A DNA stretch of 63,968 nucleotides, filler included, from Hausera hauseri (Eukaryota), in assembly GCA_046269625.1 (NCBI GenBank). It is 11 parts of 11 records of this genome, joined end to end, with 100 filler letters (N's around TTAATTAATTAA, not from the genome) between each part and the next. Parts side by side here need not be neighbours in the genome. Positions count along the whole stretch, not along the records: positions 37,283 to 42,850 come from JBJURY010229295.1; positions 42,951 to 47,438 come from JBJURY010485242.1; 9 more parts are not named here. One strand, written 5' to 3'. Under the pieces are notes generated by a model. That model made no database searches. It was not told where the DNA came from and was given only the letters and a program-made list of their open reading frames with translations. Below, piece by piece: positions 1 to 63,968 of the stretch; within the stretch, counting starts at the first letter, position 1, and each line of letters begins with the position of its first letter. Made by a program: the position numbers and the translations under genes.

Positions 1-3000
1 TCCAGCCATCTTTTAACTTTGATTTTTTTCATCTCAACTTATTGGTCTAACCATCACATTACACTTTTTTAAATCGCCTGAAGTGGCTTGATCCAAGTCA
101 ATTCCATTTAGCCACATCTCTTGCAACAAGAATTTGCCTACTATCGTAATAGTACCTACAAAACCTAAAGTATCAAATATCTTTGTCAAGGTGTTTAAAA
201 CATTTCTTTTAGTTAATTCACTTTTACAGTTTTCTCAGTTATCGAAAATTAAACAATCTTCTTTCACTTCCCATTTAAGTCCTAATGCCTTTGATGTACA
301 ATTAATTTCACGCTTAAATGTATATTCTTTCAATTTTTCATCTTGTGGAATTACATCGTGTAATCGTTTTGAATTTGATAACCACTTATGTGTTTTCATT
401 TTTGCAATACCCTAAATTTCTTTTAACTGATAATATAATTCGATAACTTCATTTTCAGCTTCAACGGAGTCAGTACAGTGATCCATATATGTTGATTGTC
501 TGATAGTTTCGACCGCCCGTGGGTATCGACTTTCAAATGTGTCTGCATTAATTTGGATTATGAACTGAACTAAGAAGGATAATGCTTTCCACCCAGATAT
601 AAGCCTTGTAAACTGGTAAGTTTCAGTCTTCCCTTCATTTCTCCGTAAGAACTGTACAAACTTTCTGTTACAAGGTGAAATATCAATTTGCAGAAACATT
701 TCGGCCATGCCGCAAATTAATACAAATTCATTCTTTTTCAATTCTGATTAAAATGCCAAATAAATCTTGTTGTAGTTTCGGATATAGTAAGCCATTCAAA
801 CTCTTTTTACATTTGCAACTGCATCAAAAACTATTCTGACTTTAGTAGTGGATTTATCTGCTTTCAGAACATGGAAGTATAGTCGTATCCAATGATTTGT
901 TTCACTTTGTTTGTTCACCAAACTCTACATATACTTTCTTTATGTGATTTTCGAATATTTGTCCATAAGCTGTTTTTCTTAAATATTTAAGCTAAGCTTT
1001 TTTCCAGATATTCGAGTCTCTTTTCTGCCATGTATCCTTCCAATGCAGAGAAATTTCGTATCTTCCATCTTCGGTTTTCTTTATTTTATTTTTTGTAATC
1101 TGAAATATTTTCCTATCCAACTTTGACCAAGGTTCCTTTTCTCGGTTAAATTTTCACTTTCCCATAGTCTTCTTATGTTTTCACTTACTTTGTCTACCTT
1201 GGTCCAATATGTCCGTACCATATTGTTACGTACCAGTGTTTTTTCTTTTATCCAAACCCCCGACAAAAGTCCAGTCGAGGGGAGTTAATCTGACTATTGG
1301 TTCTCCTAACTTTCCCGAAATTTTCTTTACTAATTTGTGAAAATGGATACAATTTACTCCTATTATTCCATCCACACGTCTGTTTTTTCCAATTTCTGAA
1401 AAGTTGATTCCTTGTAAATGTGACAAACGTCTTTTTTCTATAGTCCATTCAGTAACGTTCATGTCTCCTGTAGGTTTTTTCATGGAGAGTGCATCAAATC
1501 GTTTACAAATGTTATTGCCTAAGCTTTGTAATAGCATGTGAACTCTTATCATCTTTTGTTTCTGTTGAATCTCCCCAACCACTGATACCATAATGTCTTT
1601 TTCTTTCCCATTGGGTTTTAATTATNNNNNNNNNNTTCTTCGAGAAAACTATCTATACTAGCATCGTCTAATAACATATTTACTTTAATTCTTTGGCTTT
1701 CGCTGATTAAATATACTGATATAGTTCTCAAAGCCACTCTGTCTTGAAGAGCAGACAACTTGTGCACCATCTTTGTCATGTAGTTCGTTTTTCTAAGATA
1801 TCGAAATCATTTACTTGACAGAAATCATCTTTATGTTCTGATTTTGCCGCATTTGTATTTGACGGCATTCCAGTTGTGGTACCCACTTTAGCCCACATCA
1901 ACAATTAAAAAACATGACGATTGATCTTTGTTTAAATATCCGGTTTTTGAGTTTACATTTTGAATTGTAAAAAAATATGGATCAGTTTGAAAGTTCGTGG
2001 TTCACGATATTATTTTAAATTTACCTTTACCATATAGTGGTTTATTCTATTAGATTAATTCTTTTTATAAATACATTTCTGGTTGAGTTGAGAGTTAGAA
2101 AATCTCTAATGACTTATTTTTTGGAAAATTCAAATTCTCTTATAATTCGATGCAACCCACTGGGATTTTTAAAAATAATTCTGGTAATCAAAAAATTACT
2201 TCAAGAAATGTTTCTGGTTTATTTGGTGATGTACATTCGTCGTCTGGCGGTGGTAGTAGCTCATTTTTACCAATGCAATGAACGGTGAATACTTCATTAA
2301 CTTTTAGATTTCGTAATGCATCAACAGGCCTTGGCACTTCTTCAAATATAGCATATGGTTTCAGAGAAATTAACACCAGTATTATTAAAGTTTTCGTTAG
2401 AAACGTTCCGGTTTATAGATTTTGAAACTATATCGTGTCTAAATCTACAATTTGCACCGTATTTGCAATTTCCATTTTGATAGTATATACAAGCCCTTTT
2501 GTCTATGTATTTATCATTACTTCAATCTTCTTTTTCATGCCGATAAGAACATGACTCACCTAGACGACACTTCCCTGTCTGGAAATACTTAAAAGCCTTC
2601 GTTGATTTCCCGTTTCTATTTGCCATTGAGTATAGTTGCTTGAATCCTTGCCATTCTTTTGTCCATTTTCACATCCTTCACATTGTTAAAGTTACACTTA
2701 TTTGTCAATTTAAGTTTATCTTCTCTTATTGGTGAAAAATGACTTTTTACTATCGTTTCTAAATGTCCTTGTTTAAATTTATTTGGCATTGAGGAAATAA
2801 CTCCAAGAACTCCTTCTGCGGCGACACACTTTAATTCAGCTTCCTTTTCCATTCATATCTTGCAATTCTGTACATTCCGTTTTTATCCTTATCTTCGCGG
2901 TAACGTTCCCAATTCAACGCCATTAATTCAGGTAGCTTTTGATTGAAATTTGGTATAATGTACTCCCGTCCAACTCCGTTTCTCGACCTAAATGTTTTAA

Positions 3001-3345
3001 TTTTACAATAACTGATTCTAGTAATATGACGAAAGAATCTAGTATTTTTATGTTAGACACCTATTTTCTGAAATGACTTCCATGACGTCTGACATGAGAG
3101 AAGCATAATTTCTCTGATTTCCTCCTTAATAGCGGTCCAACTTTTCTATTGCTGCTTTGTATGAGATCACGGTTTCAAATTAAACGTTTTGTTTTTCCAA
3201 ACGAAGAGTTTTCTAGTTGTATTTGTTTGTCGATAGAAGAAAGCGATGTATTATCGGCACACATTTTAAAAATGTTTCTATTTTTAAAATTCTGCAACAT
3301 TTCCATCAAACTTTGGGAGTTCGATACGCTTCCATTTGGCGCTAA
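1..3345 (-). mobile_element. BEL/Pao LTR retrotransposon gag-pol, decayed
   Basis: Minus-strand motifs in BEL order: Gag KRIELPKFDGNVAEF...DNTSLSSIDKQIQLENS (about 3200-3340), QKLPELMALNWERY..MEKEAE, protease VALRTISVYL..IKVNMLLDDAS (about 1640-1740), IVRLTPLDWTFVG, RT AEMFLQI..YQFTRLISG..STYMDH (412-741), then KALGLKW..TKRNVL..KIFDTLGF (1-410). Many stops and frameshifts. Confidence 0.9.
2435..2597 (-). other. Two tandem CCCH zinc fingers inside the BEL Gag region
   Basis: KA(F)KYFQTGKCRLGESCSYRH and RACIYYQNGNCKYGANCRFRH match C-x7-C-x5-C-x3-H. The first Cys of finger 1 is TTT (likely from TGT). Confidence 0.85.
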
Positions 3346-3348
3346 ATA

Positions 3349-4467
3349 TTATTTCGTTGGTCTTTTATAAAATATTGGTTCTGCTAGACCTATGTTGTCG
3401 TCGATATACTGACAAATTTCCACTCCAAGTACAACTGGGGTTAGTAGCACTCTGAAGTGAATACCAGTGTGAAACATCATAGACTTCAATTTCATTGTTG
3501 TTTTTGATCCTATTGTATTTGTTTGTGGATTGATTCCATCGTAATTTTCATTCTGAGCTCGCCATTGGATTTTCCCACAGGCCATATATATTAGGATTTT
3601 CTCAAATGGTTGTTCTGGTTGGAACATTTTGACGAAATCAACATCATATAGCGGCTTTTCTAATTTGATAATCCTAAATAGTCTTTCATTTATGGTGGCG
3701 GTTTTCAGTGAATTGTCTAGATAGCGACATTGAGTATACATCAAATCAGATGAGGTTTCCATGAGCTGGATTAACTTGTTATAGAATTTGGAGGAGTATA
3801 GATTGTTGTGGGCATCATATATCGGAACAAATTTTGTATACATTTCTTCCCATGTACGATTTTTTAATCTATCTTGTTCCGTCTCTTGGAGATTTTTGGT
3901 GATTTGTTCTCCTAATTTCATTCTTTTATTTTCGGGAAGGTCTTCAAATGTAAAAGATTTTCTTATTTCACCTTGATATTCAAATGGTTTCATATTTTCG
4001 GGCTTCTTTGTTGGAATGGTTGTATTCAAAATTCCTCTGGTTATTGGGAATGCTTGATTTGGATTTTGGAATGTGAAAGAAGTGGTAGACTGGTTCTGGG
4101 GTAGTATAACCCTTCTTTTAGGGTTAGGGACTACTGATATGACGGAATTGTTACTGTCTGTATCGGATCCATCTAGATCTGGATTGAAGTTTGTTTCTTC
4201 TAACTCAAAAACATAGGTTGGTGTATCCATGCTGAAAAGAAAGATAAATTGATAGTAGGTCGCTTTTAATGGCCTGTTCGAAGAGTAGGTGGTTACTATT
4301 TGATTTTTTATTTGTTGTTTGTATTGGTGCAAATCTATTGGTTTAGATTTGCTTGCATGTGCTATTGTAGATGCATGTATGAGTTTTACACGTTTGTGTT
4401 TTTTGATGTGTATAATTTTAGAATTTTTAATTACCCCAACCGTCTTGACGTCGACTGTCCACTCCAC
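3349..4467 (-). CDS. Orphan ORF of unknown function (likely start MDTPTY near 4230), probably a 3' accessory ORF of the gypsy element
   Basis: 372-codon uninterrupted ORF in otherwise decayed DNA; no recognisable motif. Confidence 0.45.
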   Translation of the reverse strand: MEWTVDVKTVGVIKNSKIIHIKKHKRVKLIHASTIAHASKSKPIDLHQYKQQIKNQIVTTYSSNRPLKATYYQFIFLFSMDTPTYVFELEETNFNPDLDGSDTDSNNSVISVVPNPKRRVILPQNQSTTSFTFQNPNQAFPITRGILNTTIPTKKPENMKPFEYQGEIRKSFTFEDLPENKRMKLGEQITKNLQETEQDRLKNRTWEEMYTKFVPIYDAHNNLYSSKFYNKLIQLMETSSDLMYTQCRYLDNSLKTATINERLFRIIKLEKPLYDVDFVKMFQPEQPFEKILIYMACGKIQWRAQNENYDGINPQTNTIGSKTTMKLKSMMFHTGIHFRVLLTPVVLGVEICQYIDDNIGLAEPIFYKRPTK

Positions 4468-5568
4468 AACACAACCAAATTAAAGATATTAGATTGGTGG
4501 TTAGCAATAGAGTCTTATTCATAATGGCTCGCTTTTTAGAGAATCTTTTTATTTCTATTATTACGAAGGGTGTGGAAATGGACAGTAGAAGGAATACTAT
4601 TATTATGGAAGGTACTAAGATTTTAACATATTAGTTTGAGTAGTGGGACTAGTTACTAGATGTAGGGTTGTATAAATTGGAAATTCTTCAAGTGCTAAAT
4701 ATTTTCTAGTTCTCGTTTGAGTTCTAATTGTTCGATGTCTCGTTACAGCATGGTGTTGAGTGAAAACGATTAGATATTCTTCATCAGGCTGGAGGTCAAT
4801 GCATCTAGTTATCCTTTCGTGCTTTTTTATAACGGCGTATATTATGTGATATTTTCCTACACAAGTTATTGAAATAGGATCGTCTAGTAATTGCAAGACC
4901 TTAAACTCAATATACGAGTCTGTTGCTATCATGGTGACATCGGGTATTTTATTTAGGCTAACTGTAGTAATTTGTTTATTACTAAAGGTCGATAATGTAG
5001 TGATAGTTGATGTTATTACTTGTTCTATTTTAAAGAATTGCAGTAATGGCATATGAATATGGAAGTTCAAGGCTTTTTCGCCGGATTTGTGTTTGAATAA
5101 TCTAGGGAAATAATATGTTATTTGCAAGTCAACTTCGTTCGTTAAGGTGGGCCTTTTTATCATGACTTTGTCTATTAGTTTTGGTTCATTGTCCTTTTCT
5201 TGAGTAAAGAAAAAGGCAGGGCCAATTTTTTCTACGTACACCTGTTTTGCTATAAGCAGGATTTTCTGCCTTGGTTTCAACAACATTTCGGTTCTTAGGA
5301 AATAAAGGTCTATAAGGCAAATCTCGTTTAAGTATGGGGTTGAACAGCGCTTAGTTGACAGACAAATTGCGTCGTTTACTTCTGGTGACAGAACTAAATG
5401 ACTAATTTCTTTGTATTTTGATTCTCCTACGAATAATCCATTTATTAAGTTTAATGAATTTTGCCAGGTAATTTTTACCCGTAATTCTATGTTTGTAATT
5501 ATGAGGTCTGTTACCAAGGTTTGTACCGTTGTCGATAGTATTAGACCAAAAATCATAATTATAAGCAA
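4430..5568 (-). pseudogene. Post-integrase type I membrane protein with an FN3-like ectodomain
   Basis: Hydrophobic N-terminus LLIIMIFGLILSTTVQT and beta-rich body with VKITWQN and IDLQPDEEYLIVF. After a frameshift near 4620: TM segment ILVPSIIIVFLLLSISTPFVIIEI followed by KRFSKKR. Confidence 0.6.
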
Positions 5569-5639
5569 TAACTGTTCCAGGCTACAAGTTGGTTTTAAAA
5601 CTGGTTGTTTCGATGATCGTAATGAGTATTGGGGTTCTT

Positions 5640-7079
5640 CTTTGACTTTTAAATCCTTTGTCCTTTCTTAGCTCGTCTTTTTGCCAATGCCCTTTTCAAT
5701 GAATATATTTTGAGGGTGTAACCTTGACTACTAGATAAGATCCTTTACCTGTACCAGTTAGTTTTAATGATTTTCCTGGTTTCGCTACTGGATAATGTAC
5801 CATTACTTTACCACCTGGTTGAAATTTATGAGATTTAGCTTTTTTATTATAGTACGCCTGGTACTCTTGTTTATATTGCTTGATGGCTTGTTCAGCTTTC
5901 TCCCAACAATTTGCTAAACTGTTTACAACACTTTTATGTATTTCTTCATCAGACTGATCTTCGGATATTTCCTTTTCTGGTAATAACTGGATATCCATTG
6001 GCAGTAGTGGTTTTCTACCATACATGAATTCAAATGGTGTATATCCTGATGAACTAGTAGGTGTAGTTGCAATTGCAAACTGCACAACTTTTAAGTGGAT
6101 GTCCCAATCCTTTTGTGTCTTATCTATCATAGCTGATAGTATACATTGCACGGTATAGATAAATCTTTCGACTTTACCACTGCATTGAGGATGGTATGCT
6201 GTTGTTAGCAACCGGTTAGTTTGACATATATCTGTTATTTCTTTTAATAGTTTGCTTCGGACGTTTGGTGCTCTATCTGTCAATAGATAGCGTGCGGCAC
6301 CAAATTGACAAACTATTTTGCTAATAAACTTTTTTGCAACTGTGATAGCTAACAAATCCTTTGTTGGTATATGGATAGGATAGCTGGCCAAATAATCGGT
6401 ACATAACAATATGTATTTATTTCCTCTTGGAGTTGTCGGTTAAGGTCCAGAAAAATCCATAACGCATAGTTCCATTGAACTACTTGGTTCTGGTAGTGGC
6501 TTCAGTTCCGATTTATATCGTATTCCTTTATTTTTCATTGTTGCACACATTTTGCACTCATCCACCTAATCCTTAACATCTTGCTCGATTGTAGGCCAGT
6601 AATATTTCTGGTTTATTCGTTTTTTAGTTTTTCGCGAAGATGGATGACCCGCTAAATTTGAGTCATGTTCTTGGTAAAGTATGGCATTTCGTAGTCGTTT
6701 TGGTACGACTACTAAAAGTTCTTCATTTTTATTGTATTTTAGCACATTTTCATTTAGTAGGAATTTTTCACCTTCTCATTTGAGATATTTAGTCAATTTT
6801 TCATGNNNNNNNNNNTCGAGTTTTAACATAGTTGATAATATAGCTGGTTTGTTGATCTTCTGCTTGCTTTTCAGCTATACTATTTGTATTTATTTCTCGA
6901 TATTGTTTCAACATTTTATTAAAAAGGTGCTCTTCTTCATCTAATGATGAAATTATTTCATACATCCCTGATAATGCATCTACATCTGTATTATCCTTAC
7001 CAGGTCGATATCTAAATTCTATATTAAAATCGTTGATGTATGCTAACCATTTATTCATACGTTTGGTTAGTTCCTGGTC
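5640..7079 (-). mobile_element. Ty3/gypsy RNaseH end plus integrase (glycoprotein-carrying lineage)
   Basis: IEFRYRPGKDNTDVDALS; HHCC region (HDSNLAGHPS..C..C); LLTDRAPN..TTAYHPQCSGKVER. The C-terminal VHYPVAKPGKSLKLTGTGKGSY is closely similar to 26587-26880. Confidence 0.92.
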
Positions 7080-7179
7080 NNNNNNNNNNNNNNNNNNNNN
7101 NNNNNNNNNNNNNNNNNNNNNNNTTAATTAATTAANNNNNNNNNNNNNNNNNNNNNNNNNNNNNNNNNNNNNNNNNNNN
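7080..7179. other. Artificial contig spacer N44-TTAATTAATTAA-N44 (also 13527-13626, 22613-22712, 28658-28757, 32798-32897, 37183-37282, 42851-42950, 47439-47538, 53785-53884, 59804-59903)
   Basis: Identical 100-bp linker with stops in all six frames occurs ten times. Confidence 0.98.
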
Positions 7180-10100
7180 GGTCTTGCCAAAAACGCTGTT
7201 ATTGTATAGTTTGAATTGATCTTTCTCAAAGTCGTTCTTGGCATTAGTCCGCAGCATCGTATTGATATCTATGTATGACTGCAGCCACATGGACTGGTTG
7301 AACTGCAGGGTTCTATGGATCTTAGTAAGGCGAAGTCCATGTCTAACTTCCTGCTGGACATTGATGTAGTGAACTACATACCTCTCCCTATTACCCAGAT
7401 GACAGAGCAGCTTATGCTTTCCATGGGGCGGAGGCCTGCTCTCGAAGGAAAGGCAGTTGTTAATGCCTTGCGTGGATGGATGCAGGATATTCTATATCCA
7501 CCTCCAGTATGTAGCCCGTATCTCCAGTGGGATCCAGATCCAATATAGGTATATGTTCAGGATTCTCGACCCATTTGAAGTTATCATATGGCAATGGGGC
7601 GCTCATATACTTGTTGTTAGCCTCGCTATACCGGTGAATGGTCTGGCGTATTCCGCCTCTAATGCCTCTGTTGATCATAAGGATTATGTCGTAATCCTTA
7701 ATGATCTGCAGCCTTATGCCGGTATATCTAAGCGTAGCTGCCCAGCTCATCCCTGTGGCCGTAAAGAAATGAGCCGGATCCAAAGCATGGCTCTTCACTG
7801 TTACATTCCTGAAACTCTCAAAGACATCTGTGAGCAGCAGCACGTCCGTCTTGAGGTAAATTTTGCTGTATTCCCTAATGTTCGGCAGTGGAATGCATGT
7901 TAGACGTTCTGGGCATGCTGGTAGTCAGCATCACTGATATCGGAATAAGACAGGATACTGTAAAAGTCCTTCTTGTCCGGCAATGAGGTCTCATCCACTG
8001 TTTCCCATGAGGTTATGTAGTCATAAGGAAACACGCCTTTCCTCTTAACAAGGTCAAAGGTAGTGGGAAAGAATCGCTTCGTATAGTTGAGTTACTCTGC
8101 AGGGAGGTTCTTCACTAAACTGTCCAGTAACGAGCTCATGAAGCGGATGCTATCTATGAAGCGAAAACTGATGTGGCCCACCTGCTTGGTGAAAGTGATG
8201 TATTTTTCCTCATTATTGGGAATGACATCAATATTTCCTTCAATGTTGCCCAGTTCCCGAACAATGAAGTGGGAATCATAACCACTGAGGTTGTGGAACA
8301 CTACAGGCACATATGTGCATGTTTTGCAGCGTAAGTTGCAGTTGTTGCATGCTGCACCTCAATATTTGCCTGTAAAATGGCAATGATCCTTGACTTTATG
8401 ATTTTCCTTGGTGAAGAGCTTGTCGCACAAGTAACATGTAGTTGTCTTGCACCATTCTTCAGTTTGCTGCTTCGACATGCTCATTGTATCCTTATGCTGC
8501 TGAAATATGTTTTCAAGCTTATGAGCTATGTCTTCTAATCTCTTCATAAAATGTGGTGCTGCAACTGACCGTATGAATAGAAATGGTTCACAGTCCAGTC
8601 CTTTGGCATATATACAATATGATGAGAGTTAATGATATTGGTATGTTGTTGTGCTGCTATGTTGGGGATTAATGCTGCAGCTGTGAACTGGGCTGAAGAT
8701 GGCCTCAAAATCACAGTAGGCGACAATCGGTGCTTTCTGCATCTTCTCGAACTCCTTGAATTCCAGGTAATCCTCCTTGAGGAATTCTGCTCGGATGCAA
8801 TAGTTTGTATTACAATAGGTCTTGTGCTTTACCAGTTTTTCTGCGGCTGTGTCCCCATTAAAATGGGTAAAGCATCTCTTGCATATTTCCAGCCTTGATT
8901 CATGCTTGGATATTTGGGATCCTACGAAGCGCTCAAAATTCTTGATTTAGATGAAATGCCTCGTTTCTCCATCATCTAGCAGGAGTAGATCCCTATGATC
9001 CTCCAATCCCTCCTTGCATACATGTAATGGATAAAATTTATCCTCCTCCAATCCAAAGGTGCTGATTGAGATGTTGTTCATGCTTTCAAATTTCACGACT
9101 TCATCTAGGCTCGGCGGGAATGAAGTCGTATGTGTTCTGCAATTTGTCATATATCCAAACTCGGGAAGCATTATGTTGATCCTGGACTAGTTTTGGTAAA
9201 ATGGCACACATGAACCACATGTTGTCATTAATATGGACATTGATATATGCCTTTTTCTTAACTATACATTTAGGAAGCGGTATGTAGGACCTGCCGCTCG
9301 TGGGAGAATACTTGTGCTAAAGTCCAACCGCTCTTCTTGTATTGGCTTTCTTCGGCTTCACGTATGAGCCTTGATTAGTCCTCTGTAATGAAATCCTTAA
9401 TGTTAAAGATTTTAATAGTGTCCTGTTCTTTGTCTTGAAGGCTCTATTAGACAGCTCTCCTTTGACATTAGTGCATGTGGCTTCCAATTTGAAGTTATCC
9501 TTAAGGGTCTTCAACTCCAACAAGTTGTCCTGGTAAATTCCTGATGCCTCCTCCCTTAAATATTCCAGGAAATCATAAAATGATGTCTGCCCCGCTGCTG
9601 CTATGAAGTATCGCCGCACTTTTCTCTTCAGTGCAGCTGCCTCAACTGGCCGCTGTCTTTGGCTTTATGATGGAGCATCTTCTGCTACTTCTGATAGGCG
9701 TTTTGGTTTTCCGTTAGGCCTTTCTGCTAAAGCAGGCCTTGCTGCCAAAGCAGGCTGTGCTGCCAAAACAGGATGCTTCTCATTAAATATGACCTTCTTT
9801 GGCTTTGAATTGAAGTCTGTCAAATGGGCAATATGATCTTTGTAAAACAGCATGTATTCTCCATCACATACAGCCTCACATCCAGGGCAAATATAATAAA
9901 GGAGGGCTGTGTATTACACATGTGTAATACGCATATAAACTGCACCCTCTATTTTCCTTTGGCATGAAAGTCGTTATTGGCATATTGGTACTGAATATTT
10001 GTTTTTTCAATTTGGTGAAAGAAATCAAGTGCTGTTTATGGACATTGTAAAAGACTTCATAATTGATTTGGCACAGTACCTCACATGTAGGGCATATGTA

Positions 10101-10205
10101 ATACTGAACCCTGTTGTACATATGAACAGAGTACTTATTCATGACACTGTGGCAATTTTCCGGCTCGTGGATTTGAGCCAAACATTCGCTGTAAAGTTTG
10201 CACAT
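7180..10205 (-). pseudogene. Polinton/adintovirus-type protein-primed DNA polymerase B with endonuclease VII (HNH) insert, copy A
   Basis: [81 protein letters not shown]. Multiple lesions. Confidence 0.92.
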
Positions 10206-10690
10206 CTAAAATCGACCAGTTATTTTGAGGAGCACAATTAAAGAAACCCAAAATTTGTTGAAGTGATTTTGGAAATAATGAAATATATTGCTATATCACC
10301 ATGTACTGCCTCGCTTATTGATTGTTTTTAATGCACTTTTGTTTTGATGTATCAATTAAATTAAATATCTGGCGGCGCCAAATTTAAGGTTTTCGACCAT
10401 GGGGAATCAAACGACGAGATTAGATTCTTTGAACAATGCATTATTGACCGAATATTCGAGTTCGAATAATTAAGTCTTCGACTTGTAAGCTCGAATTCGA
10501 ATATCTAACATCCTATTCCGATTCAGCATACATGTCTTCCTATCCCGCCCCGCTTAAAAATTTATTGATTTCTGCTTTACTTAGCCTTAAATGCAGGTTT
10601 TGCTTAATTCGAAATATTGATTTTATGACTATATAGTAAATTTTCATGGAATAATTTTTATGTATAAGGGGGTTGTGTTTCCAATGAAAT
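10206..10690 (-). promoter_or_regulatory. Conserved upstream non-coding region of the pPolB family (homologous to 13192-13526 and 63410-63968)
   Basis: The three copies align. They share GCGCCAA(A), TCGA-rich palindromes and an 18-bp TTCCTATCYSGSCCCGCT-type motif. Confidence 0.6.
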
Positions 10691-10762
10691 TGAACAAAGA
10701 ATTTAATCAAATGTACATATATTTAAGTATAGTTGAGACAATAATGGTAGGTTCAGAACGAT

Positions 10763-13191
10763 TGCGAGAAGATAGATATCACTGTTTTCCCCTATTGTCC
10801 TGCACTGAAAGGTTTGCCATACTCTTTGGGCATGCTCGTAGTTAGCATCGCTAATATGGCTGGATGACAAATGACTATAAATGTCCTTCTTGTCCGGTAA
10901 TGATTCTTCATCCAGTGTTTCCCATGACGTTATATAGTCTTAGAGGAACAGGCCTTTCCTCTTGACAAGGCCAAAAAAGTGGGGAAGAACCTCTTCGTCT
11001 CCTTGAGTTCTTCTGCAGAGAGGTTCTTCACTAAACTATCCAGTGACGAGCTCATGAAACGGAAACTCTCTATGAATAGAAGTCTAATGCGACCCACATA
11101 CTTAGTGAAGGTGATATATTTTTCCTCACTGTTTGGAATGACATCAATGTTCCACTCAGTATTACCAAGTTCCCAAACAATGATGTGGGGATTATAACCA
11201 CTGAGATTGTGGAACACTACAGGCACATATGTGCATGTTTTGCAGCGTAAGTTGCAGTTGTTGCATGCTGCTTCTCGATATTTGCCTGTAAAATGGCAAT
11301 GATCCTTGACCTTATAATTATCCTTGGTGAATGACTTGTCGCACAAATAACATGTTGCCTTGCGCCATTCATCTTCTTGCTGCTTCGACATGCTCATTGT
11401 ATCCTTATTCTGCTGAAGCATGTTTTCAAGCGTGAGCCCTGTCTTCTAATCTCTCCATAAAATGTGCTGCTGCGTCTAGCCCTATGAATAGAAATGGTTC
11501 ACTGTCTAGTCCTTTGGCATACATACAATATTGAGAGTTCATGATATTGGTATGCTGTTGTACTGCTATGTTGGGGATTAGGGCTGTAGCTGTGAACTAG
11601 GCTGAAGATGGCCTCAAAATTACAATAGACGACAATCGGCACCTTCTGCATCTCCTCGAACTCCTGGAATTCCAGGTAATCCTCCTTGGGGAATTCTGCT
11701 CGGATGCAATAGTTTGTATTACAGTAGGTCTTGTGCTCCACCAACTTTTCTGCGACTGTGTCCCCATTAAAATGGATAAAGCATCTCTTGCATATTTCCA
11801 GCCTTGATTTATGCTTGGATATTTGGGATCCTACAAGGCACTCAAAATTTTTAATCCAGATGAAATGCCTCGTTTCTCCATCATCTAGCATAAGTAGATC
11901 CCTATGATCCTCCAATTCCTCCATGCACACCTGTAATGGATAAAATTTGCCCTCCTCCAATCCGAAAATGTTGATTGAGATGTTCACGCTTTTAAATTTC
12001 CGATTTCATCTAGGCTCGGCGGGAATAAAATACAGCTGAAGTCGTATGTGTACTGCACTTTGTCATATATCCAAACTCGGGAAGCATTATGTTGATCCTG
12101 GACTAGTTTTGATAAAATGGCATTCATGAAACACATGTTGTCATTATTATGGACATTGACACATGCCTCTTTCTTAACTATCCATTCACGAAGCGGTATG
12201 TAAAACCTGCTTCTCATGGGAGAATATTTATACACATGCACAAGCAACCAATTTATTGTTGCTAAAGTCCAACCGCTCTTCTTGTCCTGGCTTTCTTCGG
12301 CTTTACGGATGAGCCTTGCATAATCCTTTGTAATGAAATGCTTAATGTCAAAGGATTTCAATAGCGTCCTGTTCTTTGTCTTGAAGGCTCTATTAGACAG
12401 CTCTCCTTTGACATTGGTGAAGGTGGCTTCCAATTTGAATTTCACCTTAAGGGCCTTCAGCTCCAACAAGTTGTCCTGGAGAATTCCTGCAGCCTACTCC
12501 TTTGAATATTGCAGAAATTCATGTAGCGATGTCTGCCCCAATGCTGTTACGAAATATCGGCGAACTTTGCTCTTCAGTGCAGCTGCATCAACTGGCCGCT
12601 GTCTTTGGCTTTTTAATGGAACATATGCTGCTACTTCTGATAGGCGTTTTGGTCCTGCATCAGGCCTTGCTGCTAAAGCAGGCTATACAACTGGCTGTGC
12701 TCTCGCATCAGGACGCTGCTCATTAAATATGACCTTTGGCTTTGAATTGAAGTATGTCAAATGGGCAATATGATCTTTGTAAAACTGCATGTATTCTCCA
12801 TCACATACGGCCTCACATCCTGGACAAATATAATAGAGGACTCTTGAATTTGTATCCATAATAGCTCCTCATAGCATTGCGACAATTCTGAAGGTTGTGT
12901 ATTGCACATGTGCAATACACATAGGAAGTGCATCTTTGATTTTCCTTTGACATGAAAGTCGTTATTGGCATATTGTTTTTTCGACTTGGTGAAGAAAATC
13001 AAGTGCTGATTATGGACATTGTAAAAGTCTTCATAATTGGTTTGGCACATTACCTCACATGTAGGGCATATATAATACTGAACCCTGTTGTACATATGGC
13101 CAAAGTACTTTTTCATAACACTGGCAATTTTTTGCCTCGTGGATTTGAGCCAAACATTCGCTGTAAAGTTTGCAAATCTAAAATCAATCAA
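10763..13191 (-). pseudogene. pPolB copy B, 3'-truncated in the exonuclease III region
   Basis: Paralogous to copy A: ESQDKKSGWTL, CVNVHNNDNMCF, VPIVVYCNFEAI, DHCHFTGKYREAACNNCNL. Similarity ends near 10763. Confidence 0.92.
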
Positions 13192-13654
13192 TTATTTGAG
13201 GAGCACAATTAAAAAACTCGCCATTCGTTGAAGTGATTTTGGAAATAATGAACAATATTGCCATATCACAATGTACTGCCTCGCTTCTTGATGGGTTTTA
13301 ATGCGCCTTTGTTTTAATGCATCAATTAAATATAATAGAAGGCAGCGCCAAATTTAAGGTTTTCGACCATGAGGAATCGAATGGCGTCATTAGATTCTTC
13401 GAATAATGCATGTTTGACCAAGTTTTCGAGTTCGAATAGCTAAGTATTCGACTTGTGAGTTCGAATTCGAATTCCTCGTGTCATACTCCGATTCGGCATA
13501 CATGACTTCCCATCCAGCCCGGGTATNNNNNNNNNNNNNNNNNNNNNNNNNNNNNNNNNNNNNNNNNNNNTTAATTAATTAANNNNNNNNNNNNNNNNNN
13601 NNNNNNNNNNNNNNNNNNNNNNNNNNAAAAGTCATTTTTATAGATGCTATAGAA

Positions 13655-13950
13655 CAGCAGTTCTCAACACCCAATGCATGCTCTAAGTGTCCAAGCTACC
13701 ACTCACCTGACTTATGCAAACAGGCTTCTGCTGAGGAGATTTTGCAATAATTACAGGATAACCTTTTTCGGATTCACTTGAATCGGAGATACAAATTACC
13801 TAAGTCTCCTCTGTGTTGTATGTGAAAAGAAACTTGCAAATAGCACAATGGTACCTGCTAAATTAAAACGTCATTTTCAACTGAACATATAGGTCTTTCA
13901 TCAAAAATAAGGAATGCCTTAAAAGGCTTTTGGAAATGCAAGGTAAACAA
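13655..13950 (+). mobile_element. hAT (Buster/Charlie-type) transposon 5' fragment
   Basis: Terminus CAGCAGTTCTCAAC preceded by CTATAGAA (nnnTAnnn pattern). Translation FGFT..LCVVCEKKLANSTMVPAKLKRHF. Confidence 0.75.
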
Positions 13951-13959
13951 AGACAAGCG

Positions 13960-15640
13960 TCCCCTTCTGCGCAGGTTATAAACGAGGAAATTATTGGTCT
14001 AATAATCAAACATCTAAATTACAGAAAATTTTGAAAAATATTTTCTGAAAGAAAAACTTGGTAAAGCACAATTCCACGGGGTTAACTGTTCTTGATGTTG
14101 CTGTAAAGTTTGTTGCAATCGATTGTTTGGAATTTGTTTTTCTTCAGTCATTGAATGACCAGGACATCATCGAAGCAATAGCCGTTTCATTTCCAGATTT
14201 AGCGATATCTATAGATGACTTTATGAAACACCTAATGCTATACAAATCAATTTTATTTGACAAACATGACAATTTTTCAACCTATGCTGTGCCATCTATT
14301 GTCAATTTTCTATGGCCACTGAATAAACAATCCTATTTGGAAATCTCTGTAAGATTCAACAGAATATTATTTGTTTAGTCAGTTTTACAAATGATTCTAG
14401 AAGAGAATGAGTCATGGACAAAGTCAATGGAATTAGCCGTTCAATTGGGATATAATTATTTAAAAGACTTAATACAACACAGACAACAATCTTTAGAAAA
14501 TCGTCAAAAAGCGAAGTTTAAACTGTTGCACATTGCTGTCAAAGAAAAACAAATTCCTCTTGTGAGATGCGTTTCAGAAAACAAATTGATTGATCTCAAT
14601 TACAGCGATGCGCCTATAGGGATACCTTTGTGCTTAGCTTTGAAGTTAGGCTATCTTGAATGTGCTAAGATTATGCTGTATTATGGCGCTAATGTTGATA
14701 AAACTGACGAGTTCAATCGAAATGCAATTCACATAGTCTTGAGTCAAGGCATGCTCGCTATTTGCTCTGCATTAATACAGAAATGTAAAGTGATGGACCA
14801 TAGAGATTGGAATGACCTGACAGTTTTGCACATGGCTATTTTGGAGGAACACGAAACTGTCTGTGACATGCTTGTTCACAGTGGTGCATCAATATGATCT
14901 AATTTAGAGATTCACCAATCAGTGTCCAGAAATCTTCAGCAGCTTTACCACTCAACAATATTACCATTAGATAATATTGAAAACCCTGTTACTCTGTGTT
15001 TAAAGTTACATCGAACCATATTTAATTCCTTACTTTCTAAAATCGACAATTCTTCTGTAAAAAGGACTGATCAGTTTGGAAATTCACTGCCGCATCTCAG
15101 CAAAATTGCTCCAACCATATTTGTGTCTTAAACTCATTGATAAAGGACCTGAAGTGACTTTAGAAATAAAAAAGGAAATATTCCTATCCTCAGTCTTTAT
15201 GGTGAAGCTTTGGATTGTTGGCAAAACGAGGGAATCACCGAAACTTTGGAAGTTTTAGTTAATCATGGATATGATATCAACTTCAAGAACCTTAAAGGCG
15301 TATCAGCATATCGATATTGTTTCCAAACTTATTCCAGAAGGGATTTGAGCTTCCTTCTGGAAAATGCTACAGAACTTGATGCAACTGTCGATGATTTCTT
15401 CGTTATTTGTAACAAACGATGGCCTGAAATTTTAGAGTCCATGAAAATGAATTTCGAAAAAATTTAATACGATTTTGCATTGAAAAGTCAAATTCAGAAT
15501 TGTTTAACTTTTTCTTAGAAAAAGCTGACGAAACTTTTAAAAACCATATTTGCGAAGAATCATTACACCTTTCGGTTTTGTTAGACAAGGAGTTTATGTT
15601 TAAGAAATTTTTGGAATTCAAAATTTATGGCTTACGGCTG
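13960..15640 (+). pseudogene. Ankyrin-repeat protein pseudogene
   Basis: GLTVLDVAV, LLHIAVKE, YGANVDKTDEFNRNAIHI, DWNDLTVLHMAILEEH, HGYDINFKNLKGVSA. Fragmented. Confidence 0.85.
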
Positions 15641-15869
15641 TTGGCAAATGGGGCATTCAATTACGATGGATGAAGCGAAATTACATCACTGAATCCCAGT
15701 CTAGAAATAGAGCTGTTTGTTAAAAAGTCCTTTGTGACGACAAAATAAATCAGTTTGCTGTTTGTGGAACGTTTTCTCCAGTTCGCAGCGAACACGAAGC
15801 CAAAGTTGTTGAATTAATAACTCGGTTTGATCCAACGGCTAGTGTATCTGTTAGTCACAAAATTGACTA

Positions 15870-16160
15870 TATTGGACGTTACGTTGTTATCGGAGGTTCT
15901 TTCCGGATAGCCCTTGCTGTTGTGAAATGTTTGATATGACCAAAAATACGTGGTTAGACATGGGTTCAATGCTTTTGGCCAGGAGTCAAGCATCTGTAGT
16001 GTCTATAGAGAATCTGATATCTGTAGTCGGTGGAACCGACAGCTGGAAATGTCTATCAAGCTGTGAATTTATGGATACTAGACAAGGAAAATGGTGATCA
16101 TTTCCCGATCTTAGTTTTTCAAGAAGAGGAACAGTAATGGTTTCGTACGATGGAAAATTA
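15870..16160 (+). pseudogene. Kelch-repeat fragment
   Basis: CEMFDMTKNTWLDMGSMLLARSQASVVSIENLISVVGGTDSWKCLSSCEFMDTRQGKW*SFPDLSFSRRG matches kelch spacing (R..GG..E.YD...W). Confidence 0.8.
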
Positions 16161-16615
16161 TTGGTGGCGATCAATGTATCAGTACGACTCATCGATTTGA
16201 CGAAAGATGATTTGCATGTCATTTGCCGACACGGTAAGAATATTATTGCATTGTTTCTTAAACGAAATTACGATTTCATTCTGATCGGTAATTTGATGAG
16301 ATCTGTAACATTATTTACAATACAAACCGAATGATGCTCATTTTGAATTGATTGCACATCTGGCACCACATTGGACAACAGCCGTTGAAATTATTGATGG
16401 TGACAAATTCCTTATTGCTGAAAATAAAATAAATATGTTCGTTGTCAATAGGGATTTTGATATTGCATGTACGGCAACTGGTATTGAAGCTAAATCAGCT
16501 GATGTGCTGATGATGAAGGATGCGCGATTTAAAATGTCTGAATATGCACCAATGCATGTTGGACAGGTTTCCAATACGCTTATGGCTGGAAATATTCTCA
16601 TGCAACCTCTACTCG
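16140..16615 (+). pseudogene. DDB1: DDB1 C-terminal beta-propeller fragment
   Basis: DGKLLVAINVSVRL..NIIALFLK..DFILIGNLMRSV..HWTTAVEIIDGDKFLIAENKINMFV..MHVGQVSN..GNILMQ parallels DDB1 [50 protein letters not shown]. Confidence 0.85.
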
Positions 16616-18529
16616 AAAAATGTCGCGAATTGAACGATTTAGCAAAAGCATATAATCTACAATTAGATATCTCAAACAGCTCATCAAATAATTTATTTAA
16701 AAATTCAAAATATTCCAATAATAAGTTTGAATTACTTTGCTGGGTTCACATTAATCATGACCAAATAGTTGACAAGATAGATTGCGCGACCACAGACCGA
16801 TTTAATAAAGATGATGAAATTTTTTGAAGCAGTTAATGCCTTTATTAGAGCATATCTACCAAACACTAAATAGTATCGCACAGGATAAATTATTTGTCCA
16901 AATAATGCCCGAAATTCCTTCACATACATGTAGATGGGCAGCTGTTGGAAGATTCGAGTCTCTGAACTATCTGAAATTACACCAATTGACCCCTATGCAC
17001 TCATTTCAATCGTTTCACAATCTAATATTACCCCTACAAAACGTACAACAATTAAACAAGCGGACGTATTTACCAAATGTAAGCTATAGCAAGTCAATAA
17101 AAACAGAATACGAAGTTAACATTCCGATACTGCGCGGCTTAAGGGGAAATTCGTCCATCCCGCATTTTGCTGTCCGCCTCGTCGAGGCGGAAGTCCCGAC
17201 TGCCAAGCCTGCGCCGGTCGGTCGGACGGCGCCTTCGACGTCGGCCCCACGTCACGCCCCCAGGCACATCACTTCCATTTTCTTTTTTTTCAACCATATA
17301 CATATCTATACCCTCAATACAACACATCCACACACTCCCACCATTCAGACCTACATTTCTTCCTTCCTTAATTCTTCAGACTTTTACCTCACCCATAACG
17401 GCGCTATCATACATCTCAACGAAACTACCTTCCTTTTCAAATTACACTTGCTTCAACATACATCTTCGTACCCGTGGTGGCATGAACTCTTCGCCAACCA
17501 TTGGCACCACGGATACAACCACCACAAAAAAGGCAATATCCATTCTCTACTACTCTAGACCAAACCATCCACCTACTTCAACCGATGCAAATCCTTCTCA
17601 CAAAAATCATATTAATACTTCTCCACATTGCACTGAATACTTTATAGATAATAAAAAGTCCAGAAAAACTTGTTTCCACTTCCATCAACTCTGGTTACAG
17701 TCCAGCGGTATCACAGACTCGTTATCCGAAGCCTATAACCTACTTTATCTTCTACCAAACTCTATAAAGGCCTCAATTCATAACTTACTGGACATCTTTC
17801 AACACTCTGACCCTTATACCCAATTGTTCGATGCTGTATTAAAACAGACAGAACCATCAATTGATTCAATAATGCAACGCTTCTTTAATGAAAACTCAAT
17901 GGGGACACAAAAACTTAGTGACTTCCTACGCACCTCGTTGGCTAGCTTACGTACTCTTGGCGTCACTAAAGAGCATAACCCAGAACTACCTATCCAAATT
18001 TGGGCCCTACTTACCGTGGTGGGAGACTTCGCGCCGCTTGAGAAATTGGCCGAATTAGCCGATAGGACACATGATGTCCTACACGTAAATTCTCCACCAG
18101 TCGTTTCAGCAGCAGTTGCCTCTAACGATAATACATCCATAGAACAACAACTTAACCAGCAACGTGCTGAAAACATTGCACTACATGCAACAATTAATAA
18201 GATCAATAATAAATTAAACGAATTGTCTCTGTCCTGCCGAGGGGTTTTGCCGCCGACCGCACCCGTTCTGCGTCAAGAAACCGCTCACCATTGCCTGCGC
18301 GTTCGTCGATCTGCTATTAGCACAGCAGATTCAACACTAATGCCTAGAAGTGCTGCCTAGGCTCCAAGTTTTATAATAAGAATTTTTCCTTGGACACCGT
18401 TATTTGCATCTACCATACAAGGTTGAAACACCAAGCTCGTAAGTGTCTTCCAGGCTGCACTTTCAAATCCAATAGGAACGACGGACGTACTGCTTTCCCT
18501 TCTAATAGTCGTCCTAATTCACCCTTTAA

Positions 18530-18580
18530 AAAAAACTAAATTCGCCGCCAGCAGTCACGGTAAACTCTGGCAATGGCAAT
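18530..18580 (+). promoter_or_regulatory. Gag-pol -1 ribosomal frameshift signal (A AAA AAC, stop, hairpin)
   Basis: Slippery heptamer at the gag stop, with pol open in the -1 frame. Same arrangement at 47772, 52160 and 57670 (minus strand). Confidence 0.7.
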
Positions 18581-19879
18581 ACTTCACATTCTGAACGCCG
18601 ACACGTCTTTTTTGCTGTCTTTACTCTAAAGGCCGCAATCACTGCCCCTACAACGCAATCTTTTGACTTTCTCATCGATACAGGTGCAGCAATTTCTTTA
18701 TTACCACAAACTTTTCCTACACAAAATACTCCATTCAAGATCAAATCTTTATACACTGCTTTAGGCCAACCGCTGCACATTTCTGGCATGGCTAAATTAT
18801 CTTTCACTTTACCAAATTTCTCCTTACCTTTCCACTGGACGTTCACAGTCGCTAACGTCCAGTCGACAATTCTAGGATCTGACTTTCTGTCACATTATAA
18901 TTTACAGGTTGACTGCAGTCAACGATGTTTGAGGAGCGGTACCACTGACAACATTTCTGGATATGTAAATAGCGTTTCGACTACCGCGCAGTCGACCGGA
19001 ATGCCGAAATCAAGCTTTAAAAAGTCAACGAATAATTCGAGTTTTTATAAAAATAATTCCATTCGAAAATTTTTAAATAATAATACTAATATTCGATTGA
19101 AGTTCAATGTCGTTAATTGTGGTACTGTCACCAACGCTAACTCATTTGACGAAAATACCTTAGCCAACACCATTTTCAATTCAACCATTTTACACCAAAT
19201 ACCACTTGACTACACATCACCTAACAACTCACAAATTGCATCCGCTACTACTCAAACCGTTTCACCATTTTCACCGAATCTTTTACAGTTACCTACAACG
19301 TTACAGCAATTCATCAACAAATCATGTCCACGCATACTTAGAAAAGATCGTATTTTTACTCCCTCCAACAGCACTTTACACCATATAGTTACAAAGCATC
19401 AACGTCCAATACGTCAAAAGGTACGACCTCTGTCATCTCGTCGTAGACAGGCCGTAGAAGCCGAATTTCTTGAGCTAGAACGTTCCGACATAGTACGCCG
19501 TTCCAAATCTCCAAATCTCACCTTTACACGTTGTACAAAAAATGACGGTACTTTTAGACCATGCGGTTACTATCGACAGCTCAACAACTTGACTATCAAC
19601 GACGCGTATCCTTTACTACTCATCATGGATATCCTGCATCGTCTTAATTCAACCACCATCTATTCGACCATTGATTTAGCTAAAGCCTACCATTAAATAC
19701 CGGTGGCACACGAAGATATAGAAAAAACCGCAGTAACTACTCCTTTTGGTCTCTATGAATATCTATTTATGCCACTCGGTTTGCGGAATGCCGCACAAAC
19801 TTTTCAGCGGTACATCAATTCAATTCTTTCCGATTTCCCGTTTGCACACCCTTATATCGACAATATTCTAGTTGTTTCA

Positions 19880-20487
19880 TGTGGTGCCCACATTGCCCCA
19901 AACAAAATAACAGCTATGTTGAAATATTGTGTGGTGTGTTATCAAATGCTATATATGTGCAGGAGATAAATTTTTGTTTTACGATGTTAAATTGGAATTG
20001 AGATTTGTAAATATAGTTTGAAATATAGCGATTTATCCTGCCATTTTGATTCTTGTTTTTTGATATTAATTGACGTTGGAATTTCATTTTCGTCATTCTG
20101 AACCAATAATTTAGTTATCGAGGATATTCACTCGTTATTGAACGATAAAGTTAATAGAATTCTATTTTGGCATATCTGTTCCACGGGATTTTAAGTGAAT
20201 TTCTTGTATCCTCTGTTTTTATCAAACATTCGCGGATTTTATTCTGATTTAGCCATTTTGTCGTGGTATATTTTTTGCGATCGATTTATCTTTTGTGATT
20301 TCTTTCACTGGAATTAACAAATTGAATATTGCTGCTATCTTTTATTGGAATTGTTCATATCCATTGTTCTAAAAATTTTGGTTTTATACATCGAAAATTC
20401 GGAGCCATCACATCGCTTTGCGTTTTTATTTGCAATTACAACCGTCCGTATTAATTTATTATGGAATATAATAACAGCGAAACTATA
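19880..20487. mobile_element. 608-bp solo-LTR-like insertion in the RT gene
   Basis: Starts TGTGG, ends CTATA, flanked by a TTTCA duplication (19875-19879 and 20488-20492). RT resumes exactly: ILVVS|SSAKQHEEHL. Confidence 0.8.
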
Positions 20488-22712
20488 TTTCATCTTCGGC
20501 CAAACAACACGAAGAACACCTTCGTGCAATATTTCAACGTCTCAACTACCATAATCTCCTAGTCAATTTCGACAAATGCCAATTTTTCAAAAAGCGCATT
20601 AACTTTTTAGGCCACGTTATTACACCAGACGGTCATTCTCCTCAATCAGACCCAGTCGAAACTCTTAAAAACATCCAGTTGCCACGTACAACCACCGAAA
20701 TGCGCAGCTTCCTCGGCACACTACATTTTGTACATAAATACGTACCATATTGCTCCAAATTGATAGCACCATTCGCACACCTAAGTGGCGACAAAAAACA
20801 TCAGCTAATCCACTGGACACCTGAATTGGTTGACAAATTCCACAAGCTACGCGAAGGCATCAAAACCGTAGATATTTTAGCTTTTCCCAAGCCTGATGCA
20901 GAACTTATCCTTACTACAAACGAGTCGACCACTGCTGTAGGATTTGTACTCCATCATATCTACAATGGAGAAAACCAACTATTAGAATTTTTCTATCGCA
21001 AACTAACCGCACCTGAAGCTAGATATTCCACGTTCGATCGCGAACTATTAGCCATCGTTTTCGCTTTAAAGCATTTCTCACATCTACTTGTCGCTCGTTA
21101 TTGCACTCTACAAACCAATTACAAAACCTTACTTAACATCATAGCTATGAAACACCCTTCTACACGCCAAGAAAGACAAATATCATACTTGTCGACATTT
21201 AATTTCGATATTAAACATATTAACGGGGTTAACAATTTAGTTGCTGATTTTTTATCTAGTTCGATCAATTTTTCACCGATCTTTACGCAAGATCAACTTA
21301 AAGAGAACCAGCCACCTCAAGACATGCTTAATTCTTTCAAATCTTGCACAATCGTTGACGGTGTGGCTTTAGACACCTCCAAACCAGGCCATTTCGTAAT
21401 AATTCTTGCACCATCATTACAAAGGCAAGCATTTCACATCGTGAATTCGTTACACCATCCTGGTGCTAAAGTTACCTTTCTTATCCTCCATCAACAAGTA
21501 ATATAGCCGTCAATGCGTTTTGATGTGCAGGTATGGGTTAAGGAGTGCGTGGCTTGCCAAAAATACAAAACAGCTAAGCATTTAAAGCCACCACTATTCC
21601 ACTTTCCCTGCACATCGCGTTTCAAGTCCGTGCATATCGACATCGTTGGCCCTCTTCCTCCAGACAACAGTCATCAATTCACCCTCACCATGATGGACCG
21701 TTCCTCGCGATAATCAGAAGCCATCCCTCTGCGGAGCACAAACACCGACATCATAGCTGACGCTTTCATTCGCACATGGATTAGCAGGTTTGGATCACCT
21801 CGCTTCCTCATCACGGATTAGGGTCCGCAGTTTGAGTCCAACCTGTTCAAATCCCTTGTTAACCGATTGATGATCCACCACATTCATACCACGCATTATC
21901 ACCCCCAATCGATTGGCCTTCTAGAACGTTTCCACCGAACATTGAAAACGTCACTAAGAATTCTTGCAGAGTCCAACAGTAGTTGGACGAATCTTCTTCC
22001 GTTCGTTCTGTTCGGCTGGCAGAACACTCCGTCCACTTCTACAGGATGCTCACCTACTGAATCCTTATTCGGAGCTCCTGTCCGATCATTATTTGAATTA
22101 ACCGCCCTAGACGACACTCCTACGGATGAGACGATACGGGCGGCGCAAAATCACTTCGTCAAGGTCAGTAAAGATTCGTTCTGCAGGATTCTTCACAAAG
22201 ACAAAACATACTTGCCCGAAGATTTGCACACGGCTAAATTCGTATGGCTAAAGAATCAAGCTCCTTAGGGTTTTCAGCCGCGGTACCTGGGGCCCTACAA
22301 ACTGATACAGCTACACCCGTATAACGCCATCATCTCCAAAGACGGCAAAGACGTCACAGTGCACATTACCAACTTAAAGCCCGCTTTCTTTGTCGACGAC
22401 ACCTTACCAACCGACACGCCAAACTCTTTTCTTACTCCTCCACTCCATGCTATCACTACATTTATTGCTACACCATTTCCACCTTCCTCTTCTGCGCCTA
22501 GTCTTGGTCCATAATTTTATACACTTCCTACTTCTATTTCTACCACTCTTCCTATCTCTACCACTACCTCTGTATAGTCTTTCTCTTCCACTCTTCCACT
22601 CAACACAATTCCNNNNNNNNNNNNNNNNNNNNNNNNNNNNNNNNNNNNNNNNNNNNTTAATTAATTAANNNNNNNNNNNNNNNNNNNNNNNNNNNNNNNN
22701 NNNNNNNNNNNN

Positions 22713-25700
22713 TGACTGCAATCATAACGCCTTTTGGGAAATTCTTAAAGGCATACGAAGAAAGTAGATGGAAATCGGACGTAGAACGCCATGCCGGTTA
22801 TTATATTCGTAAACGAAGGGGAAGGCCTATATTCTTGTGAAAGCGGAAATTTATAAAACCTAAAATACGAAGAAATAATTCAGATGATGACGAGCCTAAG
22901 GGAGGAAAAGTACTTTCAGAAATAAACAAACATAAGGCGTACCCTGTCATTAAAGCACAATTGCCTATGCTCCCTCCTACCGCTCCAGTCTATGAAGACT
23001 GCGACAAACGGTCGATGAGCTCATATCAGACAGAAATCTATAAAAGAACAATTAATGTAGAAGACCCTTATGGAGGAACGAAACGCTACGGGATCCCACG
23101 GAAAATGTGTTACCGATAGTCAACAGACGGTCTCAAGATGTTGTATTCTCCGACAAAATCTCGGAATATAGAAACTAGATCAACGGTTTGGGAAAACCTA
23201 AGGTTAAAAACCTTCCAGAATACTAAACTACACACTAACAATCGAGAACAATTAATTAGTACACATGAAACGGAAGAGTTACACATAGAAAACAACGAGT
23301 TATATCCAAATGAAGAATTAAGACAATTGTCGGAGAATATAGTATCCTCCCCCAAAATCCGAATCAATGGGCATAAAATATCGGCAACTAAACGTCCAAA
23401 AGTAGCAACAAACTGCTTTGGAACAGTAATAAAAGGAAGACCTTTCGCCTAAATCATTATCGAAGATTGGGAAGTTTATGCTTCAATTGATACAGGGTCT
23501 GAAGTGTCGTACATTAAAATTGAATCGATACCGCAATCGTTAAGGGGAAAATTATATCCACCGTCCACAAAAAATCCAGGACGTACGGGAGCTTTTGGTC
23601 AAATGTCGAAACCGATGTTCAAATGAAACCCAGAAGTTCAAATAGTTGGACAATTTTTCCATCACGAATTTGCAGTTATGGAGCAATTAACTGACGATGT
23701 AGTTTTAGGATGTTTTCTACTGAAAAGATTACCAAATATAGCAATTGACTTACAGACAGGGAAGTTAATAGAAATCAGGCCGAATAAAGGCGTGAAAAAC
23801 GCTAAGGATAGAAAATTTGGAGAGGTATTGATACCCGTAGACGAAGATATTCCACCGAGAACAGAAATGATAATTTACGCGCAAATTCAGAAGGATGACG
23901 CTCAACCGGTATATTTCGAATCAAAGGAGACATTAAATTTGAATATATTACTTAGTAACATACTGACAAGAATACACTCCGGTCGAGTACCGATTAGAAT
24001 AGCTAATAATGCCCAGACTTTAGTCAAGCTTTATGCTTATACGACTCTAGGAGATATGTATAGTGTTGTCGATAACTATTGAAGAAAAGCCTTATACGTA
24101 TGCCGAATTCACACCTCTTGTCGAAACTAAGTTCTCCCCCGAATCTTACTGTCGATTCTACAAATTATTATGCCGCTACAAGGACGAAGAACATATTGGT
24201 AGAGCGAAAGCGTTAAAACTGGCTATTCCACTCAAGAAAAGGCCTGGTTCAAACGAAGAAATAGACTTGAAAGACCAGAAGATGCCAAACTGGTACTCTC
24301 TATCATATTCACTAAGACCCGAAATAACAAGGGAAGTTGAACGAATGCTCAAGGCCGATATAATTGGGCCTAGCTATAGATCTTGGTATTCACCAATCCT
24401 CATGGTTGAGAAGAAAGGTACCATGAAACACCGATTTTGTATTGATTACAGAGCTTTAAACAATCTTATGATGAAGGATTCATTCCCATTACCGTCAGTC
24501 AATGAGGCTTTAGACAGACTCTCAGGAGCAAAATGGTTTACCACTCTGGACTTACAATCCAAATATTGGCAAGTGGAGATTAAGGACAAAGACCGTTATA
24601 AGACAGCATTCAAAACATACGACGGTGTTTATGAATTTAACGTCATGCTGTTTGGTATTACTAGCGGGCCAGCCATATTTACGAGAATGATGAACAAAAT
24701 GTTAATGGGATTGGATCATGCTTTTGCGTATTTAGATGACGTGATGATAGCATCAAGAAGCGAATAGGAACATTTAAAGGACATTGAACACACATTAATG
24801 AGATTGGAACAAGCCGGATTTAAGTTAAATCCAAAGATATGCAAATGGGCTCAAAATGAAGTATCCTACCTTGGCCATATATTTGGAGAAGGAGGATCGA
24901 AACCCGATAAATCGTTATTAAACAAAATATCGGATTGCATGGAGTCACAAAACCAGAAGGAGTTAAGACACTGGCTAGGACTGTGCGGTTATTACGCCAC
25001 TTATGTGCCGGATAATTCAATAATAAATGCACCTTTATGTCGCCTACTTAAAAAATAAATTAAATGGAAATGGACAAACGTCGAGCAGAAAGCCTTCGAT
25101 GAGATGAAGAAGATATTAACAAATGAACCTGTTTTACGATACACGGGCTTTAACTTACCTTTTGTAATCAAAACAGACGAAAGTAAAGAAGGTATTGGAT
25201 ATGAATTAGCGCAGAAAAGAGAAGTTGAAGAGTTGAAACACCCGATTGCTTATGGAGTACGTTCCTTGAAAAAGGCCGAGAAAAATTATTCTGCTACCGA
25301 ATTGAAAACTCTAACCGTAAAAGAAGCACTTCGACATTTGAACGTTTATGTATACGGGCAGAAAATTATAATTGTCACTGAACACAAAGCCGTTACTACC
25401 TTAAAAGGCCGAGCAAATAACCCAACATGCAGACTTAACAGATGGATCGAAGAAATATCGAGATACAATATCGAATTCCAGTACAAGCGAGGAAATAAAC
25501 ATGTAGATGCCGATGCACTATAGAGATTAAGGATTAAAACGAGTGCAATTACTGTAATAAAGAAAAGTCAACTCGAAGAAATAATATATCGCCAACGCAC
25601 CTTAACAAGGGACAAAACAATTAAAATATCAGCAGAACAAAGGAAGGATAAAGTTATTCAGCAGATTGTAGAATTTGCTAAAAGGGATACCATATCAAAG

Positions 25701-27660
25701 GGACAACAGTTAAAGAAACCTTTACACAGACACGGACATAAATATTGCGTCTTAAACGACAAAAAGCAATGAGAATATTTTATATTACGAACGGAAAGGA
25801 AGAAACTTGATAGTTATTTCAAAAAGGCTGCAAACCAAAGTGCTAATGTCGAAACATGACTCATATTTAGCCGGACACATGTCCTGGAAGAAAACATTAG
25901 AAAGAATACTGAATAAATATTTCTGGCCCAGTATCTATATTGATGTGAAAAATTGGGTAAATGCTTGTGAAGTATGTGCAACTAAACAAAAGAAGACAAA
26001 AAATTACATGGCCGAATTAAAACCAATAAATGTGCCCGATAGGCCTATGCAAGACATGTCTATGGATATTGTAGGACCTCTTTCTACAACCCACAAGAAC
26101 AATAAGTATATATTGACTTGTATTGACAGATTAACTTATTTTGTCGAATTGATAGCGCTAATTGATTAAAAGGCAGAAACTTTAGCAGAAGCCGTAGTAA
26201 GAAAAATTATTTGCCTATATGGGCCCCCAGATCAGATATTCACAGATCGAGGAAGAAATTTCACAAGTGAATTATTCGAGAAAATCAGCAAGATATTTGA
26301 AATCGAACGATTAACAACTACCGCATATCATCCTCAGTGTAACGGAATGGTCCAACGGATGAATGCTACCGTCATGCGCATATTATCAACAGTAGTAGCA
26401 AAAGACCAGAAAGATTGGGACGAATTTTTAGAAGAAACTCAGTTTGCTATTAATACCACACCACATCCAGCGACAGGATTCACACCATTCTTCATGGTGT
26501 ATGGACGTGAAGCTGTGCTGCCCACAGACTTAAGGATGACGCCATACACAAACAATCTCGAAGATTTAGAGCAAAATTTTGCATAAGTGCTACAAACGCG
26601 ATTGCGAAAATGCTGGGAAATCGCCAAGGAATTATCCCAAGAATATCAAGAACAGTTTAAAAATCAGTATGATAAGAAGGCGAAACCGCATGATTTAGAA
26701 CAAGGAAGTTGGGTTTATGTACATTATCCAGTAGCCAAAAAGGGCATATCACTAAAATTAACTCGTACAGGCAGAGGACCGTACGAACTTACCAGAGTTA
26801 CGCCAACCACATTATATATCAACAAAAACGGAAAGGAAGAAGTCGTGTCAGTACAAAGAGTTGTCAAAACAGATATATGACCTAATAAACGTTACAATTT
26901 ACGCCAACGCGAGTTAAAGACTTTTTCAATAATCGCTAGACCAATATCGTACGTTCAGATAGTTTTAGCAATATCGCTAATTGCTTCTTATATTCCGAGA
27001 ACACAAACTTAATGGTAGCACGACGAATCTACGCTAGGAGATATATACGAAATTTGGAAGGGTGGATCAGGATTGGAGGCTATTGTAGCTGAAAAGAAAC
27101 CAACAGTCGAAGAAATTCAAAGACAAAATATAAGATTATTACAATCAGTATCAATTTCCTATTACTCGCCCAACTCCACATGCGTTGGATTTAAGGCGCG
27201 GAAACCACACCACGATTTTGGGAGATTTCAAATCTTCTTAGATAATGTAATAACAAAAGAAGAAAAGGATTGCGATTTCGAACCCGGAGATCATACGCAA
27301 TGCTGTGACATAGATTTCGGACGCACTTATAACCTTACCTATCGTCTGTACCTACCGAACTTATCTAAAATCTATAAAATAAAACCACCATTTCAGTTAG
27401 TTAGTCCTGTGTGGAACAAACATCATGGAATAAAACCGAATAAAATGTTACGATCTACCGATCCAGACATAAAACTATTAGACGAAAATATCCAGAGAAT
27501 TTCGGTTAATAATGCACAACAATGCGTCCAGGTGAGAACTCGGACAGAGCTAACTGTCAGTCGAAAAATTAGTATCACATTCGAAGCACCAACCCCGGAA
27601 TTATGATATTGTTCTATTCGCGCAGATGTACAACACACTTATTGCAAACTGCCTGTAAAC
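22713..27660 (+). mobile_element. Ty3/gypsy element: glycoprotein tail, linker, PR, RT, RH, IN, signal peptide/FN3-like ORF
   Basis: PFGKFLKAYEESRW (22713-22790), IDTGSEVS (about 23485), RFCIDYRALN..YLDD, YSATELK, SMDIVGPL, TAYHPQCNG, RYNLRQR, then hydrophobic IVLAISLIASYIPRTQT and ORF 27073-27606. Confidence 0.92.
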
Positions 27661-28757
27661 CAGGATGATAAGTTTAAGGTTTTAAAATAAATCTAAAAAT
27701 TCAGATAAATGAGTTTGGGTTCTGAAACCTCAAACTTATGCTTATTTACTTCAGTGCAAATAGCTCAGGATATTGTTTTCCCTGAGCCTAATTACTTTAT
27801 TAAGTCTTAAAAGCCGCCTGTGGGGTCGGCTAGAAATCAAATTTAGGTAGATGTGAATTCGATCACCAGGAGGGACACTGGTGTCGTTCCCAGATTTTAA
27901 ATGATTTTGTGGTTGTACGGTTCTTTATGACCGTAAAACAATAGGGCACCCTTTTAACAGATTAATAAGAAAACCTTATTACAATAACCTTAATTTTCTT
28001 TATTAAGATTTATATTTAGGTAAGATAGAAAAAGATCAATACTACTCTAAACAATATAATTAAACCAAAATCAATAAATAGTCTTAAAAATTTATAGAAA
28101 GAAACATAAAGAAAACAACCCAAATAAATAAACACTTACACGAATAATAGTCGACGTACATGATAGGAGAATCAAACATAAAACAATAACTCTGTTTTTC
28201 AATACCGTGGGTTTATATACTCCTCTTTTGTGATAAACTATCAAATTGTAATTCAAAATGAATATCTTGTAACATGAATAAATTGAAGGCAAATAAATGA
28301 ACAATTCACGGTAATGAAATAAAAAGACGGACAATTAAAATAAGTAAAATAAACTCAGACAGTTAATTTACAATTTAATGAGTGCATAATAAATATGATC
28401 AAATAAATATGTGCACAAAATTTGATGTTGTTTACACCGTCAGTGTTGAAAGAATGTCATTTAATCATTCAAGAGTCTGTAATGTCAATTCGAGAGTTTG
28501 TAATGTCAACAAAATGAATTTTTACTATATGAAAAATAATCATTTACTTTTTAAATAAATGACACACTTGTCAAGTTCTAAAATCAATAACGATAAATCC
28601 CAAAGTGAATTTGAATTTTTGAACCATACAAGTATTGTGTAATGAATTTGAGTTTTANNNNNNNNNNNNNNNNNNNNNNNNNNNNNNNNNNNNNNNNNNN
28701 NTTAATTAATTAANNNNNNNNNNNNNNNNNNNNNNNNNNNNNNNNNNNNNNNNNNNN

Positions 28758-30969
28758 AATACGCACTTGGTGAATCCATGTTGATTGACAGACTACCGTT
28801 CTTAAATGTGCTACTGATCGAATCGATCGCTGTTGAACTGGTAGCTGGCATTTTTTTCAGTCTGGTGATAATATGTGAATCTTTGGAGTCTTCGAATGAC
28901 GTAGATATGTCTGGTGGAGTGGAGTTCAGTTCAATGGATTTCCTTCTCGTTGTGCTAAATATGAAAAGTCCAAATTGACTGAATATTGTGTCGAAATTCG
29001 AACCCATAACCAATCGACAAATTCCAACCCAATAAGCCCCGAAAATAGCAATATAAATCATATATTAAACATCTCGAAATACTAACATCGTGTACGATTC
29101 GTCGACTGATGACTGAGACTCTCGATGTTTTTTTCCACCTTTATTATGATATTTCTCTTTCCGGCTAGTTTTGTCCGGTGAAAGAGGTTTGCTGGTCATC
29201 TCTGAAACAGATATTCGAAATGAAAAACGGCCGAACCAAAACAAAGAAGTCGCCCACCTGTCTCAAGAGAACTTATCAACTGATCATCACAGTGCTCATG
29301 AGCAATGATCAAATCGTAAATCCGATAATTAGCAAACAATCCCGTCTCCCTGTCAAATCCAACATCATTATACTGGCGATCAAACTCGGTAAATATCGAC
29401 ACAGACTAGAACAACGTTCGTCATTAACAAAAAACAACAGAAACAATTGCCTCATTCAACAATCGAACTGCCAACGAATAATAAACCGTATTTTTAGCAT
29501 TGTATCGTTTACAGTTCTCCATCATCAAATTGTAATCCGATCGAATTTGATCGATATTGATGTATTCGTATGATTTCAATTTTTTGCGCATTGTCGAAAA
29601 ATCCATGGGATTTTGGATAATTTTCGAATAGTTCGGTGCGATTAGTTCGGTAACGGGTTCGGCAAAGACTTTTGTCGTGTCCAATGTCTGGAAATATGCA
29701 GAACAAATGTCAACAAGATTATGATTGGTAATCGAATTCAGGGTTTGAGATGTTTGAAAAGATAACCGCCGAGCTCCCCCCCCGCGCTCCTCAATGAATC
29801 TAACAACCTGCAAATGATCCAATAATTCCTTCAACAATCCAAACGTAGGATGAAAAAGAATCTCGTTGATTTCCGTAAAATTCTTGAACAATTCCCGTTT
29901 CAGTTTCTCCCGTTTCCGACTTAATTCCGATAATAATCGAGCTTTCTCGAGATCCTGTCGCAATTGTTGCCAGAATTTCAAACTGGAAATCATTTCCGTA
30001 TTTCCTTTCTCAAATGACAGCTGAAATCGGCAACAATCATCAAACCGCATAACGACGGGAGCGGAGGAAACATACCGTTGGTAAGTGGGATTTAGATGAC
30101 GCGACTAATCGTCGAAGAAGTGGCACCCCGCTACGACATTCTCTCTTGAGTTTCCAGTATGAATGAATTCGATCCATGAACTCTGTTTTATGAGGCACAT
30201 CAATATTGGTACCGATTTCCTAAACGAACAAGTCACAAGCAACATCCGACAGAATTGCCTTCAGTTTATCGGGGGATATCACCGGGAAACACAAAGGTGG
30301 ACTGTAATTCCTTCGCTCGTCCAGCAGCTTACGAACAGCTTTGAGTTTCTTCTTCCGTTTAACACCCTTTTCCGAATTCACCTCATCATCGGAATTTGCA
30401 TACATACCTTGACTGACATCCTTAAACGGATGATGATATCGACTTAACAACCAATATTTATATTAAACGCACTGCAACATATCCCTCTGGGAAATGAATA
30501 TCGCAAAATGCACTTTTTCGGATTCCCGATGCACCACTCGTTTTATCACTCTGTTCTATTTTCATATAGAGACCGGCTTGTTGAGCACATGTCACATGAA
30601 ACGCTGTATAGCAATTGCTACGATGACACTGAATACAGGCACCGACATTTTTCTGTTTACACAGATAACAAGTCAGTCTCCACCTATGCAGGATCATGAA
30701 CAGCATTTCCAACACATGCCACTGCCTTACCTGGCCCCTTCTATCTTTTCAATGTCTTCAATGGGCTCGAGGAATATTAGATTAGCAAATGCTACTTCCG
30801 GTACCCATAATGCACACACAACATGAGCCCAACGGTTGTCGTTAGTTTGTTTCAATGCACCGCCTTTGTTCGGACATAAGCAACAATCGACCGAATGGCT
30901 CGGTGAATGAAGGCATTTTCGACATAGCCATTGACCCTCTGGTACGTATGGCACTCCATAGCATTCCTG
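28758..30969 (-). CDS. BRPF1: BRPF/peregrin-like PHD-PZP plus bromodomain gene, partial and spliced
   Basis: [56 protein letters not shown]; [22 protein letters not shown]; bromodomain [27 protein letters not shown] introns at 30684-30730 and 29688-29807. Paralog identity (BRPF1/BRD1/BRPF3) not resolved. Confidence 0.9.
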
Positions 30970-31099
30970 GTTAATGTAAGGTCAAGCGGGATATAAAATT
31001 ATACGACTGAAAGGCAGAAGATCACAGAACGTCGATTAATATCCTAAGTATTATAAAATTTTATTGATGTTAGCTCGTTGGGTGAGATCTATCGGTTCT

Positions 31100-31620
31100 T
31101 GTTTAAAAGTCAAAATTGAAATGGAGAAACTTTATTCTATGTTCCCAATTTAGTCCCACGCATTTTTGAAGACATTTATATACCGAAAAGTTGGCCTTTT
31201 TGTATATTCCGAAATTCGAGTATGCAATTTTCTTATTGTGCTTTCTATGTACGAAGCTCTGCAAGAAACGCATTCGATTTGGTATACTATATGATCTTTT
31301 TGGAAAATTGGTTTATCTTCCATTGGGCACGATTTCCATTTGCAGTATTCTTGGAATTTTGTTTCCAGTTCACTTTTCAATGTCCTGGATTTGTGAGTTA
31401 GTATAACTGTGATGCTGTGTTTTTGAAAAATTCCTCTAATTTTATTGTTGAAAGCATCTGACATTAAATGAATTTTCAGAAAGAAACGTTTGTTTCTATT
31501 AATTTTCTATTGGGTTCTCGATAGTTGTAATTCATTTGTGTACCCCTTCAATTTTAACACATTGTTGAATTCTTGGGAACATCTTTGCCGAATTCGGTTT
31601 CGGTTATTGAGAATATAGGC
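31100..31620 (-). mobile_element. Penelope-like retroelement fragment (RT thumb end plus GIY-YIG endonuclease)
   Basis: IVYQIECVSCRASYIESTIRKLHTRISE, preceded by NNVLKLKGY and the CKWKSCP linker. Confidence 0.8.
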
Positions 31621-32897
31621 TGTTTTACTTTTAGTTTGTGTAAAGTTTGTGTGTAATATGAGCCATTGCATGATCATCAGTGTATTAAATAAAAACACAG
31701 TTTTGTGTATTTTTGGTTTTCTAATGGGAAATTATTTATTCCGAAAGGATGTTATTATCCAAAAGTCAGAAATTTCAAGACAAGAGCAAATTCTTCAAAA
31801 TCTGAGTTTAGAAATGTTACGCTTCGGTGGACCCTTAACAATTCCCGTAAATACCAATACTAAAAATGCTTCAAAATTTAAGTTTTAAGTTATGACAGGC
31901 AAGGACTGTCGTTCTGGAGCAGTCAGCAATGTCTAGAGTGTTTTATTTGCAGGTACTGCATGCGACAGTATTTCTGCGTTTATAAACGAGTCTAATACTT
32001 ATCTATACATTCTACATATGATTTTAACCATAATGTCGTCGAACTTTCCACAAGGGACTAAATTTCCATTTCTGAGTTGATCGGAACACTGCATTATGTA
32101 CACGATTAGACGTGCGCACTTTGACCATTTCATGACGGAAGTAAAATAGAGTACCTTGTTAATGTTACGAAAAATAAACTGGCGATAATACAAAAAATTA
32201 AATTTTGTGACTACTGAAAGTTCAATAATTATAACATGAATTTAAGTCGAAATTTCAACACAATTAATTATTTAATATTTATTTAGAAAAGCAGAACAAA
32301 ATTTTTATCAGTCTGAGATTGGAAAACTTGTTTTACAAATTTGAAAAACCAAAAAATGGAAGAAACAGTTTTTCCCCCTTCTGACAAATACCACATTCGA
32401 TATTAATATAAACAAAGTCTTGCGCTATCAGAACTGATGTTCAAACACTGCAACATGTAGATCTGTGTTGAGGTTCACCCGGTATGTAGAGTAAACAATA
32501 GGCCATTATTAAAATAGCTGTTGTTTGGAATAGGTCTGAGGAAAATACTGCAGTTCGACAAACGTAAACCATTACAAACATGATATGTTTTATTAGATAA
32601 ACAACCATTTATGTAGAGAACAATTTTCTGCAGTGATATTTTGGTGTAAGTAAAGAATACGAATACTTGTGACTAAAAAGGAATAAAAGAATTTTATGAA
32701 AGGATAAATTAACAAAATTTATTTTTAAAATCATTGATTGAAATAAGTGCTACTATCAAAATGGAGATTTCTATTACGTCTATATTTATTAAGGCTCNNN
32801 NNNNNNNNNNNNNNNNNNNNNNNNNNNNNNNNNNNNNNNNNTTAATTAATTAANNNNNNNNNNNNNNNNNNNNNNNNNNNNNNNNNNNNNNNNNNNN

Positions 32898-35125
32898 TTT
32901 CTCTAGTATTATATAATGTTCTTCTAATGACGTCGAGAAAATCAACATATCGTCCAGGTATACTGTAGTTTGTTTGATACCTCTCAGTACTTTGGTCATC
33001 AGTTCTTGGAATGTACCCGGTGCTGCTGCTATGCCCAAAAGGCATCATGTTGAAACAAAATTGTCCCCGTTTAGTCGAAAAGGCTGTTCTCAACTTGGAT
33101 TCTTCCTCTAGTTCGACACGGTAGTATGCATTTTCCAGATCGATTGACGTGAAATATCTAGCCCCATATAGTTTATCCATCATTTCCATCATGTTCGGCA
33201 TGGGGTACGCTTGTCTTTCCGTGACAAGGTTCAACTGCCTAAAGTCTGGATAAATTCTGATATCGTTTTTCTCTTTCTTCCAGACGCAGATCATCGATGA
33301 ATTCCAAGGTGAATTACATTTCTTGATGATATTGTTTTTCCATAAGTTTTGAATAGTCTCCGATTTTGCTGTCTAAATTCGCTGAATGTCTATGCGGTTT
33401 GATGGTAATTGGTGCGCATTTGGTGTCTATTCTATGCTTGATCAATGTTGTACAGCCGATATCCCATTTATCCGCCATAAAGGCTTCTTGGTTCTTCCGT
33501 ACTATATCCAATACCACTGGGTTTTCGTTTATCCGCAGAATCTTCTTCGCTCTTTTAAATCCTTCTTCATTCGTCACTTTTCGACCAAATTTTGCTTCTA
33601 AGTTGCATACACCATACCTTTGTTCATCCCCAGCTTTATATCTCCAATCTAATTCGATTCCAAAAGTCTTTTGCAGTTTCATTCCTCCAATGATTTCTGG
33701 TGATATGTCTGTAACTACTATGAAAGTTACACGCTTCTGTACACTCTTGAGTTCCACATTTACGGACAGTTCACCAATGCCGTCTAGGGGCTACCATTTG
33801 CACAACGGAGCGTGATATCTGATTTCTCCAGCCGGATATCTCTCAATCTTTCGAAAATCTTCCTACTGATCACGTTCACCCGTGCCCCTGTGTCCTATAG
33901 GCAGTGTTCCCATCTATCTTGTGTCTGTACAATTATATCTGGCCGTCCTTGTAGTTTATCGTACGTGATCAGCTTTTCCAACAGTCCTTCAAGGGAAAAA
34001 ATTCCTCTTCATGGAGGCTCTCGTTTTGACTTTCTGCAATTCGTATTTCTTCGTTTCTGTCTCCACATGTTTCCTTCTTTATGAACCTCCGTAACTTTTC
34101 CTTTCTTTTTTCCTATATTTCTTCAATGCCTTGTCTCTTCCTTTGAATATTTTGGAGCCTTTGGATTTGTTTAATGTAATTCCCCGACTAGCTCCACTTC
34201 TGTCGAGGCTCTGCCTTTTGGGGTTGTCGACTCTGTGATTGATTCTTTATAGTCTTCGTCAATATTTGTAATGTATGCATGCCTGATGTTCGCCCTCTCT
34301 CCATGTCTATTGTGTCCATACGCGCACGTTTGAAATTGTCGGCATACGTGTTTTGTCATTTTCTACTCTTGTCCAATTTTGTATAGCATTCTTCTTCCCT
34401 GTGTCCTCTATTGTGACACTTATTGCATTTTATGTTTATGCAATTTCGTCTTCTGTGTCCTTTCTGACAGCACCAATAGAATATTATAGGTTTCCTTTCT
34501 GGGCAATGCCTGTTAATGTGTTCTTCTTTCCCGCAACCAAAACATCTTGGTGCATGTTGGAAGTTGCATATCCGGCTTGTATGCCCATCTTTCTGGCACG
34601 ACCAGCATTTCATCATCCTCTTTGCCCGCGTATTGTGCAGTTTGAAATCCCTCCTTTCTTGACTTGGTTTGTCAAATTTGTGCGCAACCACATCCCCATA
34701 ACTTAGTCGACCATCTTTATTGTATTCTCTGACTGCATTTATTTCTTCCATTTTTGTTGCCACTTAGTGAAATTACTGTATTTTCGCTTTCATTTGTTCT
34801 ACGCTTTTTTCTTCACTGAAATATATTTCTTTTCTCATCTCCAGGTCGTCACAACAGTGGATCATCAACTCCTATGTTAGAGTTTCCGCTGTTATTTTGT
34901 GGCTAAGGATTCCCTTCACCAACTGTTCGATTTTGTTGAAGTAGGCGGGCGGTTTGGCCTTATTTATTCTATAGTCCAATGGCTCTCGTACGATGATGCT
35001 CTACGGCGTTTTGTCAAGCCACTGCCAGCGAATTGTTTTTTGACCGATTCAGCGGAATTCGGGGCAGTGCTTTTTATTTCCAACAAGGCGTGTTCTTTCA
35101 ATGATTGTAAAATAGATTTGCTTTA
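32898..35125 (-). mobile_element. Ty3/gypsy element with four-CCHC-knuckle Gag, PR and RT
   Basis: CWSCQKDGHTSRIC, CFGCGKEEHINRHC, YWCCQKGHRRRNC, CNKCHNRGHREEEC; DTGARVNVIS; DFRQLN..MPFG..YLDD. Confidence 0.9.
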
Positions 35126-35290
35126 ATATAGTACATCCTGTGCTGTTTTTGCTGCCACGGCACCGATACGCTTCAACACCGGAAATGCTAAACGTGTCAA
35201 TGTACGCAACCATCCAGAGCCATACTGTTTACAAGCGAAATACGGCTGGGGTTTACTGTAAATGGAAACGTTTTCAGAATCAATCGTGTT
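35126..35290 (-). pseudogene. Polinton/adintovirus small basic amphipathic core-type protein, truncated
   Basis: KQYGSGWLRTLTRLAFPVLKRIGAVAAKTAQDVL directly downstream of the penton-like gene, matching the Q.G.G..L.R...P.LK pattern. Confidence 0.6.
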
Positions 35291-35309
35291 GCTGTTGTTG
35301 TTGTTAGAT

Positions 35310-36344
35310 TCAACGGAAATGAAGCGTTAAACCGGTTGTGGTACCGTACGGAAATTCAACAAGATAGCCCGCGTCACATTGGATATTCACTTGAACATTG
35401 TATATGGATGTAGATACCACAGGTATGTACATTGGATTATCGAGCTTGACAGTGATATTGTCGCCAGCAGTATACTTGCTGCTTTCCGGATACATTGCAC
35501 GGAGTAGCGGTACACGTACTTCACCGACCAAAATCGGTTCGGTGACATTCATGTAAAAGTACATTTGACTTTGTCCCCTTTTCAGTTTGGATTTGAGTGT
35601 TGCACCATATGCTGCCGCCACCATAAACCGGTGTTTTTCAAAACCCAATACAATGGCCAAAGTTTTGTCCAATGAAATGTCGACAATATCCTCAGCCAGT
35701 TCAAATTTAATGTACCTATTTGCATCTGACTCGAAACCTTTAAATATCACCTTGTACTTGTGATTCGAAGAAGAAGAGTGTTGACAGCTGTGCTACAGAT
35801 TCGCAATAGACATTGTCTCCAATCGATACATATGACGTTGACACCCTTTATGTCATATAGGTAAATTTCACCGTTGTATGGTAATATACGGGACTTAATC
35901 ACGACCAACCACATTAACTTTTAATATGTTGATCTTTGTACTCTGTATTTTTGAATCCAAATTTTTGCGCCATCTCATAGGACTTAAAGGTAACGGTAAA
36001 TTCAAAATCTGCCATAAAATGTAAGTTTTTATCCATAAAAAACATCCATCTTGCCGAATATACCGTAATTTGCTTCGATCCTGCAAATGGCCCATTCTCC
36101 AACTGTTATTTTATTGTTAGTAAGTGTCAGAGGACAAGAATATGTTTCGATTTCACAAACAGTCTTATTGTGCGTTATTTTCATACTACCTTTCTATGTC
36201 ACCGGTGCGTAGAGAAAGTTAAATTCCGTCAGCGCAACCTCCCATTGTCCAGCAGATAAATCCAAAGTATTGTTCCAATCTACAACGTATTCTCTGGCGG
36301 AATTGTTCGAACGAGTCAAAGGACAACACCATGTAAATACTCAT
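35310..36344 (-). pseudogene. Polinton/adintovirus minor capsid (penton-like) gene 1
   Basis: N-terminus MSIYMVLS..NNSAREY..LDLSAGQWEVALTEF; C-terminus LAIVLGF..EPILVGEVRVPLLR..NPMYIPV..GLTLHFR. Confidence 0.85.
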
Positions 36345-36389
36345 GATCTTGATGATGATGATTGTGACGATGGTGATGACGCAGTTTGT

Positions 36390-37138
36390 TTATTACGAAC
36401 GTTTAGGACGTCAAAAATGTAATGTCAAATGTGTCGTTGACCCGAAAAGAAATTTAATGGGTTCCAAAATTCATCAAACATATACACGGAAATAATGTGC
36501 ACAATATTGTGAAACAATGATATGTACATGGATCCGAACAAAATAACGCAAATAGTTTCACCCGATGATGTTTTGTAAGTGTCAGAATCCAGTTCGATAG
36601 AAGCCAACAGTTGTTTACGTTCTCTACCAACGAGTACGGATTTGGTTAATTCCGCTAAAATGTTGATTCAGTGAAATGCTCCATAGTGTTGTGGTTTATA
36701 TTTGGCAACAATAGATCGTCCAACAATGTTTTAATAGAATTCGCGTTGCAAAAAACCCATATTGCGAGCCAGTAATTCATCAAAGGCAAAATATGTAACA
36801 CTGCCATGTAGTATAATCGAAATATGACATGTGCGTTTATTTTACATGTCTGTCTGGCGTATTTAGCCATTTTCTTGACGTATTCACAATTCCAGTTCCG
36901 TTTCCATTACTAAATCGTGTGGTATAATATATGAGCGGAAGACTGATTCTGCCTTAGTACACTTTACTATAATATCGGATTTCGCATTGGATGAAAGGTC
37001 CAATTTTTCACAATTTATAACATGTCCACCTAGCCGTAGGCGTTTTGAGTGTACATTGACTGATTGAAAACCCCATGCCTGAGCATCAGCTATAGATTTA
37101 AACTTCAATTCCATGGGATTTCGATGCATTAGTTTCAT
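36390..37138 (-). pseudogene. Second, divergent penton-like gene (partial)
   Basis: LARNMGF..ELTKSVLVGRERKQLLASI..SMYISL..DEFWNPLNF [frameshift] GSTTHLTLHF, collinear with the gene 1 C-terminus. Confidence 0.65.
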
Positions 37139-37282
37139 ACGGTAGTTTGAAAAATAAGCATAAACCGAAAAATTTTCTCGCGNNNNNNNNNNNNNNNNNN
37201 NNNNNNNNNNNNNNNNNNNNNNNNNNTTAATTAATTAANNNNNNNNNNNNNNNNNNNNNNNNNNNNNNNNNNNNNNNNNNNN

Positions 37283-40060
37283 AGTATAACATAGCGAGAA
37301 TAGTAGTCAACCAGGGACAGAATGTATTTGTATCCTGAGTCTGAAGCTGGGAAGGGTCCCGGAGATATCCATTGAACACACTTCCATTGGTTTCCGTGCT
37401 TCTGGTAAGCTTCCTAAAAATGGTTTTGCATGAGATCCTCTATCTTTTCTAGTTGCACATATTTTACACGAACGTACCCATCCTTCAATATGCTTATTCA
37501 CTTGAGACCAATAATATTTTGCAGTTATTCGCTTCAAAGTTTTATTTAAGGACGGATGTCCAGCTAAATGCGAATCATGTTCTTGTAGCATGACAGCTTT
37601 AATGTCTGGAGTGGGTACAAGGATCAGTTTTCTCTGTCCAACTCTTAGTCGTAAAACACCGTTTTCAATTTCGAGGTTTTCTCGGTTCTTTTCATAAAAT
37701 TTTTGAATATGACTTGATACTGGATTGTGTAATTGACCGTTGATTAATCGTTTAATCTGAACAATAAAGGAGTCCTGATTCTGTATGGTCTCTAAGTTTC
37801 GTACTTGAATTTGACGTTGCTCTTGTAACATATCATTGATAATTTTCACATTCAGCTGTTTGTCATTTTCACTATCTACTGGTTTATAAACTGTGGCTGC
37901 AATCTTATCATATGGCATTCTCGAAAGTGAGTCGGCGTCCATGTTTTCTTTGCCGGGACGATATCGATATTCAAGATCATAATTCAAAAGTTTCAACTTC
38001 CATCTTTGGAGTCGATTTGATACATGCCTATTATCGGAACGTAAAGACAAAAGTGTCTTATTATCAGTGAATATTATGATTTTATGGCCATAAACGTAAT
38101 ACTCGTAATGTCGTAATCCATCACGAATAGCTAATAGCTCTAATTCAGTGGTTGAGTACTTTCGCTCGGCATTATTTAAGCTTCGTTTTCCGTAGGCGAT
38201 TACATGTTCAGTTGTTTCGTCTGGATTTTGTTGAGCCAATATATAAATAATTGCTTTTATGCTGGCGTTGGTTTTCAGGATAATTGGCAATGAAAAATCT
38301 GGGTATCTCAATATTGGAGCTGATACCATTCGTTTCTTGATCTCGTCAAAGGCATTCTGATTTTCTTCTATCCATTCCCATTTTTAATCCTTTCTTAACA
38401 GTTTATATTGAGGCTGACTAATTTCTGCAAAGTCAGTTATAAATGTAGCATAAAATCCTCCTAATCCTAACCAAGCCTTCATTTCATGGACATTGGTTGG
38501 TGGGGGATATTCTAAGATTTCGGATATTAAATCGGGACTAGTCGAAATTCCTTGGTTGGATACAACAAATCCAAGATATCTAACTTCTTTCTTGCACCAT
38601 TCGCATTTCTTCGGGTTTAATTTTAATTTAGCAAGTCTAATTCGATCGAATACTTCTTTTAATTCAGCTAAATGTGCGGTCCATGTTTTGGATGAAATGA
38701 GAATGTCATCAATGTATGATAATCCTCGTACTCCTTTTAGTACTAGGCGAATAAATTGTTGAAAGAAGGTAGGTGCTGTTTTCAGGCCAAATGGCATACG
38801 GGTAAATTGATAAACTCCGGTATGCGTTTTAAATGCAGTTACCCATCTGTCTTCTTCTGCTACGGGGATTTGCCAAAATCTACTTTATAAATCCAAGGTA
38901 GTAAAATATTTACAGTCTTTTAGTTCATCAATAATATCCCGAATTGGTGGAATTGGATAAGCATGATTTATTAGATGCTTGTTCAAAGTAACATAATTTA
39001 CACACAAACGATGTTTAGTCGTATTCGCTTTCTTGGCCATAACTACGGGAGAAGGCCACGGCGATTGACTTGGCTCTATAATTCCGTTATCTATCATCGC
39101 TTGAATTTGCTCTTCAACTTCCTTTTGGAGTGCTTTTGGAGGAGGGTACCATTTTGGTACAGGTTGTCGCAATAAATCTTTTTTTTTCCTGTTAAAGGGT
39201 CAATCATAAATGATAATTTGAATTTGACTAAATCAGTTTGTCCGATATCTGTTTCATTCTTTGCAAAAATGTCAAGATCCTCAAAAATGAGATCTGAGAA
39301 ATGTTGTTGATATTCTTCTGACAGGTTTTTCTTAGCTTTTGCGAGAACAACGTTTAATATATCTTCGGCATTTTCTTGTTCTGTGGTAGAAACGTTTGCA
39401 ACTTTGTTATCGTAATTTTCACGACGAGTCGTTTCAAGAGCCTGTCCAATTTTTGTTTTTGTGAATAACGTGACATATTTTGGTGTTGGATTTAAAACTT
39501 CCACTGGAATAGTTCCTCCAATTACATTGATGCAATAGTGTGGTAATATAAGTACATTTCGAAGAGTTTTAGGTACAAATTCAATGACACAGTTGTCTGA
39601 AAAATCTGTTCTAGCATGTATAACCATTCGAGAGTTGGGTGGTATTTTCTCAATATGTCCCACCCATATGTCTGCTTTGTCGTAATTAGGTGGTTTATCT
39701 TCATTATTTGGACAGATCAATCCTGATTGTAAGTTTATATGTACACCTTCCAATTTTCGTAACACATTCATACCCAAAATACATCTTGGGTCTAGAGTAA
39801 TCATCACATCAAAAGTTATCTTGATTTTCTGTCCACAAATCCATGGTTCACTTTTTCAATATCCATATGGTTTACTGCATTGTTGGAAAGCAGAAGTAGT
39901 ACCGGGTGAGTCTTTCGTAGCCAATTTTATTTGGAATTGTAATTCTTCTGGAATTGCATGTTTTGCTATTAACGCAACGTTGGCTCCAGTGTCCACCATA
40001 GCATTTAAATCTAAAGAATCAAAATGAACTGTTGTATGAGGTCTATTGTCTCGTAATAGT
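37283..40060 (-). mobile_element. Ty3/gypsy pol (PR, dUTPase-like linker, RT, RH, IN N-terminal part)
   Basis: AMVDTGANVALI; RLCVNYVTLN; MPFGLK..YIDD; KYSTTELELLAI; HDSHLAGHPS..C..C; SMDISG. Confidence 0.95.
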
Positions 40061-40749
40061 TCGAGGAATGTAAACACATCATTGTGATCATCAATATATG
40101 GTTCCATCAGAGTATAACTAGACGAACAATGTCTGTTGGTACTGTTAGATAAAATGGCGGTCAAACTTTCTTGTGATTGGATGTCGATTTCTGGTGTTTT
40201 GTTTTTATCTTTAAGTCCAGTTAAGTCTGGATGGCAACTAACATGCTTTGATGTTGTATATTGCTTATTGTTAAGCTCATAAGTAGCTAAATGGGATTTT
40301 CTGTCTGATTGAGTTTTTATTGGTCTAGTTACTTGATGATAAGGTATTGAGGGTAAAGTACCCATTTTGGGTGAAACCGGTAACGTTACTCGATTGTTTT
40401 CCATATTCCTTGTAATGATGGATTGCCGGATCTCATCTTGAGAGTATGTTGGCAAGGTTCGTAATTTTATGTATTCTTCTCTTTTCGCGTAAGGATCCGT
40501 TAAATCTGTTAAGTTTGGTAGTTTACAAATAGGCATTGTTTTATTATCATATGGTGTAGCAGGTAATTTATGTTTATCCTTTTTCTTTGGCTTCATAAAC
40601 TTGAATTTTCTTCTCGTATCCTTGGGAACTCTTGTCGTAGGATAATACTTAGGAGCATTACTGTCATCTGAACTTGATGAAGTGTCCTTAGGAAGTTGTT
40701 TCTCTAATTTATAGTCAACATGCTTTTCTAATTTGCCTCGCCATTGTTT

Positions 40750-42601
40750 CTTATGATAGGCCTTTATAAATTTGCCAAATGAGGAAAATAGAGCTCCTAT
40801 TATGCTCACTGACAGTCCCGTTAAATTATAAATCTCATAGGCACTTAATACAGAATTGATGCAGACTTTCAAGGTTTGTATAGTGAAGTATTTGGCCAGA
40901 AAACCTGAAGTTACTTGGCCAAATTTCGAGAATCCTCCCTACATTTTATACCACAAGTTTGAAACGATTTTAGAATAGGCGTCAGGTGTCCATAACCGAT
41001 CCCATTTTCCTTTTCCGGCTGTGTCATCTATTACTCGGTGTATTCCGCGATTTACTATTTGTTCTCTCTGTCTGGGATATGCTAAAAATTTTACAAATGA
41101 ATCAATTTCCTTTTTACTATATAGTGCTGATTTGGATACGTCGGTAAACATGTTGGTTTCAATAGCATGTTTTAAATTTGTTATCTTTAATTTCTTTGTT
41201 TTTTCTTTGACTCTGTAACGATCTGGTAGTCTAACCCAAAGGTCTTGATTATCATACTTGATAAACGGCTTGTTTAATGCTGAACAATTCTGAATTTCCG
41301 TAGGTATTGTATGAGGTGCCAGGAGCACTCTAGTAATAGGCTGAACGTATTGTATTTCCTCGTTATATTTAACGGGCATTTCCGAATAACATGAAGTGCC
41401 GGTAATCGACGGCAATTTTAATCGTTTACATTTGTAGGTATATAACACTTTTCCTAGGACTCTGCCTTGGATTTCTTCACCGAAAAAAGGGTTATCGTAA
41501 TCATCCCTGGATTGGATGCATAAATGGCCAAACGATTTCTTAGTGTTTCGAAATTGACTTTACAAAAATTTTGGATTGTTTCGGAATATATTTCTTCAAT
41601 TGTTTTGTGGGTTAGATAGAATAGAAAGGCATCTCGATTTGCGATATAATCGGCAATATTCACTAACTGAGCTCTAGTAGTGGGAGAATTACCGGCTCCT
41701 TTGATTTCGCTTTCTGACATAAAGTAATTGTCGTAATTCGTAATGAATACTTGTTGTCCACATTTTGTAATGGAATTCTGTTGTATAAATTTAACTCCTC
41801 TTTTGATATCCTTGGATATTAAAATCTTATGCGATTTTACTTCTAGAATAACTTGAATATTGGAATGCTCGAAATTAGTCTCATAGTGGCGGGCATACCG
41901 TTTTTCTGTAGTGACATTGAATTTTCCTTTTCTGATTTATACTAATGTACAATCGTAACTTGTGGGAGGTGTCCACTCTATCGCGGATGTGCTAGTATGA
42001 CAATGTCCTGTTTGTAACTTACAAAAAGATGCGTCTGCCATTGTATTTGTGCTGGTTTCGAAGACGTAGGTATTATCCTTAATTTCAACCTCGTACTGGT
42101 CATGCATTCGATACCTGCTTCGATGCCTTTTCCGGTGTCAGAATTTCCTCCTCTACAATTTCCTTTTTCATTCTTATAACCTGCAATCCATTTTTTTTAT
42201 TGAGTTACTTGTCCTTTTATGGCGGTTAATGGGATTTCTCCCCATTTAAGTTGCTGGGTTTCTCCCGCATCTCTACAATATGTTGGATTTACCGTCACAT
42301 ATTTAGATATAATGGTAGATTTAATGTAAGAGTCGTGGTGTAGATGACCGCAATGAGAAATAGTTCGGGACACGCGTAGAGAACATTCCAGTCCTTTTAT
42401 GTGCAACATAGTTTGATCATAGTAAATGTATAAGTTCTGCGTTTGGGTTTCCAATTTTCTCGGAAGAGCGTGCGGGTATGACTGAAGATCCATCAATGAT
42501 TAGTAACTTCCTTCATATATTTGATTGCAATTATAAGCTAATATTGTTCCGATCCTTTTAAAATTGGAAAATAACACCAATAAAAGTAACATAAGTTGCA
42601 T
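40750..42601 (-). pseudogene. Chuvirus/Monjiviricetes-like (class III) envelope glycoprotein, in frame upstream of the protease
   Basis: Signal MQLMLLLLVLFS..AYNC; CSLRVSRTISHCGHLHH; GNCRGG; C..C..W..P..C; NIADYI..IY..C..L.NRL..NP; CYSEMPV..VQPITRVL..C..P..W; ALYS..ID..LAYP; LW..GFSKFG..SGFL..INSVLSAY..G.S..IIGALFSS. These follow the conserved order of chuvirus-type G. Confidence 0.82.
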
Positions 42602-43063
42602 AAATATTCCATTGGACTTTACACCGTCACGTTTCTGAATTTCTTCCTGTATTTGACTGGTCATTTTCTCCGTAACAATGGGAACAATCTCTTCATGAGA
42701 TGCATTTAGAGTAATTTCTTGAATAGCTTTTTCTATATTTGTCGGTTCTGTTTCCAGTAAATTTTCGTTTTCATTGCGTAGAAATAAGTCACTCCATTTT
42801 CCATATTTCGGAATTATTGATTTGCTATCATGAATTATTTTACCAGTTGTNNNNNNNNNNNNNNNNNNNNNNNNNNNNNNNNNNNNNNNNNNNNTTAATT
42901 AATTAANNNNNNNNNNNNNNNNNNNNNNNNNNNNNNNNNNNNNNNNNNNNGACACTGAACAAAATACGTTATTGAAATATACAACAAAGCAATATACAAC
43001 GGATAATTGTCAATGATTGTCACATTAACTGAACTAAACTGAACTGATTGTTTATACGTGCGT

Positions 43064-46000
43064 TTATTTCAGCTGCCAATTTCCGTACGCCCAACTCCTA
43101 TTTCTCCCTACCCACTTTCGCTTATCATCGTTACATGACAAAGCGACTTTCGCACTAGATATTGTCCACAAATGGTGCTCAATTGATCGGATGATCTTTG
43201 GAGACACAACAACCACTGATTATCCTCCTTCGGCTGCTGCTGCTGTTTCTTCTTCTTCATATATACGGCGAAAATCACCATGGCTAATTTCCGTCTGCTT
43301 CAGTTGGACTCCTTTTGCCTGCATTTCGGTCCACAGTCCGTCAGAAGACTGTAGCTGTTTGGGCGTAGGAATATCCATTTCCGATACTGAACCCTGCCTT
43401 CACTTTCATCCTTAAAACAGCCGATTTTGTTGGTGATTGCGCTGCTGTACAACGGATGACCCGGTGGGTAGTTGGACGTGTCCAGTAATCCATCTGACGC
43501 ATTTGCTGCAGTAGCTGTTCGCGATTGACATTTTTCAGCCGCAGGAAAAACTGTTTGTGTCACCGGCAATTATACTAATATCACAGCCGTCAAACATTTG
43601 TCGGTAGCGTGCCAAGTCGCGATACTGTGGCTTATACATCTGTAACTTGCTCAAGTCCAATACCACTTGTCCGATGTAACTTGGTCGGTCCAGTACGACG
43701 ATTCCTCTGTTTAACAGCACCGCAACCAATCCATCGACAATGTGCATTGACCGCTGAAACTTCACCTTACTCGTATACGTGACCAACCGCTTTTCGCTAT
43801 TGCATAGGCGTACATTGAGCCACTTTTTCAGATTCTCCACTGTTTTTCTGTACAGAGAATTGTTTTTCAGCTTGTAGTAGTCCTTTTCGAACTTTTTTCA
43901 AGCTGCGCCTCGTTTCTCCGAATATCCGTCTATGTACGCCTTGAATATGGGAGCCTGAGCAAATCGGATTGCACAATGCAGCTGTGTGACGCGTGCACCG
44001 TGCTTTATGTAGAGCTGCAGCAGATGGCAATGGATCACATAATTCAGCTTCGATTCATGCGTCATGAGCAGTTTCTTTACTTTTGAGACTGGTGGACATT
44101 GGTTAAATGTTGAGACCGGTAAAGCATCCAAAACCTTATGCAGCTCATCTGGTACCAAGAGATCGACCTCCATCAGGTATTCGACTGAGTCTACCATGTC
44201 TGCTTGTGGCAGATTTACCATCATGTCGTCCGGTCTTGTCTGTCGACAAACCATTCGAATGAACCGTACGGCAAGGGTTGCGAAAGCGCCCAGCCGAACA
44301 GGTTATAAATATAAATATACATCGTGATGTGGTATTGGTAGCACGGACCTGATGCTTGTTGAGAAATGTCATGCCGCCGCGAATACCAACATCAAGCAGC
44401 AGGTACATTTCCGGGTCTTGCAGCAGCTCAATGTCTCGATCCAGTGACATTAGAGCTGATGCCCAACTCATTTTCGGTATGGAATAGAAGTTGAGTGGCT
44501 CCAGCCTATCTTCAGCCAACGCCTTAGCTCGAAAAGTTTGGAGCATATCGGCTAACAGGTACGCATCCAATTTCAGATAGTGAAGCATGTACTCCAACAT
44601 GTTTCTGCAGCCGACTCTGCCCAAAATGATTGCGGTCTGTGATATTCTTCTTCTGTGTTACGGGGCCATTAGGTTGGTAATTAGTCTGTCGTCTGGAGCC
44701 GCTCGTACAATATCGAAAGTCATACGGAAATATGCCTTTGCTACGTGCAATATGTGTGGAGAACTGAGTCAATGTTAGCGTCACATCTGGCAAGGCATTT
44801 ACTAGTTTTGCCAGAGATTCATTGAGAAACTGCAATGAATCAAGGAAGCGTACCTGGAACCGGTTAATACGAACAGACAGTGACAGGTATTTCTCCATCG
44901 TAGTAGGAATTATGGACAGTTTCCAGGGTGGAAATCCGTTTATGGCCCATTTTAAAATATGGTGACAGTCATAACCCCGGAAGTTATGAAAAATCACCGG
45001 CACAAATGGCCGCACACGCCTTGCCAAATTGCACGAATTGCACGCTACTTCGAGATATCGACCGGTAAAATGGTCGTAACCCGGTATGAGCCGTTCCTGT
45101 GCATTAAACGGTAATATTTTCTGGCACAGGTTACATTCACCTTTGATTGCAAACGTCAGGCGTTCATCTTCATCTATCCACATTAATGGTTTACTAATAT
45201 TTCTACTGTACCAGAGTGCAATTTCCGTTTCTACTATTGTTTCCAACTGCTGCAGGAAATCACATACACTGTTTCAATTATAGAAAACGTAATACTGCGG
45301 TTGTCCGGCAGCTTTTATTGGTACTAGCAATATACCGACGGCAATTGGAACGTGCTTTTGATCGTATACATTGTGTTGTGGTAGAATTGCTTCGATATCG
45401 GCATACACCACATATTCGGGACTGTCCGTTTTGGACCAGTAACTGAATCTCAACTCCTTTTTGACTGGCATAACATACATTGTGGTTCCTGACGAAATTT
45501 GCCTACACAACGCCACATGCTTTGCCCATGTCTCATTTGACCGAAATCCATGCAAACACACGGGACACCATTTGCACCGCACACACTTTTTGGTGAACTG
45601 GTCATGCTCCATGTTCAACAATCTGTCCAAATTGGTCACGGCCGTGTAATGAAACTTTTCTTCATTCTCCAACAGCAACAAATTTACTGGGCGTCCAATT
45701 GGATTTTGACTGCGGTAAATTATGTCCACTTGAAGATTCATGTAAATTCCCTCATCCACCGGTATCTCTACGATTGTGTTGAACCAAAACACGTTGATTT
45801 CCATTGTCGGATTACGACGTCCAAAGGCCGGAATGGTTTTGAGTTTCATCGGCATCCAACACTCGTCGTAGTCCAATTCTGAGAAATCCTTACTGTACTG
45901 CTTTAAACAGTTTGCACGATGTCTGGGCACTTTATCATATTCCAATATGACCAGAATGCTGTAAATAAAGCAGTATTCGTCCTTAGTATTTTGTACATTC

Positions 46001-46919
46001 ACTACCGCCAGATATTGCTTCAAGGATGCAGGTGAGGTGTGAATGAATGTACAGACAGGTAAATCATGTCACTCGTCTTGGTCACAATAAAACCGAGAGT
46101 GACAATCTTTACAATTCGCCAACCACCGCCCTTTCCGGTGTAGTTGGCCATATTTTCGTCAAGCTTTTCGCCTACATCAGCAATAAAATCCTTAGAGTAT
46201 GGTACGGCTTGAAGTGACAGGTACCATTGTTTCCTGTCACCATGCAGATTTTCAAATTCTGCAAGTGCATACATTGCACTTTGCAGTGGTGTTGTTGGAA
46301 TTTGGCCACCTCTGATTCCAATTGGTTACGCCCATTAGCGGGTACATCCTTCAAATGCGTTGCTGTTTTTGCAGACATGTCCACCTTCACGTCCATGTAC
46401 GATCTGATCAGGTCGTGCTAGACAGTAATGGTCGGTTCACGTTCCTGCTGCTGCTGCTGACTTCTGTAGTTTTGAAAGTATTCGTCAAGGCTTGCTGATG
46501 CTTGATGTTTCCTGCTGCTTCTTGCTGCGTCCATTAATATTTCCTTTTTGGACCTTTGAAACTGGTTCAAATGGTCCCTGTGGTTGTTGTAGAATTGTTC
46601 ATAGTTGACTTGCGTCTCAACTATAGAACAATCGGGACATACATAAGCCAGTTTACCGTGCACTGTTGTGGTGCCATAGTACTGCTTCATTGGACTATGG
46701 CAACTATTAGCGTCATGTACCTTACAAGTACAGTAAAGTGGGTATATGTAGCAATGCACATGCATCATTATGCTTGTGCATCTCATAAAAGTCGGCGTAC
46801 GGACATGTGTTTTGAATAAAATACACGGGGCACAGGTACGTGTCCTTGGCCACTGAATAATATTTGGCCATTTCCTTGTGGCATTGTCCACCCTCATGTA
46901 TGCGGGAGACGCAATACAT
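43064..46919 (-). pseudogene. Near full-length divergent pPolB with HNH insert (second family)
   Basis: GGGWRI, VVNVQNTKDEYCF, VVYADIEAI, DHFTGRYLEVACNSCN, FHNFRGYDCH, KGIFPY, GIRGG, PSYIGQVVLDLSK..MY, AGDTNS, IGCFKDE, KAKGV, DDKR..AYG. Confidence 0.92.
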
Positions 46920-47059
46920 GGGATATTGTGAACATTTCTAAATGATAAACAAATTAAAGTAAATGTTAAACTAAAAACAAATAAAAATGTATTAATTATA
47001 AATAAATAAATTTAGCTACAATACACCGTAACTTAGCCTTAGACGTCGTCTAAATCGGC

Positions 47060-47066
47060 TATAAAA
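47060..47066 (+). promoter_or_regulatory. TATA box for the divergent small ORF
   Basis: TATAAAA about 35-40 bp before the ATG at 47101. Confidence 0.5.
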
Positions 47067-47100
47067 GTGCATCGACATTACTACTACTACTCTAAATCCA

Positions 47101-47370
47101 ATGGAAGAGTATAATGAAAGTGAAATTCAGAGATTGACCGATGACATTTTGACCGGACATGTGTTTGATGTACAGTTTTTATGTAAGCTCACAAAAACGA
47201 GAATAATGATCAGGCGAGAATATACTGAATTACTAGTCAGATCTCTCTTCGTAAAACGTATCGAGGATGAAATGAGACAAAAACGACAACGACGCATTAA
47301 TTTCCTTATTGGACTTTTATTTACTGCTTCGTTTTGTATTGTAATGAAAAAGCTGATTGACCGTATTTAA
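47101..47370 (+). CDS. Small intact protein with a C-terminal TM segment, divergent from pPolB
   Basis: 89 aa; basic RQKRQRR then hydrophobic INFLIGLLFTASFCIVM; upstream TATA box. Confidence 0.5.
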   Translation: MEEYNESEIQRLTDDILTGHVFDVQFLCKLTKTRIMIRREYTELLVRSLFVKRIEDEMRQKRQRRINFLIGLLFTASFCIVMKKLIDRI

Positions 47371-47538
47371 TCACAAATAAGTATTATTTTGCTGTTTGTT
47401 TTCATGAATCAATATCATTTATTTCACGTGTCTTTGTTNNNNNNNNNNNNNNNNNNNNNNNNNNNNNNNNNNNNNNNNNNNNTTAATTAATTAANNNNNN
47501 NNNNNNNNNNNNNNNNNNNNNNNNNNNNNNNNNNNNNN

Positions 47539-48440
47539 TCGCCATCGCCCGTACGGTCGTCTATTTGTTATTACCACCATAATTTTGGAAATAACGCACA
47601 CAAATGTTGCATTGGATGCAAATTCTTTACACCTAAATTTCAATCGGGCAACAACATCTGCATCTACCATTTCAAATTCAACACCAAGGCTATAAAATGT
47701 TTACCAGGATGCAATTTCAACTCACACGAGAATCGGCGATCTTCAACTAACAAACAAAATCAAACACAGCAAAAAAACTAATAACGCCGCTAGAGTCATT
47801 GGCTACCTCTAGCAAAGGCTCCACTTTACAAAATAACAGCCGAAACACAACATATGCAGTTTTTACGTTGGAGGCAACTGTCGTTACTCCAATAAAACAG
47901 CATCAACTTCCTCATAGACACAGGAGCAGCTGTCTCTCGGCTTCCTCCTGAATATGAGGTACAAAACAAAACAAACTTACACAAAAAATTATTCACTGCA
48001 TCAGGAGCAGCACTAAATACCTTCGGCACTACCAACATCACTTTCCTCTTCTTCGTTTTCTCATCTTCTATCTCCATTCTTACATAACACAACCCAAAAT
48101 TTAACATCCGTTTTACCCCAAAATTTTCCTCAATCAAATAAGACACGCACACCACACAAAAAACAGTGAGGTTCTAGGACACTTCATTTTAAAATCACCA
48201 GGGTATACAACAATCTCAACATATACTTCCATACTTACCTTTTCTAGTTTTGCGCATTTACTTTTTATTTTTTTTATCCTTTATAGTTTACACTTTGCTA
48301 CAGGGGGTAGTGTGGTGCCCACCGTTTGCATGCCCCGCGGCTGGATGGTTGGACGATGTCGGGCGCCTGTTGTCGCTTTAATAACGTTTCAGGCCTCGGA
48401 CCGTACCGATCTTTTATGCAGGGTCCTGTTGCCGCACAGT
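47539..48440 (+). mobile_element. Internally deleted CsRn1-like copy (gag end/PR start joined to 3' tail, PPT and LTR start)
   Basis: 47539-48044 is nearly identical to 51927-52434. It then jumps to a KKTVRF* tail, a purine tract CAGGGGGTAG and TGTGGTGCCCAC at 48311. Confidence 0.7.
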
Positions 48441-49949
48441 CCCAAATATGAACAAACGACACAAAATTCGGAGACGTGTTTCTTATCGATAGTAAAAATC
48501 AAGCATTATCAATCGAAATCATTAAGAATTGTTATTTCATATTTTGCTATATCGACAAAACTTCACGATGACTCATTCAGGTAAACTTATTCAACAAATT
48601 ATCAATTATTATCCAATGATGACAACATTCATAAATTTGTTTTAATGCCAGATCGTTCGCATCAAATCGAGCCACCTCTCATGAAGAAACTTTATCTTAT
48701 TCTCAAATATCTTATCAATCAAAGTCTGTTTGAACTATCGTTTATTCCATCAAAATCTTATCATCAGACGATCAATATCGATGGTTCTAAGTGACAAATC
48801 AAACAGGAGTATTTATGTCCCAGTTGTACATTAACTTAATCTAAACCAGTAAAACATTGATATTTGTCATTTTACAGATTGGCAATTTTGTTGTATCGTG
48901 CCAAATTGCGTTAACATACATTTTATCTTTTAATTTTTTTTATATCTTTACGTCAATTTGTTGTCACAACTTTGCCGGATTTAGTTTTCCATATAATGTG
49001 TATATCATTTGCTTAAATATTATTATATTACACACCATGTTATGTAAAGATTTTTAACAAATCAATATTCCAGCCATTTTGTTTGTACTATTTTATATCT
49101 TCAGTTGGATTTTGGATTTGAATGTATTTATGCGTAGCAAAACTAGTGAAAAATTCGAAAAGGCTCAGTTGCAAAATTAAATACACAAAGTCAGATATTG
49201 AGATGTTGGTTATTGTGTCATTTGCAAAGTTCCCTTTTGAACTCAACGGTGATCGATTTAAAAATAACTTCTCAGATGATTTTCACTACGATTATGCTTA
49301 TATGAAGTGTGAGTTTAGATATTATGACCAAGTAAAGCTCTGTTTTTTGTAAAAGCTAATAATCCAGTTCAGATATTTATTTTTAATTTAAGTGTTTATG
49401 TTATCCGTAATTTTTCTCCAAACAATGTATTGGGTGTGTAAAATACAGATTTTCATTGTCAAATAGACTATTTTTAGTTGTTATTTATTGTGTCAAATGT
49501 ATTGATGTGTTTTCACTAACTTTTAATTCCTTGAAAGATAGATACTATAAAAGTAATAATTGGTGTCAGAGCTCTATTGTCCAAGTTAATTGACGAACTT
49601 TTTATGAGTCCAGATTTTCCGATGAAATTATGACCGATACTATTCGTATGTCAGAAAATAAAATTGTCAAACAGAAAACATCCTTAAAGAAAGAAGCCAA
49701 TTATAAAGAAATTTTTTCAACCAACAGTGAATTAAAGAACAGAATAAATCAGACCTATCAAGTTCCGAACATCCAAGATAATTGTTTACCAGCCCCTCTT
49801 TGTTTAATGGTAATGCTGCACCTTCGTTGAGTTCGCATGTTTATGCCGATAATATCAACCTTATTACGCAGCTACAAGACCATATTCAGTTTACGCAGCG
49901 TCTATTTTGGCAGTCCTGCCGGTTCTGATATTTTGCCGGACAACATGAA

Positions 49950-50312
49950 CCATCTACTCGGCTTCCTAGAAGAATTTCGTACTGTTGGGAATTCCTATTC
50001 GGGTACGTCCATTTTTCAACTGCAATTTAAATTAGTATTATTTCGTATTATGTGTGCATGCCCGTTACCTTTAAATATTTTATTCTGGTTTACTTCCCTA
50101 TTACCTAAAACACCCAACATCAAATGTACAAAGAGGATGACATTTGAAATGGCCATTACTTCCTCAAACAATTTATCTAATTCTGTCGTTAATCCCTACA
50201 ACTCCGCTCTGAGTATCAATGCTTTTACTGAATACGCAGAAGTTTGTTCTATGACCGATAACATAACCGCTTATGGACTTTGTAATAATACGTTGGACAT
50301 CCTGAGACCACC
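49950..50312 (+). pseudogene. Divergent alpha-tubulin fragment
   Basis: LLGFL..SG, FTSLL, and SNSVVNPYNSALSINAFTEYAEVCSMTDNITAYGLCNNTLDILRP versus alpha-tubulin [45 protein letters not shown]. Confidence 0.75.
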
Positions 50313-50739
50313 TGGTAGCAATTTAGTAGCAACGATTAGTATAAATTTGACACAAAATAAATATAAGCGTTGTTATTTTCAGCACGCAAGCAGCGTACCA
50401 CCACAACGAATACGTCCAGCAATATTTGTAGCGAAAAGAAGAGCAGGCACAAAATTCGTTAATTTTCGCCCAACAAGTTTTAACCTAGGTGTAAAGAACC
50501 AACCACTGATTGTTGCTCCACGTTTAGATACGGCACTAAGTAACAAGGGTCATTTTCAAACCCAAAAGGAACCTGTTTGTGTTATTTCAAACTTTGAAAT
50601 GAAGACAACACATAATCAATTTATTTATTTTGACCAACAAAGCGTCAGTCCGTCACCGTTTAAAATGTTGCCCGTACTAAATACTAAAATGGTTCCAGTT
50701 GCTTTTGACGGTATTTTTAATCACCATAATACCTTTTAC

Positions 50740-53700
50740 CGCAGAAACCGCCGAGCGTGTTGCCGGACCTGGTTATGGAGGTTAGGCTGCCCGGGGATCG
50801 CCACGCCGGCGCGGTGGGGCTATGCGTCGGGCTATCGCGCCAGTGCCGTCCGAGCCCCGGGCGTGTTTACGTCACGCGCCACAATGCCCACCCGTCGCTG
50901 ATACCCCTATCTTTCCTTCCATTTTTTAATCAACTATAAAAACATACATACACACATGCAAGAACACACCACACAAAACAACATATCTATCACCACCTTG
51001 TTAACCTTTTAGGCACTTCTACCTTTTTCTTAACTTACAGCAATTTTATCATCCACAACTTTTATGATCTTCTCCTTTTCAGACAGACTTTTTTTTATTC
51101 AAATCAATTTCAAAATTATTGGCGGCATGAACTTGTTACCTTCGATCAACATTACTGAAAAACCAAAATCTATTCCGATATTACGCTGCGCCGATAAAAT
51201 CACACCTTCTGGCCTCCCTTTTGGCCACCACTGTACTGAATTCTTTATCGACAGTCAGAACTGAAGCCAAACCTGGCTTCAATTTCATTGCCTCTGGCTC
51301 CAATCTGCAAACATTACCAAATCTGTTCCAAAGGCCCATAGTCTTTTCTACTATTTACCAAATTCAATCAAAACTCGAATACCCAATCTTCTACAAATCT
51401 TCGAACATTCTAACCCTTACAAGGAGCTATACAACGCTATTCTTAGGCTTACAGAGCCTTCTTTAGATTCTGTTATCCAGCTCTACTTCAGTCATAACAC
51501 CCTAGGCAATCAAAAGCCCTCGCAATTCTTACAAATAGCTTTAAATAACTTGAAAGCACTTGGAATAAAACAAGAACACAACGCAGATATTTAAGACGTT
51601 ATTTTCTCCACGCTTTACCCTTACAAATTAGGGGTCCGTTAACCGTGGTTGAAGAGTCTTTAAACCTCAATAAATTAACTAAGTTAGCTGATAAATCATA
51701 TGAATTATTACAAATGCACACTACCCTACTTAACTCTACCACTATCACACCAAACTATACACAGCGAAACGCATTACAACAACAAATAACTCAATTAAAG
51801 GCAGACAACAAGGCGCTTTTAGAAACCATTAACAGCATAAACAATAAGTTAAGCCAACTGACTCTTTCAAGACAAAACTTCCCTGGTGCTGCCCATTCTG
51901 ATAGACCTCCACTGCGCAACAGACGATCGCCATCGCCCGTACGATTGTCTATTTGTTATTATCACCACAATTTTGTAAACAACGCACACAAATGTTGCAT
52001 TGGGTGCAAATTCTTTGCACCTAAATTTAAGTCGGGAAACAGCATCTGCATCTACCATTCTAAATTCAACACTAAGGCTATAAAATGTTTACCAGAATGC
52101 AATTTCAACTCACATGAGAATCGGCAATCTTCAACTAACAAACAAAATCAAACACAGCAAAAAAACTAATAACGCCGCTAGAGTTATTGGCTACCTCTAA
52201 AAAAGGCTGAACTTTACAAAATTACAGACGAAACACAACATATGCAGTCTTTACGTTGGAGGCAACTGTTGTTACTCCAATAAAACATAACATCAACTTC
52301 CTCATAAACACTGGAGCAGCTGTCTCTCTGCTTCCTCCTGAATATGAGGTACATAACAAAACAGACTTACACAAAAAGTTATTCACTGCATCAGGAGCAG
52401 CACTAAATACCTTTAGCACTACCAACATCACTTTTACATTACCAGGCAGCAAAATTACATACAATTGGACACTTACAGTTGCCAATGTCCAAACTCTTAT
52501 TTTGGGATCAGACTTCCTGTCCCATTACCAACTACTGGTGGATTGCAGACGATGTTGCTTGATTAACTCAAAACAATTTGAACAATCTAATCAGGTGAAT
52601 ATCATTTCGACGACCGAACGGACGATCACTGGTCGTAAACCTGCTCTTAAAAAATCACATTAATTTAAAGTATTATTATAATCATCCCTTATTTAGAGAT
52701 TACTATAATGCAATTGACAAGTATGATAATGCCAACTCTCTGATATCTTTCGCTAACGAAACCGCTCGTAACACCATTTTTAATTCCACAATATTGGACC
52801 AAATTCCACCTAGTCTTGATAGTACAACTTTTTCCCTAACTGACGCTAAGCAAATCGCAACATCAGCATCACCGTCAACCATTTTATCATCACTTCCACT
52901 GGAGTTGCAATCCTATGTATCTTCTTCTTGCACTCGTTTGTTGCAGAAAGACAAAGCTTTTAAACCAGTCATGCACACTTTTCATCATATTGCTACAGAA
53001 CACGAGAGACCCATACGACAAAAAGGACGACCATTATCCTCACATCGCAGAAAGGCAGTTGAAGCCGAATTTTCATAACTGCAACGCTCAGGCATCATTA
53101 GGAGATCTAAATCTGCATGGGCTTCGCCACTATACCTTGTCCTAAAAAACGACGGATCTTTTCGCCCATTCGGTGACTACAAGCAATTGAATCTAACCAC
53201 AACCATGGACGCCTATCTTTTGCCTCTAATCAGTGACATTTTACATAGACTCCACGGCTCCACCATTTTCTCAAACATCGATCTCCATAAGGCATACCAC
53301 TAAATCGCTGTAGCACCCGCAGACATCCCAAAAACGGCAGTAACAATTCCTTTCGGACTTTTTAAATGTCTATTTATGCCATTTGGCTTAAGCAGTGCAG
53401 CTCAAACCTTTCAGAAGCACATAGACACCGTCCTCGCAGACCTAGACTTCGCATATCCGTAAATCGGTCATATTTTAATTGCCTCTTCATCTTCTAAACA
53501 AGGTACTGAGCACCTACGCATCGTTTTCAAACGACTTCACCAAAACAATCTCCAAATAAACTTCGCAAAATGTTCATTTTTTAAACAAAAAGCAATTTCC
53601 TCGGACACATTATTACTCCAACTGGACACGCTCCACAGCAAGACCGTATCACTCAACTGAAAAACGTTCAATTACTACGGACAACTTCAGAAATGCGTTC

Positions 53701-53784
53701 CTTCCTGGGTACCTTGCATTTTGTACACGAATACGTACCACATTGTCCAACTTTAACCGCTCCATTCGCTACCTTAAGTTCTGG
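50740..53784 (+). mobile_element. CsRn1-like Ty3/gypsy element, copy 3 (UBL-gag, PR, RT)
   Basis: INFKIIGGM; LGNQKPSQFL; double CHCC; FLINTGAAVS; WASPL; MPFGL. Confidence 0.9.
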
Positions 53785-53884
53785 NNNNNNNNNNNNNNNN
53801 NNNNNNNNNNNNNNNNNNNNNNNNNNNNTTAATTAATTAANNNNNNNNNNNNNNNNNNNNNNNNNNNNNNNNNNNNNNNNNNNN

Positions 53885-56800
53885 CGCCCTTGGCTGAGTT
53901 GAAAAACTTTAAAGAAAAGATTGAAAGAAAATCCCGAAAACAAACAGCATAATTTGCCTAATAAGTTTTTGTGCGTTCAAGACGTTGTACTCCTTCGTTG
54001 TTTAGTTGTCTGCTATAGATACTGAAAATAACTCATTTGCGATGTACCTTCACCGTGGTGTCCGACCGCTGGTAGTGTTTGGCAAAAGAAACATTAGCTT
54101 TAGTATGATTGAGTGTTGTGCCTGGGGAAGGTAATATAAAGGGTGGCGAAGAAATAATTGTAGATAAATTATTTCAGTTTTCTGCTATAGTTTTGTAAGT
54201 TGATAAGCTGAGAGATGAAGTAGAAATAGGCGAAAGAATAGAAATGATGTGTGGAGCAGAAGTGATAAAATTAGTAGTAGATAAAAATGCATAAATGGAG
54301 GCAGGAATTAAATTGGTAGATGACTATGTAGGCACAGTAGCGGGAAATGCGAAATGATGTGTGGTAGACTGGGGAATTAAAATCGAAGTAGAGGTAGGCA
54401 CAGGGGTTAGGAAAGAGGATGGTGTTTCGTTTGGTTAGGTATCGTCGACGTAAAAGGCGGGTTTCTTTTCTTCTTTTCCGTCTTTGAGGATAATAGCGTT
54501 TTGCGAATGTAGCTGCACTAATTTATAGGGTACTGTACTGTGGCTGGAAACCACATGGTGTCTTATTTTTTAACCATACAAACTTTGCCAAGTATAAGTC
54601 TTCTGGTATATAAGACTTGTCATTATGTATGAGCCTGTAAAACGAATTCTTGTTGATTGTAACGAAGTAATCCTGTGCTGCTCGTATCCTTTCGTCTGTA
54701 GGAGTCTCTTCAAGAGCCGCTAGTTCAAACAGTGACTGTACAGGGGTTCCGAATAAAGCTTCCTTTGGTGAGCATCCTGTGGAAGTAGACGGGGTATTCC
54801 GCCAGCCAAGCAGAACGAACGGAAGATGAGTAGTCCAATTGGTGTTGGACTGTGCAAGAATTCTGAGTGATGTTTTTAATGTTCGATGAAAACGTTCGAA
54901 AAGCCCTTTCGATTGGGGATGATAAGGTGTTGTATGAATGTGGATTATACCCAATCGGTTGACTAGGGATATAAACATATTAGACTCGAATTGCGGACCT
55001 TGGTCTGAGATGATATAACAAGGAGACCAGAACCTACTAATCTACGTACGAATGAAAGTATCGGCTATTGTGTCAGTGTTTGTGCTCCGCAGTGGGATGG
55101 CTTCCGGCCATCGTGAGAAACGGTTCATCATGGTCAGAATAAATTGGTGACCGTTGTCTATTGGAAGAGTTCCGACGATATCAATATGTACAATTTCAAA
55201 ACGTTATGTGCAAGGGAAGCGGTATAATGGTAGCTTTAATTATTTGATGGTTTTATATTTCTGATAAGCCACGCACTATTTAACCCATGCTTGCACATCG
55301 AAGCGCATGGACGGCCAAACTACCTGAAGTTGAAGTAAGCGAAAAGTTGCCTTGGCACCAGGATGATTTAATGAATGTACACTATCAAATGCTTGTTTGT
55401 GTAAATATGGGGCAGGAATTATTTTAGAATTTTCTGGTTTGGACGTATCTAAGGCCACGCCGTCAACGATATGGTGAGACTTGAACGACTTGAGTATGTC
55501 TTGGGATGGCTGATTTTCTTGCAGTTTTTTCTAAGTAAAAATAGGCGAAAAATTGATTGAACCGACTAATCTAGATAGGAAATCGACAACTAGATTGTCA
55601 ACACTGTCAATGTGTTTAATGTCAAAGTTAAACGTGGATAAATATGAAATTTGTCTTTCTTGTCGAGTTGAAGAATGTTTCATTGCTATTATATTAATCA
55701 ACGGTTTGTGATCAGTCTGTGTAACAAAATGACGAGCTGTAAGTAAGTAAAAAATGTCTTAAAGCAAGGACTACTGCCAGAAGATCCCGGTCGAAAGTTG
55801 AATATCTAGTTTCAAGTGGCGTTAATTTTCGGGAAAAGAATTCTAGAGGCTGATTTTCGCCTTTATACAACTGGTGTAATACGGCGCCTACTGCGATGTT
55901 TGATGCATCTGTGGTCAAAATCAAATCAGCGTCAGGCTTAGGAAATGCTAGTATTTCAACAGTCTTTAGTCCTTCGCGTAGTCTATCAAACTTATTAAAC
56001 AGTTGTGGTGTCCATTGGATTTTCTGGTGTTTTTGTACTCCGCTTAAGTGTGCAAAAGTGCCGTGAGTTCTGAACAATATTGGATATATTTGCGCACGAA
56101 ATGCAAGGTACCAAGAAAACTGCGCATTTCTGTGGTTGTCTTAGGTAGTTGGACGTTTTTAAAAGTCTCAACTCGATCATGCTGAGGTGAATGGCCGCTT
56201 GAGGAGATAATATGTCCATGAAAATTAACGCATTTTTTGGAAGAAGTTACATTACGCTAAGTTGATCTGTAGGTTGAACTGATTAAATTGTTGGAAGAGA
56301 AATCGTAGGTGTTTCTCGTGTTGTTTGACAGAAGAAGAAACATCCAAGATATCGTCAGTATATGGATGCGCAAAAGGAAAGTCTGAGAGGATTGAGTCGA
56401 TGTGTCGCTGAAAAGTCTGCGCAGCATTTCGAAGACCAAAAGGCATGTACAAATACTCATAAAGACCGAAAGGTGTGGTAACTGCAGTTTTCTCGATGTC
56501 TTCCGGTGCCACAGGAATTTGGTGGTAAGCTTTGGCTAAATTAGTTGTTGAATAGACTGTAGTAGCATTGAGCCGATGTAATATGTCTTTGATTAATGGT
56601 AATGGATACGCATCCATTATGGTTAAAGTATTAAGCTGGCGGTAATCGCCACATGGTCGGAAAGATCCATATTTTTTTGGACAACGTGGAGAGGCGAAGA
56701 CCAAAGGGATTTAAATCTACGGACAATATCTGATTGTTCCATTTCAAAACATTCCATCTCTACTGCCTGCCTGCGACGCCATGACAATGGACGAACCTTT

Positions 56801-59008
56801 TGTCGATTTGGTCTTTCGTGTCATAAATGGTGGTAAATGCGATTTACAGGTGTGAGATTTCGATCTTTCTAAAGTATACGAGGACAAGAAGTATCGATGA
56901 ATTGTTGTAAAAGTAGTGGTAGTTGCTGGAATATTGGAAGTTACGATGAACTGAGGTTGCTAGCAGTAATTGGTGGATGTTGGTTGATTTTTGGTGAGGA
57001 ATCGAGTGGAATTTGATGTAAGATGGTTGTGTCTGAGACATTATTCGAGTAAGAGTTGGTGTTCAATAATTTTACGGAAGATACAAAATCGTGAGCGTCG
57101 ACACTGAGCTGTGACTGACTATCGATATTGTTTTTTGACAGCGTACGAGGTAAAACGTAATAGTTACGAGAATTAGGAAGTGGTGTTGACTGTTTTAAGA
57201 TTGATGGCCTACTTACTGTTGGATGTGCTGTCGTCGGGGGCTGCCTATTTCTGTACTATAGTCTTCAGGTGTATTTGATTTCAGAAATCGTTGGATACAA
57301 TCGACTAGCAAGTTTTAGTACGACAGGAAATCGGAGCCAGGTATTGCGGTCTGGACGTTAGCGACTGTAAACGTCCAATGAAATGGTGAGGAAATTTTTG
57401 GGAGAGTGAAAGATTATTTGCAAGTTCCGGCAATATGAAGGGGTTGACCGGAGGCGGTTTTGTTTTAAGTGAAGATTGTTGAACTGGAAAAGAAAGTGGT
57501 AGTAATGACGTCGCTGCACCGGTGTCAATGAGAAAGTCTATGGATTGAATGTTAGAAGTGGAGATAGCAGCTTTTAGTGTAAAGACTGAAAAAGAAGTGT
57601 GGCTGCAAAAATTAAGTAAGTTGCCTTTGCCAGAATCTGCCGTGAATACTGATAGCGAAATCAGTTTTTTTGGATTAATGAGTTGAGAACGTTAATGTTA
57701 GAGAAACTGAAACTTCTATCAGTGGTGTAGTTATGATTAGTTTTGTAGTGGCAGCCTGAAATACAATTCCGAGCAATTGATCCAAATTTTGCATGATAAA
57801 TGCAAACAATGTTATCTGAGTGTAGATGCGAAGAATAATATCTATAGCCTAAACAGCATTTATTTGCTTTGTTATTAAATCTGTTATGACAATAACATAA
57901 ATGGTCGCATTGGTGACATCGTTCGATTTCTTGACATAGAACGTGTTCGATGAGGTGAGGAAGCATTCCGTCGATGCGAGGAAAGGTCATTCAGTTTATC
58001 ATTAATGTTATTGATTATATGTTGTAGTGCAGAATTTTCGGTGCGTAAATGGTTTAATTGTTGTTCGATGGATGTATGTCGTTGGTTGTCGTCGGTCGTG
58101 ACTGCGGCTGATATGATGGGTTGTGGTTGTATTTGTAAAACTTCATGTGCTTTATTGGCCAATTCAGCTAGTTTATCTAAAGCTGTAGAATCCTCAACAA
58201 CAGTAAGTAAAGCCCTAATGTGAATAGTTAAAGCATTAAGAAAATATCGGTGTAGATCCGGATTGTGTTCCTTGGTGACACTTAGGGTACATAAGTGGGC
58301 CAACGAGGTGCGTAAGAAATCATTAGGCTTTTGTGTCCCCATTGCATTTTCATTAAAGAATCGTTGTATTATCGAGTCAGTCGGAGGTTCTGTTAGTTTT
58401 AATACGGCATTGAACTGTGTATAAGGGCCAGGGTGTTGAAAAATATCCAGTAAGTTATGGACTGAAGTCTTCATAGAGTTTGGTAGAAGGTAGAGTAGAT
58501 TATGGGTTTTGGTTAACGAGTCGGTGATGCCGTTGAATTGAAGCCAAAGTTGATGAAAGTGGAGCCAAATCTTACTAAAATTTTCATTGTCTGTAAAGTA
58601 TTCAGAGCAATGTGAGGGTGTAATTGTAGCCTTTCTGTGAGAAGAGCTAGTATCGGTTAAAGGAGGTAGATGGTTTGATTTTGGATAGTAGAGAATGGAT
58701 TTGGGTTTTGTGATCACCTTATCTGTGATGTCACTGGTTGGTGAAGAAATCATATCGCCGCAAATTCTAGGGTGTATGTGGATACAGAGGTAGTATTGTG
58801 AGGGCATGATGCGTGGAAGTACAGTTAAAATGTATCCATTGTGCGTCAAATAGAAGTCACTGAAGGAGGTAAATTTATGAATGAGGCCATATAATTGTAA
58901 GGTTTCGATACATTGTGTCATATGTACGGTATGTATGAATTTATTTACAAAAAGGTTGATGGGAAGTGACGGTGATAAACGACAAGATGGGTAGCGCTGT
59001 ATCTCCAT
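53885..59008 (-). mobile_element. CsRn1-like Ty3/gypsy element, copy 4 (UBL-gag, PR, RT, RH, IN)
   Basis: 374-aa ORF 57884-59008; FLIDTGAATS; RT 56252-56704; RH TTDASNIAVG..YSTFDR; IN TTPYHPQSKGLFERFHRTLK. Confidence 0.93.
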
Positions 59009-59099
59009 ATATTTTATAGGGTGGATTCTTAGTAAGTTATAACCGTGTCTTGTAATGGCATAACAGACAATTTCTTTTTTACAAAGAAGTATCTATCAC

Positions 59100-59800
59100 T
59101 GTACAGTGACTCGCGTAATACATTCCAGGATTCCGTACCTGGTTTGTAGATCGGTGGAAAATATTCACCTTTGAAATTAAATAGTACAGTCTCATCAATT
59201 AATGACGGATGTTCACGAGAAAATACGACACACTCATGAGACTCTTTAATACCGTGTCTAAACTTAATCCTGGAACTGATGGGAACAACATTCTGATGGT
59301 CAGTATCAACAGCACATAATATTAATGGTCGTATTGCAATAACTTATGGATGTGTCTATGCCTGCAAATGGTGTCTGATTCCAGAATAGTTTGGAGGGAA
59401 TCTTGGGAAAGAAGTTATAAGAAGAAAGGCAGATGGTTTTGGAGAGTTACATAGGATTATTTTTCCGCCACCCATGAATAAAAACCCAATGGACACAGAA
59501 TACGTCATATATACATCGTAATTATGCGTATTTCGTGCTCGAATTATTGGTCGAAAGGTTCGGGATACACGCAACAGCTTTAAATTACGTGCCGGATGCC
59601 ATCATGCACGCCGTTAAACAGAGGGTGGATAAAGCCCAATCATAAAAATATTGGCCAATGATCTCCAATAACTCACAATCGTTTTTGATGGATAATACTT
59701 TCTCAATATGCGAAAGAATAATAGCAAGACCATACTGATTATCCGCACCAGCATATCGCATGGCCATTACAAAACATGACCACACGAGCAACTAAAGGTA
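59100..59800 (-). pseudogene. ANAPC1: Anaphase-promoting complex subunit 1 C-terminal fragment
   Basis: CFVMAMRYAGADN, MMASGT..LKLLR, SIGFLFMGGGKIIL, FPRFP...RHHLQA..H..VIAIRP..VDTD parallel APC1 GLLFLGGGRYSL..YPHFP..RYHLQALRHLYVLA. Contains stops. Confidence 0.75.
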
Positions 59801-60099
59801 AATNNNNNNNNNNNNNNNNNNNNNNNNNNNNNNNNNNNNNNNNNNNNTTAATTAATTAANNNNNNNNNNNNNNNNNNNNNNNNNNNNNNNNNNNNNNNNN
59901 NNNGGATAATAATAATGAATACATCATAAAGGAGCTATGTATAATGCCAGTGGATAATGTGTTTCATTCACTACACTATGCATTTGCGTAAGTTAATTTT
60001 AGTACATGCAATATATGTATGCTATTTTTAGACCTTTAATACATTGTTGTACAAACAAAGCTCCTTTAATGTGGGGACCATGATGTTGTAATAAAAGTG

Positions 60100-63000
60100 A
60101 TATCTTGAGCATATGGATGCTCACCAGGTTCTCCGTGTAGATTGTGCTGCTGTGGAAGTTGGGCTTAGCGCTGAGTTTTTTTGCCCTCTTCCGGTCACAT
60201 ACCAGCTCGATGTTTATTTGGTTCCGGATGTTCTTCATAGTTTTTCCAAATACCGAGTTGTTATAGAGCTTGAATTAGTCCTTTCAAACTAATTCTTGGC
60301 ATAGGCCCTCAAATGGGTATTGAGGTCTATGTACGGATTCAGCCATTTGGTCTGACTGAAGTGCAGGGCCCGATGAATCATGATGACTCGGAGTCCTTTG
60401 GATGGCCTGCTGAAGATTTATGTAGTGGGTTACATACCTCACCATGTTTTCCAGTTGACAGAGCAGCTTCGTATGCTTACCATATGGCGGCCTCTTGCAC
60501 TCCGGGAGAAAAAACAGCTGCTCATGCCTTGTGTGGATGCTATGTGGGTATTCCACATCCATCTACAGTATGTAGCCCGTATCTCCTTTGGGATCCATAC
60601 TTTCAATATCCAGGACTTGCGGCTGCTCCGACCATTGAAAGTTTTCAAATGGCATTGGGTTGCTCACTTCCCATCCATATAGATTTTTGACATCCGGGTA
60701 TTTCATATATGAGGATACCTTGGATGGATCATACTGGGTCATATACTTTTTATTGGCCTCACTGTACCTGTGGATGGTCTGGCATATTCCACCCCTGATG
60801 CCTCTCTCAACCATGAGAACCATATTGTAATCCTTCAAGATCTGGAGCCTTATGCCGGTATAGCGCAGCATAACTGCCTAACTCATTCCTGGAGCTGTAA
60901 AATAATGGACTGGATCTAACTTATGGTTCTTAGGGGTCACATCCCGGAAGCTTTCCAAGACATCACTAAGCAACAGCACATCTGTGAGAAAATATATATC
61001 ACTGTATTCCCCTATTGTCCTGCACTGGAAGGTCTTCAATACTCTTTGGGCGTGTTCATAGTCAGCATCGCTAATATGACTGTATGACAACTGACTATAG
61101 AGGTACTCCTTGGCCGGTAATGCATCTTCATCCAGTGTTTTCTATGACGTTATATAGTCATAGGGGAATATTCCTTTCCTTTTAGCCAGGTCAAATGCAT
61201 CCGGGAAGAACCTCTTCGTCTCCTTGAGTTCTTCTGCAGGGAGATTCTTTACGAGGCTGTCCAGTGACGAGCTCATGAAGCGGAAGCCGTCTATGAATCG
61301 AAGTCTGATGCGACCCACATTCTTCGTAAAGGTGATATACTTCTCACTATTAGGGACCACATCAATGTTTTCCTCAATATTACCCAATTCTCGAACAATG
61401 AAGTGGGAATCGTATCCACTAAGATTGTGGAATACCATGGGAACATATGTACATGTTTTTCAGCGTAAGTTGCAATTGTTGCACGTTGCGCCTCGACATG
61501 CACCTGTAAAATAGCAATGATCCCTCACTTTGTGATTGTCCAATGTCAATGGCTTTCTGCATAGGTAACATATTGATGCTTTGCGCCATTCATCTTCTTT
61601 CTGCTTCGACATGCTCATATTATCCTTATGCTGCTAAAGCATGTTTTCAAGCCTATGAGCCATGTCTTCAAATCGTTTCATAAAATGTGCTACTGCATTT
61701 ACACCCTGTATAGGTAGGATTCTTTGTCCAGTCCTTTGGCATATATGCAGTATGATGGTAACTCATGATACTGGCATGCTATAGTACTGCTTTGCCGTGG
61801 ATTAGGACTGCAGCTGTGAAATGGACTGAGGATGGCCTCAAAGTCACAATATATTACAATTGGCACCTTCTGCATATTCTCGAACTCCTTGAATTCCAGG
61901 TAATCCTCCTTGGGGAATTCTACTCGGATGCAATAGTTTATATTGCAGTAGGTCTTATGCTCTTCCATATTTTCTGCGGCTGTCTCCATTGGTAAAGCAT
62001 TTTTTGCATACTTCTAGCCTTGATTTATGCTTGGATATTTGGGATCGTACGAGGTGCTCAAAATTCTTGATCCAGATGAAATGCCTCGTTTCTGCATCAT
62101 CTATCAGGAGCAGATTCCTACGATCCTACAATTCCTCCTTGCACACATGTAAGGGACAAAATTTGTCCTCCTCCAATTCGAAGAAGTTGATAGAGATGTT
62201 CACGCTTTCAAATTTCATGACTTCGTCCAGGCTGGGCGGGAATGATATACATCTGAAGTCGTATGTGTGCTGCACTTTGTCATATATGCAAATTCGGGAA
62301 GCATTATGTTGATCCTGGACTAGTTTTGACAAAATAGAATACATGAAGCACATGCTGTCCTCATTATAGCAATTGATGCATGCCTTTTTCTTAACTATCC
62401 ATTGAGGAAGGAGTATGTAAGAGCAGCCTCTCATGAGAGAATACTTGTGCACATGAATAAGTAACCCTTTTATTGTTTCTAAAGTCCAACCGTCCTTCTT
62501 GTCCTGGCTTTCTTCAGCTTCGTGAATGAGCCTTGCAAAGTTCTCTGTAATAAAATCCTTAATGTTATGGGATTTCAATAGTGGCATGTTCTTTGGCTTG
62601 TAGGCTCTATTAGACAGCTCCCCTTTAATATTGTTGAAGGTAGCTTCCAATATGAAGTTCACCTTAAGGGCCTTCAGCTTCAACAAGTTGTCCTGGAGAA
62701 TTTCTGCTGCCGCCTCCTTTAAATATTCTAGGAATTCATGGAGCGATATCTGCACTACTGCTGTTATGAAGTATCGCCCCACTTTGCTCTTCACTGCAGC
62801 TACATCAACTGGCCGCTGTCTTTGGCTTTTCGATGGAGCATCTGCTGCTAGTTCTGATATGCGTTTTACTCCTGCATCTGGCCTTGCTGATAAAATTGGC
62901 TGTACAACTGGCTCTTCTGCCAAAGCAGGATTCTGTTATTAAAGATGACCTTCTTTGATTTTGAGTTGAAGTCTGTGAAATTGGCAATACAATGTTCATA

Positions 63001-63410
63001 AACTGCATGTATTTTCCATCACATACAGCATCACATCCTGGGTAGATATAATAGATGATCCTACTGAATTTGTGTCCATAATAGCTCCTCATGGTATTGT
63101 GGTAATTCTGAGGGTTTTGTATTGCACATGTGCAATACACATATGAACTGCATATTTGATTTTCATTTAAAATCGTTATTGGCATATTTACACTGAATAT
63201 TTTTTTTTCGATTTGGTGAAGGAAATCAAGTGTTGTTTATGGACATTGTAAAAGTATTCATAATTGGTTTGGTACACTACCTCACATGTAGGGCATATGT
63301 AATACTGAATCATGTTGTATAGATGGCCAAAGTACTTCTTCATAATACTGTGGCAATTTTCATGCTCATGGATTTGAGCCAAACATTTGCTGTAAAGTTT
63401 GCACGTCTAA
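60100..63410 (-). pseudogene. pPolB copy C (same family as copies A and B), 3'-truncated
   Basis: [60 protein letters not shown]. Similarity ends near 60100. Confidence 0.92.
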
Positions 63411-63968
63411 AAATCAGCCAATTATTTTAAGGCGAACAATTAAGAAATTCATCATTCGTTGAAGTGATTGGTTTTAATGCACTTTTGTTTTAATGCATCA
63501 ATAAAATGAAATACATGTTAGCGCCAACTTCAAATGGATTTTCATATATTGGAATTCGAATAATGTCATTAAATTCTTCGAATAATGCATACTTGACCGA
63601 ATATTCGAGTTCGAATAGATAATTAATCGATTTCGAGGAATGTATTTAAATATCTAACATCAAATTTCGATTCAACATGTATGACTTCCTATCCCGGCCC
63701 GCTTATAGATTTATTGATTTTCGCTTCACTGGACTTTAAATGCAGATTTTGCTTAATTAGAAATAATGATTTTGTACATATATAGATCATTTTCATGGAA
63801 TGGTTTTTATGTATAAGGAGGTATTCATATATAAGGAATAGATTTCCACTGTTAGATTTTTCGAATAGTTCGATATTCGATATTCGAGCCAAAAATATTC
63901 GAATTTCAAATATCTGACTCGAGATTCGAGATTGCCATAGTCGATTTCCTATCTGGCCCCGCTAATTA

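Follow-up and report, generated by a model that had tools for sequence, protein, structure and literature searches.

Does the long reading frame behind a decayed Ty3/gypsy integrase in Hausera hauseri encode a second membrane protein of the element and, if so, what might such a protein do beside a class III G fusogen? An earlier note on this locus had proposed a separate attachment protein, composed of a signal peptide, an FN3-like region and a transmembrane helix, which would be either a receptor-binding partner of G or a captured host receptor ectodomain. Here, we follow this frame, termed ORF X, through its own contig, two further elements and copies in other sequencing runs.

The window, meaning the whole stretch of DNA analysed (63,968 nucleotides), consists of 11 contigs of 4-9 kb with ten 100-base N spacers between them, each spacer holding an all-frame stop at its middle. 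Its content is animal DNA with many mobile elements, together with gene pieces of ankyrin, CPSF_A-family and bromodomain type. Three contigs carry the elements described below, namely A, which bears ORF X, B and C. The G gene (42600-40700) is physically unlinked to ORF X, since the two lie on separate contigs. No LTR pair occurs among the repeats listed for the window, in which the 5′ ends of the elements are missing, so that a pair could not appear; no clear purine tract was found. Below position 3068, contig A reads in translation as a BEL/Pao-type element.

Results

A long open frame with the predicted layout of a membrane protein

The features of element A are as follows.

1-7079, contig of element A, bearing ORF X
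5696-6796, minus strand, Ty3/gypsy integrase, decayed, with in-frame stops at 6568, 6442 and 5698
5608-5667, minus strand, last part of the integrase C-terminal region with the tail motif, read in the ORF X frame
5518-5571, minus strand, predicted internal signal sequence, a hydrophobic core with small residues at -3 and -1 (rule applied by eye)
4615-5517, minus strand, predicted ORF X ectodomain, about 296 residues, beta-rich, 5 Cys
4430-4630, minus strand, transmembrane helix (4606-4550) with a basic stop-transfer run and a short tail behind it
3349-4230, minus strand, ORF Y, 293 codons, with a pyrimidine tract and AG ahead of its Met

The element A integrase matches Gypsy-type Pol proteins with E values of 1e-31 to 1e-41. 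Behind it, the minus strand is free of stops for 350 codons (5667-4615) at a G+C content of about 34%; base shuffles of 3300-6800 gave a frame of at least 293 codons in 0 of 1000 cases, the longest reaching 203. The contig begins upstream in RNase H and does not reach G, and a frame break lies between the integrase core and the ORF X frame, just upstream of 5667.

The integrase tail motif, the hydrophobic stretch and its two-residue ending were found where the earlier note had placed them, and the same order recurs in element B. In element A the stretch reaches a Kyte-Doolittle peak of 2.28 over 19 residues at 5568, and its single Met (5556) falls within the hydrophobic core. The transmembrane helix and basic stop-transfer segment that had also been reported hold up, with a transmembrane-grade hydropathy peak of 2.61 and basic residues behind it, in a frame without stops from 4630 to 4430, but the helix is one base out of frame with the ORF X ectodomain, whose stop is at 4617. 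By hydropathy, these signal-like and membrane-grade peaks are the sole such peaks within their frames. A type I layout (signal, ectodomain, one helix with basic residues) is present in element A as judged by hydropathy alone, with the helix out of frame. The ectodomain perhaps comprises three domains of about 90 residues, and a search for internal repeats placed none of three pairings above shuffles. N-glycosylation sequons number zero in element A's 304 residues and three in the 195 of the element B ORF. We consider it very probable that ORF X is an element-encoded membrane protein.

ORF Y displays neither a signal nor a membrane helix by hydropathy, and none of 345 candidates in a homology search was a relative. 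ORF X and ORF Y together occupy about 2.2 kb in element A; in other copies ORF Y is likewise repeated and joined to the upstream integrase-ORF X unit.

A G fusogen and a post-integrase ORF in one element

The two other elements supply the parts that lie beyond the ends of contig A.

22713-28657, contig of element B
22718-22816, plus strand, C-terminal tail of a G fusogen in the frame leading to protease, truncated at the contig start
23438-26877, plus strand, protease, RT, RNase H and integrase (decayed)
26881-27606, plus strand, tail motif of the integrase, signal-like stretch ending at 27009, then the post-integrase ORF, all in the integrase frame with stops interrupting it
27966-28022, plus strand, weak candidate for a decayed membrane helix (peak 1.62, stops inside, about 320 codons past the signal-like stretch)
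37283-42850, contig of element C
39856-42630, minus strand, class III G fusogen (PF24664) with breaks in places, on this separate contig
37283-39855, minus strand, RT, RNase H and integrase start, cut by the contig end

The G of element C scores above the PF24664 cut-off in three pieces, and its C-terminal part shares one open frame with the protease (40938-39856). Contigs B and C start within G or shortly ahead of it, and the place where gag would lie falls outside them. The start of element B is 39% identical to the tail of element C's G, with a score of 89 that 0 of 500 shuffles reached, and both elements have the Pol order PR-RT-RH-IN. G and the post-integrase ORF thus occur in one element, element B, a co-occurrence that the earlier note had asked to be checked in intact copies. 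Pieced together from elements B and C, the order is G, linker, protease, RT, RNase H, integrase, hydrophobic stretch and long ORF.

The integrases of elements A and B, 44% identical, group with support of 99/95 in a tree of 19 rows from which six near-identical outgroup loci had been dropped, and A, B and C form one clade with support of 98/99 (16 rows, 112 columns). Given the G tail at the start of element B and the single clade of the integrases, all three are assigned to the env-before-pol Ty3/gypsy elements with a class III fusogen; element A would be tied to G through the integrase clade alone. With both genes present in element B and the integrases in one clade, the earlier claim of a second element-encoded membrane protein beside the G fusogen is supported.

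An integrase-based search for relatives retrieved five proteins and 23 loci at 24-37% identity, and neither G nor ORF X was found in these (one row at E 0.5). An integrase search of viral contigs gave no match. The outgroup Pol proteins (n = 5, by reading) end soon after a similar tail and have no hydrophobic extension.

Continuity of the frame from the integrase tail

The post-integrase ORF of element B (27019-27606) has 195 codons, 5 Cys and three sequons, and follows a signal-like stretch with a hydropathy peak of 1.89 at 26929. By hand count, the hydrophobic stretch ends 37 residues on from the tail motif in element A and 39 in element B. The earlier statement that integrase and ORF share one frame in this plus-strand copy is correct as to the frame itself, which is nevertheless interrupted by stops at 26878, 27010, 27016 and 27604. 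A stop shortly precedes the tail motif in each element (5670 in A, 26878 in B). Aligning the two integrase ends by eye puts these stops at non-corresponding positions, and other stops are scattered elsewhere in both copies.

Entry from the integrase frame is favoured because element B has no Met from the integrase tail to the end of the signal-like stretch and element A has one only within the core. Since the frame runs from the integrase tail into the signal-like stretch with no upstream start, we infer that ORF X is probably made from a polyprotein, for which the fusion of G and protease in one ORF provides a precedent within the same family. The description of the protein as ‘separate’ would then apply, probably, to the mature product, but not to the gene, whose frame continues from the integrase tail.

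ORF X in other copies of the element

Logan contigs from four runs of four organisms (four of the six runs listed) were compared with 1700-6800 at 80% likeness. Run X1 may be the one from which the window derives. Summed depth per bin in this run, a measure distinct from copy number, was 7,457-21,079 over ORF X and 10,114-35,011 over the integrase, and contigs identical to the element A locus had a depth of about 9. From this contrast, integrase and ORF X can be seen to lie in one repeated unit. Depth in the same run was 194-519 across most of ORF Y and 19-75 below 3068. Runs from the three other organisms also cover ORF X, in gap-free pieces of 170-350 bases.

Near both frame breaks, no more than about 20 bases away, contigs from several runs differ in length from element A; at the ectodomain-helix junction both listed bridging contigs carry one gap relative to it. 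Because other copies differ in length at these places, both breaks are likely lesions of this particular copy. An intact copy was not seen: in elements A and B alike, the path from integrase to ORF is interrupted by a stop or a frame break. Variant places fell at third codon positions in 7 of 16 cases in ORF X and 8 of 19 in the integrase, with no clear bias among the 40 listed of 1016, which are dominated by the element A copy's own differences.

Sequence and fold comparisons of ORF X

ORF X had 0 relatives among 1.84 billion representatives searched with phmmer, 0 among 718 candidates of a word-indexed search (lengths 176-562 only) and 0 among the 61 and 46 pattern matches in metagenome and genome contigs; in PHROGs, none of the four proteins searched had a match. 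The ESM Atlas gave no usable match, and searches of PDB sequences returned 0, 0 and 3 rows, the three being chance. Pfam DUF7634, at E 0.031 and 15 bits against a cut-off of 27, was set aside as below threshold. Language-model recognition scores (1668 and 1798) lie below the level of most known families.

Homology between the two post-integrase ORFs, whose absence the earlier note had named as a ground for refutation, did not emerge from pairwise sequence comparison: no frame or domain pairing gave similarity above shuffles, and 66, 256 and 138 of 300 shuffles scored as high. Because the ORFs show no similarity, the two-residue ending common to their hydrophobic stretches is no evidence of homology.

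By eye, the post-integrase ORFs contain FN3-like strand patterns and a few motif resemblances. The FN3-like signatures proposed on such grounds proved no better than chance when scored with a profile built from 14 FN3 domains: element A reached 0.4 bits, a score that 136 of 500 shuffles attained, and element B -1.1 bits (355 of 500), whereas scores of 8-60 bits were obtained for 13 of 14 held-out domains, with some of the higher ones inflated by overlapping loci. Pfam fn3 (PF00041) matched neither the whole ORFs nor five sub-pieces. Among the Atlas neighbours of the element B ORF, an FN3 cluster ranked 13 with a score of 0.76, below the level for more than a lead.

Folded as a single sequence, the whole ectodomain reached a pLDDT of 31.6. 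The structural check that had been suggested yielded a mixed outcome, in that the last domain folded alone has seven strands, at a low-confidence pLDDT of 50, but the model found no significant match in three structure libraries. Ig/FN3 chains are frequent in the Foldseek list with TM-scores of about 0.2 and were given no weight. An FN3/Ig-type sandwich is a possible fold for the ectodomain, with the balance tilted slightly against it.

Discussion

We tentatively propose that these elements encode a second type I envelope protein, cut from a G-Pol polyprotein and acting as the attachment partner of G. The anchor of G would return the chain to the cytosol, where Pol would be made, and the hydrophobic stretch behind the integrase tail would then redirect the chain to the ER. 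There, signal peptidase would free the ORF X ectodomain, which the last helix would anchor, while the element's protease would release the integrase from its membrane stub. G and the ORF X product would in this way be produced in equal numbers and arrive at the same membrane, where, in the step with the least support, the ORF X product would bind a host surface molecule and let G fuse. Internal signals of this kind are used in flavivirus and alphavirus polyproteins, and separate binding proteins let fusion by herpesvirus gB proceed.

Attachment is preferred as a function because the predicted ectodomain is large, no fusogen hallmarks were seen in it and its divergence is much faster than that of Pol. 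These facts would be met equally by a decoy or receptor-blocking role, and class III fusogens related to G act by themselves; for these two reasons we place an attachment role for the ORF X product somewhat short of even. Against the proposal as a whole, the A and B ORFs are dissimilar, and their slot may hold unrelated genes. We also counted against it the lack of any relative, family or fold for ORF X, of sequons in the element A ectodomain and of a clear third-position bias in the listed variants, together with the failure to see an intact copy or an LTR and the end of contig A short of G.

The signal, ectodomain and anchor would be just as expected of an element-encoded membrane protein that acts on the producing cell, whether by blocking receptors, as an immune decoy or in cell contact. 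Divergence driven by a host arms race would suit A and B ORFs that have diverged beyond recognition beside integrases that have not, and G would require no partner, since a class III fusogen of rhabdovirus or chuvirus type both binds and fuses by itself. We hold such a role to be unlikely; the probable one-to-one synthesis with G and Pol would better suit a structural protein. Greater doubt attaches to a variable cassette into which A and B separately captured different secreted or membrane genes, expressed perhaps by splicing, an internal Met or read-through, with a layout that is convergent or partly due to chance. The same order, the near-equal spacing from tail to stretch and the missing start codon ahead of element B's signal-like stretch all speak against this quite unlikely arrangement, for which the lack of A-B similarity in any frame and the differing Cys and sequon patterns can be cited. 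The stop before the tail motif in both copies points the same way, although the two stops are non-equivalent by eye and further ones are scattered through both copies. A parallel exists in the family-specific third ORFs that the available text on bdelloid LTR elements describes (PMC5408684).

That the ectodomain is a captured host FN3-type receptor carried as cargo appears improbable. Strand patterns by eye, the seven-strand model of the last domain and the FN3 cluster near element B's ORF lend it some colour, but the FN3 profile scores of the ORFs did not exceed those of shuffles, whereas nearly all held-out domains scored well, Pfam fn3 gave no match, and a recent capture, the alternative raised in the earlier note, is disfavoured by the failure to find any relative among representatives that should have yielded some. 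Most improbable is a non-working gene, either a chance open frame or a decayed 3′ relic. Frame breaks at both ends of the element A frame, low language-model recognition and the lack of relatives would be consistent with it; the length of the stop-free frame at its G+C content, the correct order of signal and anchor and the gap-free diverged pieces in other organisms argue otherwise.

A fast-diverging second surface protein would be a concrete candidate for the target-cell specificity factor of env-carrying invertebrate retroelements. The implied topology is unusual, with protease, RT and integrase made between two membrane anchors. A rather unlikely extension of the proposal is an entire lineage of invertebrate endogenous retroviruses built in this way: one polyprotein would deliver a class III fusogen encoded ahead of Pol and, behind the integrase, a fast-evolving attachment protein, possibly of FN3/Ig type, with internal signals on either side of the enzymes and a spliced accessory ORF Y further on. 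Such a lineage would divide binding from fusion in a reverse-transcribing element much as herpesviruses or paramyxoviruses do.

Comparison with known systems

Env-before-pol Ty3/gypsy elements with a gB-type env are known in Nematoda, Bryozoa and Platyhelminthes, according to the available part of Chary and Hayashi (PMC13524379). The GAG-ENV-POL elements of HSV/gB type described there as errantiviruses have a class III fusogen upstream of PR-RT-RH-IN, as here, and the Cys spacing of element C's G is closer to their six Schmidtea ‘C1a’ rows than to the eight bryozoan rows (by eye, unaligned), which would point to a flatworm host. The available text describes no membrane protein behind the integrase, where element A has a predicted one. 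The element type is therefore already known, and a post-integrase membrane protein was not found described; a literature search, with subscription papers and Repbase outside its scope, likewise found no description of a second large membrane protein behind the integrase in such elements. Troyka (PMC12440569) was discarded as a counterpart, the accessible text reporting no env there.

Of ten bryozoan GAG-ENV-POL rows, the six with LTR calls have 1.1-2.2 kb between the POL stop and the 3′ LTR (our arithmetic from the accessible data of PMC13524379), which leaves room for ORF X with or without ORF Y; a protein of this kind would account for the 1-2 kb that lack annotation downstream of POL in published elements of that type. 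Eight of nine flatworm rows have no LTR call inside the 3 kb searched in the same data. Relatives are multi-copy in Schmidtea, with copy numbers of up to 215, so that a tractable animal carries multi-copy relatives of ORF X's element family. The transmission mechanism of most env-carrying elements is stated as unknown in that text (PMC13524379).

The Burro giant Gypsy elements of planarians, as far as the available text of PMC6431247 goes, encode a single polyprotein in which env lies in frame, flanked by gag and pol, and accessory domains are present as well. In element C, G and protease share a frame, the upstream parts lying off the contigs. Burro env is described as homologous to gypsy Env, whereas G here matches PF24664, and the Burro extras (BIR, MATH, BCL2-like, ankyrin) stand before Pol or in upstream ORFs, whereas ORF X stands behind the integrase (PMC6431247, same part).

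FN3 domain proteins (PF00041) are beta-rich with domain-sized repeats, which ORF X resembles by eye and in its low-confidence seven-strand model; unlike them, it has no above-chance profile score and no structural match. Both sORF2 of the Drosophila MDG1 group (PMC11952523) and the TM-type ORF3s of bdelloid elements (PMC5408684) are, like the predicted ORF X product, element-encoded membrane proteins other than a canonical env. In the accessible portions of both reports these are short, replace a missing env and have no fusogen alongside. ORF X, in contrast, has a predicted ectodomain of about 300 residues and belongs to a family that already possesses a fusogen.

A second accessory gene candidate behind ORF X

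In the decayed Ty3/gypsy element A, ORF X, the predicted second membrane protein that directly follows the integrase, is itself followed by a further reading frame, ORF Y, and then by the apparent remains of another retroelement.

4230-3349, minus strand: ORF Y, 293 codons counted from a Met
3360-1, minus strand: decayed BEL/Pao-type gag-pol, labeled by reading of its translations

A pyrimidine tract and AG stand immediately before the start Met of ORF Y and resemble a splice acceptor. Contigs from sequencing run X1 carry a diverged version of ORF Y at a depth of 166, joined to the upstream unit of integrase and ORF X. Searches of Pfam and PHROGs identified no relative or family, and none of the 345 candidates in the homology search was related. 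On our own profile built from 14 FN3 domains, ORF Y, one of three proteins tested, scores 6.1 bits (3 of 500 shuffles), a result that probably reflects chance. ORF Y is likely a second accessory gene of element A. The BEL/Pao-type gag-pol directly adjoins its far side and may have truncated the 3' end of the element.

The G fusogen and other mobile elements in the window

The window comprises 11 concatenated contigs separated by artificial 100-base spacers, at 7080-7179 and nine further places, and neighborhood across these spacers is therefore meaningless.

42630-39856, minus strand: G fusogen, linker and protease of element C
17000-22300, 51500-53700 and 54500-59100: second Gypsy family, three copies
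7400-13500, 43000-46100 and 60700-63900: candidate protein-primed DNA polymerase B genes, several decayed copies

The class III fusogen G is fused in frame, through a linker of ~250 residues, to the protease. Near 42625-42540 it contains an internal segment resembling a signal sequence, and a coiled-coil-like region comes before this segment. All three copies of the second Gypsy family fall outside the G-bearing clade in the integrase tree. Judged from their sequence, the decayed candidate polymerase genes resemble those that encode the protein-primed DNA polymerase B in Polinton/Maverick-like elements; the one piece tested had no Pfam match. Two of these copies lie in tandem, ~2.9 kb apart.

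Gypsy elements in outside records

Prokaryote genome records G001 (20.3 Mb) and G002 contain Gypsy integrases and short FN3-coding frames, animal-like in character (L020-L023), which are probably host DNA within the bins. Metagenome contigs L001 (4861-6612), L014 and L018 carry Gypsy elements in which the integrase has a chromodomain-type end. Behind it lies a separate ORF with a signal sequence; on reading, this ORF looks like an F-type env.

Follow-up and report, generated by a model that had tools for sequence, protein, structure and literature searches.

The contig at positions 37283–42850 of the window (JBJURY010229295.1, Hausera hauseri) carries on its minus strand what we consider, with a probability of about 85%, to be a dead genomic copy of a Ty3/gypsy retroelement that is multicopy in its flatworm host and follows the published GAG-ENV-POL plan (Burro-like, with a gB-type env), and to belong to a divergent sub-lineage. 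The window, the whole stretch of 63,968 nt that was analysed, strings together unrelated contigs through N-TTAATTAATTAA-N spacers, and physical linkage is confined to this one contig, which ends on both sides within the element and contains neither gag nor LTRs. The env-before-pol arrangement of the contig is confirmed as genuine. The original prediction took the layout to be undescribed, but it has already been published (Arkhipova and Yushenova 2019; Chary and Hayashi 2026), and novelty of the layout as such is not supported.

The order along the minus strand is G-PR-RT-RH-IN (Table 1). The frame through 41448 is open from 41559 to a stop at 39096–39094 and, as had been claimed, is interrupted by exactly two internal stops, at 40941–40939 and 39858–39856; it spans 821 codons, and shuffling the bases of the contig 200 times yielded at most 244. 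A stop-free ORF of 360 codons (39856–40938, minus strand) holds the last piece of G together with the protease match (PF00077 RVP, E 2e-4, 21.9 bits vs a cutoff of 20.7), and the VDTG motif lies at 39996–39985. The frame of the G signal, said to be open from the contig edge, indeed runs from 42850 to a stop at 42502 on the minus strand, and the internal signal expected near 42601 comprises a hydrophobic core at 42607–42569 followed by AYNC at 42538–42527. Damage omitted from the original prediction includes three further stops within G (42502, 42199 and 41939), two frame changes in G (near 42100–42150 and 41470–41490), and, in pol, frame changes near 39200 and 37359 as well as stops at 38887 and 38386, with pol then truncated inside integrase by the contig end. 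Pfam places RVP, RVT_1, RNase H and the H2C2 integrase domain after PF24664, which bears out the predicted Ty3/gypsy pol in PR-RT-RH-IN order, with RT and RNase H of gypsy type. A BEL/Pao origin was rejected, as only Ty3/gypsy-type pol families matched and Pao-type protease, RT and RNase H did not.

Table 1. Features of the element in window coordinates.
Feature	Position	Strand	Evidence
Frame upstream of signal, 81 codons, acidic, cut by contig edge	42608..42850	-	No Pfam match, no gag
Internal signal sequence of G; cleavage would fall just before YNC	42536..42607	-	KD up to 1.76
Ectodomain of class III fusion glycoprotein (chuvirus/gB-type), interrupted by 3 stops and 2 frame changes	40942..42535	-	PF24664
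Membrane-proximal part of G with its two hydrophobic segments, past stop 40941	40786..40938	-	PF24664 543-646
Hydrophilic linker G-protease, in frame	40051..40785	-	Shared stop-free ORF; covered by contigs of both runs
Retropepsin-type protease, VDTG 39996-39985, stop 39858	39760..40050	-	PF00077 RVP
PR-RT spacer, place of Burro's reported dUTPase-like domain; frame change near 39200	39200..39759	-	Alignment to relatives
Reverse transcriptase, YIDD 38716-38705, stops 38887 and 38386	38387..39154	-	PF00078 E 5e-25
Connection and RNase H, Ty3/gypsy type	37979..38383	-	PF17919 E 2e-29, PF17917 E 8e-28
Integrase zinc finger and initial part of core, cut by contig edge	37283..37618	-	PF17921 E 6e-17

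The fusogen is of the chuvirus/gB class, as predicted. PF24664 (Monjiviricetes_fusion) matches the window G in four successive, collinear pieces covering profile positions 63–129, 244–363, 370–540 and 543–646 of 653 (E 1e-5, 1e-6, 3e-19 and 3e-11, respectively), and the structure model of a relative, P0007 (pLDDT 71.9), whose G is 26% identical to that of the window, has structural matches to chuvirus G (E 9e-42) and HSV-1 gB (E 4e-13). Judged by alignment, the window copy belongs to a divergent sub-lineage of the published kind, with a G that is 24–29% identical to those of 10 relatives over the matched length while retaining 13 of the 14 cysteines common to them. The signal pattern, in which A-[YF]-[DN]-C comes after a hydrophobic stretch, recurs in all nine relatives examined, and the two hydrophobic segments of G (KD only 1.07 for the first and 1.42 for the second in the window copy) have KD values of 1.8–2.4 and 1.0–1.6 in 11 relatives. 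At the contig edge, a G-x-W stretch resembles a motif of P0002 and P0007, and a Bcl-2-like profile scores E 5.7 there, in seventh place among 1475 peptides.

The fusion of G to protease recurs in relatives. Of 36 matches to a G piece, 14 were domain-scanned and 13 hold PF24664; in nine of these 13 the chain continues past G into a protease, in three of the nine with RT-RH as well, and two of four further cluster members scanned have G-PR-RT-RH-IN. In all, five intact relative proteins carry G-PR-RT-RH in a single chain, and in the window copy the G end and protease have a common frame; the predicted one-polyprotein organization is supported. One of the G matches, P0021, was a false positive (zinc ribbon/NMD3). 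The element family is multicopy: in run X1, 8100 contigs cover all 30 bins of the element at 80–100% identity, G and linker included, and no contig among the matches listed spans the G anchor to the protease. A word-index search of longer proteins with the G-end/linker/PR piece as query returned none among 3142 candidates, and a pol search limited to chains of 628–2000 aa, longer ones being excluded, gave only ordinary gypsy pols among the matches listed, with PF24664 in none of the 120. These data also bear on a chance neighbourhood, in which a chuvirus-like endogenous viral element would lie beside an unrelated gypsy pol, or the contig would be an assembly chimera. The assembly is fragmented, and PMC10084718 describes chuvirus glycoprotein insertions next to gypsy fragments as common in arthropods. 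Nevertheless, chance insertion is rejected as largely refuted and has almost no probability left, given that no stop separates the G anchor from the protease and that the same fusion is seen in the relatives; moreover, many divergent contigs cover the linker just as they cover the rest of the element, and in a G tree of 24 rows the window G is nearer to polyprotein Gs than to stand-alone Gs, being sister of the G-PR polyproteins (SH-aLRT 97).

Whether G is joined to Gag as well bears on a further alternative, that translation of G begins separately, at an in-frame ATG at 42601 or on a spliced message, giving an ENV-POL product separate from Gag. There is an in-frame Met inside the signal, ENV-GAG-POL and gapped ENV-POL layouts also exist (PMC13524379), and the gag that had been proposed upstream is absent from the contig. 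Relatives support that proposal: they extend 130–870 residues upstream of the signal within the same chain, and three (P0003, P0005 and P0018) have CCHC knuckles there. With these extensions, and with the codons upstream of the window signal open to the contig edge, we consider a separate start very improbable.

RT phylogeny agreed in part with the G tree. The window RT and that of a sister contig join the G-bearing polyproteins in trees of 35 rows (support 83) and 21 rows (75/78), but in a quick tree of 114 rows the window RT falls apart from them. The smaller sets were hand-picked from the 114 rows and include the window's nearest rows in the larger tree, for which 14 of 126 BLAST-matched proteins had been dropped for short coverage; no named Burro or errantivirus reference sequence is in the trees. 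Placement of the RT with the G-bearing polyproteins is weak. An alternative is that the same G family became joined to another gypsy pol lineage by recombination, which would make this a second independent env-before-pol pairing in flatworms. This would fit the position in the 114-row tree, the exclusion of the window RT from a tight clade of five G-bearing RTs (support 99–100), and the finding that published GAG-ENV-POL elements are not monophyletic (PMC13524379). Against it, the window copy takes the same sister position, with similar inner order, in the G tree and in both smaller RT trees, the PR-RT spacer, which has no Pfam match to dUTPase, can be aligned to P0003, P0008, P0037 and P0040 at 24–26%, and the sister contigs probably share a membrane protein with the relatives (see below); we regard recombination as improbable. 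As for the host, BRPF1 exons in the window group with flatworms, sister to Neodermata (100/97), in a tree without nematode rows, of which there were none among the 120 matches listed, and we infer a planarian host. ESM Atlas matches to the host exon were generic eukaryote PHD.

Returning to the preferred reading, a decayed GAG-ENV-POL element, an active member of the family would translate a single reading frame into Gag-[linker]-G-[linker]-PR-RT-RH-IN. Gag would be made in the cytosol, after which the internal signal would send G into the ER, with signal peptidase cutting before YNC. One membrane anchor would then stop transfer and leave the linker and protease cytosolic, whereas the second hydrophobic segment (KD 1.0–1.6 in all), if membrane-spanning, would add a crossing and so make the protease luminal. 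The element protease would release the Pol enzymes and trim the G tail, and G trimers in the budding membrane could allow particles to fuse with adjacent cells or with stem cells of the germ line. The window copy itself is unable to make these proteins. A single-polyprotein layout would imply Gag, Env and Pol in equal amounts, and the chain would have to pass through the ER membrane two times ahead of the protease.

In four full-length relatives, integrase is followed by a second type I membrane protein that has a weak fibronectin-III-like motif, and two sister contigs in the window probably carry it too. A five-row profile of this protein gave no significant match against PDB; six of the eight matches (E 0.15–2) were to chains of Tie2, EphA2 and pikachurin. 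The displayed Tie2 alignments match at an L-x-P-x-T-x-Y stretch, which we take to be typical of fibronectin III repeats. An ESM Atlas search returned no usable match, and a single-sequence fold reached a pLDDT of only 31.8. No prior account of the protein was found in the literature searched, Burro figures and Repbase entries lying outside its scope, and the main text of PMC13524379 does not contain the words 'polyprotein', 'in-frame' or 'fibronectin'. With the layout already published, newness is apparent only in this accessory feature of the relatives. The protein is an unproven candidate partner of the fusogen. We entertain, as a doubtful extension, that the flatworm elements are viruses encoding two glycoproteins within a single polyprotein, with a gB-type fusogen before the protease and a post-integrase type I FN3-like attachment or trigger partner, the window lineage being an early-branching compact branch. 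If true, this would address a question raised in PMC13524379 (section 11), namely the route of cell entry for errantiviruses that have only gB, and if the partner is conserved it would supply a concrete model of entry for the gB-type group.

Among known systems, the window copy combines a class III ENV directly upstream of POL, as in gB-type errantiviruses, with a Ty3/gypsy backbone. Mosquito BEL/Pao elements with a chuvirus glycoprotein, reportedly described by Dezordi et al. in 2020, share the fusogen family but differ in their BEL/Pao backbone. Nematode endogenous retroviruses (NERV), of chromadorean hosts, are said to have one continuous gag-env-pro-pol ORF, reportedly described by Sacco et al. 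in 2022 in J Gen Virol; the host here instead groups with flatworms. PMC13524379 cites NERV for a flipped ENV-POL order, and 26 of its 36 nematode rows, all of those examined, are Chromadorea. Burro of planarians, as presented in Arkhipova and Yushenova 2019 (PMC6431247), has a mononegavirus-like env that lies between gag and pol in the same frame. These giant gypsy elements (Burro/GYPSM1) share with the window copy an in-frame env upstream of PR-RT-RH-IN in one polyprotein, an env related to mononegavirus fusion proteins, a flatworm host, the PR-RT spacer and many decayed copies. Some relatives have Burro-type extras, namely a Bcl-2-like domain before G in P0007 and ankyrin and several proteases in P0037. 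The window copy, in contrast, is compact between G and RT, with a 284-residue linker and one protease, and its visible part, from G to integrase, shows no giant polyprotein with accessory domains (no ankyrin, BIR or MATH by Pfam) and no repeated proteases. Chary and Hayashi 2026 (PMC13524379) describe GAG-ENV-POL elements with gB-type env in flatworms, nematodes and bryozoans, and their HSV/gB-type Platyhelminthes C1a group, with six Schmidtea elements of 1–215 copies, has the same order, env class and host phylum. By eye, its ENV rows show the same motifs as the relatives here. The C1a elements are intact, whereas the window copy is decayed and more divergent; it adds to the published group a divergent, compact, decayed flatworm member, with G and RT branching in step across the group.

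The element occupies a single contig of the window, in which N-TTAATTAATTAA-N spacers separate a series of short contigs, and its reality is well supported. The long minus-strand frame with two stops described in the original prediction holds up, at 821 codons open against a shuffle maximum of 244, and the chuvirus-type fusion glycoprotein (G) was recovered as four collinear pieces of the Pfam Monjiviricetes fusion glycoprotein family PF24664, covering positions 63–646 of the 653-position profile. The last of these pieces lies within the same stop-free ORF as the VDTG protease motif, and RT, RNase H and an integrase zinc finger (Pfam) come after this retropepsin motif, confirming both the proposed common frame of the G end and protease and the placement of G before protease and RT. 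The internal signal proposed for G corresponds to a hydrophobic stretch followed by AYNC, an arrangement found in 9/9 relatives examined. G and pol are each interrupted by two frame changes, along with four stops in G and three in pol, so this copy is dead.

Coordinates of the features in the window
Feature	Coordinates	Strand
Element with G before protease, contig	37283–42850	minus
Its hydrophobic stretch before AYNC	42607–42569	minus
Its long open frame	41559–39094	minus
Its VDTG motif	39996	minus
Second decayed gypsy element	22713–28657	plus
Its cysteine-containing ORF after integrase	27019–27606	
Related gypsy family, 3′ part, contig	1636–6805	minus
Its integrase	6439–5696	minus
Its ORF after integrase	5667–4615	minus
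Its hydrophobic segment	near 4606–4550	minus
Its ORF beyond the membrane segment	4479–3349	
Its two CCCH zinc fingers	2668–2345	
BRPF1/peregrin host gene	29805–30975	
Decayed gypsy elements without G matches	17143–22268, 32842–34763, 51549–59092	
Decayed polymerase B-like pieces	7403–13191, 43300–47011, 62126–63236	
ORFs resembling ankyrin repeats and a DDB1-type C-terminal piece by eye	14379–14897, 16309–16827	

Contigs from two public runs cover 30/30 bins of the element; in one of them, X1, 556 of 8100 contigs match at ≥99%, 1356 at 95–99%, 2882 at 90–95% and 3306 at <90%, depth of such contigs not being equal to copy number. Run X1 may itself derive from the source organism. At the two RT stops nearly all contig depth disagrees with the window, and these lesions are therefore private to this copy. 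No piece spanning G anchor to protease was present among the run contigs listed.

With its breaks filled by X, the element's G shows 24–29% identity to its relatives and keeps 13/14 conserved cysteines, and in a 24-row tree it is sister to them on a long branch (SH-aLRT 97). The structural model of one relative (P0007) matched G proteins from chuviruses and related ones (best E 9e-42) as well as herpesvirus gB (best E 4e-13, TM ~0.35–0.45). In RT trees, the five polyproteins that carry G make up one firmly supported clade, and our element's RT groups firmly with that of the second gypsy element (98–100 support); this pair joins the G-bearing clade weakly, with 83 in one tree, 75/78 in another and not in a third. 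One origin of our element's lineage and the G-bearing polyproteins is likely. The second element, also decayed, starts ahead of its protease with basic, hydrophilic sequence that resembles the G–protease linker, G itself being absent from its contig.

Searching with the G piece matched 36 proteins, of which 14 were scanned: 13/14 contain PF24664, with the protease after G on the same chain in 9 of these 13 and RT-RNase H too in 3. In the cluster, two larger members (P0037, 4844 aa; P0040, 3003 aa) run from G through protease, RT and RNase H to integrase; P0037 also carries ankyrin repeats. P0003, P0005 and P0018 have CCHC knuckles ahead of G, and two to seven protease motifs per chain were found in P0002, P0004, P0005, P0006, P0008, P0037 and P0040, some of the aspartic-protease motifs of P0008 and P0037 being located after integrase. 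P0003 (HBK71150.1), a full animal-type retroelement polyprotein (CCHC-G-PR-RT-RH-IN), is deposited under a Flavobacteriaceae metagenome bin and is most likely host DNA within it.

Domain order, shared frame, fusogen class and single-chain relatives were all observed; the steps that follow draw on how internal signals and retropepsins are known to behave. Gag would emerge in the cytosol, the internal signal would direct G into the ER with cleavage before YNC, a membrane anchor would bring the chain back to the cytosol, and the element protease would free the enzymes. Topology is the weak step, as the protease would be cytosolic only if the second of two membrane segments stays on the surface: every relative has one strong segment (KD hydrophobicity 1.8–2.4, 11/11) and then a weaker one (1.0–1.6), and those of the decayed copy score 1.07 and 1.42. 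There is no frameshift between G and RT in the five long relatives, so that one chain would yield Gag, G and Pol at equal levels.

BRPF1, the only clear host gene among those examined, has introns of ~42–61 bases and in a 22-row tree groups with flatworms, where eight neodermatan rows form its sister group (100/97) and Macrostomum branches outside; its closest protein among the matches listed is a UniParc record (78%). By sequence, the host would be a free-living flatworm, probably a planarian. The gene lies on a different contig from the element and so bears on the assembly, not on linkage. Elsewhere in the window, the polymerase B-like pieces resemble, by eye, protein-primed DNA polymerase B genes of polinton-like elements.

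The lead worth following lies outside the element's coordinates. The four full-length relatives (P0003, P0008, P0037, P0040) all finish with a second signal sequence, followed by a ~200–330-residue ectodomain, a membrane segment and a tail. Each contains one C-x2-L-x-P-x-T/D-x-Y-like stretch, which occurs neither further upstream in these proteins nor in 120 ordinary gypsy pols (147,629 residues), the pattern having been fitted after the sequences were seen. The related gypsy family in the window likewise encodes, after integrase, a signal, an ectodomain with the same FN3-like motif stretch and a membrane segment, followed by an ORF without Pfam match and the CCCH fingers. Among 1475 window peptides, a profile from the four relatives puts its ectodomain ORF in first place (E 0.015). 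The integrase nearest to its own belongs to the second gypsy element, the RT sister of our element, and that element has a similar cysteine-containing ORF after integrase. Against PDB, a five-row profile gave sub-threshold matches only (E 0.15–2), mostly to FN3-containing receptors. Our element's own 3′ end, where such a protein would lie, is missing. The second membrane protein is not described in the literature searched (Grohme 2018, Sacco 2022, Repbase and the Burro figure lay outside this comparison) and may be new; a conserved partnership with the fusogen we consider rather unlikely.

The original prediction's impression that the layout is undescribed did not stand: PMC13524379 reports GAG-ENV-POL elements whose ENV is of gB type from Nematoda, Bryozoa and Platyhelminthes, nine of them from flatworms, citing Sacco et al. 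2022 for the nematode case. The layout is therefore known in the flatworm host group. The nematode elements are reportedly single ORFs. BURRO1 is transcribed and under piRNA control according to PMC8532177, and PMC10084718 gives further context. Our element works like the giant planarian Burro elements; its visible part is compact, with accessory domains not demonstrated there, and strict Burro membership is thus not established. The Bcl-2-like stretch reported before G in Burro is paralleled in P0007 (residues 9–70, immediately before the G signal; weak Pfam match, E 0.00096) and P0002 (near residue 111, directly upstream of the G signal). The element is an additional member of an already known group.
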